Part shown: positions 1 to 64,000 of the stretch, piece by piece | Layout of the letters: each line of letters opens with the position of its first letter | Numbering within the stretch: position 1 is the stretch's first letter | Assembly: GCA_963769025.1 (NCBI GenBank) | Contig: CAVYKI010000006.1 | Coordinates: 1 to 64,000, forward strand | Length of the DNA: 64,000 bases | Reading direction: 5' to 3' | Origin: an uncultured Verrucomicrobiae bacterium | Lineage (GTDB): Bacteria; Verrucomicrobiota; Verrucomicrobiia; Chthoniobacterales; Chthoniobacteraceae | The notes under the pieces: model-generated | Seen by the model: the letters and a program-made list of their open reading frames with translations, nothing else | Database searches by the model: none | Told to the model about the DNA's origin: nothing | Made by a program: the position numbers and the translations under genes

Positions 1-513
1 CCTTCCACGAGGGTGTTGGTCAGCGATGTGGTCTCCATGCGATTCGCCAATTGGATGATGTTGTTCGAACCGGTGGTTATGCTTCCGTTGCTGTCCACGA
101 CCCAGGCCGGGGACTGCGCCGAGCCTTCCGTGCCCAGTGCCGTACGAATCGCCGAGGCGTAGATGGTGCGCCCGGGGTCGCCATTCAATGGCGGTTGTGC
201 TGGTCGAGTTGCTGCGGACGCCTGCCGCACCAGAGGCCGCCAGTGTCATACCAAGTGGAGCCGAAGCCCGTGAAAACGTTGTCCGACAGGAGGCTGCCGA
301 TGTTGGCGATGTTGAGGATGTTCGCCGTGGCATCACGAAACGTGACGCCCGCGCCGACATTGAGCGCCACCGTGTTCGAGCCGCCGAACTGCTGGAAGAA
401 CAGCACGACGTCGCCGGGGGCGTAGTTGGGATTCTGCGCCATGGCAGACGATGCGGAAAGCGCCACGCCGACTGCGGCGGGATCGCTTTGGATAGGATGC
501 TAGTGGATTTCAT
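1..513 (-). CDS. Secreted protein, paralog of the PEP-CTERM protein at 1072-1971 (5' part only; runs off the window; frameshifted)
   Basis: ATG at 513 (MKSTSILSKA), signal peptide, mature start AQNPNYAPGDVVLFFQQFGGS closely matching AQNPNFAPGDLLLYFIQFGGS of the neighbour. Confidence 0.75.
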   Translation of the reverse strand, partial: MKSTSILSKAIPPQSAWRFPHRLPWRRIPTTPPATSCCSSSSSAARTRWRSMSARASRFVMPRRTSSTSPTSAASCRTTFSRASAPLGMTLAASGAAGVRSNSTSTTAIEWRPRAHHLRLGDSYGTGHGRLGAVPGLGRGQQRKHNHRFEQHHPIGESHGDHIADQHPRGR

Positions 514-1071
514 TACTTGCTTAGTTGTGTTAGTTGCGCGCCCGGTGCCCGCCGCCTGCCGGAGCAGGCGGGGGTTGCTGGTTACGCGGTGAGCTTAGGT
601 TGGAGTTGGCCCCGGAGCCGCCTGCGCTTGGGACGCTGGTGACCACCGGGTATGTCTGTTTATCAGACAGGCACACGAGCCGCCGACGGCTTTCACGGAC
701 AAGAAGTGTGTCGTAACGTTCACGTGCCGAAGGTTACGGGAGCGATAGTTGAGTGAACTCCCGCATACGGGAATATGTCGCCGCGTGTCGGAACACGCAC
801 TCGCATGGGAGCGCGGCGTGAATGCTGTGTTCATGAGCATTCCGAGGCGCAGCGCAATGCGGAGGCGGGTCTTTGTCACAGTGCGTTTGCGGAAGGGGAA
901 TGTTACAAAATCCAGACAAATGCAGCGAAGCCTAGTCATGCTGCCGGCGATGCTTGGGACCGGTTCCGCTGCCGCTGCTTGCGCGGAGCAGCACATCACT
1001 TGCAAATCCGCAAACTGCCGCCGGTTTGGATTTTGTTCCATGATCATCTTTCGACAAGCTAAACCCCGTAA

Positions 1072-1971
1072 TCACGCATTCCGGACGCGGCGGCGGCGGA
1101 CGAGACCGAAGATCGCCGAACCCGCCAGAAGGGCGACGGTCGCGGGCTCAGGGACCGGTTACGAAACGCTGCCCGTCTGACTGATGATGAAAGTGCCCTC
1201 GTAGGTGCCTTCGAGAGCCGAGTTGCCGGGTTCAACGACCGTTCCGACGGGGGCCGTGGTGGCGAGAATGCGGTAGAGGTCGAGCGCGCCTTCCGCATCT
1301 CGCCGCCGATGGTGCCGAAGGTGCCGGTATTGAACCTGCCCATCGTACCGCCCGGAAAGACACTGAACGAAACTGTCGGATTACCGTTAATGTTAAACAG
1401 GTTCTGGTTGTCCACGAATGAAGAGCCCGTGCCTTCCAGGAGGGTATTGGTCACGACGCCACCTCCAGGCGGTTCTGCATCTGGATGATGCCGTTCGAAC
1501 CGGTGGTCATGCTGCCACCGCTGTCCACGACCCAAACCGGCGATTCCGCTGTGCCATCCGTGCCGACCCCCGTGCGGGAAGCCGCCACGTAAATGGTCCG
1601 GCCAGGAGTCGCCATTCACCTGTGCGGTGGTGCTGGTTGAATTGCTGCGTACTGCGGCGAGACCCCAGAACATCGTTCGGGTCGTCATACCAGTCGGCGG
1701 GGTAGGCCGCCCCGGCGGGAGCGGTACCGGTCAGCGTGCCGCCGATATTGATGAAGTTCAGGCTATTTGCCGTCGCATCGCGGTAGCCATAGGCCGCACC
1801 GAGGTTCACCGGTACGGTTTGGGAACCGCCAAACTGAATGAAATAGAGTAACAGGTCACCCGGTGCAAAGTTGGGGTTCTGCGCACCGGCCGGTGCGACT
1901 GCGAAGCCGGTCACTGCGAGCGCCGTAAGCGCGGCTTTGTTAAATGCGGTTTTCAGGACGTTGGTCTTCAT
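1072..1971 (-). CDS. PEP-CTERM sorting domain protein (frameshifted)
   Basis: Signal peptide MKTNVLKTAFNKAALTALAVTGFAVAPAGA; C-terminus PVPEPATVALLAGSAIFGLVRRRRVRNA* (PEP motif, TM helix, Arg cluster). Confidence 0.85.
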
Positions 1972-2531
1972 GGAGTAGTTGGTTTTCGGCAGGCAGGCCG
2001 CCGTGTTGCAGGGTTTGTTGGTGAAGTTAGCAATGGCACGGTTCCAAACCTTCCCTATGGCTATGCGCCATGGGATTCCACGGAGGAGGACGCCTTATTT
2101 CTCTTACACCCAGCCTATGCAGGAAGGGTGGAGGCTACGTGGGTTTGGATCCGTTGTTCGACTGCCGTGACTTTCGCGGATTGCGCCCCTTTCTGGCAAC
2201 TTGCGGACGTAACGTTACGGTGTCGCGACGCGGAAGGCTATAGCCGCCAAATTGCCCGGCTAATCCGCTTTTTGTGTCGCCAAGCCGTAACACTAAGCGC
2301 GATTAAGACGCGGGAAAGCAGCGCGGAATCCGTGGCCGCCGCGTGGGTTTGCCTCCCGGAAAAACGCGACGTGGCGCCGCGGGGAGTTTCCCGGAATGTC
2401 ACCGGGCAGACGCAGTTTCGTCACGCACGCGATGCTGAATCGAAAGCCTATGCCGCCAATTCACCCGCACCTTTCACCCGGCGCTGCTCTCGTGCAGCCG
2501 CGCCGCCATATTAGCTAAGACGGGCTGGGAT

Positions 2532-4357
2532 ATGAAGAAACCAAGGAGTTGTAGACGCATTGGGCGGTCTGGATGCTGGTGGCTCTCGTTCTGGGCGCAG
2601 ACTTCGCCTGGCCGCGGCTGAAGGCGCGTTACCAGCGCTGGAATGCCGGCCAGTGGGTGCGGCAGGCGGAGGAATGGCTGGGCGGAAAGGATTTCCAGCG
2701 CGCCGTGCTCACTGCGCGGGCTGTGCTCGCGGTGGATCCCCAGAATGTGAGTGCGACCCGCATCATTGCCAAGGCCCTGGAAGCGTCCGGGGCACCCGAG
2801 GCGGCGCAGTGGCGAAACCGGCTGGATTCCCTCGATCCGGGCAATGTCGAGAACCTGCTCGCGCGGGCCGCCGACACCATCAAGGCCGGGGACATCGCGG
2901 CGACCGAGCGCGTGCTCGGGATGCTCCCTCCGGGTGCCCTGGAAACCGCGGCCTGCCATGAAATCCAGGCGCAACTTTCCACGGCAAATCGGGACACAGC
3001 CGCCGCCGAGCAGCACTGGGCCGAGGCGGTCCGGCTGGATCCGAACAGGATGCTACCGGCTGCCCTCGCGACCTTCCGAATGCGCTTGCGGGATGCCGCA
3101 TTCCGGGATGACGCGCTGGCCGTGCTCACGGAGCTGAGCGAGCAGTCTCCGAGGAATCTCCAGGCCATCCGCCTCCTGCTGGACGACGCACTGCGGCTCG
3201 AAGAATGGAAGCGGGCCGAACGCCTTTCCAAGATCCTCGCCGAGGCCCCCGCCGCGACCTTTGGCGACAAGCTCATGAAGCTTGCGTCGCTCCGCAGAAT
3301 CGGCACGCAGGAGGCGCCCGGCTACCTCAGGAGCTGCGCGATGGCGCGCTCTCCAAGCCGGACGAACTCTACACGCTCCACGTGGATGAATGAGAACAAA
3401 CTCGCAATGCTCGTCTCGGAAGCTGGACGGCGCGCACGCTGCCGCGGGATGTGACCGGTGCGCCGCCGGTCTGCGTGGCGGTCGCGGATGCGTATGCCAG
3501 GTCTTCGGAATGGCGAAGGCTGCGCGAGTTTCTGGAGGATTGCACATGGGGTGATTCCGATAACCTGCGCCGCATCTTTCTCTTCCTCGCACTCGAACGG
3601 CTGGATGAACCCGAACTGGCGCAAGAATGGAAGGACGGCCTCGCCGCCGCCCGCAGCCGGAGGATTCCATGCAGCGCATCGAAAGGGTGGCGCGCATCGC
3701 CGTGAACTGGAGATGGAACAGCGGGCGGAGCAGGTCATGTGGACGCTCGCCGCTTCGCCCGGCTGCCCGCGCTGGGTGCTGACACCCTCTGGGGCGTCCT
3801 GGAACCGCTCGGACACCGCGCAGTTGCAAAAGCTCGCGGGCATCCTTGCCCAGGCCGATTCAAAATCCGCCATCGTCCGTAACCGCTACGCCTTTTTCAC
3901 CCTGCTCATCCGCTCCGAGGCCGGCAACCCGCACCGCGAGGCGGAAAAGCTCTTCAACGAAAACCCCGGCAATGCTGCCATCGCCATCACGCGCGGCCTT
4001 TCGCTCCACCAGCAGGGCAAGCACGCCGAAGCCGTCGCGGTGACTGGCAGCTTGCCGTCCGAAGAACTCCAGAAGCCGCAGGTCGCGCTCTACCACGCCA
4101 TCTTCCTCACCGCCGCCGGATCCGATGAGGCCGCCGAGTTCCTGCCCGTGGCACAGGAATGGAAGATGTTTGCGGAGGAAAGGGCGCTGCTGGAGCGGGC
4201 GCAACTGGCAGTCACCAAGGCGGCGGATGAACTGAGTGTCGCTGAAGCCACCAAGGCGGCAAAGGCATCGCGAGCTGCAAGGGAACTGGAGGCTGACAAG
4301 GCGGTGGAAGCGGCACGGGCCGCAAGAGCTGCACAGAGCGCGGGTGCCGCGAAATGA
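2532..4357 (+). CDS. Membrane-anchored TPR-like protein (frameshifted), paralog of 27348-29540 and 30571-32355
   Basis: N-terminal TM helix then helical repeats; motifs RNRYAFFTLL and QKPQVALYHAIFL resemble those in both paralogs; pieces 2573-3454, 3451-3705, 3458-4357. Confidence 0.75.
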
Positions 4358-4524
4358 ACAAGGCTTTGGAAACAAAAATTAGGCCAGGATGCCGAATGGC
4401 ACCAACACGTCTCGATTCGTAGAATGAAATCCGGGTGTCAAGCCGTCGCAGTCGGCACCTCGCGTGTGCTCCCAAGAATTGTCATGCCCGCAAGATGCCG
4501 CTCAAACCGAATTTGAAAGAAAAC

Positions 4525-4549
4525 CCCGACTAGCTTGCGCTAGTTCGGG
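4525..4549 (-). terminator. Probable intrinsic terminator after radC-like gene
   Basis: CCCGACTAG-cttgcg-CTAGTTCGGG imperfect hairpin followed by a T-run on the minus strand. Confidence 0.45.
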
Positions 4550-4559
4550 TCTGTGCGGA

Positions 4560-5063
4560 CTAAATGAGGCCCGCTTTCGGAAGGAACAATGGCGATTGTG
4601 GCCGACGATGATGTGGTCGGTCACATGGATACGGAGGATTCGTCCGGCTTCGACGAGGGTTCGTGCGATTCGCCGGGCCCGCTTGCGAAGGCGTGGGGTC
4701 GCCGCTCGGATGATTGTGCATCATCACGACCGCGAACGCCGCGCCAATCACTGCGGCACGGAACACCTCCCTCGGATGGGACATCGTTTCGTTGAGGCAA
4801 CCGATGGAAACGAGATGATGCCCGCGAATCCGCAACTTCACGTTGAGCAGCAGGACGGCGACACATTCCACGTCGGGATTGAAGTGGGGGGCGATCGCGA
4901 TGTGCCTGCGCCAGTATCCACCGCCTGTTGCGGAATCTCACACGCCGGTAGATCGTCTGGTGCGGTTTCCCGCAGCGAGACAATCTTCCACTCATGCGCG
5001 CCTTTCGCCTTTGCCGGCATCCGTTGCGACGGTTGCCACGGGAACAGGTCAGGCTGGTGTCAT
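4560..5063 (-). CDS. RadC/JAB domain protein (frameshifted)
   Basis: HPREVFRAAV...MMHNHPSGDPTPS JAB motif. Confidence 0.9.
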
Positions 5064-5373
5064 CGCTTCGCCTCCTTTCGCGCTTGCTGCGCTCGCTTTT
5101 GCCGACAACTCTTGCGATTCAGAATGTCGATCTCGAGTTGAAGCTATCGGACAATGATGGGCGGCGGGACGGAACCGGACGTGCTTGTCGAACAGCGTCG
5201 TGAATTCGCCGCGGGGGCTGGTTCACGAGCACGACGGCGGCGGACTCGGTGACCCGAATGACTCTGCCGAGTTTGCCGTCAATCCGCACATAGTCATTCA
5301 CGCGCAGCCGGAACGGATGGCGGAGCGGCGGCTCCCATAGGGGCAGCACGGCTTGTTCACCGTTGGTGCTCAT
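5060..5373 (-). CDS. Small hypothetical protein of the island (frameshifted)
   Basis: MSTNGEQAVLPLWEPP...LRVNDYVRIDGKLGRVIRV; stop appears to overlap the radC ATG (ATGA); GGAGG upstream. Confidence 0.5.
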
Positions 5374-6409
5374 GGCGGGCCTCCCCGGATTTGTTCCAAC
5401 TCCGCAGCGCTCAAGTTGCTCCGGCTGCATGTCCGGTTCGCGAAAGACGAACGTCTTGACGAAGCAGAGCTTCGACAGACGCGCAGCGATTTCACCGCGC
5501 GCCGCTCTTGCCGGCGTCATCTTCATCGAGCATGAGCACGATGCGGCTCTGCGGGTTCACTGCCGCCGCGATCAAGTTTCTCCTGCGTGCGGTGACAAAG
5601 AACTTCCCATGAGCGCCACAACACGGCGAATGCCGTGCTGCCACAGCCAGATGCAGTCGAAGAATCCCTCGACGATATACAGCGGTGCCGTCCTGCGGCT
5701 CGCGCATCGCGCGGTGGAGATTGAAAACCTCCTGCGCTTTGCGAAAGCCCGGCGGCAGCTTGTATTTCGGCGTGTCCTCGTCCGGCGGCGTGCCGGGCCA
5801 GCGTCCCGCGTAAGCGACAAGCTGGCCTTCGGCATTGTGAATCGGGACGACGATGCGCCCCGTCATGCTGCCTTTCTGGCAGTAGCCGAGGCCGAACTCC
5901 GCGATGGTCTCCGCGCTCAACCCGCGCTCCGCGAGATACGGATGCGCGGTGTCGAGATTCTGCAACGCGAAGCCGAGCGGCTTGTTCGGACCGTCCTCGT
6001 CGGGACTCGGCGATTTCGCTTTCGCTGCCTTCGGTCGGGGCTCCGCTTTCGGCGGCGCCTCCGGCGTGGGCGGTTCTCCGGCGTCCTTGGCAGGCCGCGC
6101 CGGCTTCTCCTGCGTCGGCAACTGAAACCAGTCGCACAACGCGAGCGCCGCTTCGCGGAGGGAACACCCCTCCTTGCGCGCGACGAAATCCAGAACGTTT
6201 CCGCCACCCTTGCAGGTGCCGAAACAATTCCAGCAGTTCTTTTCCAGCGAGACGCGAAACTGCGTCCGGTTCTCTCCCCCATGAAGCGGGCAAGGCCCGC
6301 TGAGGCTGTTCCCCGAGCGCTTGAACGATTCGGCAAGGCCGTAGTGTTCGAGCACCTGGAGCATGGAGACGGCAGCCTTCACCGCCTTGAAGTCCACGAA
6401 TCGGGACAT
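5357..6409 (-). CDS. DnaG-like DNA primase (CHC2 zinc finger + TOPRIM; frameshifted)
   Basis: CPLH...WNCFGTC zinc finger, RIVVPIHN...AYAGR, YIVEGFFD and LMLDED toprim motifs in adjacent frames; GGAGG RBS. Confidence 0.9.
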
Positions 6410-6519
6410 GGCTTTTCCTCCTGTGAAGGTTCATGGGTGGCCGCGCGAAGTGCCCGGCTGATTCCCATTCCTGATTCTATCACAGACGCCCGAGAAATGG
6501 AAAAGACCCCGACAGACTT

Positions 6520-6750
6520 TCATCGGTCGGGATCTTGTGTTGGATCATTGCCAGTGCTCGATCCGGCGGCGCACGTTTTCGCAGTGCCACGCCTCTTTTC
6601 GATCAGGATGAAGCGCCGTCCGCAACTTCGCGCGGCGAATCCCGTCGAACCTGATCCGGCAAAGGTGTCGAGCACGATGTCGCCGGGATGCGAGTATGCG
6701 CAAATGAGCGGCAGCAGCGCCGCGACGGGTTTTTGCGTGGGATGCGAGGC
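6520..6750 (-). pseudogene. C-terminal remnant of an N4/N6 DNA methyltransferase
   Basis: HPTQKPVAAL...GDIVLDTFAGSGSTG...RRFILIE; no N-terminal DPPY half upstream (helicase gene instead). Confidence 0.8.
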
Positions 6751-6775
6751 GCACCGGCGCTGTTTCGGCTTTTGC

Positions 6776-8662
6776 TTAGCTTTCGATGACTTCGATGGCC
6801 ACACCGGCGGCTTCGAGAAGGTCGTAGTAACGCGCTATTGTTTGCGTCTTTGCCCGCGGCCATTTCGCTGGTCTGCGAAGGTAAAAAGCACGCGTTCTTC
6901 CGCCCGTGAGAAGGCCACGAAAAAGTTGCACTCTTCCTCGGCTGGATTGCCCTGCGGATGGTGAAAGGCGAAGTCTTCCAAGCCGAGAACGATGACGGTG
7001 TGAAACTCAAGACCCTTGCTCTTGGCGATCGTCATGATCGGGATGCTGTTCACTCCGAGAAAGATCATCGAGCGCCGCGCTCCAGTTCGGATTCCGTCCG
7101 CGCGTCTCCGCCAACGTCCGCGCGCAATCGCGAATGGTCTTCTCGAAAAAGTCGCCCTGAATATATTGCGGGTGCAGACGGCGGAACGTGGGCTGGTCAA
7201 CGAAATCAATCATCGCACGGATCAACTCGAGCACTTCCTCAATCGTCGTCGCAGCGGCGAGAGGTTCGCGAAGCGAGCCGATCATTTCGACGAGTTCGCG
7301 ACCGAGGCCGGTGGCCGAAGTTTCGTCTTCGGCCAGACCTCGTGCTTGCATGAGGATGTCGGTAAGCGCACTCCAACTGGCTGCATCCCGCGGCTGGCTG
7401 GAGAGTCGGAGAAAGGCGCACACCATGGCCGTCAGAGGTTCGGCGAGCAGGTCTTGGAGGTCGTTCTCCACCCGGCTTTGAATTTGCCGCTCTGCCAGCG
7501 CCGCACGCAGAGCTTGGGAGAATGAGTCCGCAAGTTTCCGAACGAGGATGCAGATGTCGGCAGCCGCGAGACCGTCGGCCTGCATCCATTCCTCAATCTT
7601 TCCCGCGAGATATGCAGCCTCCGTCGCGTCATCTGGAAACACCAATAGCCGACACTCACCATCGCCATCGGCACCGTCGTTAGCCGCACGCGGCATCGAG
7701 CTTTGAGGGTCGATGGATGCGATGAGGTGATGCTGGATAGCCACGAGGCGCGGGGCGGAGCGATAGTTCATCTCCAAGTCGCGCGGGCGGGCATGGAATT
7801 CGCGGCTGAACACGTCGAAGACGCCTTCCAACGCACCGGCCCAAAGCATGATGCGTTGCTTGTGGTCGCCGACCGCAGTGAGCACCGCATCCGAGCCGTG
7901 GAAAGCGGTGTGGAGAAGGCGATACTGAACCCCGTTGGTGTCCTGAAATTCGTCGAGGAATACGAATGCGTAGGTGGCCCGCAGTGCGTCCCGGATTGCA
8001 GGGTTGGAGCGCAGAAGTAATTCGGCGAGACAGCCGAGCATTTGAAAATTCACAACTGACTTCTCTCCCTCGTGCAATGCGTGCTGCCAGAACACCCAAC
8101 GCCCTTTGGCTGCCGCGTCCGCGTCTGGCGCGAGTTCGCCTGGAAGTTCGCGTCCAACCGCGTGTTTCTTGAAAAACACCCCAGCATCCACGCCTTGAAG
8201 TTGTCGCAGTGAGAGACCGGTTTCCGCGCCTGCCAGCGCATTGACCCGCTCTCGCAAGGGGGCTTTCTCGAACGTCGCGAAGTCGATCAAGTAGTCAGCC
8301 GTGGGGCGCAGTGCTTCCGGCAAGGCCAGACGGAAACGATCTACAAGGCTCTTCGCGAACGCATCGAAAGTGAACGAATTGAAGCGTCGCGCGAGGGAAG
8401 CGCCACAGCGCAGGGCCACGCGCTCGCGGAGATTCTTCGCGGCGTCGCGTTTGAAACTGATGGCGAGGATCGCTCGCGGTGCGGGGCAGAGACCGGTTTC
8501 CAAAAGGTAGCTCGCACGCTGCGCGAGCAGTTCTGTCTTTCCCGCGCCGGGACCGGCGATGACCAGAGCCGTCTCCGCGTCACGCACCGCCGCCTCGGCC
8601 TTTGGCTCCAGCGCGGTCACGCCTTGCGGAACCCATTCGGCGGGGGAAATGCGCCGGCTCAT
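6776..8662 (-). CDS. gajB: UvrD-like helicase, Gabija GajB (frameshifted near the 3' end)
   Basis: AGPGAGKT, FLDEFQDT, VGDHKQRIM, NYRS, TIAKSKGLEF, FFVAFSRA; ATGA-coupled to the OLD nuclease. Confidence 0.85.
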
Positions 8663-10683
8663 TGCTCGGCAGGCGGCGGATTGAGAGTGTTTTCGATTCG
8701 ATGAATCAGGCGAGTCAACACCTCCGGCGCGTCTTCGACGAGTTCATCATCTTCGAGCTGATTGAGGGCCAGCAGATGCGTGGACGGTTTTCCGCGTCCA
8801 AGGAAAAGATACGAATACCAGATGAACGCGTGCTTTTCGTCGTCGGTGTAGGTCTGCCCGTCCCCACCTTCCGCTTTGAGGACCGCGCGGCCTGCCCGCA
8901 AAATCCGGCGGGCGTAAGCCTCCGCTTCTTCCGGTATCTGTGGCCCGCCTCCCTCGTGTGCTGTGGCGTGGTATTCCTCGGGAAACGCTTCGAGCATCAC
9001 GAAATCAAGGTCGAGCGGCGCGGAGAAGAATACGCCGAAATTCTCCAGATGTTCGATCCAAGTGGCCATGTTTTCGACATCCGTGACATCCCACTCAGCC
9101 ATCTCCTCCAGTTCTTCATCCGAGAGCACACTGCCTTCGGAGTCGGCAAGCAATCTCGGGCGGAGCAACGGTCGAAAGGTGAGCAACTGCGTGATGGCGT
9201 AATGGATTCTGCCCCACCCGCCTCCGCTGCGTTCGCGATCGAGGTCAAGCAGCGTCACATGCGGGATGCCCAAGTCCCCCAGTAGTCGCCAGAAATGATT
9301 TACATGGCGGCCACCGAGCGGCACGACAGAGACGAAACGGCGATCCAGTGGCAAACCGAGCGCAGTCGCAAGGCGTGGAAGCACGATCTCTTCGCTGTCT
9401 CCCTCGCACAGCACCACGAGGCTTGCGAAGTAAAGTTCTGGAAACGCGCGGACGGCTTCCTTCACGTATTTATGGACCTCGCCCTCGTCCGCGTTGGGCA
9501 GGCGAATCGCCCGCACGGCCGCAATTCCGGTCTGCGAATCGAGACGGAAGTGCCGCACTCGCTCCGGTGCCACGCGACCCAGGATCGCTGGCGACTGGCT
9601 GCTCAGGAGCACCTGCGCATTCGCGCGTCCTGCGAGTTGATGTAACAACGTGAGAATCCGACCGAGATAGTGCGGCGCGAGATGATTCTCCGGCTCCTCC
9701 ACCGCGAACACCGTCAACGCAGGCAGCGCACCTTCATCGAATTCCAACACCGGTTCCTCGCCGCCTTCCTCTGCTGCTTCACGGGCGGCCTCCTCAATCG
9801 CGAAACGTGCGCCGACCAGCGAAAAGTAAAACAGCGACCGGAGCCCGTCGCTGAGACGCTCCAGCGGTTGGGCACGCGCCCCGTCGCTGGGGCGAAACAT
9901 CGCTTCCACCTGCCGGAGCAAATCTTCAAACCGTGCGCTCAGCGGCTGCAACTGCACGTTCTGATAAGCCGCAAGCTCGTGCAGCTCCGTCCATTGCTCG
10001 ACGATGGCTGCCTCGATTCGCTGCACGCCTGGCTCGCCGCGAAATGCTGTCTGCACGTTCGCGGCAGCTTCCTCCGCGGTCTCTCGCGTAGCATCGGACC
10101 ACTGCACCGCCTTGAGCAGCGGATGAATCAACGAACCTGCGACATGGCGCAAATGCCGCGCCGGATCGCGCGTAGCCGGAACGTAGAGAACCTGAATTCG
10201 CCCGCGGTCGAAGCTGTTCATCTTCACCTTGTCGTCGTCGGTCACTTCCTCCTCCGCCGTGCGAATCCATGAAATCGACTCCTCGATTTCACCTTCGGGC
10301 TGGTGCGAGGATCGCCATGTCCCCTCCAATCGAACCCGGCAAAATGGCACCTCGTCGGGAGCCTCCACGACCATCTGATTGAAACACTCCGGGACTGCGC
10401 CCACCTCGCCCTCCGCCAACTCTGGAAACTCCAGCCGGGCCTCGACATAAAGCGATAGCTCGTCCGGTTCGTCCTCGTCCTCAGCCGCTGGCGGGACGTG
10501 AAAGTCGGTTCGGGTCAGCCTGCGTTCCGCTCCCGTCCCGAAAAGCCGCACCAACGCCTGAAGTGCAGCCGTTTTCCCAGCTCCGTTGGTGCCAATGAAC
10601 GCGGTGAGGTCATCGAATTCCAGCGTCACCGCGTTTTCTCCGAAGCATCGGAAGTTGCTTAGCGTTAGCGTGCTTATTCTCAT
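8659..10683 (-). CDS. gajA: OLD-family ABC ATPase/TOPRIM nuclease, Gabija GajA
   Basis: NFRCF, GTNGAGKT Walker A, LSDG signature, VEEPENHL Walker B, VLCEGDSE and LLDLD toprim motifs; followed by UvrD. Confidence 0.88.
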   Translation of the reverse strand: MRISTLTLSNFRCFGENAVTLEFDDLTAFIGTNGAGKTAALQALVRLFGTGAERRLTRTDFHVPPAAEDEDEPDELSLYVEARLEFPELAEGEVGAVPECFNQMVVEAPDEVPFCRVRLEGTWRSSHQPEGEIEESISWIRTAEEEVTDDDKVKMNSFDRGRIQVLYVPATRDPARHLRHVAGSLIHPLLKAVQWSDATRETAEEAAANVQTAFRGEPGVQRIEAAIVEQWTELHELAAYQNVQLQPLSARFEDLLRQVEAMFRPSDGARAQPLERLSDGLRSLFYFSLVGARFAIEEAAREAAEEGGEEPVLEFDEGALPALTVFAVEEPENHLAPHYLGRILTLLHQLAGRANAQVLLSSQSPAILGRVAPERVRHFRLDSQTGIAAVRAIRLPNADEGEVHKYVKEAVRAFPELYFASLVVLCEGDSEEIVLPRLATALGLPLDRRFVSVVPLGGRHVNHFWRLLGDLGIPHVTLLDLDRERSGGGWGRIHYAITQLLTFRPLLRPRLLADSEGSVLSDEELEEMAEWDVTDVENMATWIEHLENFGVFFSAPLDLDFVMLEAFPEEYHATAHEGGGPQIPEEAEAYARRILRAGRAVLKAEGGDGQTYTDDEKHAFIWYSYLFLGRGKPSTHLLALNQLEDDELVEDAPEVLTRLIHRIENTLNPPPAEQ

Positions 10684-10955
10684 ATCCTGATCGGTTTAAG
10701 CGAAGCCGCTTGCATCCGCATTCCGAATCAAAATTTGGTCTCGGACATGACAAACCAGCCGCACACGCATACCCGCAGTCTGGCCGGAAAACAGTGGCAA
10801 CTCCAATAAAATACCGGGGATGCGGTCGTGTTCCAGCGAGAGTGGCACGATGGTGTTGCGGATCACGCCACCAGTTAAACGGCGCTAATGAAAAGGACGG
10901 CGAGCTGTCATCTGAGTCCAATCCACAATTCACCATTTCCGCGTATCGCGCGACT

Positions 10956-12287
10956 TCAAAGCCGCACGGGCAGAAATGGAATCCGACCCTTCCGAATTCT
11001 GCGCGGATCGTTGTCTTGGCAGGTGAGCCATCGTTCAATCTTCGCCTCAACGTTCGTGCGCTTGGCGGCATATTTTTCGCGTGAGAGGGCGATGAGTTTT
11101 TCACGTCTGCCGACGTGGTGCTCGATGGCGGCAGGGTTTGCGCGCGGAAGGCTTCGCGGGTTTGACCGTCATCGGAAAGACGCGCGATGACTTCGAAGCG
11201 GTCGAGCCCGACGAAAGTCTCCAGCGCATAGGTCTTGCCAAATTCTCGTTGCAAGACCTCGGCATCGGCATTGCCGACACGGAAGGAAATGAGGGAGCCG
11301 ACGTTGCCAAAGACTGCGCTGCGCACCGGGAGCGGCACCTGCTCGATGTATTGATGTGCGAGCGCGAGGCAGAGGCGGTATTTGCGCGCCTCGGATAGGA
11401 TGGAAGTGAAGGCGTCGGTGGTGAAATTGTGGAATTCGTCGAGGAACAAAAAGAAGTCGCGCCTCTCGTTTTCGGGCTGATTCACACGGGCCATCGCGCC
11501 GAGTTGGAACTGCGTGGTGAGCAGGCTGCCGAGAAGGTTCGCCTTGTCCGCGCCGAGTTTTCCTTTCGAGAGATTGGCGATGAAAATGCGGCCGGTATTC
11601 ATCATAAACGGAATGCTCACTTTGGTGCGCACCTGGCCGAGAATGTTTCGGACAACGGGGTTGAGCAGGAATTGGCCGAGCTTGTTTTGAATCGGCGCGA
11701 TGGCCTCGCGCTGGAAGCGCGTGTCGTATTGCTCGTATTCGTCCGTCCAGAATGCGCGCACGAACGGGTCGCGCACTTTCGCCACGATGCGGCGGCGATA
11801 GTCGGCATCGGTGAGCATCCGATTCACGCCGAGCAGGGAAGTGTTCGGACAGTCGAGCAACGCGGCGATGGCGTTGTAGAGAATGTATTCGAGACGCGGC
11901 CCCCACGAGTCCCGCCAGATGCTCTTGAATGCGCCGACAATGCCGCTGGCGACAAGATGCCGGTCGTCCGGCGCGACGTTGGCGATGAGGTTGAGGCCGA
12001 TGGGGAAGTCGAGGTCGCCGGGATTGAAATACACCAAGTCGTCGGCGCGATGCGGAGGGATGCAGTCGAGGAGTTCTTCGGCGAGGTCGCCGTGCGGATC
12101 AATCAGTGCCGACGCCGTGCCCGGCGGCAATGTGCTGCACGATGAGATTGCGAAGCAGCGTCGTTTTTCCCGAACCCGTTTTTCCGATGAGGTAGAGATG
12201 CTGCCTGCGGTCGGACAGCGAAAGGCCGACGGGATGAACCCCGCCCCAAATCTCGCGCGTGCCGATGTGTGAAAAATGTTCGTCCAT
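10956..12287 (-). CDS. VirD4/TraD-like coupling ATPase without a TM anchor (frameshifted)
   Basis: HLYLIGKTGSGKTT, IDPHGD, FLDEFHNF, SEARKYRL, AHQY, GNVGSLISFRVG. Confidence 0.85.
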
Positions 12288-12460
12288 GATGCCGGAGCCA
12301 GCCGCCACTCCTGCCTGCGAAGGGATCATTGCCCCGCGCTGCCGTGTCGAAGTTCAGCTTGGGGCAAAGATGATTCACAGACGAGACGTTGGTCTTCAAT
12401 CGCAACAACGCACGGGGGCGAGCGATTGAGGTAATGGAAGCTGGCTGCGACTTCCGACGC

Positions 12461-13399
12461 TTACGTTGCCGTTCGCCGGGAAAAACTGATGTCGCTCTGC
12501 GGAATTGAATGAACATGCCGCGTGAGGAGGGAATCGAGAAACGGGGCGGACGACACGAGAACGTCAGCGAATGCGGCGAAGTGGAAGAGTCCGGCGGCAC
12601 TGACTTGGGAACTTGCACAGTTCTTGATGGAATCGAGGCGCGCGGCGGAGGTGGTGACAGTGAGCACCTGCACGCGAGTCGCATTGAATCGCTGGCGGAA
12701 AATGTTCGTGCGCCAACTCGTTTCGTAAGCGGTGAGTTTGCGAACGATGGAAGTGCGGTGCTCGTTGGCGCTCCGCACAGGCATCGTGCCGCGGTCGGCT
12801 TCAAGGCAGTAGAGAACGGAATCCGTCGAGCCGTCCGCCTGTGTGCGCTCCAGTGCAAACACGGCATCCGGGATGACTGTGGTTCGCTCCACACCTCGCG
12901 CAGTGATGCTCCAACGCGCGGCGTCACCACGCGCCAAATGCTCAAGCTCCTCGGCGTGGCGAAGGCGGACATCGCCACGCGCACGACACGCCGTTTCCAG
13001 TGCCACAAGAATTTCGGAAATCATCAGCGCGTGGTCGAGAAACAGCCGCGTCGCGGATCGGTTGCGGGCATTCCAGTCGAGACGGACGGGCACCGAAGTT
13101 TCCGTGCGGAGCAGGAAAGCGGCACCGCGATTTCCGAGTCCACAGACCATCGCCTGCGAGCCGCCGCGATGGAAATAGTCGAGCTGGCAAAGCGGGCGCT
13201 CAATGTAGCCGTGGTGGTAGAGCTTTTGCAGCCGGCGAAGAAGCTGCTGCCGACTGCCACCGAGCAACGCGGCGATGTGATTGGAACGCAAGAAGCGATG
13301 GCGACGGAGCAGACGCAAAATCTCCACGTCGCGCGGAGTGAGTTCCATCGTCGGAAAATTTTCCGCCCGTCGAAAACGTGAATGTCTCGGGAAGGCCAT
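12461..13399 (-). CDS. Replication-relaxation (Replic_Relax) family protein
   Basis: LTPRDVEIL...wHTH, LDHALMI, PDAVF, CLEADRGT pattern; next to the coupling ATPase. Confidence 0.85.
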   Translation of the reverse strand: MAFPRHSRFRRAENFPTMELTPRDVEILRLLRRHRFLRSNHIAALLGGSRQQLLRRLQKLYHHGYIERPLCQLDYFHRGGSQAMVCGLGNRGAAFLLRTETSVPVRLDWNARNRSATRLFLDHALMISEILVALETACRARGDVRLRHAEELEHLARGDAARWSITARGVERTTVIPDAVFALERTQADGSTDSVLYCLEADRGTMPVRSANEHRTSIVRKLTAYETSWRTNIFRQRFNATRVQVLTVTTSAARLDSIKNCASSQVSAAGLFHFAAFADVLVSSAPFLDSLLTRHVHSIPQSDISFSRRTAT

Positions 13400-13439
13400 G
13401 CGCTCATTTTACCAGAGGACGGGCGAAGCTCCAAAGGCG

Positions 13440-13856
13440 TGCCCGTGCGCGTCGAGCGATAGCGGACGCGGGGCAGTGGAAATCAGAGCGGGGCGCGATT
13501 TCCTTTTCCGGCGGCGCGGCGAAGGCGATAGCCGCGCCATGCGCGAAGTCGTCGTCTGCCCGGTAGGGTGGACGAGCGCGATAGCGAAGTTGTCCTTTAC
13601 GGAAGTAGTTCCCCCAAGGTTGTCGGGTGGTGGCCGACTTCGCGCGGTTTGGTCAGGCCGTAGTGGCTAACGGAGGCTGACCCGATAGCCGGAGGAAATC
13701 GCGCGAAGTCGGGCGCTGCACGACAACCTTGGGGGAGACAGTTCACGCGGTCGTTGAGCCGCGAATCAGCCGCGCGAATTCAGCGCGGAGCTACATACCA
13801 TGTATGTAGGGCCATTTGCCGGGAGCATCCGCCCGGCTGTCCGTGATAAAGGACAG
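13440..13856 (+). other. Hairpin-dense non-coding block (candidate oriT/single-strand origin or ncRNA)
   Basis: 41-nt inverted repeat 13610-13650/13696-13736, five further consecutive hairpins, four CGATAGC copies. Confidence 0.6.
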
Positions 13857-13858
13857 GG

Positions 13859-14107
13859 CTATTTTCCGGCTGCCTTGGTCGCGTCGCGAAGAAACTTCCA
13901 AAGTTCCACGTCCAGCGCCTCCGCGATGCGGAGGAGCGTGTCCATCGTCGGCTTGCGAATCTCGCGCTCGACGAAGGAAATCATCGAGAGTGAAAGGCCG
14001 GATTTTTGGGCAAGCACGGTCATGGACATGCCGAGTGCTTCGCGGCGCTTGCGCAGCAGGGCAATGAGGGCGGAATGGATGCGGCCCCGTGACGGTTTTT
14101 TTGACAC
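13859..14107 (-). CDS. XRE-family HTH regulator
   Basis: LRKRREALGMSMTVLAQKSGLSLSMISFVEREIRKPTMDTLLRIAEAL. Confidence 0.88.
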   Translation of the reverse strand: MSKKPSRGRIHSALIALLRKRREALGMSMTVLAQKSGLSLSMISFVEREIRKPTMDTLLRIAEALDVELWKFLRDATKAAGK

Positions 14108-14145
14108 GGGCGCGAGACTACCGGAGAATTCAGTTGACGACGGAC

Positions 14146-14159
14146 TTTACTATAGTAAA
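14146..14159. promoter_or_regulatory. Palindromic operator between divergent genes
   Basis: Perfect palindrome TTTACTATAGTAAA just downstream of TTGACG (14134-14139). Confidence 0.6.
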
Positions 14160-14169
14160 TCTTTTCACC

Positions 14170-14415
14170 ATGAACATCACACGACGCATCGGCCCCGACC
14201 CGCACGCCAACGGAGTGCAAACCTCGTCGCTCCAAGGATGCCCCGACATCCTCGAACTCGAAGACGGTGACTTCGCCGTCATTGGCGTGGACATCACCGA
14301 AGCCGCCATCGGCAAGCTGCGCTTCGGCGCGGGCTGCGGGCCGGATGAACGCATCATCCGAATTCCGCGCAAGACGCTGGTGCTGGCGAAGGCGGACATT
14401 CCCGAGAGCATCTAG
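14170..14415 (+). CDS. Small hypothetical protein
   Basis: MNITRRIGPDP...CPDILELEDGDFAVIG...; clean ORF directly after the operator. Confidence 0.7.
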   Translation: MNITRRIGPDPHANGVQTSSLQGCPDILELEDGDFAVIGVDITEAAIGKLRFGAGCGPDERIIRIPRKTLVLAKADIPESI

Positions 14416-14447
14416 CCGGAAAAGCGTCAGCGCGGTATAATCCGTGC

Positions 14448-14921
14448 ATGGGAATCCTCGGATGGATTGAGGCGCACGGATTCGGTTTTTTGCAGGCGGC
14501 GAGCACGCTCGTCGGCTTTTTCGTCGCGGCATACACAATCAGGACGAACACGGTTGAACGGAAAATCGGCAACCTGTTTGAACTCACGAAGGCGCACCGC
14601 GAAATTTGGTCGCGGCTCTACGAGCGAAAGGAATTGGAGCGCGTGCTGATGGAATCGGTGAATCTTCGGGATGAACCGGTGTCAGTTGAGGAAGAATTGT
14701 TCGTCCATACGCTGATCCTGCACCTGCGAACCGCGTTCAAGGCGCGCAAACTCGGAATGCAATTCGATGATGATGCGGTCGCCGCAGACATCCGGCAGTT
14801 TTTGAGCCGCCCGATTCCGAGTGCGGTGTGGAAACGCTCAAGATTTTTTCAGGACGCCGATTTCATTGAGTTCGTCGAACGCTCCATCGAATCCCGAAAT
14901 GGCGGCAAAAGGTCAGCGTGA
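14448..14921 (+). CDS. Hypothetical protein with an N-terminal TM helix
   Basis: 157-aa ORF, hydrophobic segment FLQAASTLVGFFVAAYTI; TATAAT 6 nt upstream of the ATG. Confidence 0.75.
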   Translation: MGILGWIEAHGFGFLQAASTLVGFFVAAYTIRTNTVERKIGNLFELTKAHREIWSRLYERKELERVLMESVNLRDEPVSVEEELFVHTLILHLRTAFKARKLGMQFDDDAVAADIRQFLSRPIPSAVWKRSRFFQDADFIEFVERSIESRNGGKRSA

Positions 14922-15041
14922 TTGCGTGTCGCCAAATATATGTTTCGCGACATCGCTTCAAAATACGGCTCAACAAGGCCGTATTTTTTCGTACCGCTGC
15001 GAGTGCAACGACACGCATTCTTGACGTGACAGACAAAAGTA

Positions 15042-15072
15042 AAAGGCCAGATGGGGTTGCCATCTGGCCTTT
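15042..15072 (-). terminator. Intrinsic terminator after ardC (possibly bidirectional)
   Basis: 13-bp perfect stem AAAGGCCAGATGG/CCATCTGGCCTTT with a T-rich tail on the minus strand. Confidence 0.8.
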
Positions 15073-15091
15073 GGGATGCGGCTAGTTTCTC

Positions 15092-16045
15092 TCACGCCGC
15101 GTTGGGCAGTGCTGGTTGCTCCGTCGCTTCGCTGGCTGCGGGTGAGGCGGGTGAGACCATCGCTTCCCTGCCGAGAACGAAATCGGCAGCGCGTCCCGCC
15201 TGGTTCGCTGCCTGCACAATCCAGCGCCGATGCTCCTGCACGCGCAGTGTGTCGAGCCACCCTTGCAGGTAGGCGGCGGATTGCTCGTGCTCGTCGCGCA
15301 CAATCCCGGCCTCCATGCCGAGAAATGCCGCGCCCATTTCGGCAACGAGTTCCTCCTGCGAATACGGCTTTGCCGCCGAAGCCGTCGCTTTCGGTGACGC
15401 CTTTGCGTGCGAGCCGCGATTCGTGGCCGGTGGAATGAATCAGCTCGTGAAAGAGCGTGAGGTGGAATTCCTCCGGTGAATTGAAGCGCTCGAACGCGGG
15501 CATCTCGATGGTGTCGGTTCCGCGACGGTAGCACGCCCGCGTGGTGCGGCCTTCGCGGATGGTCGGTGGCTGCGGCATCTGCGCGACGATTTGTTCGGCG
15601 CGCGCGATGCGCTGCGAAGGCGTCGAGTTGCGGCCCGCTTTCGGCGGGCGGAAACTCGATGCCGTCAATCTGCGCGGCGTTGAAGACGCGGTAGCTCTTG
15701 AGAAAGAGCGTCGTCTTCTTGCTCCTCGCGTGCCGTCGCCGTTCTTCACGCGCTTTGTCGTGAGCGGCCGAATTTCATCACGAGCGCGCCGTGCTCGCCT
15801 TTGCGAACGCAGCCGCCGCGTTCCTGCGTCTGGCGGAAGGTCATCCACCACGGCGACGGGAAATGCAGCAGGCCGAGCAGCAGGACGTTGACGCCCTGAT
15901 ATTCGCGCCCGGTGTGAAAGTTCCGCGGTCTGCCGGTGGTGCGATTCCACGGACAGCGCCACGGAACGATGCCGCGCTCCAGGTGCGCGAGGATGCTGTC
16001 GGTGACGAGTTGATACGGATCGGTGCGAGCCGGTTTGTGGCTCAT
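15092..16045 (-). CDS. ardC: ArdC-family ssDNA-binding/zincin antirestriction protein (frameshifted)
   Basis: YQLVTDSILAHLERGIVPWRCPW...YQGVN, FHELIHSTGH, EELVAEMGAAFL. Confidence 0.88.
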
Positions 16046-16289
16046 AGGTCGGTGCTCCTTTCTGTGTGGGTTGTGGTTGCGAGGTGAAGCCAACCTCGGA
16101 GTGAGATGGGCTTCATCCCGGCAACCACGGGCACCGTCCTTCCACCATCCATCCTACCATACCGCTCCGCCTGCCGCACCAAACCGGAGTCAGAATCGAA
16201 TCACCGGCATCTCGGGTTCCAACACGAGCAGTGCGTGCCGCACTTCTTCATCGCACAGCAACGCAACCACGATGCACCAAAGCCAGTCA

Positions 16290-16813
16290 TCAAGAAGTTA
16301 TCCACACCGGCTTCCCTTTTTTCAAAGTTTGTTTCTTTTTATTCACTGTATTATTACACTGTATTATTATGTGGAAGTTTTCTTCCTGACCTCCCACGAA
16401 GACAACTTCATACCCCCCATGAAGTTTTCTTCCTACCCCCTGCGCGGTTATCCACACGCCACCGGGTGCTGAGTTCAGCCGTCAACTCCGCGGCCTGCTT
16501 TTCGAGATGCCGCATTTGCTGCGGATTTGGCATGTGCGTATTTCCCCGACGAGCGGATGGTGCGCTCGTTTTGGTTCACGATGGTGATGTGGATGTAGCC
16601 CTTCTCTTTGAGTGATCCGATGTGGGTGGAAATTTGCCGGGCACTCATTCCGAAAAAGTCTGCGAAGTAGTGGTTCGACGCAAAACAGCCCCGCTCGTTG
16701 TCGAGGCTGTGGATTTCCACGAACAGGACTTTCTCCATGAGCGAAAGCTCCTCGGAGAGCCAAATCTCTCGCGGTATCCAGACTCCCTTAAAATCGCGCT
16801 CCATACGTTCCAT
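16290..16813 (-). CDS. Phage-type wHTH replication initiator (frameshifted; 3' end uncertain)
   Basis: RDFKGVWIPREIWL...CFASNHYFADFFGMSARQISTHIGSLKEKGYI, later an NNT-NNT-type linker. Confidence 0.75.
16298..16456. other. Putative replication origin (DnaA boxes, iterons, AT-rich tract)
   Basis: TTATCCACA at 16298 and 16448; iteron-like repeats at 16374, 16398, 16421; CACTGTATTATTA x2 within an AT-rich tract. Confidence 0.7.
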
Positions 16814-16964
16814 TGACCCATCATACCGCACTCTTTCGGAATTCGGAAACCGGGCCATCTGTGGATATGTCCGCCGGTTTTCCGTGTTAGAATAATGGGG
16901 CTTGAGGGCACACGCGGCTCCGCCGGTCGGCGGTGACGCGGATTATCAGCTAACGGAACAAATC

Positions 16965-17660
16965 ATGGACAATCATCATTCCTCAGATTTCGGAAACCTT
17001 CCGAACTCTTCGGAAACTTTCGGAACGATGCCGAATGCTTCGGAACCTTTCCGCACGGTTCGGAACACTTCGGAAAAGACGGAGAATCACACCGCCACGG
17101 TGCGCGAAGTTGCGCGGCTTTTTGAACAGGCGGGGGTGCCCCGCACGGAACGAAGCATCATCAACTGGTGCCGTCCAAACCGGCAGGGCGTCGCGCGGCT
17201 CGATGCGTTTTTAGACGAAAATGAGGGGCGCTACTACATCACGCCACAAAGCGTGACACGGGCAATCGAGGAGGAGCGGGCAAAGCAGACTGCGGCGGGC
17301 AGCGCTCCGGTTGCGGAACCGGAGATGCCGAAGCGTTCGGAAACGCCGCCCCGGCAAGATGCGGGAAGCAGCGACCGGGTGAAGGAACTCGAACGTCAGA
17401 ATTTTGACTTGTTAATTGCGAATCGCGGAAAGGATTTCATTCTCGAACAGTTCCAAAAGGAGCGTTTGCGACACGAGGAGCGGCTGGTCGGAATGAGCCG
17501 CTATGTGGGCGAACTCGAAACGCAACTGCTTCAACTCGGCGGTGCCCCGCGCGGGGACCGCAGTCTTCCGCAAGCTTCGGAAGAGTTCGGAGCCACGTCG
17601 CACCGTGCGGAGACGACACGGAATGCCGAGAGTTTTCCACACGGAGGGGTTGCACTATAA
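16965..17660 (+). CDS. HTH + coiled-coil protein (candidate partition/regulatory protein)
   Basis: TVREVARLFEQAGVPRTERSIINWC wHTH-like segment, C-terminal coiled coil; divergent from Rep. Confidence 0.7.
   Translation: MDNHHSSDFGNLPNSSETFGTMPNASEPFRTVRNTSEKTENHTATVREVARLFEQAGVPRTERSIINWCRPNRQGVARLDAFLDENEGRYYITPQSVTRAIEEERAKQTAAGSAPVAEPEMPKRSETPPRQDAGSSDRVKELERQNFDLLIANRGKDFILEQFQKERLRHEERLVGMSRYVGELETQLLQLGGAPRGDRSLPQASEEFGATSHRAETTRNAESFPHGGVAL
16989..17078. repeat. Nine copies of TTC(G/C)GAAnnn at an exact 10-bp period
   Basis: ttcggaaacc ttccgaactc ttcggaaact ttcggaacga tgccgaatgc ttcggaacct ttccgcacgg ttcggaacac ttcggaaaag. Confidence 0.85.
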
Positions 17661-17678
17661 CGCATGGCGTTATACCAT
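17650..17678 (+). promoter_or_regulatory. higBA promoter with overlapping operator
   Basis: TTGCAC-17 bp-TACCAT; inverted repeat TATAACGC-atg-GCGTTATA at 17656-17674. Confidence 0.75.
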
Positions 17679-17684
17679 CAGAAA

Positions 17685-17966
17685 GTGATTCAAGATTTCC
17701 GATGCAAAGAGACGGAGAAAATTTGGAAGGGCAAAGGCTCGCGCCGGTTTCCAGCCGACATTCAGCGAGTGGCCCTTCGCAAGCTCACGCAACTCTCGGC
17801 AGCGGAGAAATTGGATGACATGCGGGTGCCTCCTGGCAACCGGCTCGAAGCCCTCAAGGGCAATCGGGCGGGCCGGCACAGCATCCGCATCAATGACCAG
17901 TGGCGCATCTGCTTCGTCTGGAAGGACGGGCAAGCGCACGATGTCGAAATCGTAGATTATCATTAA
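17685..17966 (+). CDS. higB: HigB-type RelE/ParE toxin
   Basis: PPGNRLEALKG...HSIRINDQWRICFVW...VEIVDYH. Confidence 0.92.
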   Translation: MIQDFRCKETEKIWKGKGSRRFPADIQRVALRKLTQLSAAEKLDDMRVPPGNRLEALKGNRAGRHSIRINDQWRICFVWKDGQAHDVEIVDYH

Positions 17967-17981
17967 CCCAAAATCATCACC

Positions 17982-18287
17982 ATGAGCATCAACCTCGAAA
18001 ACATGACGCCGGGAGAAATCCTCCTCGAAGACTACATGAAGCCGATGGGGCTGACGCAGAACGCGCTCGCCCGCGACTTGGGTGTGCCGCCTCGCCGGGT
18101 GAATGAAATCATCCACGGCAAGCGCGCCATCACGCTCGACACGTCGCTGCGGCTTGGCCGGTATTTCGGCCAGTCGCCGCGTTTCTGGCTGAACGTGCAA
18201 ACGGAATGCGACCTCCGCAACGCGAAGCAGCTTGTGGAACGCATCGCGCGCGAGGTTCACCCGAAGCTCGGGATGGTGGCTGCGTAG
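17982..18287 (+). CDS. higA: HigA antitoxin
   Basis: PGEILLEDYMKPMGLTQNALARDLGVPPRRVNEIIHGKRAIT...FWLNVQ. Confidence 0.92.
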   Translation: MSINLENMTPGEILLEDYMKPMGLTQNALARDLGVPPRRVNEIIHGKRAITLDTSLRLGRYFGQSPRFWLNVQTECDLRNAKQLVERIAREVHPKLGMVAA

Positions 18288-18419
18288 CCTCGACGGTCAT
18301 GTTCTTTAGACACAGCGGGGACTCCTTTCCGGGGCTCCCGCTTTTCTTTTCGGAGCCGTTGGAGGGCGCTCAACAGAGAAGATCGGCCTACAAATACCCA
18401 ACATGAAAATGCGAATGAG

Positions 18420-18700
18420 TCACCTGTTGGTTTCGCCGGTTGCGGCTTCCGGGTCGTAGCCGATGAAGGCGACAATTTTGAGTCTCGACTTCGGGCTAAT
18501 CGGACTGCGATTGTGTTCCCATCTCTCCACAGTCTGATATGCTACGCCAAGCATTTGAGCCACTTGGACATTCGTCAAATTCAGGTCAACACGTGCCCGC
18601 CGGAGGTGTTCGCCGAGCGTCTGAGGATGTTCTGAGACTGCTTTTTGAATCCGCCGATACACCGAAACCACTGGAAAACGTGCGACAATCGTCCGGCTAC
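18420..18700 (-). CDS. XRE-type HTH protein (start uncertain)
   Basis: PQTLGEHLRRARVDLNLTNVQVAQMLGVAYQTVERWEHNRS. Confidence 0.7.
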
Positions 18701-18714
18701 AAATAGCCAACAGG

Positions 18715-18804
18715 GCGCACGCTGGCTGCTTCCGGCCTCCGCCTTCCGCCACCATGCAGCCAGCGCGCCGCGCTCCGCAGTCGCTGAGCTTGGGGTCGTT
18801 CGGC
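18715..18804 (+). other. attC site, left end missing
   Basis: Stem CGCTGGCTGC/GCAGCCAGCG then GTCGCTGAGCTTGGGGTCGTTCGGC (R' core GTTCGGC). Confidence 0.7.
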
Positions 18805-18825
18805 GACTTCGCACGTCTTCACTAA

Positions 18826-19191
18826 ATGGTCACTCGCCTTCTTCCCGGAACAGAGCCATCAGCCGAGCCACCGGTTCGGCGCTTCTTCTATATCCAGCAG
18901 CCAGCAGACGGCACCCTCGACTCGATTATGACCGGTATCATGCAGCAGGCGATGGCGGCAGGCGAGACGCAGGCGGCGATACTCGGCGAGTGCGCCACGA
19001 TCACACTTCCCGATCATACCGTGCTCCAAGGCGTGTCATTCAAGACCCAGCATCCGGCGGTCGAGTCAGCCATTCAGCGTTTCTCTCAGCAGCGGCACCT
19101 TGTTTTTGGCGAGGTTATCGGCAGCGCGCTACGGCTCGGCAGCGGCGAGTCTATTCCGCTTCATCTTTGCACGGCAGCCTTCACGGATTAG
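18826..19191 (+). CDS. Integron gene cassette ORF, hypothetical protein
   Basis: Bounded by GTTCGGCGAC (18798) and its exact reverse complement GTCGCCGAAC (19212). Confidence 0.65.
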   Translation: MVTRLLPGTEPSAEPPVRRFFYIQQPADGTLDSIMTGIMQQAMAAGETQAAILGECATITLPDHTVLQGVSFKTQHPAVESAIQRFSQQRHLVFGEVIGSALRLGSGESIPLHLCTAAFTD

Positions 19192-19214
19192 TTTGCCATG
19201 CCGCAACCAACGTC

Positions 19215-19233
19215 GCCGAACCATGCGCTGCAG
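19215..19233 (+). other. Left part of an attC site, interrupted by an IS110-like element
   Basis: GCCGAACCATGCGCTGCAG followed by an abrupt switch to unrelated sequence. Confidence 0.65.
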
Positions 19234-19917
19234 GCTTTTAATCAAGTCATAAAAGCATGGGGGGACGCGCCCCGTTAGTGGCGTCATTTTTCTTTGATGA
19301 CTATCGGGGTTTGTCGTCCGGAGTCCGGGCGATGTGATGGGCGGAGTGCCTTTGGGGTGCTGGCGGGACGGGCGTCTGCGGCGGGACGGCGGACTGCGAT
19401 GACGTGTCGGGGTTCCATGCAGGCTTTGGAAGCTGGCCTTTGTGCTCACTTGCTAACTCGTCAGCTTATTAGCTTGCTGACTTGCTGACTTGGCCGCCCA
19501 GGGTCATCCTTGGGGAACTGGCGGAAATGTCGCCGGCCGCACCATTCATGCGAATCGGGGCTGGGCCCGCGGGGGCAGTTCCCCCCTTGAATCGAGACCG
19601 CCCAAGCGCATGGCCGGGTGTGTGCGGCCGGCGTTTTCCCAGTCCGCTGCGCTGCGGACGCCGGGGTCGTCAACCCTGAGCCGCGTGAGGCGGTGCCTCT
19701 TTACGCGGGCCGGCGTTCTCAGGCTGGCTTCGCCCGGTCGCGGTCGCGTCCGGGTCGGTGGCTGTGAAAAAGAGTTCGGGCTTCCATGCCTCGCGTTTGA
19801 GCCACATGCGCCACATGGCGGCGAGGATCTTGCGCTGGGTGTTGAGCCGGGCGTGGCGCACGTCGTGGGTGCGCTCGAGGCTGGCGCGGTAGAAGCGCTG
19901 CACGGCGTTGTCGCGCG
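19234..19917 (-). mobile_element. IS110-family remnant: transposase C-terminus plus ~430-nt downstream non-coding end
   Basis: NAVQRFYRASL...ARLNTQRKILAAMWRMW resembles the IS110 transposase tail; truncated by IS3; TTGATT near the end. Confidence 0.6.
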
Positions 19918-19966
19918 TGGTCTTCCCCCGAAAAAGTGGACGCGGCGAGCGCAGCGATTTGTTTGG

Positions 19967-20845
19967 TTAGTTTAGCGAGGGTTTGAGGTTTTGGAAGTAA
20001 GAGTCGAGGAAGGCGTGAGGGGATTGGTAGCCGAGGGAGCTGTGGCGGCGTTTGCGATTGTAGAAGGTTTCGAGGTAGTCGAAGACGGCAGTGGCGGCGG
20101 TGGCCTTGGTGGCGAAGGGCGCGCCGTCATCGAGGAGCTCGCTCTTGAGGGAGGCGAAGGCGCTTTCGGCGAAGGCATTGTCATAGCAGTAACCTGCGGC
20201 GCTCATGCTTTGGCGGAGGTGGTGGCGGGCGAGGAGCGCGCGGGTGGAGGCGGCGGAGTATTGGCAGCCGCGATCGGAGTGGAAGAGGGCGTCGGGCGCG
20301 ACGATGCCGGTGTCGAGCGCACGGCGCAGGGCGCCGGTGACGACCTCGGTGTGGAGGGAGTCGGCGAGTTTCCAGCCGAGGATGGAGCGGCTGAAGAGGT
20401 CGAGGACGACGGCGAGGTAGAGCCAGCCTTCGCGGGTGGGGATGTAGGTGATGTCGCTGACGAGGTGGGTGCCGGGCGCGGTCGGCGCTTCGGCCTTGGC
20501 GAGCAGGTTGGGCGAGGGATGGGCGGCGTGATCGGGGCGCGTGGTCTTTGGCCGGAAAGGCTTTCTGGGCCTGGCCCGCAGGCCGCCCGAGCGCATGAGG
20601 CGGGCGACGCGATTTTCCGAGCAGGCAAGGCCGAGGCCCCGGAGTTCGCGGGTCATCCTGGGACTTCCGTAGCAGCGGGTGTGGCGGTCGGCGTGGATGG
20701 AGTGCATGTGGGCGAGGAGTTGCGCGTTGGCCTCTTTGCGCCGGCCCGGGGCGCGTGCGGCCGCGGCGTGATAGCCGCTGCGCGAGACGCCGAGGGCCTT
20801 GCAAAGTTCGCTGATGGGAAAGGAGTGCCGCATGGAGTCAATCAA
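19967..20845 (-). CDS. IS3 OrfB DDE transposase
   Basis: YGSPRM, SDITYI, WLYLAVVLDLFSR, HSDRGCQY, DNAFAES, YNRKRRHSSLGY. Confidence 0.95.
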   Translation of the reverse strand: MIDSMRHSFPISELCKALGVSRSGYHAAAARAPGRRKEANAQLLAHMHSIHADRHTRCYGSPRMTRELRGLGLACSENRVARLMRSGGLRARPRKPFRPKTTRPDHAAHPSPNLLAKAEAPTAPGTHLVSDITYIPTREGWLYLAVVLDLFSRSILGWKLADSLHTEVVTGALRRALDTGIVAPDALFHSDRGCQYSAASTRALLARHHLRQSMSAAGYCYDNAFAESAFASLKSELLDDGAPFATKATAATAVFDYLETFYNRKRRHSSLGYQSPHAFLDSYFQNLKPSLN

Positions 20846-21174
20846 CGCATACCGCTCTGCGGCTCCTCGGAGAGTATGCTCATGGCTTTTTTTAAGATCT
20901 CACGCTGGCGGCGCAGGTATTCGACCTCGCGTTGCAGGCGGCGGATCTCCCCCGCCGCATCGGCAACGGGCGCTGCGCTGCGGCCTTTCGCCTGCGGCGA
21001 AGCGGCCTCCGCTCCGCGCCCATTGCCGAGAGCCCGATCCCGCCAGGTGCGGAGCGAGTTGGCGGAGATCCCCATTTCGGCAGCGACGCGCTTGAGCGGC
21101 CGCCCGCTGCTGAGCAGCAGGTTGACGGCTTCCTGACGGAAGTCCTTTTCATAGATGCGATGTGTTCGTGGCAT
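20842..21174 (-). CDS. IS3 OrfA
   Basis: YEKDFRQEAV...HTH...EIRRLQREVEYLRRQREILKKA. Confidence 0.92.
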   Translation of the reverse strand: MPRTHRIYEKDFRQEAVNLLLSSGRPLKRVAAEMGISANSLRTWRDRALGNGRGAEAASPQAKGRSAAPVADAAGEIRRLQREVEYLRRQREILKKAMSILSEEPQSGMR

Positions 21175-21719
21175 GTTTGCAGTTCTTTCTGACGGTCCTG
21201 CGCCTTCCCTGTCCACGGAATCGGGGGAACTTTAGCTACTCATTCGATTGAGATGCACACCTTGCATCGGATGGGAACCCCAGCTCGCTTCCTTTATGGA
21301 AAGCCATTAGCAGAAGCCGGCCTAACCCCTATGAAAGGGGTCAAGATGGAAGTTGGGTGAAGTGAGTAAATGGTTTGCTTGGGTTTGGCCGGGCGGCGCA
21401 TTGCCGGGGGCGACCGGGTCTGGGTTGGGGGTTGGGTGAGCTTGGGAACGTCTGACCCGCTCGCTTCGCCCGTATCGCCCTTCGGGTCACGCTGCGCGGG
21501 ATCTTCCGCGTGGCTCCGCCGCCGGGGTTCCGCTTCGAGGGACGGGGCTGAGGGATTCGGCTTTCGTCGCGAGCGGGGTTGGCCGGTGCGCGGCGGGTGT
21601 CACCGAAGCTGGGAGAGATGGGAGGGGCGGTTTCCGGCCCGGGGTGGCGAGCAAGGGCGTTCTCAGGGTGAGCAAGCACGTTCAAGCGTGCCGGTGCGGG
21701 GCGTGCGAGTCTCCGGGCC

Positions 21720-24700
21720 ATGTGGATCGTCCGTCTAGCACTGCGAAGGCCGCTCACGTTTGTCGTGGCGGCGCTTTTGCTGTTGCTGATGACGCCCTAC
21801 GTGCTGATCCGCACGCCGGTGGATATTTTTCCCTCGATCAATATCCCGGTGATCTCGGTCATCTGGCAGTACGCGGGGCTGAACGCGCAGGAGATTGAGC
21901 AGCGCATCCTCTACAACCACGAGCGCTCGCTCTCGGCGACGGTGAACGACATCGAGCACATCGAGTCGAACAGCTACAACGGCGTGGGCATCATCAAGGT
22001 CTTCCTCCAGCCCGGCGCGAGCGTGGATGGGGGCGTGGCGCAGATCACCGCGGTGGCGCAGACGATCCTCCGGCTGATGCCGCCGGGGCAGACGCCGCCG
22101 CTGATCATCCGTTACAACGCCTCCACGGTGCCGATCCTCCAGTACAGCCTTTCGAGCAAAAAGCTGAGCGAGCAGGAGGTCGCCGACCTGGCGCTGAACC
22201 AGGTGCGCATCGGGCTCGTGAATGTCCCCGGCGCGCAGATCCCGTGGCCCTACGGCGGGCGGCTGCGGACCGTCGTCGTGGATCTCGATCTCACCGCGCT
22301 GAAGGCGAAGAATCTGCGCGCGCAGGACATCGTCGATGCGGTGAACGCGCAGAACCTGATCCTGCCCAGCGGCACGGCGAAGATCGGCGACACGGAATAC
22401 AGCATCGAGACCAACAGCAGCCCGCGCGTGCTCGAGGACCTGAACAACATCCCGGTGAAGATGGTGAACGGGGCGACGATCTACCTGCGCGACGTGGCGC
22501 AGGTGCGGGATGGGTTCAATCCGCAGACGAACATCGTGCGCATGGACGGCCAGCGCGGCGCGCTCATCACGATCATGAAGAGCGGCTTTGCCTCCACGCT
22601 CGATGTCGTGCGGCGCATCAAGGCGCAGATGCCGCAGGTGCTGAGGACGGTGACGCCGGATCTCGACGTGAAGGAATTTGCCGACCAGTCGCTGTTCGTG
22701 CGCGCGGCGATCAGCGACGTGGCGAAGGAGGGCGTGATTGCCGCGGCGCTGACGGCGATCATGATCCTGCTGTTCATCGGTTCGTGGCGCAGCACGATCA
22801 TCATCGCCCTTTCCATCCCGCTCAGCGTGATCGCGTCGCTCATCACGCTCAGCGCGCTGGGGGAGACGATCAACCTCATGACGCTCGGCGGGCTCGCGCT
22901 GGCCGTCGGCATCCTCGTGGATGACGCGACGGTGGAGATCGAAAACGTCCACCGGCAGATGGCGATGGGGAAGCCGCTCATCACCGCGATCCTCGACGGC
23001 GCGCAGGAGATCGCGCAGCCGGCGTTCGTGAGCACGCTGTGCATCTGCATCGTCTTTGTGCCGATGTTTTTCCTCACCGGCGTCGCGCGGTTCCTTTTCG
23101 TGCCGCTCGCGGAGGCCGTGGTGTTCGCGATGCTCGCGAGCTACGTGCTTTCGCGGACGCTCATCCCGACGCTGGTGATGTGGTTCTACCGCAACTCGCC
23201 CTACCACAGCCACGAGGCCGGGGACGAAACGGACGAAGCGCCGCCGAGCGGATGGAGCGCGCCGTTCGTCCACATTCAGCGCGTCTTCGAGCGGGGCTTC
23301 GCGGCTTTCCGGAATGGTTACCGCAGGCTGCTCGGCGCGGTCATGGAGCGCCGGGGGAAGTTCGCCGTCATCTTCCTCGCGGGCTGCGTGGCGTCGTTCG
23401 CGCTCGTGCCGCAGCTCGGGCAGGACTTTTTCCCGCAGGTGGATGGCGGGCAGTTCCGGCTGCACCTGCGCGCCCGCAGCGGCACGCGGCTCGAGGAGAC
23501 GACGCGGCTCGTCGAGCGGGTCGTGCATACCATCCGCGAAGTGGTGCCGGAGCACGAAATCGGCGGCATCCTCGACAACATCGGCATCCCGTTCTCCGGC
23601 ATCGCGCTGAGCTACAGCAACAGCGGCGTCATCGGCACCGGTGACGCGGACATCCTCGTCTCGCTCAACGCCGGACACCGGCCGACGGACGAATACGTGC
23701 GTGCATTGCGCGCGCGGCTGAACCGCGATTTCCCGAGCACGACATTCTACTTTTTGCCTGCGGACATCGTCAGCCAGACGCTCAATCTCGGCCTGCCCGC
23801 GCCATTCGACGTGCAAATCTACGGACGCGACCAGACCGCGAACCGGGCCATTGCAGCGCAGCTCGCCGAGAAGATCCGCCGCGTGAACGGCGCCGTGGAC
23901 GTTCGCGTGCAGCAGCCCGCCGACCAGCCGAGGCTGACGGTGAACGTGGACCGCGACAAATCCGCCGAGCTCGGCCTGAGCGAGCGCGACGTGGCGAGTT
24001 CGGTGCTGCTCAGCCTGAGCGGGAGCGGCCAGGTGCAGCCCACGTACTGGCTGAACACGAAGCTCGGCATCCAATACACGATCAACATCCGCGCGCCGGA
24101 GCACGCAATCGATTCCATCGGCGCGCTGGAGTCGATCCCGATCAGCGGCGGGCACGCGGGGGAAGGGGACGGGCAGATTCTCACGAATGTCGCGACCTTC
24201 GAGCGCGGGCAGGGGCCGCCGGTGGTCTCGCATTACGACGTGCTGCCGGTGATCGATATCTTCGGCGGCGTGAGCGGACGCGATCTCGGCGGGGTGGTGC
24301 GCGACATCCAGCCGCTCATCGAAGAGGCAAAGAAGGATCTGCCGCGGGGCAGCTTCATCGTCGTGCGCGGGCAGGCGGAGACGATGAAGAGCAGCTACAT
24401 CGGCCTCGGCATCGGCCTCGTGGTCGCGATCGTGCTCGTGTATCTGCTGCTCGTGGTGAATTTCCAGAGCTGGCTGGACCCGCTCATCATCATCAGCGCG
24501 CTGCCCGGGGCGCTCGCGGGCGTGGTGTGGGCGCTGTGGGTCACGCACACGACGCTCAGCGTGCCGGCCCTCATGGGCGCGATCATGAGCCTCGGCGTGG
24601 CGACTGCGAATTCCGTGCTCGTGGTGAGCTTTGCCCGGACGAATCTGCGCGAAGGTGTGCCGGCCGTGGACGCCGCGCTCAACGCGGGATCCACCCGGCT

Positions 24701-24947
24701 CCGCGCCGTGCTGATGACGGCGCTGGCGATGATGATCGGCATGCTGCCCATGAGCCTCGCCCTTGGTGAAGGCGCGGAGCAAAACGCCCCGGTCGGCCGC
24801 GCGGTGATCGGCGGCCTTCTGCTAGCGACGATCGCGACGCTGCTTTTCGTGCCGGTGGTCTTCGCCATTTTCCACCGCAATACCAAACACACTCCTCCGG
24901 CGCCGGAAACCGATTCCACCCGCGAGCCGGAACTCGCCCTTCACTGA
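21720..24947 (+). CDS. RND efflux permease (AcrB/AcrD/AcrF family)
   Basis: 1075 aa, ALRRPLT start, LAVGILVDDATVEIEN, RLRAVLMT. Confidence 0.95.
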   Translation: MWIVRLALRRPLTFVVAALLLLLMTPYVLIRTPVDIFPSINIPVISVIWQYAGLNAQEIEQRILYNHERSLSATVNDIEHIESNSYNGVGIIKVFLQPGASVDGGVAQITAVAQTILRLMPPGQTPPLIIRYNASTVPILQYSLSSKKLSEQEVADLALNQVRIGLVNVPGAQIPWPYGGRLRTVVVDLDLTALKAKNLRAQDIVDAVNAQNLILPSGTAKIGDTEYSIETNSSPRVLEDLNNIPVKMVNGATIYLRDVAQVRDGFNPQTNIVRMDGQRGALITIMKSGFASTLDVVRRIKAQMPQVLRTVTPDLDVKEFADQSLFVRAAISDVAKEGVIAAALTAIMILLFIGSWRSTIIIALSIPLSVIASLITLSALGETINLMTLGGLALAVGILVDDATVEIENVHRQMAMGKPLITAILDGAQEIAQPAFVSTLCICIVFVPMFFLTGVARFLFVPLAEAVVFAMLASYVLSRTLIPTLVMWFYRNSPYHSHEAGDETDEAPPSGWSAPFVHIQRVFERGFAAFRNGYRRLLGAVMERRGKFAVIFLAGCVASFALVPQLGQDFFPQVDGGQFRLHLRARSGTRLEETTRLVERVVHTIREVVPEHEIGGILDNIGIPFSGIALSYSNSGVIGTGDADILVSLNAGHRPTDEYVRALRARLNRDFPSTTFYFLPADIVSQTLNLGLPAPFDVQIYGRDQTANRAIAAQLAEKIRRVNGAVDVRVQQPADQPRLTVNVDRDKSAELGLSERDVASSVLLSLSGSGQVQPTYWLNTKLGIQYTINIRAPEHAIDSIGALESIPISGGHAGEGDGQILTNVATFERGQGPPVVSHYDVLPVIDIFGGVSGRDLGGVVRDIQPLIEEAKKDLPRGSFIVVRGQAETMKSSYIGLGIGLVVAIVLVYLLLVVNFQSWLDPLIIISALPGALAGVVWALWVTHTTLSVPALMGAIMSLGVATANSVLVVSFARTNLREGVPAVDAALNAGSTRLRAVLMTALAMMIGMLPMSLALGEGAEQNAPVGRAVIGGLLLATIATLLFVPVVFAIFHRNTKHTPPAPETDSTREPELALH

Positions 24948-24953
24948 CCCATC

Positions 24954-26240
24954 ATGAATGCCCGAACCGAATCACTCGACGGCCCGACCGGTGCGCGACT
25001 AGCCTCGGGCGTGCCCGAACCATCGGAACCCGCCGGAGCTTCTTCGCATCCGCACGCCGCCACGCCCGGGCCGAAGCCCTCCGGGCCGCGACTTGGCCGT
25101 CTGCTTGTCATCATGCTGATCGTTGCTGGGGTCGCGTTTGCCGTGGGGCTCATCCCGCGCCTGAAGGAACGCGCGACCGCGAAGAAGGAGACGCGCGAGC
25201 TGGCGTTGCGGACGGTGGATATCACGTTCCCGGCACCCGCGAAGGCTGCGCCGCCGCTGCAGTTTTCCGGTGAGGTGAAGCCGCTCGCCGAGGCGGCCAT
25301 CCATGCCCGTGCGAGCGGTTACGTGCGGCGCTGGCTCGTGGACATCGGCGCGCACGTCGAGCAGGGCCAGCTCCTCGCCGAAATCGACACGCCGGAGATC
25401 GACCGCGATCTCGCGCAGGGGCGCGCCGAACTCGCGCAGGCCGAGGCCGCCCGTGCGCTCGCGGAGACGACCGCGAAGCGCTGGAGCGAAATGCGCACCG
25501 CAAAGACCGTGAGCCCGCAGGAGGCCGACGAAAAGATTGCCGATCTCGCGCTCAAGAAAGCGATTTTCGACGGTGCGAGCGCCAAGGTGCAGCGGCTCGA
25601 GGAGATGGTTCACTTCAACAAGATCACCGCGCCCTTTGCCGGGACGATCACCGTGCGCACGCTCGACGTGGGCCAGCTCGTGGGCAACGCCGCGGGCCGC
25701 GAGCTTTTCCACATCGTGCAGGCGGACAGGCTGCGGGTGTTTGTCCGCGTTCCGCAAAATTACGCGCGCGCCGTGACCGTCGGACAGACGGCGGAACTCG
25801 TGTTCACGGAGCTCCCGGGGCGCACGTTCGACGCGAAGGTGGTGCGCACCGCGGGGACGATCGATGCGTCTTCGCGCACGCTGCTCACCGAACTGGAGGT
25901 GGACAATTCGAAGGGCGAGCTGCTCGCCGGGAGCTACGTGCAGGTGCGCTTCAAGGACGCAAGGCTCGACGCCGTGCTGTCGATTCCCGCCAACGCGCTG
26001 CTTTTCCGAAACGAAGGCACGATGGTGGGCGTGGTCGGCGACGACAACCGGGTCGCCATGAAAAAGGTCGTCATCGGCCGGGACTTCGGGCCGACGGTCG
26101 AGATCGTGGAAGGCGTCACCGCGAAGGATCGCGTGATCCTGAATCCGCCCGATTCGCTGGTGGACGGAGCGGAGGTGCGCACGGTGAAGCAGTCCGAAGT
26201 TGAAAATAAGTCCGCTTCGTCGCCCGGGTTGCCGCATTAA
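24954..26240 (+). CDS. RND periplasmic adaptor (membrane fusion protein)
   Basis: ARASGYV...DIGAHVEQGQLLAEID, ITAPFAGTIT. Confidence 0.93.
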   Translation: MNARTESLDGPTGARLASGVPEPSEPAGASSHPHAATPGPKPSGPRLGRLLVIMLIVAGVAFAVGLIPRLKERATAKKETRELALRTVDITFPAPAKAAPPLQFSGEVKPLAEAAIHARASGYVRRWLVDIGAHVEQGQLLAEIDTPEIDRDLAQGRAELAQAEAARALAETTAKRWSEMRTAKTVSPQEADEKIADLALKKAIFDGASAKVQRLEEMVHFNKITAPFAGTITVRTLDVGQLVGNAAGRELFHIVQADRLRVFVRVPQNYARAVTVGQTAELVFTELPGRTFDAKVVRTAGTIDASSRTLLTELEVDNSKGELLAGSYVQVRFKDARLDAVLSIPANALLFRNEGTMVGVVGDDNRVAMKKVVIGRDFGPTVEIVEGVTAKDRVILNPPDSLVDGAEVRTVKQSEVENKSASSPGLPH

Positions 26241-26250
26241 AGCGCATCGT

Positions 26251-26607
26251 TCAGGTGCCGGCGGCGTGGGAGCCGAGGCAGTTGCTCGCGGTGATCCATT
26301 CCGCCACGGGCACGCCGCCGATGAGGTGCTCCTGCAGGATTCGCTCGAAGCGCTCCACGGTCACCGTGCCGTACCACACGCCTTCGGGATAGACGACGAG
26401 CCACGGTCCGCCGGTGCAGATGCGGAAGCATTGGGCCTTCGTCCGCATCGCGCGGAGATCGGTCTCCTTCACGCGTTGCTTGATGTATTCCCAGACGACC
26501 TGCGCGTCGGCGGGCTCGCAGCAGTCGGGGCCCATGCAGAGAAAAACGTGCCGCTCGGCGCCGGCGATGGCGGCTTTCTTGAGTCCTGCGCTGAGGGGAT
26601 CGGCCAT
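26251..26607 (-). CDS. Thioredoxin-like [2Fe-2S] ferredoxin
   Basis: HVFLC...CC...[20 protein letters not shown]. Confidence 0.9.
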
Positions 26608-26690
26608 TGGCGAAACGCTACGGCATTCCGCGGGAGACGGAAAGTATTCGTAACGATTTCCTTTCTGCGGGCGTCTGGGAGCGCAATCCC

Positions 26691-27305
26691 ATGATCACCA
26701 AACTGCTTCCCGCCCTCCTCCTTTTCACGAGTATCGCCGCTGCGCAAAACATCGAGCAAGTGTCCGCCGAGCAGGCGGGCAAGATCGCCCGGAAAGTCAC
26801 GGCCGCTCTCGGCTCGCCCTCGGATGCCCCATTTTCCGTGGATGCGGATGTGGAAAAGTCCGGCGGGATCAAGGGAGCCGGCGAGATGGGAATGCTCGCG
26901 GTGCCGGACAGGAAACTGACGCCCGAGGTGCTCGCCGCCGCCGGGAAGGAAATCACGGCGCTCGGCCACCTGTGGATGCGCAGTGTCGTGCCCGTCGTGA
27001 GCAATGTCGCGGCGGACCCGGCGGCGCTGCGCACGGTCGGCGTGACCGACAAGGACACGGAGGCGAAGGTGGAGGTGTATTACCTCGGTGTCGCGAAGAA
27101 CGATGCAGGCGGGCTCGAGCTTGGCCTCTATACGAAAACCAAGGAGCCGATTTTGAAAGTGCCGTTTGTGAAAACGGATGCGGCCCCTTCTTCGACGCCG
27201 ATCGCGCTCGATGGACACAAGGAGGGAGAGAATACGGGCGTGCTCGTCGTCACCGTCTTCGGCAGTTACAAGGCGGACGTCATCGTGACCAAGCCACGGC
27301 AGTAG
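26691..27305 (+). CDS. Secreted hypothetical protein
   Basis: Signal peptide [18 protein letters not shown]. Confidence 0.75.
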
Positions 27306-27347
27306 CCGGGCGGGAGTTCTGGCGGTGCGTTGCCCCGGGAATTCGGG

Positions 27348-29540
27348 CTACGGCTGCTTTGCCGGGACGACGAGCTTCTGTCCCTCATACTCGAGGGTGA
27401 CCGCCGGTGTGCCGGCTGCCGGCGATTTCGACGCCGGGGTCGCGGGCGAGGGGATTTGCAGAAAGGTGGGCGCTCGCTGCAGCACGCGGTCGAGCATTGC
27501 CTCCTCCTCCGGGAGCAGGGGCCAGTGCTCGCCAAGCTGGAGATACTCCTGTGCCTTGGACTGACGCTGGGCCGCTGCGAGGAAGAGGCCATAGTAGATG
27601 GCGAGCGAGGGTTCGCGAAGTTTGGCGGCGGGGAGTTTCTCCATCATGTCGGAGGCGGCGCGCGGGCGTCCGAGCTGAAAGAGCGAAAGGGCGTAGGTGG
27701 ATATCACCGACGGGTTCATTGGGTTTTCCTTGTAGAGAATTTCCGCGGCCTGGTAGGGCGACCCTTCGTCGTTTCGCTTCAGCAGGGAGAGGAAAATGAA
27801 GTTGTTGCGGGCAGAGACGCTCTTCGGATTGGCGTTGAGCATGAGCCGGGCGATTTGCCGCAGCCTGTCCGTGTCGCCGCGCTTGAGCGATCGGCTCCAG
27901 AGCGACTGAAGCACCCACGAGGGACTTTGGACGCTGGTGTTTGCGATGCTCCAGAGTGCTTCCTCGGCCCGCTGGTCCCAGCCCCATGAGGTGGCGGCCC
28001 TTGCGAGCGTCTCCATGCGGTCGAGACGGCCTTCCGCCGCCGTCATCGCGCTTCTCCAGATGCTGCCGGTTCCGGAGCGGTCGCCGGATTGATCCATCGC
28101 CCACGCGAGGGTGGCTAGCCGGACATACTCCATGTGCTGCCAATTCGATCCGTCGAGCACCCTTTGGAGTTCGGGCCAGTTCTTTGCGACCGCATAGGCA
28201 TCGGCCACAGCGATGGACACCGGAGGGCGGGAGACGATGTCCGCACGGATTTTTGGCAGCAGCGCCGGAACGTCCTTCGCGTAACCGTTGCGATTCATCC
28301 AAATGATCAATTCGTAGGCGTAGTCGGGCCGTTCCGTGACTTCCGCTTCCAGTCGGGCACGCCAGATTGCGAAATCAGGATCCTGCAGGGTTCGCAGTGT
28401 CGAAAGGCGGAGGAGCTTGTCTGCGAAGGGGGCTTTCGGGGCGTCCGCGAGAGCGACCGCGAGTTCCCTGGCGCGGACAAATTCGCCGTGGCGGATTGCG
28501 TCCGACAGGAGAGCCCGCATCGCCGGAACCTTTTCGGTGGACGTGAGGCGGAGCTGATTCAGGAGCTCGAGTGCATTGGTCCGTTCGAGGGCCGAGCCGA
28601 GCCTCAGGCGCGCCGCGGCCATGTTGAGTTTGAATGCGTCGTCCGCCGGGTTGAGTTTTGCGGCTTCCGACCAGTGAAACTCGGCCTTCACCGCATCGCG
28701 TTTGTTCAACGCCACCACGGCCGAGAGGTGGTGAAACTGGGCGGTGTCGTGATCGGCATAGGGGATGCCGCGCAGGATGCGACCTGCGGTCGAATAATCG
28801 CCGTTGCGGATGGCTGCGGCCGCCCAGCCGAGCGAATTTTCCAAGTCGTTCGGCGCAAGCTGGCCGAGCTTTGCACGCCACTCGAATGCCTGTGGGGAAT
28901 TCAGCGCTTCATGCGACTTCGCCATGATCCGCAGGGCCTCGGCATTCTGCCAATTGAACACGAGGGCGTTTTTCGCATCGAGGATTGCGTGCTTGTAGTC
29001 CCCTTTTTCAAAGTACGCCGACGCTCGTCCAAAGTGCTTCTTCTCCCGCCACTGGTGGTAGTAGGTCTTCGCCGGACTGGCGCCAAACCACGCGCCAAAT
29101 GCCACCGCGGCGACGAGAAATGTCGCAACCCAGATCCGCGTTTTCGGGATCCGCCGCCGCCTCGTCTTTTCCTTGTGCCATCCCCGGAATGACTTCTCCG
29201 CGATATGGTCCACCAGGTTCACCCGGCGCCCGTGACATTCCTCGCAGCAATTATCCAGCGGGAGGAGCCCTCGGACGTTGGGCAGGTATTCCTTGCCGCA
29301 ATCCGAACACGTCTGGCACCCGCCGGCTTCCTTCCGTGGTGCGGGGACGATGTCCTTGGGGACGAGGTGAAATTGGTCCGCAAGGCGCTCGATGAGGCGT
29401 GCGCGCCGGGCACGGCAGCTATCGCAACATTCGACCTCCCCGGTCGCGTCCGACCCGAGCTGGTAACGGGCCCCGCAGTCCACACAAATGCGCCGGCCAG
29501 GCTTCACGGCTCGGGCTGCAAAATGGAAGGGGTTGGACAT
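27348..29540 (-). CDS. TPR-like protein with N-terminal double zinc ribbon and TM helix
   Basis: CVDC..CDSC and CSDC..CEEC, TM IWVATFLVAAVAFGAWF, TPR-like repeats, ARNNFIFLSLL. Confidence 0.85.
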   Translation of the reverse strand: MSNPFHFAARAVKPGRRICVDCGARYQLGSDATGEVECCDSCRARRARLIERLADQFHLVPKDIVPAPRKEAGGCQTCSDCGKEYLPNVRGLLPLDNCCEECHGRRVNLVDHIAEKSFRGWHKEKTRRRRIPKTRIWVATFLVAAVAFGAWFGASPAKTYYHQWREKKHFGRASAYFEKGDYKHAILDAKNALVFNWQNAEALRIMAKSHEALNSPQAFEWRAKLGQLAPNDLENSLGWAAAAIRNGDYSTAGRILRGIPYADHDTAQFHHLSAVVALNKRDAVKAEFHWSEAAKLNPADDAFKLNMAAARLRLGSALERTNALELLNQLRLTSTEKVPAMRALLSDAIRHGEFVRARELAVALADAPKAPFADKLLRLSTLRTLQDPDFAIWRARLEAEVTERPDYAYELIIWMNRNGYAKDVPALLPKIRADIVSRPPVSIAVADAYAVAKNWPELQRVLDGSNWQHMEYVRLATLAWAMDQSGDRSGTGSIWRSAMTAAEGRLDRMETLARAATSWGWDQRAEEALWSIANTSVQSPSWVLQSLWSRSLKRGDTDRLRQIARLMLNANPKSVSARNNFIFLSLLKRNDEGSPYQAAEILYKENPMNPSVISTYALSLFQLGRPRAASDMMEKLPAAKLREPSLAIYYGLFLAAAQRQSKAQEYLQLGEHWPLLPEEEAMLDRVLQRAPTFLQIPSPATPASKSPAAGTPAVTLEYEGQKLVVPAKQP

Positions 29541-29636
29541 GGGGAATTTCAATTAGAGCAGCTTCCCGCTCGGAAGCAAATCTGCTCACTAAAACGCGCC
29601 CACCCGGTTGTGCGAGGCGACCGATGTGCGCCGCTT

Positions 29637-30407
29637 TTAGGTCGTCACGAGGGCGACGGTCCGGCGGCGCAATCTCATCGTGGTGCCGAGCGCCAGCAGA
29701 CCGAGTCCCATGGCAACTCCGAAGGAGGAAACCTCGGGGACTACGACCACGACATCGTCGATCAGGTTGCCAGCAGGGTCGTTTCCACCGATGAACGAGA
29801 GGCGGGTGTCGTTCTCCTGCGCGACTGCGTAGAACTCGTAATAAGTCCAGTTGGTCGGGACCGGGATCGCTCCGGGGATGGGTGGAGTTCCTCCGGTGAG
29901 GGAGACGCCTCCGGAAATCGGCTGCCCGGCCGTGTAAGTGCCGCCCCAGCGGACGTCCATATAATTGTCGAGGTTGTCCGGCGCCTTCTGGTTGGCGAGA
30001 TAAAAACTGATCTTGTAAGTGGTCCCGGCAACGGTGCCGAGCACAGCCTGCGAAATGTAGCCGAGGCCTTCACTGGAAATGCGATTTGGGAAAACAGCGG
30101 CAAGACTTCCAGTGTTCGGACCGCCGGTGTTGATGTCGAAGTATGCCGCGTCATTCGTTGCGAGAGCATTCAGATTTGCATCGTTATCCGGACCCCGATC
30201 CCATCCGGCAAGGCTGCCCGTAAGCAGGGCGGCGGAACCGCCTCCGGCCGCAACGCCGCCGCCGTCAGAAAGCTGAAAAAGGCCATCCTCAAAGCCGCCG
30301 TTAGTGACGAGATTCGCACTGGCGGAAGACAAAAGCAGCACGCTGGAGCAGACGATGGTGGCTACGAAGCCGAGCGTGGGCGAAGGGTGTCTTGAAGGGG
30401 GGCGCAT
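29637..30407 (-). CDS. PEP-CTERM-like (VPEVSS) sorted protein with a carbohydrate-binding-like domain
   Basis: Signal peptide, NLVTNGGFE, IDDVVVVVPEVSSFGVAMGLGLLALGTTMRLRRR. Confidence 0.85.
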   Translation of the reverse strand: MRPPSRHPSPTLGFVATIVCSSVLLLSSASANLVTNGGFEDGLFQLSDGGGVAAGGGSAALLTGSLAGWDRGPDNDANLNALATNDAAYFDINTGGPNTGSLAAVFPNRISSEGLGYISQAVLGTVAGTTYKISFYLANQKAPDNLDNYMDVRWGGTYTAGQPISGGVSLTGGTPPIPGAIPVPTNWTYYEFYAVAQENDTRLSFIGGNDPAGNLIDDVVVVVPEVSSFGVAMGLGLLALGTTMRLRRRTVALVTT

Positions 30408-30570
30408 AAAGTTATCGACATCTTAAGCACGAGGGTTCGGACACTGGCAAGGATAATTTTAGTAATTGTGCATAATCCTGATGGTGTGTGTAAACCCGTG
30501 CGGCACAGGGGAAGACTCGGCCCGGTGCGCGATGTGGACCAATCCGTACGCGACTACCGCTGTCATTCAT

Positions 30571-32355
30571 TTACGGGTTTTTATCATCAGCGGCTGCTGG
30601 AGCGGAGGGTTTGCCTGGGAGTTCCTTCTGTTTTGAGGCGGCGGCTATCGCGCGATCGAGCAAGGCTTTTTCCTCCGGGAGCATGGGGGACCCCGCTGAG
30701 AGCTTTAGGTATTCCTCCGCCTTTTCGTTCTCCCCTGCGGCGAGGAGGAAAATCGCGTAGTAGAGTGCGACTTGCGGTTGGCGGACGTCCTCCGCTTTGA
30801 GCATGGACATGAGTGCCACAGCTTCCGCCGCCCTGCCCTGCTGATACAGGGAGAGGCCGTACGTCGAGGCGACCAGCGCGTTGTCGGGGTGTTCACGATG
30901 GAGGCGTTCCGCCGTGCGATGCGGATGCCCCTCATCAGTTCGAGTGAGAAGGGAGAGGAACGCGTAGTTGTTCCTCGCGGCGATGCCCTTGGGATCCAAT
31001 TTTGCGAGGACGGCGCTCAACTTCTGAAGTTGTGCGGTTTCCCCGCGCTGATTGGCGAGCTTCCAAAGGGAATCCGCCACCCACTGCGGACACTGCGGGC
31101 GCGCCGTGAGCGGCCACATGATTTCCTCGGCGCGCCGGTCCCATTTCCACGTCAGGGCGAATTTCGCCAGGCGTTCCATCGCGTCGGTGCGCGAACGCGC
31201 GGCGGCGACGGCGGCCGTCCATTCGCGTGTGGCTTCGTCGGTTTCCCCGAGGCGCTCCAGTGCGCAGGTGAGAAAGGCCCTGCGCAGATAATCCGTCGTG
31301 GACCATGTCGAGGAACCGGCGAGTTCCCGCAGCTTCTTCCAGTCGCCGGTTTTCGCGTATGCTTCCGCCACCGTGAGGCCGAGGGGCGGTTTCGAGATGG
31401 ACTCCGCGGGCAGGTCGCGCGCCCACTCGGTCACCATCATCGAAAGATCCTTGCCGTTCATCCACATCAGCAGGGCATGAAGGTTCGCGGGTTCGGCCAG
31501 CGCGCCGTCCCGCAATTCCAGAAGATACGGCCCGGAGCGGGGATCTCGAACCTGCCGGAGCGCGTCGAGCCGCGTGAGCTTGTCGTAGAAGGTCGAGCGC
31601 GCATCCGCGACGAGCGCATCCGCCATCGCACGGGCCTTGGCCGCGTCGCGGGTCCGGAGTGCGTCCGACAGCAGGAGGCGCAGCGCCTCCACGCTCGCCA
31701 TCGGTTTCGCCCGCAAGTCCTCCAAGGCACCGAGCGCCGCGTCGCGGACTCCAGGTGCCCGCGATTCGAGGCGGATGCGCGAAAGATTCACTTGATGCAG
31801 GGCATTCGCCGGTTCCATGCGGCAGGCCTCGGCCCAGTGCTTTTCCGCGGCCGAGACGTCCCGTTTTCCCAGCGCGATGAGCGCGGCCAGATCGTGGAAT
31901 CCGGCACTGTTCCGATCCGCCGGGGCCAGACCGTTCATCATTTGCTCCGCCGACTCGACGCCTTTTGTTTTCAGCGCGGCCCGCGCGCGCGCGAGGATAT
32001 TCTCGGGGTCGCCGGGCAGCAGCATGTCGAGCCGCGTGCGCCATTCTGCGGACGCAGGAACGCCGAGCGACTCCAGCGACTTTGCGATGATGCGCGTGGC
32101 CCCGGCATCGAGCGGGCTGTGCTCCAGTGCCGCGTTCGCGCTCAGGACAGCGCGCCTGAAGTCGCCCTTCGCGAAAAACTCCGACGCGCTCCGCACGTGA
32201 CGCTGCGCATTCCACTCGCGGTAGCGGTGAACGGCGCGCGGCCACGCGAACATGCCACCGGCGATCGCGACAAACGCAAGCCCTGCAACCCACGGCCAAA
32301 TACGGCGAGGCTGGCTCGATCGGCGTTCCTGTTTCTCGGACGGAAGGGATGACAT
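30571..32355 (-). CDS. Membrane-anchored TPR-like protein
   Basis: TM IWPWVAGLAFVAIAGGMFAW, ARNNYAFLSLL, RQPQVALYYAIFL. Confidence 0.85.
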   Translation of the reverse strand: MSSLPSEKQERRSSQPRRIWPWVAGLAFVAIAGGMFAWPRAVHRYREWNAQRHVRSASEFFAKGDFRRAVLSANAALEHSPLDAGATRIIAKSLESLGVPASAEWRTRLDMLLPGDPENILARARAALKTKGVESAEQMMNGLAPADRNSAGFHDLAALIALGKRDVSAAEKHWAEACRMEPANALHQVNLSRIRLESRAPGVRDAALGALEDLRAKPMASVEALRLLLSDALRTRDAAKARAMADALVADARSTFYDKLTRLDALRQVRDPRSGPYLLELRDGALAEPANLHALLMWMNGKDLSMMVTEWARDLPAESISKPPLGLTVAEAYAKTGDWKKLRELAGSSTWSTTDYLRRAFLTCALERLGETDEATREWTAAVAAARSRTDAMERLAKFALTWKWDRRAEEIMWPLTARPQCPQWVADSLWKLANQRGETAQLQKLSAVLAKLDPKGIAARNNYAFLSLLTRTDEGHPHRTAERLHREHPDNALVASTYGLSLYQQGRAAEAVALMSMLKAEDVRQPQVALYYAIFLLAAGENEKAEEYLKLSAGSPMLPEEKALLDRAIAAASKQKELPGKPSAPAAADDKNP

Positions 32356-32608
32356 GGGTAAAAAATTTGAGGGCTGGCATTTTGCCGGCGCGCAGCAGGG
32401 TCAGCGGCCGGTCTGCGTGCCTGCACTCGCGTGCATCACCCTCGCGCGACGCTAAGCATAGAGGTTTCGCAGGCAAGCTTCCGCTGCGCCGGCAGGTGGT
32501 CGCGGTTTGGGATGGCGGCCCGTGCGCGAAAGGAACATCGCGCGGAGTGCAGGTCGCAAGACCGAGGTTTGCCTTGGCTTTCCGCGCTTCTGTGGAAACG
32601 TCGCCCCG

Positions 32609-34186
32609 ATGAACCACCGCTGGCGCGGGTATCTTTGGATTTCCCTCCTCACCTTCCTCCTGCTCTGGGCCGATGTGGTCCGGAACCTGGGTTCATTTTG
32701 GTCCACAAACCCGCAGTACGCATACGGCTGGACGGTCCCCGCGCTCGCGCTCTTTCTCCTCTGGGAATGCTGGATCACCCGGCCTGCCCCGTTCCCGGCG
32801 CGGCGACGCGGCGTGGCATTTCTGCTCGCAGCGACCTTTGCCGCATTTCTGCTGCCGACGCGCCTGGTGCTGGAGGCCACGCCCGACTGGCGCCTCGCGC
32901 ACTGGGCGCTCGTGGCGGAAGTCGTCGGCCTCTCGCTCTGTGCCGTGTACCTCACCGGCGGTCGGTCGTGGCTGCCGCACTTCGCATTTCCCATCGCATT
33001 CATTTTTGTTGCCGTGCCGTGGCCGGCGAGAATCGAGCAGGGGCTCATCCAGACGCTCACCGAGTGGGTCTCGTCGCTCACCGTGGACGGGCTGAATCTC
33101 TGCGCCATCCCCGCGATCCGGCATGGCAACGTCATTGAAATCAGCACCGGCATGGTCGGCGTTGAGGAGGCATGCAGCGGCGTGCGTTCCTTTCAGGCCA
33201 CGCTCATGGCTTCGCTGTTCCTCGGGCAACTCTGGAGTTTTCCGTTCCGTTCGCGGCTGATTCTCATCGGTGCCGGTGTGGCGTTCGCCTTTTTTTGCAA
33301 CGTCATCCGCGCCCTGCTGCTTTCCTTCGTCGCGGAAAAGCACGGCCTCGCCGCCATCGATAAATGGCATGATCCCGCCGGCTTCACGATTCTCGGCGTC
33401 TGCTTCGCCGGGCTCCTCGGCCTCGCATTGATCCTCCGGCCCAAGGTCGGACGCGGCCTCGCCGCCGCGGAAGGTTACGAGCCGCACCGGCTTCCTGGCG
33501 CATTTGTCGCGGCGCTCGCAACGTGGATCGTCATCGCCGCCGTCGGCACGGAGTGGTGGTATCGGTCCGCCCCTCCAGGCACCTCGGCATGGTGGCGCGT
33601 CGACTGGCCGGAGCACCAGCCAGGGTTCGCGGAAATTCCAATCTCGCCCGCCGTGCGCGAGTTGCAGTTCGACACGGGCAGGCAGGCGCGCTGGCGGGAG
33701 GACGACGGTTCGCGGTGGACGATGTTCCATTTCCGCTGGCTGCCGGGCCTTGCAGTCTCGCGCGCCTTTGCCCGCTGGCATAATCCGGACATCTGCCTGA
33801 CCTCCGCCGGGTTCAAGCGCGTCGCCGAATACGAGCCCACGGTCATCCGCCGCGGCGACATTGAACTGGCCTTCCGGACCTACCGCTTCGACGCCCGCGA
33901 CCAGATCAACTACGTGTTTTTCTGCGTCTGGGAGGATCGCCAGGAACCCGGCGCCACGCCCGGCCTCCCGGAAGAATGGACGGCCGCGGCCCACTGGCGT
34001 GCGGTGCTCCAGCGCAAACGCAACCTCGGTCAGCAGGTGCTCGAGGTCGCGATTGCCGGCATCGACGACGAGCAGGCTGCGCGCGCCGCATTCGAGCGGA
34101 AAATCACATCGTTTCTGCGTCCGGATTCGCTCCTCCCCGCTGTGGAAATCCCGGACACCGCGGCGACCGGCACCACCGCACGCTGA
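32609..34186 (+). CDS. Exosortase fused to an EpsI-like domain
   Basis: Multi-TM; VEEACSGVRS, CNVIR, WHD catalytic Cys/Arg/His; C-terminal HNPDICLTSAG. Confidence 0.9.
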   Translation: MNHRWRGYLWISLLTFLLLWADVVRNLGSFWSTNPQYAYGWTVPALALFLLWECWITRPAPFPARRRGVAFLLAATFAAFLLPTRLVLEATPDWRLAHWALVAEVVGLSLCAVYLTGGRSWLPHFAFPIAFIFVAVPWPARIEQGLIQTLTEWVSSLTVDGLNLCAIPAIRHGNVIEISTGMVGVEEACSGVRSFQATLMASLFLGQLWSFPFRSRLILIGAGVAFAFFCNVIRALLLSFVAEKHGLAAIDKWHDPAGFTILGVCFAGLLGLALILRPKVGRGLAAAEGYEPHRLPGAFVAALATWIVIAAVGTEWWYRSAPPGTSAWWRVDWPEHQPGFAEIPISPAVRELQFDTGRQARWREDDGSRWTMFHFRWLPGLAVSRAFARWHNPDICLTSAGFKRVAEYEPTVIRRGDIELAFRTYRFDARDQINYVFFCVWEDRQEPGATPGLPEEWTAAAHWRAVLQRKRNLGQQVLEVAIAGIDDEQAARAAFERKITSFLRPDSLLPAVEIPDTAATGTTAR

Positions 34187-34190
34187 TACG

Positions 34191-35486
34191 CTAAACCGCC
34201 AGCCGCTCGCTTGTCTCCGCCTTCAGGATGTCCTCGATCGTCTCGCGGCGGCTGATGAGTTCCAGCGTGCCGTCCGGCTCCGACCACACCTGCGGCGCCT
34301 TGCCGATGGAGTTGTAATTGCTGCTCATGGCGTAGCCGTACGCACCCGCATCGCGGAGTGCGAGCAGGTCGCCGCGCTCTGGCTTTGGCAGCAGGCGCGG
34401 CACCAGTTCCTCATCCGCGCCGCCGCGCGTGAAGACGTCGCCGCTCTCGCAAAGCGGACCCGCGACCACGATCGGTTCGCGCGGCTGGTTCGGGTCGTCG
34501 TGTTCCTTTCCGAGAATCTCGATCTGGTGGTAGCTCCCGTACATCGCCGGCCGAACGAGGTCCACGAAGCCCGCGTCCACCATCGCAAACGTCGCGCCGC
34601 TTCCCTTCGCGTTCGACTGCGTGCGCTTGATGTCATGCACCCGCGTCACGAGCGTGCAGGACGGTGCCACATAGTAGCGCCCCGGCTCGATTTCCAGCCG
34701 GAGATCCCGCTGCGCCGCCGCGCTGATGCGCTGCTGGCAGGAGGTGAAAAGCTCGCGCAGCGGCTCGATGGGAACCTGCGCATCGCGCTCGCGGTAATTG
34801 TGCGGGATGCCGCCGCCGAGGCTCACGCCTTCGAGCTTCGGGAAGTGCTTCGTAAGGTCGCGGAACTCCACCGCGAGGCGCGTGAGATTCTCGTGCAGCT
34901 CCTCAAATTTCGGCCCGCTGCCGATGTGCGCATGCAGCATCGTCACCGAGAGCCCGGCTGCCTCCGCCGCATCCTTCACCACCATCAAGTCGCTGTGCCA
35001 GATGCCGTGCTTTGACGACGGCCCGCCCGTGTCGCACGTGTTCACATGGCCGTGACCAAAGCCGGGATTCACGCGGATGCTCACCGGCCCGCGGTAGCCG
35101 GCCGTCGCGAGCTGCCGGATCATGTCGGGCGATCCGACGTTTGGCAGGAGCTTGTTTTCGAGGACAACATCGAGCGCGTTGTCGCGAAAGACATCGGCGG
35201 TAAAGCACACGACCGGCGGGTTGTTCCCCGGCGCGTGACCGGCGCGCAGCGCGCGCAGCGCCTCGTTGCCCGACACCGCGTCGATCCAGATCCCCGCCGC
35301 CGCCATCTCGCGCAGGATCTTCGTCGCCGGGCACGCCTTCATCGCGAACCGCGCCTGCACATGCGGCGCGCTGGTGATGAATTTGATGTCCGCAATCCGC
35401 TGGCGGACGACTGCGGCATCGTAAAACCAAAAGGGCGTTCCCACCTTGTCGGCGATCTTGCGGATGAGTTGTGCGTCGAGTTTCAT
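34191..35486 (-). CDS. lysA: Diaminopimelate decarboxylase
   Basis: FAMKAC, HAHIGSG, EPGRY, GPLCESGD, GAYGYAMSSNYNS. Confidence 0.95.
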   Translation of the reverse strand: MKLDAQLIRKIADKVGTPFWFYDAAVVRQRIADIKFITSAPHVQARFAMKACPATKILREMAAAGIWIDAVSGNEALRALRAGHAPGNNPPVVCFTADVFRDNALDVVLENKLLPNVGSPDMIRQLATAGYRGPVSIRVNPGFGHGHVNTCDTGGPSSKHGIWHSDLMVVKDAAEAAGLSVTMLHAHIGSGPKFEELHENLTRLAVEFRDLTKHFPKLEGVSLGGGIPHNYRERDAQVPIEPLRELFTSCQQRISAAAQRDLRLEIEPGRYYVAPSCTLVTRVHDIKRTQSNAKGSGATFAMVDAGFVDLVRPAMYGSYHQIEILGKEHDDPNQPREPIVVAGPLCESGDVFTRGGADEELVPRLLPKPERGDLLALRDAGAYGYAMSSNYNSIGKAPQVWSEPDGTLELISRRETIEDILKAETSERLAV

Positions 35487-35584
35487 CGGGCCGCGGAGAA
35501 TGGCGCGGCGCGCCGGACGGTCAAGCCGGTCTCACGCCACGTTCGCATTTGCCGAACCTGCTCACACCGCGCATAACCTTCGCC

Positions 35585-36445
35585 ATGCGCCTCCTTTTCC
35601 TCCTCGCACTCACCTCCGCCGCGTTCGCCGCAGAAGACTACCCGATTGGTCCAGACTCGCAGCCGCAGGCGGGCGTGCCGCAGGGCGAGGTGAAAAAGTT
35701 CACCTTCGAGACCAGTAAGCTTTTCCCCGGCACGAAGCGCGACTGGTGGCTCTACGTCCCGAAGCAATACGACGCCGCGAAGCCCGCGTGCGCGATGGTG
35801 TTCTTCGACGGCGGCGGCTTTGCGAAACCCGACAGCGGATTCCGCGTGCCCGTCGTGTTCGACAACCTGATCGCGAAGAAGGACATGCCGGTGACGGTCG
35901 GCATCTTCATCAGCCCCGGCACCATCCCCGCGACGCAGCCGGGCAAAAAGGACCGCAGCAACCGCAGCTACGAATACGACTCGATGGGCGATCGCAACGC
36001 GCGCTTCATTACCGAGGAAATCCTCCCCGAGGTCCGCAAGCTCGTCAAACTCACCGACGATCCCGCAGGGTGGGGGACATGCGGCACGAGCAGCGGCGGC
36101 ATCGCGGCCTTCACGCTCGCGTGGGAAAAGCCGGATCAGTTTCAAAAGGTGATCAGCTACATCGGCAGCTTCACAAACATCCGCGGCGGCTACGACTACC
36201 CCGCGCTCATCCGCAAGACGAAGGACAAGCCGAAGCCGCTGCGCGTCTTCCTGCAGGACGGAACCGCCGACCTCGACAATCTCCACGGCCTCTGGCCGCT
36301 TTCGAACAAGGACATGGACTCCGCGCTGACGTTCGCCGGCTACGATCACAAATTCGAGCTCGGTACCGGCGGTCACAGCGGAAAGCAGGGCACCGCGATC
36401 CTGCCCGACGTCCTGCGCTGGCTGTGGCGCGACTACGCGAAGTAG
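35585..36445 (+). CDS. Secreted enterochelin-esterase-like alpha/beta hydrolase
   Basis: Signal peptide, NRSYEYDS, GTSSGG, GSFTNIRGG. Confidence 0.85.
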   Translation: MRLLFLLALTSAAFAAEDYPIGPDSQPQAGVPQGEVKKFTFETSKLFPGTKRDWWLYVPKQYDAAKPACAMVFFDGGGFAKPDSGFRVPVVFDNLIAKKDMPVTVGIFISPGTIPATQPGKKDRSNRSYEYDSMGDRNARFITEEILPEVRKLVKLTDDPAGWGTCGTSSGGIAAFTLAWEKPDQFQKVISYIGSFTNIRGGYDYPALIRKTKDKPKPLRVFLQDGTADLDNLHGLWPLSNKDMDSALTFAGYDHKFELGTGGHSGKQGTAILPDVLRWLWRDYAK

Positions 36446-36539
36446 CCGCCGACGGCAGGAGGCGGGCACTCGTCGAACGCCAAAGTCGGAACGCGGAATG
36501 CGGAATGAGATCAGCCTGCCTCGTTCCCTCGGCGGCTAC
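36442..36539. repeat. GTAG-type REP doublet (REPIN)
   Basis: GTAGCCGCCGACGGCAGGAGGCGGGC ... GCCTGCCTCGTTCCCTCGGCGGCTAC. Confidence 0.8.
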
Positions 36540-37886
36540 TTTCCAATGCAGAACTGCCCGAAGATCACGCCGAGCAATTCCTCGGTGTCCGCGCGGCCGA
36601 CGATGTCGCCGATGGCGTCCATCGCCGCGCGCAATTCCTCGGCGATGAACTCCGGTGAGAGCGCCTGATCGAACGCGCCGAGAGCGGCGCGCAGAAAGTC
36701 ACGCGCCTTTTCGAGGCACGCCTGATGCCGCGCATTGATCGCCGCGCTCCAGTCGCCCTTTGCCGCGCCGCCGAGCGCCTTTGCCTCGATCGCGGTTGTC
36801 AGCGCGTCCATGCCGTCGCCGCTGGCGCACGAGATGCGCACCGCATCGACTTCGCGCCATCCCGAATGCACGCCCAGATCGCTCTTGTTCAGCACGAGCA
36901 GTGAGCGCGGCGCGCCGGCGAATGACTCCAGCGCGAGCCCGGAAAACTGATCCAGCGGCGCGCGCTGCGCCTCGGCGAGATGCAGCACGAGGTCCGCGCG
37001 TTCCATCGCCTGGCGCGTGCGTTCCATGCCGGCCTGTTCCAGTTCGCACGTGCTGTCGCGCATGCCCGCGGTGTCCATCAGCCGCACCGGGATGCCGCGC
37101 ACATTGATCGTCTCCTCCAGCACGTCGCGCGTCGTGCCGGGGTGATGGCTCACGATCGCCCGCTCGTAGCCGAGCAGCCGGTTCAGCAGCGACGATTTTC
37201 CGACATTCGGCGGACCGAAAATCACCGTGCGCAAACCCTCGCGCAGCACCTTGCCCTGTCCCGCCGTCGCGAGCAGCGCCACGACATCCGTGAGGGCTAC
37301 TTCGATGCGTCCGCGCAGCGCCGCGCCCGTTTCGGGCGAGATGTCGTCCTCGGGAAAATCGATGTACGCCTCCACCTGCGCGAGCGTGTCGAGCACCGCC
37401 GCGCGCAGGTCGCGGATACGTGCGCCGAGGCGGCCTTCGAGCTGCTCATTCGCCGCACGCAGCGCGAGGTCGGTCTGCGCGCTGATGACGTCCATCACCG
37501 CCTCCGCCTGCGTGAGGTCCAGCTTGCGGTTTAAAAACGCACGCTGCGTAAACTCGCCCGGTTCCGCGCTCCTCGCACCCGCGCGCAGCAGCGCCTCCAG
37601 GATGCGCCGCGAGACGAGCACGCCGCCGTGGCAGGAAATCTCAACGACATCCTCGCCCGTGTAGCTCGCCGGCGCTCGGAAGACCGTGAGCAGCACATCG
37701 TCCAGCCGCGTGTCTCCGTCGAAAATGCTGCCGAACTGCGCGACGCGTGCGGGCAGTTCGGTCGCGCGCTTCTTTGAGCGAAAAACCGCGTCGGCAATCT
37801 CCACCGCACGCGCGCCGCTCAGCCGCAGCACGGCGATCGCACGCTTCGCCGAAGGCGGTGCTGATGGCTGCGATGGTTTCGTTCAT
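36536..37886 (-). CDS. mnmE: tRNA modification GTPase MnmE (frameshift near the 5' end)
   Basis: TIAAISTA, SYTGEDVVEISCHGG, GPPNVGKSS, DTAG, NKSD, FCIGK. Confidence 0.97.
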
Positions 37887-37934
37887 TCCTGGGAGAAAAG
37901 CAGCGCGGTTCGCATTCTCCAAGAGGCTTCGTTC

Positions 37935-38024
37935 GTAGCCGCCAAGGGAACGAGGCGGGCTGATCTCCATCGGGCATCGGTTCGCCGAGATTCAGCGTGC
38001 CCGCCTCCTGCCGTCGGCGGCTAC
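37935..38024. repeat. GTAG-type REP doublet, inverted relative to 36442-36539
   Basis: GTAGCCGCCAAGGGAACGAGGCGGGCTGATCTC ... GTGCCCGCCTCCTGCCGTCGGCGGCTAC. Confidence 0.8.
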
Positions 38025-38054
38025 TGATTTAGCGCCCGCCGCTGCGCCCGTCGC

Positions 38055-39417
38055 CTACGGCAACTGCCGTCCGATTTCCTCGACGCGGTAGCCGAAGCCC
38101 GTCGGGCCGAGCGTGGAGAGATCGAGCACTCCGCCGCGGCGTCGGTACAGGCCGGGGTGGATTTTCACCTCGGGCAGCGACGCGTCGGGGGAAAATTGCA
38201 TCCCGTTGCTCTCGACGCCCATGATGGTGCCCGCGTGCGCGGCGAGGGTGACGTGCGGGATTTGCGCGAGCATCGGATTCGTGAGGTCCTGCACCATGAG
38301 CGTCATGCCGTTGGCGCGCGCCCATGCGAGGCTGAGCAGCGCGCCGGTGAGCGTCTTGCACGTTTTCAACGCGACGCCGCTCCAGCCGAGTTCGCGGCCG
38401 AGACGGACGAAGCGCCAGTCGTGCGCGCTTTCGTCGAGGAAGAGCGGCTTGCGCGCGCTGACGCTGCGGACGTCGATGCGGTGCGCCTCGAGGTCGTACG
38501 GGAATGGCTGCTCGATGTAGAGCATCATGCCGTAGATGCGCGGGTGCTCGACGAGGAGGCGGTCCAGGATTTCGCAGACGTAGGCGGGGTCGGTGACGGT
38601 GCAGTTGAAGTCCGCGGTGAGCCACTCGCTGCCTTCCTCGATGGCGATGTTGCCGATGCGGACGATGCGGTCAAAGTCCCACGCGGCGTCGGTGCCGCGG
38701 AGTTTGATCTTCAGGCACTTCAGTCCGTCGGTGCGAATCCAGTCGCGGAGCACGACCGGGTATCCGTCGTCCGGCTCGCTGCCGGTGCGATCGGAATCTT
38801 CCAGCGGATCGAGCCCGCCGACGAGGTGCCAGACGGGGAGGCGCGTCTTTTTCGGGCGGAGAAAATGCGGCGGGTGCAGCCCGGCGAAGCGCGCGTCGCC
38901 ATCGAGGAAATGCGCGAGGTCGGCGGAGAGGAATTCCTCGCCGAGCGTCTCGAAGACGGGGCGGCCGACGAGATTCCCGAACGCGTCGTGGATGGCGAGG
39001 TCGAAGAGCGAATGGCAGACGAGCGCCGCGAGGTGCGGCATGGGCTCCGAGTGGCCTGGCGTTCGCGGTCGCGAGGAGCGCGTCTAGGCGCGTGCGCTGG
39101 AATGCGTCGCCGATTTCCATCGGGTGCCCGCTTTCGCCGAATGCCGGAAGTTCACGCGCAAGCACTTCGCAGAAATCGCGCATCCGCGTCTCGCGCTCCT
39201 CCCACGGCAGCGGCGAAGGCCACACCCACGCGACGCTCAGCGGAGTTTCGCCCCAGCCCTCGGCGGTGCGGCCGGCGCGATCTTCCACCGTGACGCGTGC
39301 CCTGGCGCAGACGGAGCGGGAGACGGTCTGTGCGCCGAATTTCAGCGGGACGCGAAGCGTCGTCGGGAGGTAATGGAGGGAGACTTCACGGACGCGGATG
39401 TCGGAGGGTTTCGGCAC
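38055..39417 (-). CDS. Mandelate racemase/enolase superfamily protein (frameshifted)
   Basis: LKIKLRG, TADFN, YIEQP, FLDES, ALKTCK. Confidence 0.85.
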
Positions 39418-39495
39418 GCGCGGAGGCTGACGGACAAAAGGGAGGCGTGGCAAGCGGGACGATGACGGCGCGTGATCGCACCGCGACGGCCGGAA

Positions 39496-40569
39496 TTATT
39501 TCGGTGCCTCTTGCGGCGTGTCCGAGGGGACTGGAGGCGCGGGTGGTGCGGGGATCTTTTCAGCGGTTGCAGGCGGCTCTGGCAGCGGTGCGTCATCGTC
39601 GGCGGGAAGTCCGGCGCGTTTCCAGCCCTCCTGCGCCGCGAGTTGCTCGCCGAGTTCCAGCGGCCAGCGGGGATTTTCGAAAAGCTCGGGCAAGGTGACT
39701 TGCAGCTCTTTGATCCGCTCGACGAAGACGCCGTTTTCCGGGGAATTCGGATCGGCGATGGCCGGGTAGCGGCGCATCAGCTCCACCTTGGCGAGCCTTG
39801 TGATTTCCGCGGGCGTTTCCTTCGACATGCCGGTGAATGCGACCATCCCGGAATCGATTGTCACCTCATGTTCGCCCGCCTGGAAGGTCACGGTTCCATC
39901 CGAGAGTTTCTTGAACGGGAACTGGCCGCCGGCGCGGATGACGAACCGTTTTCCGCCGATCCGGATCTGGGCGTCCTGCGTGACGCGGATGAGCTTTCCG
40001 GCGGCCGGGTCGGGCGCGGGCGGAGTCAGTTCGTGGATGACGTCATCCTCCGGCGGCATAGGAATCTTTTCCACCGGAGGAGCGGGAGCCTTTCCCACCG
40101 TGGGCACCGGGAGTCCGTGGGGGTATTCGTCAACGGGAACGTCGGAGGGCTTTGCCGGTTCACCGCCGAGTCCGGCCTTTGCAGCGCGGTCCAGCTTTTG
40201 CACGCCGCGGTCGATGAACGGCAGCGCCGCGGCGAACAGTGCGACCGCGCCGGTCCCGATCAGCCCCCCGTGCGGACGATGGAATACGCGCAGACGGAAG
40301 AGCACCCACACGAGCGCAAAGGTCCCGAAGCTCGCCACGACCGCGCGCAGCGCCACGTGACTCGGGAGGTAAAGTCCCATCCAGAAAATCAGCAGCGCGC
40401 TGAGCAGCAAGCCGGCGCCGAGCGCGAGATTGGTGAGATCGCGGGGAATCCCCTCCGTTGCCGGTTGAGGGCGGGCGGGCATTTCCGCGGGAGGGGCGCT
40501 GATGCCGGAGCCGGGCTTTTCGGCTGGCTTCTCGGGAGTGGCGTGCGGGGTGTCTTGGGTTGGATTCAC
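39496..40569 (-). CDS. Hypothetical membrane protein (3 TM + Pro-rich linker)
   Basis: 357-aa ORF with hydrophobic N-terminal helices. Confidence 0.7.
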   Translation of the reverse strand: MNPTQDTPHATPEKPAEKPGSGISAPPAEMPARPQPATEGIPRDLTNLALGAGLLLSALLIFWMGLYLPSHVALRAVVASFGTFALVWVLFRLRVFHRPHGGLIGTGAVALFAAALPFIDRGVQKLDRAAKAGLGGEPAKPSDVPVDEYPHGLPVPTVGKAPAPPVEKIPMPPEDDVIHELTPPAPDPAAGKLIRVTQDAQIRIGGKRFVIRAGGQFPFKKLSDGTVTFQAGEHEVTIDSGMVAFTGMSKETPAEITRLAKVELMRRYPAIADPNSPENGVFVERIKELQVTLPELFENPRWPLELGEQLAAQEGWKRAGLPADDDAPLPEPPATAEKIPAPPAPPVPSDTPQEAPK

Positions 40570-40638
40570 TAGCCGGGCACGATGCCACGCAACGGCGGCT
40601 TGTCGCTACGAAAGTGTCGCGGCGCGCTTCGGCGCGGC

Positions 40639-43444
40639 TCAGACCCAATTGATGTCGCGGTGCTCGATCCCCGCGAAATTTTCGAGGCTGATCAGCAGCG
40701 CGCGCATCGCCCGTACGAACTCGTCGGCTTCGTCCTTGATCGCATCGACCTTCCCGGCGCGCGCGGTCATCTCGAGCATTTTTGCCGCGCCCCACGCGTC
40801 GGTGGCGTTGAATGCGCCGACCATTCCCTTGAATGCGTGCGCCGCCTTCGCGATGGCGTCGGTGTCGCCGTTCTGGATACCCTGGGCGAGATCGGCGAGG
40901 AGCCGCGGTGCGTCATTTTCGCGGCAGAGGATGATGACTTCGCCGAGCATGGCCTTGTCGCCGCCGAGGTTGTCCATCAGCGCATCGGGGTCAAAGAGCG
41001 GGCGTATCGGCGCAGCGGCCGGCGGGGGTGTCGCGGGAGCTGCCTTCGCGGCGGCTGGCGGCTGAATCGGCGTGGCGGGCTCGGGCGCGACGCTGCGGAT
41101 CGGCGCCGGGAGCGGAGCGGGTGCCGGGGCTGGAGCTTTCACTTCCGGTGCGGCTGGCCGCGGGTTCAAGCGGGGATCCGGCATCGGCGCGCGTTCCTGC
41201 TGGGACTGCGCCGTCGGCGCGGAAAAGACGGCGGACGTGGGATTGGTGGAAGCGTTCTTTGCCGCCTGCGCGGCGAGGAAGGCTTCACCGGTCGCACGGT
41301 CCACGAAAAGGTGCGGGATGAGCTGCGACATCGCGCCGATGAGCTCGGGCTGCCGCACGGGTTTGGAGACGTAGCCGTCCATGCCCGACTTCACGCACTC
41401 GTCGCGGACGCCCTTCAGGACGTTCGCGCTCAGCGCGAGGATCGGCGTGCGCGTGATGCCGCGCATTTTCTCCAGCTTGCGGATCGAGGCGGATGCCTCG
41501 AAGCCGCTCAGCCTCGGCATTTGCAGATCCATGAGGATCAGGTCGAAGTCCTTTTCCTTGTACGCTTCCACGGCTTCGGCGCCGTCGTTCGCGAGGGTGA
41601 CCTTGTGGCCCCAGCCCTCGACGTTGAGCTTTGCGAGGCGCTGGTTGACGGCGTTGTCCTCGGCGATGAGCACCTCGAGCGGGCGCTGCTCCGGCACGTT
41701 GCCGTTCTTCGGCACGGACATTCCGGAGTCCTTCTTCTGATCCTCGAGCGCCTTCGCGACGGCCATGCGCAGCGAGCGCGCGGTGACGGGCTTGATGAGC
41801 GTGGCGCGGATGGCCGCGTGCTGGTAGCGATCCATCTCGCCGAGGCGCGTGGAGGAAACAAGGAGGACGACGCGCGTGGAGGCGAGTTCCGGGTAGGTGT
41901 CGATCGCGGATGCGAGCTTCACGCCGGGGCTCTCAGGCCGCACGGCATCGGCGACGAAGAGATCGTAGGGCTGGCCCTGCGCCTTGGCGCCGCGCAGCTC
42001 GCTGAGCGCGCTGGTCACGTCGCGCACGGTGCGCGCATGCATCTGCCAGTTGTTCAGCAATTCGGCGGTGATGCGCAGGCTGTTCGGATGCGCGTCGAGG
42101 ACGAGGACGCGCAGGCCGCGGAAAGCCGCCACGGTGACGTCCTCCTTCGGTTCCTCCGCGTGCCGGTAGGTGAATTTCGCCGTGAAGCGGAACACGCTGC
42201 CGCGGCCCACTTCGCTTTCCACCTTCACGTCGCCGCCCATCAGCTGCACGAGCTGCTGCGTGATGGCGAGGCCGAGGCCCGTGCCGCCGAAGCGCCGCGT
42301 GGTCGAATAGTCCGCCTGGTTGAACGCCTGGAAAATCGTCCCGACCCGATCGGCGGGAATGCCGATGCCGGTGTCGGTGATGCTGAACGCGAGCTCCGCG
42401 TTGCCATCCACCCAGCGCGAATTCTCGACGCGGACGATGATCTCGCCGCGCTCGGTGAACTTGAGCGAATTGCCGACGAGATTGACGATGACCTGGCGCA
42501 GGCGGTGCGGGTCGCCGACGACGATGTCCGGCACCTCGGGGCGGATGTGCAGCAGAAGTTCGATGCCCTTGTTCTGGGCGCGCGGCGCGAGCGTGGTCAC
42601 GGTCTCGCCGAGCAGTTCGCGGAGGCTGAATTCCGTGCGCTCCAGGTCCAGCTTGCCGGCTTCGATCTTGGAAAAATCGAGCACGTCATTCAGCAGCGCG
42701 AGCAGCGAGTCGGCGCACGAGTTGATCGTCTCGAGGTAGTCGCGCTGGCCGGGAGTCAGCTCCGTCTGGAGGGACAGCTCGGTCATGCCGATGATGCCGT
42801 TCACCGGCGTGCGGATCTCGTGGCTCATCACGGCGAGGAATTCGCGCTTGGCGATGTTCGCCTCGCCGGCCTTGAACGCGAAGGATTTCACCTGCTCGCT
42901 CGCCTTTTCGAGCTGCTCGTTCATGCTGAGCAGGTCGCGGTTGTTCATCATCAGCCGCTCGCGATCGCGCCGGCTCACATCGACGACGCGGCTGAAAGCC
43001 TCGGCCAGTTCGCCGATTTCGTCGCTCGCGTGCGGGGAAGGCCAGATCCTCGCGTTTTCCCTCCGCGACCAGCGCGGCCTGCAGCGAGAGTTCGCGAATC
43101 GAGCGGGTCGTCCCGAGCACCATCTGGATCGCGACGAAAACGCCGCCGACAAGCCCGGCGCCGCCGCCGAGGAGCAGAAGTTGGGATGTCCTTTCGGAAA
43201 GGTCGGCGTAGCGCATTCCGAACGCTGCGACCGCGATCACGACATTCGGGATGATGAGCGCGAGCGCCGCGAGGAGCAGCCGTTGCCGCACGCCCAGGCG
43301 TACGCCCACACTTTCGCGGACGTCGTCGGCGGGACGCGGCGCGATCGCGGGAAGAAGGTCGTCCGGTGAGAACGAGTTCTTCCGGCGGTTCTTGGCCAGC
43401 TGGGGTTGTGGTTGGCTTGGCAGGACTACGGTGGGCACAGCCAT
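40639..43444 (-). CDS. Hybrid sensor kinase (2 TM, HAMP, HisKA, HATPase, 2 REC, Hpt; frameshifted)
   Basis: [34 protein letters not shown]. Confidence 0.92.
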
Positions 43445-43570
43445 CCTGCAAAAGCAAACGGCGCGCCACATTTGCGCGTGAGGCCGCCCCTGATGCACTC
43501 CCTCGGGGCGAAACATCCGCTTTGCGAATCGCAGCCGCGTCCCTATCGTGCGCGTCCAGTCTGACACCTC

Positions 43571-44969
43571 ATGCCCAATCCTCCTGAAAAGCCGGCGACG
43601 CCCGGCGCGGTCCTGCTCATCGGCAATTACACCCAGGCGTCGCAACGCCACGAGGCCGCGAGCCTGCTGGAGGAACTGGCCGACCTCGTGAAGACGCTCG
43701 GCCTCCCGATCGCGGCCTGCGAACTCGTTCAGCACCGCGAGATGCACGCTCGATATCTCATCGGCAGCGGAAAGGCGGAGGCGATCGCGGAACGGGCGAA
43801 GGCGGAGAAACTCGGGGGCATCGTCTTCGATCACGATCTGTCGCCGAGCCAGCAGCGGAACTGGGAGGAACTCGCCGGCATGCCGGTCATCGACCGGCAA
43901 AAGGTGATCCTCGATATTTTCGCCCGCCGCGCCCGGACCCGCGAGGCGCGGCTGCAGATCGAGCTCGCGCAGATCGAATACGCGCTGCCGCGGCTCACCG
44001 GCGCGTGGACCCACCTCGGCGGCCGCATGGGCGGCATCGGCGGAAAGGGCGAGGGCGAGAGCCAGCTCGAGCAGGATCGCCGCCGCATGGGCCGCACGGT
44101 CGCGCAGCTCAAGCGCGAACTGGTCGAGGTGCAGAGCGCGCGCGCCACGCAGCGGAAGGATCGCCAGCGCACGCCGGTGCCGAATTGCGCCATCGTCGGC
44201 TACACGAACTCCGGCAAATCCTCACTGCTCCGTCGGCTGACCGGCGCGGATGTGCTCGTCGAGGACAAGCTCTTCGCGACGCTCGACACGACGACGCGGA
44301 AGGTCGCGCTGCCCTCGAAGCAGCCGCTGCTGCTCACCGACACCGTCGGCTTCGTCCGCAAGCTTCCGCACCGGCTTGTCGAGGCGTTCAAGGCCACGCT
44401 CGAAGAGGCGGTGCAGGCGGATTTTCTCATCCATCTGCTCGACGCGAGCGCGCCCGAGGTCATCGAGTTTCACCAGACGACGCTCGACGTGCTGCACGAA
44501 CTCGGTGCCGGCTCGCAGCCGGTGATCACGGTCTTCAACAAGGTGGACAAGGTCGCCGACCCGGCGACGATCCACCGCCTGCGCGTGCATTTTCCCGAGG
44601 CGCTCTTCATCTCCGTCCACACGGGCGAGGGGATTCCCGTGCTGCTGGAAAGAATGACCGAACTCGCCGCGCCCGGCACCGTCACGCGTGAGTTGCGGAT
44701 TCCCGTCCGCCGAGGCCAGCCTGCTCGCGCGGCTGCACCGCGAGGCGCAGGTGCATGAAATCACCTACGACGGCGGCGATTCGCTGGTGACCGTCACGCT
44801 TTCCAAGCGTTTCGCCGAGGAGTGCGCGCGGTTTGTCCAGCAGCCCACGCCCGCGGCCAAATCCCGCAAGAAATCCGCGGGCGATAACGTTTTTCGGGAC
44901 ATTGGGCCCGGAAAAAGCTATCGCAAAGCTGCGTCCACCAAAATGCGTAAAGCCCAACCACGCGCATGA
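43571..44969 (+). CDS. hflX: GTPase HflX (frameshift near the 3' end)
   Basis: ILDIFARRA, GYTNSGKSS, LFATLD, DTVGF, NKVD. Confidence 0.95.
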
Positions 44970-47900
44970 GTTTCCTCGACCGTTTCAAGCGAAAGCCGAA
45001 TCCGGAGGAACCCGTCGCGCCCATTCCGGAGCAGAAAAAAACCGAGCCCGCGAAGAGCCCCGCCCCTACGAAAGGCTCCGCTGCCGGCCAGCCGGCTGCC
45101 CAGAAGACTCCGCCGGCCGCGGATGAGGTCCGCCTCGAACTTGGTGACTTCCTTCACCGCATCCCTGCGCAGCTCCTCCTGCCCGGGCCGCACGATCTGA
45201 AGACCGAGCTGAGGTTCGACATCCCCGAACTTTCGCAACGGATTGCGAGGGGCGAGACCATGCTCAACCTCGCTGAGATTTACCGCAGGTTGCCGCAGAT
45301 TTTCCGCTCCGAGGTGCTCGAGGGCGACAATGTCGAGATCCGCTTCCCTTGGCAGAAAATCGCGAAGCTCGTGACCAACGTGAAGAGCACCTCCGGCGGT
45401 GCCGTGACCGAGCAGCCTTCCGCCGAGGGCGCCGGACCCGCGCTCGCGGAGAAGCTTCGCGCGAACAAGCCGGCCAAGCCGGGCGCGAAGACCGGGAAAG
45501 ATGCGCCCGCTGCTCCGCCGCCTGCGCCTGCGGGCCCGGTGCTGCCGGGACGCGGAGGCGCGGGGCAGGCCTCGTGGTTCTCGCGGACCGGAACTGACAA
45601 GCCATTGGAAAAGTCGCCGCAGTTTCCCGCACAAAAACCGGCCGCGCCGGATGCGGGAGCGACGCCTGCACCTGCCGCAGCAGCGGCAAAGCCAGCCGAG
45701 CCAGCGCTCCGCCTCACGCCGGCGGCGGCTCCTGCCGAGAAGCCCGCGGCAACCAAGGACGATTTGCAGCTCAGCGATCTGCCCGAGGACATCCAGCGCC
45801 GGGTGGCGGTGATCCGCGGCGATTACGAGCGGCAGCTCGCGGATCTGGAAAAGCAGCGCAAGGCGCTGGCCGAGGCGCGCGACCGCTCCGCGGAGGAGGC
45901 GGAGAATTTGCGCAGGGATCTCGAGAATGCCGTGAACCAGGTCGCGGAGGGCAACACCGCCGTGTCCATTCGCGCCGACCTCGCAGGCCGCGCGAACAAG
46001 GAGCGCGAGAAGATGCAGGAGGAGCTGAAGGCGAAGCACGACGAGATCGATCGGCTCAAGGGCGAGCTCGCGAAATTTGAAAGCGCCCCGCAGGCCCCCG
46101 TGGTGGCGCCGGGCGCGCGCACGAAAGGCGGGTCCGATCGCGCGGTGGAGGAACTCAACCGCCGCATCAAGGCCCTCGAGCAAACCCAGAAGCAGACCGC
46201 GCTGGAACTCGCACGCGAAAAGGAAGCGCGTTCGAAGGCGGAAAAATTTCTCGCCTCCGCCGACAAGCGGCAGGAGGACACCGCGAACTACATGGAGTCC
46301 GCGAAGCAGGAGATGCGGAAGGAGATCGAGGCGAGCGTCAAGCAGCGCGAAGCCGACATGCGCAAGGCGCTGAAGGATCTCCAGACGGAGGTGGACGCGC
46401 TCCAGGAACACAACGAGACCGTCAACAAGGACCTTGAGGCGGCCCGCCTGCGCGCCGCGCAACTCGAAGTGAAATTTGCCGACGCATCCGCGCCGGTGGA
46501 GCAGACGGCGGCGCTCCACGCCCAGACGGTGGAGCGGCTGGAGAAGGAAATCGAAGGCTACCGCGATCGCCTGAAGCTGCTCGTGCAGGAGCGCGATGCC
46601 GCCCGCGTGGAAAAGGAAAAGGCCGGTCGGGAAGTGCAGGCGAAGATCGACGCGGAGGCGAAGCAGGCCAAGGAGCGCGAGAAGGAGCGGGCCGCGGCCG
46701 AAAAACGGATCGAGGAAGCCGCGGCGCGTGTCGCATCGCTCGAGCAGCTCGCAAAGGCGAAGGATGGGGAGATTCGCGAGCTTCAGGGTGCGATCAAACA
46801 GCGCGACGCGGCCGGCAACCAGCTTGCCGAGCTGCGCGGGCAATACGACGCGCTGCAGGCGCAGCATGCGGAGGCTCATTCGCAGTTCACCCGCGAGCGC
46901 GAGGCGATCCTCCAGGAGCGGCAGCAGCTCGCGGGAACGCTGCGCGAGCAGACCGCCTCGCTCGAGCAGCAGCTCAAGGCGCTCGTCGTCGAGCGCGATC
47001 GCCTGCGCGGCGAGATGGAAGCCGGCAGCGTCCGTTTCAACACCGAGATCACGGGGCGCGAGCAGCTCGCGGCGAAGATCCAGGCGGAGCACGCCGCGGC
47101 GATCCATGCGCGCGACACGCTCACGAAGCAGCTCGCCGAGTCCGAGCGCGCATTCAAGGATTTGCAAAAGCAGAACGCCCGTCTCGCAAAAGCGGGTCAG
47201 GGGCTGCTGGCGGACCCGGTTCTGAAATCGGAGCTCGACCAGCTCCGCAAGCAGCTCGCCGCCGCCAACGAAGCCGAAAAGGTCGCGGCGGAGGCGCAGC
47301 AGGCGGCGGAATCCGAACTCGCGCGTCTTCGCGAGGAGCGCCAGAACGCGCTGGCCGGCGTGGCCGAGGAGCGAGCCACCTCCGAACGCCTCGAAGGCCA
47401 GATGGCGAAGGTGCAGGCCGAACTTGCGAAGCTGCGGAACAAGCTCGACAACGTGACGCGCGAGCGCGACGAGGCCGAGACGGAGATGCAGCGGGTGGCC
47501 ATTGCGCTTGCAGCGCTGGAGAAATCCGGAAAACAGGACATCACCAAGCTCACTGCGGAACGCGACGCGGCGCGGAAGGAAAAGGATCTGATCGCGGAAC
47601 AGCTCGCCGAGGCACGCGCGCACCACGAGCATCTGAGCGGATCGCTGGACAGCACGCGCCTGTCGCTGGTCACCGAGGTCGAGAAAACGCAGGACAAGCT
47701 CGCGAACTGTGCAGCGCCTGCATGAGCAGACGGAATCCCAGCTCGCCGCGGAGCGCGAGGAGCACGCGGAGAAACTGGCGGCGCTCCAGACGAAGCACGG
47801 GCAGTCGCAGGAAAGTTTTTCCTCGGAGCTCGAGAAAATCCGCAAGGAGCTCGCGGGCGCGTACGCGAAGATCGCGTCGAGCGAACAGACCCTTTCGGAC

Positions 47901-50900
47901 ACGACCCGCTCGGCCAATCAGGAGCGTGCGGCGCTGTTGAAGGAGAAGGCGGAAATCGAGCGGCGTGTCGCGGAACTCCAGAAGGCGATGACGGAGGCCG
48001 GACGCAGGGCCGGCGAGCAGGAAAAGGTGCTGAGGGCCGCCGTGGAGGAGATGGAACAGCGTCTGGCAAACACGGAGCGCACCCTTTCCGAGGCAAGGCG
48101 TGCGTCGGACGCGGAGCGGGCCGCGCAGGCGAAGGCGAAGGCCGAACTCGAGCGCCAGTTGGCCGAGACGCAGGGTGCCTTCGAGGAGGCGCAGCACGCG
48201 GCGCAGAGCCAGCACGCATCGCTTTCTTCCGAGCGGGATGAACTCCTCACCCGGCTGGAGTCCACGCTCCGCGCGCTGGAGGAGACGAAGCATTCCGCCG
48301 ATCAGGAAAATTTTGTCCTTTCGCAGCAGCGGGGCGAACTCGAGCGCAAGCTCGCCGAGGCGGAGGCCGCCCACGCGGAGGCCGTCCGCGCTGCCGACGA
48401 GGAGATGGCCGGGATCATCGAGGCGAAGGAGGAGCTGGAAGTGCGGCTCCTCGAGACGAACCAGACGATCGAGCACGAGCGCCACGCCGCCGAAGCCGCG
48501 AAGGCGGAACTCGAGCGCAAGCTCACGGCACTGACCGAAGCCTCGGCCGAGGTAAAGCGCGTCGCCGCCGAGGAACACGCAGCGCTTCAGGCGAACCTTC
48601 AGGATGTCCTCAAGACGCTCGACGAATCCCGTCGTGCCGCGCAGGAGGCGCAGAACGCCATCACCGCCGAGAAGGCCGAATTCGAGAGGCGGCTTGCGGA
48701 AACCGAGAAGGCGCTGGCCGAGGCCAAGCGGCAATCGGCGGAGGAATACGCGTCACTTTCCAAGAAGCACGATGAACTGAAGGCGAACCTCCAGGAGGTC
48801 ACCGCCGCTTTTGATGAAGCGCGCCGCACCGCGCGGGAGGAGCAGGCCGCGATGGCCGCGGAGAAGGCCGAGCTTACGCGGCGGCTCGCGGAGACCGAAA
48901 AAGAGCTGGCCGAGACCACGAGAGAGTCGGCTGAGAAGTATGCGGCGCTTTTCAAGAAGCACGAGGAGCTGGCGGGCAATCTGCAGTACGTCACGGAGGC
49001 GTTTGAGGAATCCCGGCGCAACGCGGAGAAGGCGCAGAGTGCCCTTGTCGCGGAAAAGGCCGCTCTCGAGAAGCGAGTGATCGAGGGTGAAAGCCTGCTG
49101 GCCGAGACGAAGCGGGTCGCGGGCGAGGAGTACGACGCGCTTTCCAAGGCGAAGAAGGAGCTGCAGGAACGGCTCGCGGAGAGCGTCCAGAGCCTCGTGG
49201 AAATCCGGCGGGCCGCGGCCGAGGAAGTCACCGCGCTGAATCACGCGAAGGCCGAGCTCGAGCACCGTCTTGCGGATGTCGAAAAGGCATTCGCGGAGGC
49301 GCAGCTCGCGGCTTCGGAAAAATACGAGGCGATCGCGGCGGAAAAGGCCGCGATTGAAGCGCGTTTCGAACAGACCGAGAAGGCGCTGACGGAATTGCGT
49401 GCGGAATCGACGCAGACGCAGGAAAGCCTGTCATCCGCGAAGGCCGGGCTGGAGCAGGCGCTCGCGGAAGCGCAACGCAAGGCTGCGGAGGAACGGAAGA
49501 CTTTTGAGGGGCTGAAGGCCGCGCTGCAGGGGCGGCTCGCCGAGCAGGAACATTCGCTGCAGGAGCTGAATGCGACCACGCGGCACGAAATCAACCAGCT
49601 CGCCGCGGAGAAGGCGGAACTGGAGCGTCACCTCGCCTCGACCGAGCAGACGCTCGCCGACACGCGGCTGACGACGGACAAGGAACACGCCGCGCTGGCC
49701 GCGACGAAGGGCCAGCTCGAAGAGCAGCTCGGCGAGACGGAGCGGACGCTGGCGGATGTCCGCAGGAGTGCGGCCGAGGAACACGGTGCGCTCACGGCGG
49801 CGAGGGACGGATTCCAGCGCAAGCTCGCGGAGACCGAGCACGCCCTCGCGGAGGCGCAGCGGCTGGCCGCCGATGAGCACACGGCGCTCGTCGCGGCGAA
49901 GGAAGATTTGCAGCACCGGCTCACCGCGACGGAGAGCAGCCTCATCGAGGCCCGCCGTCTCGCGGCGGAGCAGCATGGGACGCTTTCCGCGGAGCGGGAC
50001 GAATTGCAACGGCGGCTGGGGGAAACGGAAATCGCACTCGCGGCGGTCCGCGGGGAAATGGCGGCCGCGATGCGGGCAGCGGAAGAGCGGCATTCGCAGA
50101 TCGCGGGCGAAAAGGCGGATCTCGAGCAACGTCTCGCGGCCTCCGCTCAATTGCTCACGGACACGCGGCAGGCGTCGGAACAGGAGCACGCGGCGCTGGT
50201 GGCAGCGAGGGATGCCTTGCAGCGCCGGTTCAGCGAGACCGAGAGCGACCTCGCCGAGGTGCGACGTCTCGCGACGGAGGAACACGGCGCGCTTTCCGCG
50301 CAGAGGGACGCCCTGCAGCGGCGCATCGGCGAGATGGAGATCACGCTCGTCGAGGCGAACCGTGACGCCACAGAGCATCAGGCGACGCTTGCAGCCAGGG
50401 TGGGCGAACTTCAGTCCCAGCTCGCGGCGAGCCGGCATGAACTCTCGGTGGCGAGGCAGTCCACCGGCGCTGAGATCACCGCGCTTGGGGCGGCAAAGTC
50501 GGATTTGGAAAAGAACCTCGCGCAAGTCCGCGAGGAGATGGCGAACTCGGCGCGGGCGATGGATGAGCGGAACGCGCTCCTCGCGGCCGAAAAGACGGAC
50601 CTCGAGCAGCGACTCGCTGCGACGACGCAAGTGCTCGCGGAAACTCGGCAGGCATCGGAAAGCGGACACGCGGCGTTGGTGGCGGTCAGGGACGAATTGC
50701 AGCGCCGGCTGGGCGAAACCGAGGGCAGGCTCGCCGATGCGCACCGGGCCGCTGCGGAGCAAAAGGCGACATTCGAAGGCAAGGCTGGCGAGCTCGAGTC
50801 GCAGCTTGCAGCGAGCAGGGCGGAACTTTCCGGAACCCAGCACGCGCTCGGCGGGGAGATCGCGGAACTGTCGGCGGCAAAGACAGGATTGGAGAGGACG

Positions 50901-53618
50901 CTACAGCAGGTTCGCGATGAGATCGCGCTCTCGGGCCGCGAGATGGATGAACGGTATTCGCAGCTCGCGGAAGCGAAGGCGGGCATCGAGCAGGCGCTCG
51001 CCGCGGCGGAGCGGAAGGCCGCGGAGGATCGCAAGGGATTCGACGGGCTGAAGGCCGCGCTGCAGCGCCGTCTCGCCGACCACGAGGAGTCGCTGAACGA
51101 ACTCACGGAGATCACGAGGAGCGAAATCAATCAGCTTTCCGCGCAAAGGGCGGAACTCGAAACGCGCCTGGCTTCCACGGAGCAGTTGCTCGCCGACACG
51201 AGGCTGACAACCGGCGCGGAGCAATCCGCCCTGGCCGCCACGAAGGGTGAACTGGAGACGCGCCTTGCCGAGACGGAGCGGACGCTGGCCGAGGTCCGCA
51301 GGAGCGCGGCGGAGGAACGTGGCGCCATTTCCGCGCAGCGGGATGAACTGCAGCGGCGGATCGGCGAACTGGAGGGCGCCGTCGCCGAGTCGAACCGGAT
51401 CGCAGCGGAGCAACGGGCCAAGCTCGAAGGCACGACTCGCGAACTCGAGGCGCAGGTCGAGTCTGGCCGTCAGGAACTCGTCGCGGCGAGAGACGCACTC
51501 GGCGGGGAAATTTCCGCGCTCAGCGCGGCAAAGGCGGATCTGGAGAAGAGCCTCGCGCAGGTCCGCGATGAGCTGGCGCTTTCCGGGCGCGGGATGGACG
51601 AGCAAAATTCGCAGCTCACGGAAGCGAAGAACGCGATCGAGCAGCGGCTCGCGGAGACAAGCCGGACGCTGGCCGAGACGCAGCAGGCGCTCGAAGCGAC
51701 GCGCGGGGAGCTGGCGGATTCGCGGCGGCAGATCGACGAGGGACAGGCGCGGCTCACGGCGGTGAGGACGGAATTCCAGCGGCGGCTGGCCGATGCCGAG
51801 CACACGCTCACGGACCTGAACCGTTCCGCTCGGGAGGAAATCGCGGCGCTCGTGGCATCGAAGGAGGAGCTCGAGATCCGCCTCACGGAAGCCAGCCTCG
51901 CGATAGGGAATGCACAGGTGGCTGCGGACAGGGAACGCGCGTCCTTGGTCGCGGAAACGGAATCGCTGCATCGCAATCTTGCAGAATTGCAGGAGGCGCT
52001 CGCCACGACGCAGCAGACCGCGACCGGCCGGACTTCCGAGCTGACGGCGACGAAGGGCGAACTGGAAACGCGACTCGCGGCGTTGCAGAGCGCGTTCGAT
52101 GCTTCCAGGCAGAGTTTTGCCATGGAGATTGCCGGGCTTGTCGCCGCTAAGTCGGAGCTCGAGCGAAATCTCGCGGAGTCGCACCAAGCGCTCGCGCAGG
52201 CGCAGATGGCAGGCGGCGCACACTCAGAACTAGAAAGCCGTCTGGCTGCGACAGGCGGGCAGCTTTCTGCGATGCAGCAGCGCCTGGAGGAAGCCACGCG
52301 TGCTGCTGAGGAGGAACGTGCCGCCTTTGCCACGCAAAAGTCCGCGCTCGAAGATCGCCTTCAGGGCGCGATCCTCACGCTCGAGGAAGTTCGCAAATCG
52401 GCTGCCGGTGCCCAGGCCGCGCTCGCCGCCGACCGGGACGGAATCCAGCGCCGGCTCATGGCCGCCGAGGAGACGCTTGCGGAACTTCGCAATTCGTCTG
52501 ACACCGGCCGGGCTACCCTCCTCGCTGAAAAGGCGGACATCGAATCGCAGCTCGCGCAGGCATTGCTCGCCACCGCCGAAGCGGAGGCCCGTCTGCAGGC
52601 TGCCGCCGGGGCCGAGTCCCTCACGGCAGCCGTCCGCGCGGAGCGGGACCGCGCCGTGGCGGCGCTCGATGAATCGCAGCGCAGTTTCCGTGAAACCATC
52701 GCCGCCAATGCGCGCGAGACGGAGCACCTTCGCATGGCAGCCGACAGCATCCGGGCCGAACTCCTCGTCTCGCGCAAGATGCAGGTGGAGGTCCTGACCA
52801 CGCTCGAAAAGGAACGCGAACGCACCGCCGCCGAGCGGGCCGAACTCGAGCGGAACCTCGCCGCGGTGGATGACGCCCGGCAGCAGCTTTCCGCGGCGCT
52901 GGCCGAGAGCGAGCGCTCCGTGAAGGACCTCGGCCAAAAGCTCGGCGAGGCGACCCGGAGCAACGGCCACACTGCCGAGCGGCAAAAGGCGGAACTGAAT
53001 GAGATGAGTGATGCCTTGGAAACGGCGCGCCACGAGGCCGAGCAGTTACGGATGAAATTTGGCGCGGCGCAGGATGACTTCATGCGCCGCCTGCTCGCGC
53101 TCGAGGATAAGATCAATCTGGTCAACGCCGACCGGCAGCGCGTCGCGGCCGAGGCCGAAGCCGAACGGCAGGCTCATGCGAAGGAGCTCGCCGCCGTGGC
53201 GGAAGAGGCGCGACTGGCCGCGGCCGTGCGTGATGAGGCGTTCGCAAAGGCGGAGGCCGAGCGTGTGCGCCAGGTGGAGCAGATTGCCCGCGAACTCGAA
53301 GAAGCCCGCAGTGACATCGCGGCGCTCGAGGAGGAAAACGCCGCTGCGAAGGCGGGCCGCGAGGCCGTCGCACGTCAGCGCGACGACCTCGCCCGGCGCA
53401 TCGCCCGCATCACGGACGAACAGAAGCGCATCCTTGATGACCTTTCCGAACCCGATCCTTCCGAAGCCGGTCAGCGTTCCGTGCGCCCGACCGTGGTGAA
53501 GCCGCACATCGTCGAGATGTCGGATTCGGATCTTCTGCCTTCGCAGAGGGAGCGCGTCATCAACCTGCCGCCGGCGCGGCCCGCGTCCATCGCACCCCCG
53601 AAGGTGCGGACAATCTAG
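44966..53618 (+). CDS. Giant cytoplasmic coiled-coil protein (~2,880 aa; one frameshift near 47710)
   Basis: ORFs 44966-47725 and 47709-53618 continue the same Ala/Glu-rich helical pattern; ATGA overlap with hflX. Confidence 0.8.
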
Positions 53619-55184
53619 CTCCCCGATTTCGGGAGAAACGCGGCCCGGGCGGCTTCGAGCGCGGCGGACTGCACCTCGCGCAGAGTCACGCCGGCACGCT
53701 CGGCAACGGCGCGGCAGCTCTCAAACTCGGGCGCGATCTGCAGAAGGCGTGTGTCCTTGAAACCGAGCTTCACGGTCACCTCGCCGTGCGGCGGTCTTCA
53801 CCGTCTCGAATCGGCGCGTGAGTTTCAGCCGCTGGATCTTTTCGACGCGCAGCCCGAATGCGGTCGTCTCGGCAAAGATGATGTCGGCGAGCGGCTGGAT
53901 ATTTTCCTCGTCGCACAGGACCGACAGCATCACCCCGGGGCGATCCTTTTTCATCTGCACCGGCGTGAACCACACATCGAGCGCACCCGCTGCGAGGAGC
54001 TGCTGCATCACCGAGCCGAGCACCTGCGGGGAGACGTCGTCGAGGTTCGTCTCGAGCTGGGTGACCGTGTCGGTTTCGTAGCCGGGCATTGGGTGTGGCC
54101 GGTTGGGGGTGGGAAAAGCTACGCCAGTTCGCCGAGGACGGCGCGCAGGACGTTCGGACGGTTTGCGAGTTCGCGCGTGCCGAGGCCGTAACCGATGCGC
54201 TCGACTTTCATCGCGGGCATGAGGCCGAAGTTCGCGCCGAATTCCGCGACGATCCCAGCGCCGGTCGGCGTGATGAGTTCATGCGGCTCGTCTATCTGGC
54301 CGACGGCGATGCCTTTCAAAATCTCCAGCGTCGCCGGCGCGGGCACCGGGAAAATCCCGTGCGCGCATTTCACGGTGCCGTGGCCGTCATTGAGCGCTGG
54401 AGACGAAAACCTTCTCCACGCCGAGTGCCTCGATGCCGACGCAGGTGAGCACGATGTCCGCGATGGAATCGAACGCGCCGACTTCGTGAAAGTGGACGCT
54501 CTCCGGATCCATGCCGTGGATGCGGCCCTCGGCTTCGGCGATTCTGCGAAAGATGCCGAGCGCGTGCTTTTTGACAAACGGCGAGAGATCGCTCGCCTCG
54601 ATCAGGTCGCGAATCTCACTGTGCGACCGGCCGTGCTCATGCTCGTGTTCATGGCCGTGCTCATGCGAGTGGCCGTGCTCGTGGGAATGCCATGCTCGTG
54701 GCTGTGCTCGTGGGAATGTTTGTGCTCGTGGCATGTTCGTGCTCGTGGCTGTGCATCCTGCACAGTGCTCGCCATGCTCATGTTCGTGGCTGTGGGAATG
54801 CGTGCCGTGGTCATGCTCGTGCGTGTGCTTCAGCGCGGCGTGTTCCTCCTCGTGCGTGTGGCCATGTGCATGCTCCGGGTCGTGGTCGTGCTCGTGATGG
54901 TGGTGGACGTGAGCTTCCTCGCCGTGCTCATGCGTGTGCCCATGCTCGTGGCCGCCGCTGCATTCATGTCCGTGATCGTGATGCGTGCTGCCGTCGTGGA
55001 TGTCGAACTTCACGCCCTCGATCTCCTTCCGCTTCGCGCGGTCGTAGTGCATGTGGAAGTCGCCGAGGTTCAGCTTGCTCAGCTCCCATTCGAGCGCGCT
55101 GGGTTTCACGCCGAGGTCGATGAGCGCGCCGACCATCATGTCGCCACTGATGCCGGAGATGCAGTCGAGGAAGAGAGCTTTCAT
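53615..55184 (-). CDS. larC: Nickel pincer cofactor biosynthesis protein LarC with a long His-rich insert (frameshifted/split)
   Basis: FLDCISGISGDM, HFHEVGAFDSIADIV, PVPAPAT, ELITPTGA, LETNLDD, MKKDRPG, PEFESC. Confidence 0.92.
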
Positions 55185-55228
55185 GCGAGGGAGTTTGTCA
55201 GGATTCGTGCGGTTGCAAACAGCGAACT

Positions 55229-55971
55229 CTAGCGCGCGATCGGCGAGCAGTTCGGACTTCACCGCGGGAAGGCTCAGCGTCTTGTCGTAAAGCGCCTTGC
55301 CGATGATGCAGCCGTGCAGGGAGGGGATCGTCGCGGCCTGCAGCACATGCGCCGCCGTGCCGACTCCGCCGCTCGCGATGAGCTGCCCGCCGAGCGGGAC
55401 GATGGCCGCATTCACGCGCTCGGTCTCGGGAAAGTTCGGCCCCTGCAGCATGCCATCCGTCGCGATGTCGGTGTAGATGATCGTGCCCGCGCCCGCCTTC
55501 ACGGCGTTGCACGCGAGTTCGAGCGCGCTCTGCCCGGTCTCCTGCGTCCAGCCTTTCACGCTCACGATTCCGTTTTTCGCGTCGATGCCGACCGCGATGC
55601 GCTCGCGGCCAAATTCGCGCGCCATTTCGCGCGACGAACTCGAGCGACTCCGCCGCCTTCGTCCCGAGGATCACGCGCGCCACCCCCGCATCAAGCGCGC
55701 GGCGGATCGCCTCCACGTCGCGGATGCCGCCGCCGAGTTCACACGGAATGCCGACGGCGGCCGTGATGGCGCGGACGGATTCGAGATTCTGCTGCTTGCC
55801 GGAGAATGAGGCGTCCAGATCCACGATGTGCAGCCAGTCGCCGCCCTCGCTCTCCCATTGCCGCGCAAACGCGGCGGGATCGGACGAGTAAACGGTTTTC
55901 TGGTCGGCGCGGCCCTGGCGCAGGCGGACGACCTGGCCGGACATGAGATCAATGGCGGGATAGAGGAGCAT
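55229..55971 (-). CDS. hisA: HisA ProFAR isomerase (frameshifted; 3' end approximate)
   Basis: LYPAIDL...VVRLRQG, LHIVDLD, GGGIR, YTDIATDGML, ASGGV, IIGKALY. Confidence 0.93.
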
Positions 55972-56037
55972 GAGCCGCGAAGAAGTGGCGGGGAGATCCG
56001 CGCATGGCAAGTGCGCTCGTGCGGATTTTGGCCGCGG

Positions 56038-57471
56038 CTACTTCCAGAGAGGGTCCATCTGTTCCGCGTTCCATTTGTCCCACAGCGCGGAGAATTCCGC
56101 CACGCGGGCGGGTTCCTTGGCGGCGCGGTTGTTCGATTCGCCGATGTCCGCGGTGAGGTTGAAAAGCTGCCAGGCTCCGCCGTCGCGGATGAGCTTCCAG
56201 TCGCCATGGCGCAGCGCGTTCCTTTTTCCGACGCGCCAGAACAGCGTCTCGTGCGGACGGGTTGTGGATTCACCGGTGAGCAGTGGAACAAGGCTGACGC
56301 CATCCAAGGGAGCGCCTGCCGTGGCGGGCGCGCCTTTTGTGGCCGAGGCCGATGCCACGTTGAGCGCGGTGGCAGTGAGGTCGGTGGCGACGACGGGCGC
56401 ATCCAGCACGCGCGCGGGCACACGACCTTTCCAAGAAACAATGAACGGCACGCGGATGCCGCCCTCCCACAGCTCGCCTTTGCCGCCGCGGAGCGGTGCG
56501 TTGCTTGACGTGAGTTCCTTGGTCGGCCCGCCGTTGTCGCTGAGGAAGACGACGAGCGTGTTTTCCTCGATGCCGCTCGTGCGGAGTTGGTCGAGCACGC
56601 GGCCCACGCCGTCGTCGAGCTGCGCCAGCATCGCGGCGAAAATGCGGCGATGGATGTCACCGATGTGCGCGAACTTTTGCATGTAGGCATCCGCGCCCTG
56701 CAGCGGGCTGTGGACGGCGTTGTAGGCGAGGCAGAGGAAAAATGGCTGCGCCTTGTGCCGCTCGATGAATTCGCATGCCTCGCGTGTGAATGCGTCGGTG
56801 AGGTTCGCCTTTTCTTCCACCGGCTGGCTGCCGCGGAGCGTCGGATTGTCGGCATCGTAGTCGGGCTCGTGGTGCCCCATGTGCGTGCTCCACACGGTGC
56901 GGCCATCCGGCGAGATCCAGCGTCCCTGCGCGCCATTTGGCAGCGCCTTGCGGCGCAGCCATGTCGTCACGCCTGTCCACGGCGGCTGCACGTAGTAGTG
57001 CCCCTCGTGCAGGAAGCCGAAGAACTCATCGAACCCGCGCCGCTGCGGATGAAACGGCGCGGTGCCGCCGAGGTGCCATTTGCCCACGAGCGCCGTGGCG
57101 TAGCCGGAATCGCGAAGGCGATCGGCGACGGTCCTCTTCTCTACCGGCAGCCCGATGCCTGGAGCGGCGTTCTTCGCGCCGATGGGATTGAATTCAAACC
57201 CGAACCGCGTCTGATAGCGCCCGGTCAACAGCGCCGCCCGCGACGCCGCGCAGAACGGCGCGGTGACGTAGCCATTTGTGAACCGCGCCCCGCCCGCCGC
57301 GAGCCGATCGATGTTCGGCGTAGGAATCTCCCGCCCGCCGTAGCAGCCCGCTTCGCCGTATCCGAGATCGTCGGCGACGATGAAGACGATGTTTGGGCGT
57401 TCCTGCGCAGCGGCCACGAGCGAGATGTCGCCGAGGCAGCCGAGGCAGGCAAAGATCGTGAAAATCTTCAC
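56038..57471 (-). CDS. Arylsulfatase-family sulfatase
   Basis: PNIVFIVADDLGYG, CAASRAALLTG, GKWHLG, SDNGG. Confidence 0.93.
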   Translation of the reverse strand: MKIFTIFACLGCLGDISLVAAAQERPNIVFIVADDLGYGEAGCYGGREIPTPNIDRLAAGGARFTNGYVTAPFCAASRAALLTGRYQTRFGFEFNPIGAKNAAPGIGLPVEKRTVADRLRDSGYATALVGKWHLGGTAPFHPQRRGFDEFFGFLHEGHYYVQPPWTGVTTWLRRKALPNGAQGRWISPDGRTVWSTHMGHHEPDYDADNPTLRGSQPVEEKANLTDAFTREACEFIERHKAQPFFLCLAYNAVHSPLQGADAYMQKFAHIGDIHRRIFAAMLAQLDDGVGRVLDQLRTSGIEENTLVVFLSDNGGPTKELTSSNAPLRGGKGELWEGGIRVPFIVSWKGRVPARVLDAPVVATDLTATALNVASASATKGAPATAGAPLDGVSLVPLLTGESTTRPHETLFWRVGKRNALRHGDWKLIRDGGAWQLFNLTADIGESNNRAAKEPARVAEFSALWDKWNAEQMDPLWK

Positions 57472-57481
57472 GGATCAAAAG

Positions 57482-58834
57482 TCAGACGAGGTCGGTAAGC
57501 GTCCCGGTGCTGTCTGAGAATTTCTCCTGCTCCACGCCCATCTTCTGCGCGACGGAGAGCAGCACATTTGCGAGCGGCGGATGACTTTCCGGGTCGTGCG
57601 CGATGTGCTGGCCGTGCCTGAGCCCGTAGGCGGCGCCGCCGGCGACAATGAGCGGGAGGTTTTTCGGCGAGTGTTCGCCGCGCGGGCCGCTGTTCATGCC
57701 GGAGCCGTAGACGACCATCGTGTGATCGAGCATCGGGCGGCCGCCCTCGTCGGTGGACTGGAGGAAGGTGAGGAAGCGGCTGAGTTTCGAGAGGTATCCG
57801 CGATCGACGGTGGCGAGTTTTTCGAGCATCCCGGCATCGCCGCCGTGGTGCGAGAGTTCGTGGTGGTTTTCGCCGCCGATGCCGACGTCCGCCCGCCTCG
57901 CGCGCCCATTCGAAAGTGATCACGCGCGTGGTGTCCGTGGCGAAGGCGAGGTAGCTGAGCTCCAGCATGACATCGAGCCACATCGGCCGGTCGTGCGCGT
58001 CGCCGGGCTTGCTGTTGAGCTGCAGCCCGGCGGATTCGACCTTCGGCTTCGGCACGTCCACCCATTCCACCTGCCGCTGCACGCGCAATTCGGTCTCGCG
58101 CACGGAGGCGAGGTATTCGGCCAGCTTGGCCTGGTCGGCGCGGCCGAGCTTCTTTTCGAGCGCCTTCGCCTCGGCGAGGACGTCGTCGAGGATGCTCCGC
58201 TTTTCGGCGTAACGCCGGAGCGTGGCTTCGCGCGAGGCGGCGTCGTCGGGGACGAAGAGGCGCTCGAAGAGCCGTTGCGGACTGTTCTCGGCGGGGAGCG
58301 GCGTGCCGTTGCGATCGAAGGCGAGCGTGTGGCTGTGCAGCGCGGCGCCGGTGCCGGACTGATCGCCGATCTCGAGCGACGGGAAGCGGGTCTTCGCGCC
58401 GACCTTTTCCGCGATCACCTGATCGACGGAAATCGTGTTGGTGTAGTCCTTGCCCGGCACCGCCTTGAGATCGGCGCCGGTGAGCCATGTGTCGCCGCCG
58501 CTGTGGCCGCCGGTGCATCGCGGATGGCCGAGCCCGGTGAGCACGCTGAAATTTGCGCGGTGCTCCTTCAGCGTCTCGAGCGTGGGCGAGAGCTTGTAGT
58601 CCGCGGCCTTTCGAGCCGGGCACCCATTCGAGGATGTTCACGCCATTCGAGACGTAGCAGAAAATGGCGCGCGGCGTGGGCTTCGTGCCCGACTTCGCGC
58701 AGCGGCCTGTAAGTCGAGGGCGCGGCGTGAATCGCGCGCGGCAGCATGGCCTCCAGCAATGGCAGCGAAAGCGAGACGCCGAGGCCCCGCAGCGCGGTGC
58801 GACGGGAAAGGGGGGTGTGAAAGATCGGGTTCAT
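57482..58834 (-). CDS. DUF1552-type Tat-exported protein (frameshifted)
   Basis: SRRTALRGLGVSLSLPLLEAM, SVDQVIA, ENSPQRLFERLF, SILD. Confidence 0.85.
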
Positions 58835-58847
58835 GGGCGTGGCGGGT

Positions 58848-61416
58848 TTACTTGGTGGCGAAGGCTTCGGACGTGGCGATGGCGGTGATGAGCGAGCGCA
58901 GCGTGTAGCGGTCGCGCTTCATCTGCGCGACGAAGCTGCGGATCGCGGGGCGATCGGAAAAGCCGAGTTCGCGCCCGAGCGCGTACGTCGTGAGCTGGTT
59001 GGCGAGCGCCGTCGAGGAAGAGATCCTCCTTCTTCAGAAGCTGCTGCTGCAGCCCTTCGACGCCTTTGAACTCCGTGCCATCGGGCATCTTCGCGCTGGC
59101 GTCGATGACGGGGTCGTTCTTGTCGATGCGGCCATTGTAGCCGTGGCCCTCCTGGTCGCGCCATTCGCCGGTGGCGTTGAAATTTTCCAGCGCGAGGCCG
59201 AGCGGATCGATCTTGTCGTGGCAGCGCGCGCACGACGCGGCCTCGCGGTGAATCTGCGAGGCGCTGCCGCACGGTGGCCTTGTCGATGCCGGGCACCTTG
59301 GACTGGATCTCGCCGACATTCGCCACCGGCAGCCCGGGGTCGGTGCCGAGCAGCGTCTTCAGCACCCACACGCCGCGCACGACGGGCGAGGTGCGCGTGC
59401 CGTTGGAGGTGATGCTGTGCATGGATGCCTGCGTGACGAGTCCGCCGCGATGCGACTCCGGCGGCGCGGGCACGCGGCGGATCGCGTCGCCCTTCACGCC
59501 GGGGATGCCGTAGAAGCGCGCGAGGCGTTCGTTGATGGTGACGAAGTCGCTCTTGATGAGGTTGCGCGCATCGAGATCGCCGCGGAGGATCTCGCGCGAA
59601 GAAGCCTTCCGTCTCGCGCACGATGGAGAGTTCGAGATGCCGGTCGTATTCCGGGTACAGCGTCTTCGACGGCGGATTCGCGCCGACCTTGCGCAGCCCG
59701 AGCCACTGGCCGGCGAAGTTTTTCACGAAATCGCCCGCTCGCGGATCGGCGAGCATGCGGTTCACCTGCGCGCGCAGCACGGCGGGCTTGGCGAGTTCGC
59801 CCGCTGCGGCGAGGCGGAAGAGTTCGTCATCCGGCATCGAGGACCACAGGAAATAGGAAAGCCGCGACGCGAGTTCGTAGGGAGTGAGCGCGCGCGGCTT
59901 CGCCTGCGGCGCCTCGGGCTCCACGAGGTAGAGGAAATGCGGCGAAGCCAGCACGGCGGCGAGCGGCACCTTGATCGCCTCGGTGAACGTCGGCTTCTCC
60001 GCGCGATGCTTCTCGAACAGCGCGACCTTCGCATCCACCTCGGCCGCGTTCACCGGGCGGCGGTACGCGCGCGCCATGAAGCGCGTGATCACTTCCCGCG
60101 CGTACGCCTTCTCGTCCCTGTCCTTGTTCGGCGACGCGAACAGCACGCGCTGGTGGCTCGGCGGCGGCCAGCTCGCATGGACCGGACCTTCGAGCTCGAT
60201 CCAGTCGATGAGCAGCGTGGGCCGGGCGAACTCGTCCCTCCCGGTGAATGCAGAAGTTCTCCAGCGCCCGCGGGATGCTCGTACGCGTAGCTGAAGCCCA
60301 CGCCGGCCTTCTGCGTGCGTGAAGTGCGCGCGCACTTCGTACACCTGCGGCGCGCTCTCGGGCGCCGCGATGTCCATCTCCGCGATCACCTCGCGGCGTG
60401 CCGCCGAGATTCTGCGTGATCTTCACCCGCGGCGGCCCGTAGTCGTAGCTGCGATGCGTGGCGAAATGCTCGGAGCGTATTTTCAAAATCGCGGTCGTGA
60501 TACGCTTTGCCCTTGGGGTTCTTCGCCATCTGCTCGTCGCGCCGCTTTTCGAGAAGCGGCGTCACCGAGGCAACGACCTCCTCGCGCGTCGGCACGCGGC
60601 CCGCCGCGCGGAAGCGGATGACGTACTCGCCTTCCACCGGCACCTCGAAATCGCGAAAGCCCACGCCCTTGTCCCAGGACTCGTGGTGGATGACGGTGAA
60701 GCCGTTTTCCGTCGGGTTCTTGCCGTCGTTGAGCAGGATGTTGTTCCCGTCGCGCTTCACCCGGTAGCGGTCCCGCCCAGTCGTGTTTTCCTCCGGCTCG
60801 AAGCGCCACTTGATGCGCCGGCGGCTGCGCGCCCTCGACCAGCGCGCGGTCGAGGATCTGCCGCGCCGTCGCGTAGTACAGCTCCACCTGCATCGGCGAC
60901 ATCGTGAGCGCCTGGCCGATGTTGTCGAAGCCGCCCGCCGGCGGATCTTCGGGAAATTTCTCCGACGGCATGAAAATCCACGCCCACGAGATCGCGGATC
61001 GTGTTGTCGTATTCCGCGCGGTTCATCCGGCGCAGCACCACGCGGGTCGAGCGCTTCGCCATCTCCCCGCGCGCCAGTTCGCCGTCCAGCCATGCGGCAA
61101 ATTTCGCCGCAGCCTCCGGCGTCGGCTGCTTCTCATCCTCCGGCGGCATCTCGTGCGCGTTGACCGAGTTCACGACCTCCTTCCACTTCGTAACCGCGGA
61201 CGGATCTCCGAAATCATTGGCCAGCGTGTCCAGCCGCAGCTTTCCCTTCTGCTTTTCCGGCCCGTGGCACGAGACGCAGTGCTCCTTGAGGAATGGCTGG
61301 ACGATGTTGCTGAAGCCCGCGTGGTCAGGCTTCAGAGGTTGCCCGTCCTGTGCGGAGACATTGGCGAAGTGGGCGAGCGCGCAGGCGACGGAGAAAAGCG
61401 GGAGACGGGGGTGCAT
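58848..61416 (-). CDS. DUF1592/DUF1588-type protein with heme-c motifs (several frameshifts)
   Basis: CVSCHG, RRMNRAEYDNT, ELASRLSYFLWSSMPD, TSPVVRGVW, CARCH. Confidence 0.85.
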
Positions 61417-61596
61417 TGACGAATCAGTGGAGGTCGGGCGTCCTTGCGCTGCCGGTGAAAGCTTCGCATGTCACGCTGGCTCGCCGTCCGCGCGCGAGCG
61501 CGTGGGTGGCGGGCGAATGCGCGATGCGCCATGTGGAAAGGGAGGAGTTCAACGGCTGTTCGTATGCACCCGGCAGCGGGTGAATAGAAGGACGTT

Positions 61597-63025
<1,429 letters not shown>

Positions 63026-63036
<11 letters not shown>

Positions 63037-64000
63037 AGGCAAACTCGTTGGAGTTGAGCAGCGCGAGGCAGACATCCGCGAGGGCGCGCGTGTGCGCGGG
63101 GACATCGGCGGGCTGGAGGTCGGGGACGAAGTCGGCGTAGGCGTGCAGCTTTTCGTCGAAGGAAAACTTCTCGCCCGTGTTTTCCTCGACGGCGTCGCGG
63201 CGCACTTCGAGCGGCGGCTTCATGGCGACGGGTTTCGTGTCGCCGAGCAGCGATTCAATTTCGCGCCAGTGGGCGAGGCAGGTTTGCAGTTCATCGGCAT
63301 TTGGTGGACGCGAGAATGCGAGCGTGAAGCAGCGCGTAATGGCCTCGCTGTCGCTGTGCGTTTCCTTCACGGCGCGATTCGCCAGCGCCAGCGCGCGGGA
63401 CGTGCGTGGCTCTGGCCGTTGAAGAGGCTGAAGACCTGCGGCGTGACGGTGCGAGGCTTCGCGGCGCTCGCAGGAAAAATCCGGCGCGGGCTCGTTGAAC
63501 ACCTCCAGGAACGGGTCGGGCAGGCCGCGGACTTTCAGCGCGTAAATGCGAGCGGCGATGGCGCTGCTCGGGCAGCGGATTCGGCACCCACGCGGCGGCG
63601 AAGGTGCCCATGACCTGGCGCGGCTGCAGCGCGGCTTCGAGATTGATCTCCGGACGGTTCGGAATGCCGCCGAGTGCCGGATTCAGTTCGCCCGTCGCGG
63701 CGAGCATCGCGTCGCGCAATTCCTCGGCGGTGAGCCGGCGCGGCTTGAAGACGGCGTAGCTCGTCCCGGCCGGATCTTTTTCCGCGAGCACCTTGCCGTC
63801 TGGATGCGTCGCGCTGCGGCGATACGCCTCGCTCGTCATGATCAGCGGTGCAGTTCCTTGAACGACCAGCCTTTCTCGACAAACGTTGCCGCGAGCCAGT
63901 CGAGCAGTTCGGGATGCGTGGGCTTTTTGCCGGTGCTGCCGAAGTTGTTCGGATTGCCCGCGATCGGCTGGTCGAAATGCCAGAGCCAGATGCGATTCAC
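63026..64000 (-). CDS. DUF1553 (PSD1)-type protein, 3' part (frameshifted; start outside the window)
   Basis: THPELLDWLA, RRLTAEELRDAML, LLNSNEFAYV. Confidence 0.85.

Follow-up and report, generated by a model that had tools for sequence, protein, structure and literature searches.

A right-end remnant of an IS110-superfamily insertion sequence with a putative bridge/seek-type RNA at an attC-like site of a Verrucomicrobiota genome

In a 64,000-nucleotide stretch of DNA from an uncultured Verrucomicrobiae bacterium (hereafter the window), positions 19232-19917 of the minus strand very probably represent the right end of an RNA-guided insertion sequence of the IS110 superfamily, with an IS1111-type layout, a bridge/seek-type RNA and an attC-like target. 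We call the layout IS1111-type because of the long 3' non-coding region downstream of the transposase gene. An earlier note, made from the letters of the window, had proposed an RNA-guided recombinase remnant aimed at the attC family of this lineage, and the family, junction and co-variation results described here support that proposal. Our results also support the element as a new, distant relative of the attC-targeting IS1111-type elements that carry a seek/bridge RNA.

Extent of the remnant and family of its transposase

The remnant (19232..19917, minus strand) spans ~690 bp of the right end of an IS110-superfamily insertion sequence of ~1.57 kb, and was delimited by blastn and by a terminus shared with related copies. 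In blastn, its similarity to three related loci (L001-L003) extends from the transposase tail to the junction, and the terminus TTGATTAAAAGCCT is common to the remnant and 16 related copies. The element ends at base 19232, or at 19234 when the shared CT core is counted as part of the target. Twelve complete relatives were found, ten of which are 1489-1698 bp long. Kept in the remnant are the final 70 transposase codons and a 3' non-coding region of ~475 nt (436-475 nt, by choice of stop codon). The element is truncated by an IS3-family element at 19918..21234 (minus strand; Pfam rve, HTH_21 and HTH_Tnp_1, ends read from sequence), which is flanked by GCG and GCT and therefore lacks a target duplication. 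A resumption of the transposase gene past the IS3-family element was ruled out, as 21235-21719 carries no continuation, and tblastn over the whole window found no other transposase pieces. Since the window copy has neither a transposase nor a left end, it is immobile on its own, a dead remnant. A blastn search of plasmids with 19150-19966 gave no match. End-to-end comparison in the relatives placed a short sub-terminal inverted repeat of the right end, TTAATC, at 19238..19243; the best repeat between the two ends is TTAAT(C), 5-6 bp, in nine of the 12 complete relatives, and it occupies positions 10-15 of the left end and 7-12 of the right end.

The transposase C-terminus of ~70 codons (residues 308-377 of 379) lies at 19712..19917 on the minus strand, as found by tblastn and homolog alignment, and an indel close to the end extends the local frame of the tail to 19670. 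In tblastn the tail is 86% identical to the homolog P0003 and 99% identical to P0002, which is 158 aa long. The tail fragment alone, which falls beyond the PF02371 domain, matched no model in Pfam or NCBIfam. The proposal that the tail is IS110-like is nevertheless supported through its full-length homologs: PF02371 is present in 58 of 61 tail homologs, full-length homologs score 42-48 bits for it (cut-off 21.3), and three full-length homologs span 1-343 of the IS110 model NF033542, an end-to-end alignment at 70-90 bits, below the NCBIfam cut-off of 140. Across 45 homologs D23, E70, D108, D111 and S275 are invariant, and none of them is retained in the window fragment. We take these acidic residues and this serine to be the catalytic ones, as in IS621. 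The similarity to the IS621 transposase itself is marginal: the family profile aligned with it over the ESG serine region at E = 0.04, with S275 opposite the ESG serine, whereas a single-sequence search of solved structures gave no match. The nearest plasmid-borne transposase relatives are 23-30% identical and labelled merely 'IS110 family'.

Junctions and the attC-like target site

The junctions of the related copies are uniform. At all 16 related right junctions the sequence is TTGATTAA[A/G]A[G/A]CCT, after which the flank begins, and a GTTAGRY-like box lies 10-11 nt from the right junction in the 15 copies with at least 14 nt of flank. All 17 flanked left junctions are preceded by GTTNNCT (GTTGGCG in L010). 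CT(G) is common to the target and the joined ends, and insertion is site- and orientation-specific, with no duplication past the shared core. The expectation that other copies would share the insertion position and orientation thus holds at every flanked junction, 16/16 right and 17/17 left. The hosts of the related copies are mostly Verrucomicrobiota MAGs (17 of 20 records).

In the window, the 5' part of the interrupted attC-like site lies at 19201..19231 (plus strand), recognized by a match to the site in L002 and by flank homology. It carries an R''-like box, GCCGAAC, at 19215-19221, and the insertion point is 10 nt past this box. Over 32 nt compared with the right half of the site in L002, 30 agree, and the flank of the remnant is homologous to the flanks of 15 relatives. 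Upstream, an ORF and domain scan gave a cassette-like ORF of 121 aa that belongs to no family (18826..19191, plus strand), between the interrupted site and a second attC-like site. The latter (18746..18804, plus strand; GTTCGGC box at 18798-18804) is uninterrupted but degenerate; at 18780-18808 it agrees with the left half of the L002 site at 28 of 29 nt, and its folding equals that of shuffles (z about 0). A fuzzy search found no further intact target sites in the window, and loose R-box pair scans of the window were uninformative.

The 'attC' identity of the target rests on the repeat architecture and on the array in L004. This locus contains eight repeats of ~125-132 nt with the ends TCTAAC...GTTAGRY (the RTCTAAC form included) and two IS copies inside; where no IS copy intervenes, the repeats are spaced 284-555 nt apart with single small ORFs between them, all on one strand. 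Three of the repeats were folded (four folds), and two gave attC-type hairpins (z = -4.2 and -2.0) that show paired R and L boxes and bulges, while the third, folded on both strands, was no better than shuffles. It is L004, with its eight sites, that holds an array; the cluster in the window consists of two sites around one 121-aa ORF.

The spacing and one-strand ORFs of the L004 repeats, the hairpins of the two folded repeats, and the cassette-like framing of ORF 18826-19191 by the GTTCGGC and GCCGAAC boxes all speak against a reading that we consider unlikely, namely that the target is not an integron attC but another kind of palindromic intergenic repeat (REP-like, or attC-like clusters without an integrase), with the element otherwise as described. 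That reading draws on the window itself, which has one and a half sites, the complete one being degenerate and folding like shuffles; on its R-box GCCGAAC, which is one position off RYYYAAC and belongs to half a site; and on the surrounding 5-19 kb, which resembles a mobilisable island (relaxase, coupling-protein-like, primase, Gabija, HigBA), unlike a classical cassette array. It also draws on the lack of a PF00589 integrase among the scanned ORFs of the window (26 picked and 54 more, the latter being 48 of the 77 ORFs of at least 230 aa and six shorter ones) and in 44 of the 73 ORFs of at least 200 aa in the flanks of the relatives. However, the examined flanks extend at most 4 kb, so that a more distant integrase would be missed, and attC clusters that lack an integrase are a recognised category according to the passages cited from PMC7923331. 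Of the statement in the earlier note that the element ends inside an attC, the location of the junction in an attC-like site stands, but a neighbouring integrase is absent from the scanned ORFs.

RNA modules and their guides

The earlier note had pointed to two short matches between the non-coding region and the junction, and both are present where it placed them: TGCAGGCTTT occurs at 19229-19238 and again at 19418-19427, and CCATGCGCT at 19221-19229 has its reverse complement, AGCGCATGG, at 19605-19613. The 12-bp stem that it described, 19622-19633 with 19531-19542, was also confirmed. This stem, P1, closes a predicted RNA module around a variable hairpin (module 1, 19531..19633, minus strand), which is target-binding-loop-like and was defined by pairing, permutation and profile. 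The second module (module 2, 19412..19518, minus strand), defined by permutation and folding, is donor-binding-loop-like and has P3 (19514-19518 with 19412-19416) as its closing helix and P4 (19492-19495 with 19435-19438) as its inner hairpin. When the strands of each stem were paired with those of other copies, the summed duplex energy of the cognate pairs was -298.6 for P1, compared to -190.7 +/- 18.4 for permuted pairs, and -136.6 for P3, compared to -100.1 +/- 7.2. None of 20000 partner permutations reached either value, kinship being ignored; the stems that close the guides' loops are conserved. P1 is formed in the copies with correct anchors; in alignment A2 its 3' strand is off by one column in one subgroup. 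In module 2, P3 can be formed in 17/17 copies and the inner hairpin is predicted in 17/17. The P4 loop of the window copy, and of no other, has an insertion of ~50 nt with AAGTCAGC-type repeats (19440..19490; alignment columns 481-530). A profile of the core RNA has a single match in the window (19386-19641, E = 3.8e-26) and, across the relatives, 20 matches, which are spread over 19 of 20 loci and lie 3' of the transposase-homologous segment.

The minimum-energy fold of the non-coding region shows no extra stability over shuffles (z = -1.08). As the variable hairpins misalign, RNAalifold found hardly any consensus structure in the MAFFT alignments. Rfam gave no match over the whole window at the gathering threshold and, at permissive E-values on 19150-19950, a chance microRNA match and nothing else. 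A sequence scan found no promoter-like sites on either strand and no terminator-like sites on the RNA strand. The description of the non-coding DNA as ~430 nt of structured sequence needs qualification: it is structured by the conservation of its helices and not by folding energy, and its length is 436-475 nt. The placement of the 10-mer in the loop of a TTCCA/TGGAA hairpin fared less well, as this hairpin competes with the conserved longer-range helix P3, which the minimum-energy fold of the window region uses. The guides are predicted to be displayed in the internal loops of two stem-enclosed modules and not in a simple hairpin loop.

The 9-mer is the predicted target guide, and it tracks the flank across copies. 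Read as RNA, this putative right target guide (19605..19613, minus strand) is CCAUGCGCU, complementary to flank positions 3-11 (window 19229-19221). In 16 copies, the longest exact runs between the guide and its own flank sum to 107, compared to 81.6 +/- 6.4 for permuted flanks (P = 1.5e-4, kinship ignored). Four copies (the window, L001, L002 and L003) have a guide that matches exactly over 9-11 nt, and an additional guide base in L001 is paralleled by an additional flank base; in 12 of the 16 copies the guide is imperfect, with exact runs of 3-8 nt to its own flank. For the left target, a pentamer UUCGC on the 3' strand of the module 1 loop (19550..19554, minus strand) is a candidate guide whose target is deleted in the window. 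The corresponding pentamer equals the left-flank pentamer in nine of 14 relatives (7/12 + 2/2), which is suggestive only, and exact-match scans for a left target guide of at least 6 nt found nothing consistent.

The 10-mer (19418..19427, minus strand) appears to be mainly a donor guide that follows the right end of the element itself, with which it shares sequence identity. Its part at 19420-19427, AAAGCCUG, the putative left donor guide, equals, in succession, the terminal 6 nt of the right end, the CT core and a G, and the final 2 nt of the 10-mer (19418-19419) match the target flank. The match of the 10-mer to the junction, as the earlier note had reported it, is real, but its target portion is limited to those 2 nt. 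In 17/17 copies the guide and the right end are identical over a run of 7-9 nt, and each of the three right-end variants (AAAGCC, AGAGCC and AGAACC) has its matching donor guide. A candidate right donor guide, AGGAUGAC (19503..19510, minus strand), was identified by pairing with the left end, which is deleted in the window; in all 12 relatives with a left end, 6-8 of its 8 positions pair with left-end positions 3-10 (G-U counted), the left end being too invariant for covariation.

The same 10-mer could also be taken, as the earlier note implied, for a further target guide, one that recognises the junction in its occupied state. In the window it fits 3 nt of flank and 7 nt of element, and the RNA has a constant GC after the core, which is also the commonest flank start. 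We regard this as quite improbable: the segment varies at two positions, and both agree with the right end in 17/17 copies, the RNA keeps GC while flanks start with GT, GG or TC (L010, L012, L014-L016), and its last base (A or C) conflicts with the flank in L002, L003, L004 and L013.

Chance was evaluated with 5000 dinucleotide shuffles of 19249-19711 against a 40-nt probe spanning the junction. A direct match of at least 10 nt occurred in 1.6% of the shuffles and an inverted match of at least 9 nt in 4.8%, so that each match is only moderately unlikely singly; both occurred together in 3/5000 (0.06%). Six nucleotides of the 9-mer pair with CGCAUG of the opposite loop strand in the minimum-energy fold of the window, which would suit an ordinary stem, but this intramolecular pairing is lost in the L004 and L014 groups (alignment read by eye). 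Both segments stay in place across the 17-copy alignment and change with their DNA partners, as the flank permutation and the right-end variants also bear out, and we give very little credence to the idea that both are chance matches or ordinary RNA/DNA stem parts in a 3' UTR or protein-binding end without guides.

Comparison with known systems and proposed mechanism

An 'IS1111-attC group' was reportedly described by Tetu and Holmes in 2008. In the relatives of the remnant, ~475 nt separate the stop codon from the right end, with less than 100 nt upstream of the start. In the passages cited from Siddiquee et al. 2024 (PMC11187229), the seekRNA of the IS1111 family is located downstream of tnp, ISKpn4, ISPst6 and ISPa25 target attC, and the top-strand match of a seekRNA lies 5' of its bottom-strand match; the bridge RNAs of IS1111 elements sit in the right end, as stated in the part of Durrant et al. 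2024 cited here (PMC11208160). The element resembles ISKpn4, ISPst6 and ISPa25 in having the transposase gene followed by a long 3' non-coding region, in orientation-specific insertion at one end of attC-type sites (the likeness being one of site end and orientation), and in lacking a duplication past the shared core. As in seekRNA, the predicted segment for pairing with the top strand is found 5' of the candidate segment matching the bottom strand, and the target module is 74-130 nt here vs 82-96 nt in seekRNA. The element departs from the known attC-targeting IS1111 elements in its very distant transposase, in hosts that are mostly Verrucomicrobiota MAGs and in a lineage-specific attC family. 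The sub-terminal inverted repeats also differ, 5-6 bp here vs 11-13 bp in IS1111 (7-17 bp in the portion of Durrant et al. cited, PMC11208160), as do the terminal extensions, about 9 and 6 nt here vs 7 (left) and 3 (right) in IS1111.

For IS621, the passages cited from Hiraizumi et al. 2024 (PMC11208158) assign bottom-strand pairing to the left guides and top-strand pairing to the right guides. The predicted RNA is like that of IS621 in having two stem-enclosed loops with a guide pair each, one for the target and one for the joined ends, and in its strand logic, each pair combining a guide that carries the top-strand sequence with one complementary to that strand; the CT core and the conserved DEDD residues and serine are further likenesses. 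Unlike IS621, whose RNA is 5', the element would have its RNA 3', with a reversed order of guides within each loop, a long guide that reads the right target, and no Rfam match. Group IIC-attC introns likewise show RNA-guided, one-orientation insertion into the attC sites of cassette arrays in the part of PMC3001079 cited, but these retro-elements use a ribozyme and a reverse transcriptase and are related to DEDD recombinases neither in sequence nor in mechanism. In a literature search on attC, IS110 and Verrucomicrobia, no paper on such elements was among the matches listed.

From these comparisons we propose the following course of events. The element would have integrated in fixed orientation at the CT(G) core, 10 nt from the R-box and downstream of the 121-aa ORF; a later IS3-family insertion with an adjacent deletion may then have cost the element its left end along with transposase residues 1-307, and the site its far half. 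When transcribed, the non-coding region would yield a bridge/seek-type RNA with two stem-enclosed modules, as judged from its sequence. In module 1, the 9-nt guide (19613-19605) would pair with the right target flank on its top strand, and the loop would also hold the probable 5-nt guide for the left flank. In module 2, the 8-nt guide (19427-19420) has the sequence of the right end and the core and would therefore pair with the bottom strand of the donor, and the probable left-end guide would lie in the same loop. Bound by the recombinase, the RNA would bring together the circularised element and the target for strand exchange, which the DEDD residues and serine would catalyse in analogy to IS621 and ISEc11.

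A bolder and rather doubtful extension is that the family forms a third deep-branching lineage of bridge-RNA recombinases, neither strictly IS110 nor IS1111, with a 3' RNA, very short sub-terminal repeats and guide pairs in simple internal loops in reversed order; that attC targeting evolved independently in Verrucomicrobiota; and that solo remnants bearing the RNA program, in trans, the transposase made by intact copies, thereby shaping cassette arrays.

For the window, our analysis explains a ~690-bp 'non-coding' stretch and points out a small attC-like cluster where a mobile island has its edge. RNA-guided targeting of attC by DEDD recombinases appears to reach soil Verrucomicrobiota, through a lineage 23-30% identical to annotated IS110-family genes. 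The related copies form a natural reprogramming series, in which the putative target and donor guides shift with lineage-specific sites and ends, and such series help to establish the guide rules of IS1111-type bridge RNAs, about which less is understood than in the case of IS621.

Transposase fragment and full-length relatives

Of its transposase, the insertion sequence ending at window position 19232 retains only the tail, which an earlier note, made from the sequence alone, had called IS110-like. Its minus-strand frame (19670-19966) gave no Pfam or NCBIfam match, even at E = 10. With the 82-residue tail as a query for longer proteins, 61 of 114 candidates matched at E ≤ 0.01; PF02371 is present in 58 of the 61, and lengths are mostly 365-382 aa. 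The fragment corresponds to residues 308-377 of a full-length homolog, P0003 (86% identity by tblastn), and tblastn found no other piece of this gene in the window. Three full-length homologs passed PF02371 and aligned to the whole of the IS110 model NF033542, although their 70-90 bits fall short of its cut-off of 140. D23, E70, D108, D111 and S275 do not vary across 45 aligned homologs. A family profile gave no more than a marginal match to the IS621 transposase in the PDB (E = 0.04), with S275 opposite the serine of ESG, and a single-sequence PDB search with a family member gave no match. The closest plasmid-borne genes (39 records annotated 'IS110 family transposase') share 23-30% identity. 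Because of these homolog domains, invariant residues, the marginal IS621 match and the distant plasmid relatives, we assign the fragment, on sequence grounds, to a divergent IS110-like branch, and the earlier assignment holds by way of the homologs. A small indel close to the C-terminus carries the frame ~13 codons past the homologs' stop (19670-19711).

The family alignment was scanned against one genome per species, yielding 20 related loci (L001-L020), 17 of them in Verrucomicrobiota MAGs going by record title. Fifteen loci supply 16 copies whose right-end motif is in register, a count that leaves out five off-register chance matches. All 16 right ends read TTGATTAA[A/G]A[G/A]CCT, after which the flank begins; wherever the flank spans at least 14 nt (15 copies), the junction has a GTTAGRY-like box 10-11 nt away. 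Five loci yielded no right end: in L005, L008 and L009 the available DNA stops a few hundred nt past the gene, L018 is truncated, and in L017 a search found none. The left-end motif occurs in register 18 times, 17 with flank, and the left flanks close with GTTNNCT immediately 5' of GAG(T/C)CGTC (GTTGGCG instead in L010). The earlier note had asked whether other copies share the insertion position; they do at 16/16 right junctions, and the left flanks are consistent. Complete elements (n = 12) measure 1489-1698 bp, apart from L015 (2870 bp, with an IS3-family insertion) and L020 (1113 bp, with an internal deletion). CT(G) is common to the target and the joined ends, with no other duplication, and serves as the core. 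In the window, the element terminus is 19232 and the homologous half-site is the flank 19231-19201.

More typical IS110-family genes are also present in L015 (840-1853) and L020 (2605-3258 and 6564-7655). L002, a whole contig of 2712 nt, behaves as a circle: its 1579-bp IS copy leaves one contig end and resumes at the other, and the other 1133 nt contain a single alpha/beta-hydrolase ORF, antisense to the IS. The circle could come from misassembly of repeats, or be a cassette that was excised together with the IS it carries.

The attC-like target site

The earlier note placed the insertion in an attC. L004 carries eight repeats of ~125-132 nt with ends TCTAAC...GTTAGRY, spaced 284-555 nt apart where IS copies do not intervene and separated by single small ORFs, none of them on the IS strand. 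Two of the eight repeats are each occupied by one IS copy; these nearly identical copies (L004 1-4112) are 2.5 kb and two small ORFs apart within a single array. When three L004 repeats were folded, two formed bulged hairpins in which the outer and inner boxes pair (z = -4.2 and -2.0), and the third, with both strands tried, was no better than shuffles. In the window, a cassette-like ORF of 121 aa with no family (18826-19191) has a GTTCGGC box upstream (18798-18804) and a GCCGAAC box downstream (19215-19221). Of the L002 site, the left half agrees with window 18780-18808 at 28/29 nt and the right half with 19202-19233 at 30/32 nt. The window's upstream site is degenerate, with a fold no better than chance. 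Scans for a tyrosine recombinase were negative for the window ORFs covered (26 picked plus 54 further, the latter being 48 of the 77 ORFs of at least 230 aa and 6 shorter ones) and for 44 of the 73 ORFs of at least 200 aa in the locus flanks (≤4 kb). The repeat architecture and array organisation justify the label 'attC-like', short of proof of integron membership.

A predicted two-module RNA and its guides

Aligned over their final 520 nt, 17 copies show four conserved blocks with variable hairpins between them. The core-RNA profile has one match in the window (19386-19641, E = 3.8e-26) and 20 matches in 19/20 loci, downstream of the transposase-homologous segment. Our reading is a predicted non-coding RNA of two modules. 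In module 1 (19633-19531), stem P1 would close a loop whose 5' strand is CCCGGCCAUGCGCUUGG and whose 3' strand is CCCGAUUCGCAUGAAUG, with a variable hairpin between them; in module 2 (19518-19412), the closing helix would be P3 (GUUCC paired to GGAAC), around a loop with CCCAAGGAUGAC as its 5' strand, then hairpin P4, and a 3' strand that includes AAAGCCUGCA. Summed duplex energies of the cognate strand pairs were -298.6 kcal/mol for P1 (-190.7 ± 18.4 with permuted partners) and -136.6 for P3 (-100.1 ± 7.2), values reached by 0/20000 permutations each, although these controls still include shared ancestry among copies. An inner hairpin is predicted in 17/17 copies. RNAalifold on raw alignments gave almost no consensus structure, and the stability of the window fold is not unusual. 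The TTCCA/TGGAA hairpin described earlier exists in the window, but P3 competes with it and is the helix found in the minimum-energy fold.

The inner hairpin loop of module 2 holds a ~50-nt insertion (19440-19490) of AAGTCAGC-type tandem and palindromic repeats, missing from the other 16 aligned copies. In related loci, the left end's AAT(T/C)GGGG-like motif recurs, directly oriented, ~45 nt inside the right end (e.g. L004 1520-1535), as AATTGGGG in L004, AATCGGGG in L003 and ACGGGGCG in the window (~19262-19275); it may be a protein-binding site.

The two short junction matches reported earlier were both located exactly, as was the 12-bp stem (19531-19542/19622-19633): TGCAGGCTTT occurs at 19229-19238 and 19418-19427, and CCATGCGCT (19221-19229) has its reverse complement at 19605-19613. 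In 5000 dinucleotide shuffles of the non-coding 19249-19711 against a 40-nt probe spanning the junction, a direct match of at least 10 nt arose in 1.6%, an inverted match of at least 9 nt in 4.8%, and both jointly in 0.06%. The window sequence by itself is moderate evidence for guide matches; the main weight comes from the relatives.

The 9-mer (19613-19605), read as the target guide, can pair with flank positions 3-11. Complementarity is exact over 9 nt in the window, L002 and L003, and over 11 nt in L001, where an additional guide base is matched by an additional flank base; in the remaining 12 copies the longest exact run against their own flank is 3-8 nt. Over 16 copies the runs sum to 107, versus 81.6 ± 6.4 with flanks permuted (P = 1.5e-4), so this guide follows its flank. 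The donor guide (19427-19420) repeats the final six right-end bases, then CT and a G, with an identity run of 7-9 nt in 17/17 copies. Because the right-end variants AAAGCC, AGAGCC and AGAACC each have a matching donor guide, while the next two RNA bases are constant and the flank start is variable, the 10-mer is best described as an 8-nt donor guide plus two bases fitting the commonest flank. By analogy, and as speculation, these two bases might have a role like that of the 'handshake' bases in IS621. Left guides of IS621 are top-strand sequence pairing the bottom strand and its right guides pair the top strand, as described in PMC11208158; for IS1111-family seekRNAs, PMC11187229 describes the top-strand match as first. 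Weaker candidates are a 5-nt left target guide (19554-19550), equal to the left flank in 9/14 copies, and a right donor guide (19510-19503), in which 6-8 of 8 positions pair left-end positions 3-10, G-U counted, in 12/12 copies; the partners of both are deleted in the window.

Truncation, neighbourhood and relation to known elements

The window copy is an immobile remnant, truncated by an IS3-family element (19918-21234; orfA 20842-21216, orfB 19967-20899; domains rve, HTH_21 and HTH_Tnp_1). Its flanks are GCG and GCT, so the target is not duplicated. Past it comes unrelated DNA that runs into an acrB-type gene. We infer an adjoining deletion of transposase codons 1-307, the left end of the truncated element and the missing half of the target site. 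In L015 (2332-5201) an IS3-family (rve) insertion lies within the transposase gene near residue 116; the window's lies near residue 307.

The IS remnants sit between an acrB/HlyD efflux operon (21720-26240) and the edge of a gene set resembling a mobile island (5492-18287). This set includes a DnaG-type primase (5492-6409), a complete minus-strand Gabija anti-phage pair (7007-10683; GajA 8659-10683, PADLOC E = 3e-245; GajB 7007-8662, E = 3e-175), a weak TraG/TrwB-like ATPase match (10610-12130), a Replic_Relax relaxase (12464-13399), an ArdC-like metallopeptidase (14970-15962) and a HigB/HigA toxin-antitoxin pair (17664-18287). Further along, a very long plus-strand ORF (47637-53618, ~1970-1990 aa) consists of degenerate repeats of 96/192-nt periodicity and has no Pfam match at 1e-5.

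The attC-targeting, seekRNA-bearing IS1111-family elements ISKpn4, ISPst6 and ISPa25 are described in PMC11187229, and PMC11208160 reports large-scale prediction of right-end bridge RNAs for IS1111-group elements. The window's family resembles the attC-targeting IS1111 elements in layout, target class and guide order, but differs in its distant transposase, its hosts and site family, and its sub-terminal inverted repeats of only 5-6 bp (left-end positions 10-15, right-end 7-12). No paper on such Verrucomicrobia elements was among the matches listed in a full-text literature search. The earlier finding is correct in substance: the family is a divergent new relative of known attC-targeting IS1111-type elements, of interest chiefly as a natural series in which guides and sites co-vary.
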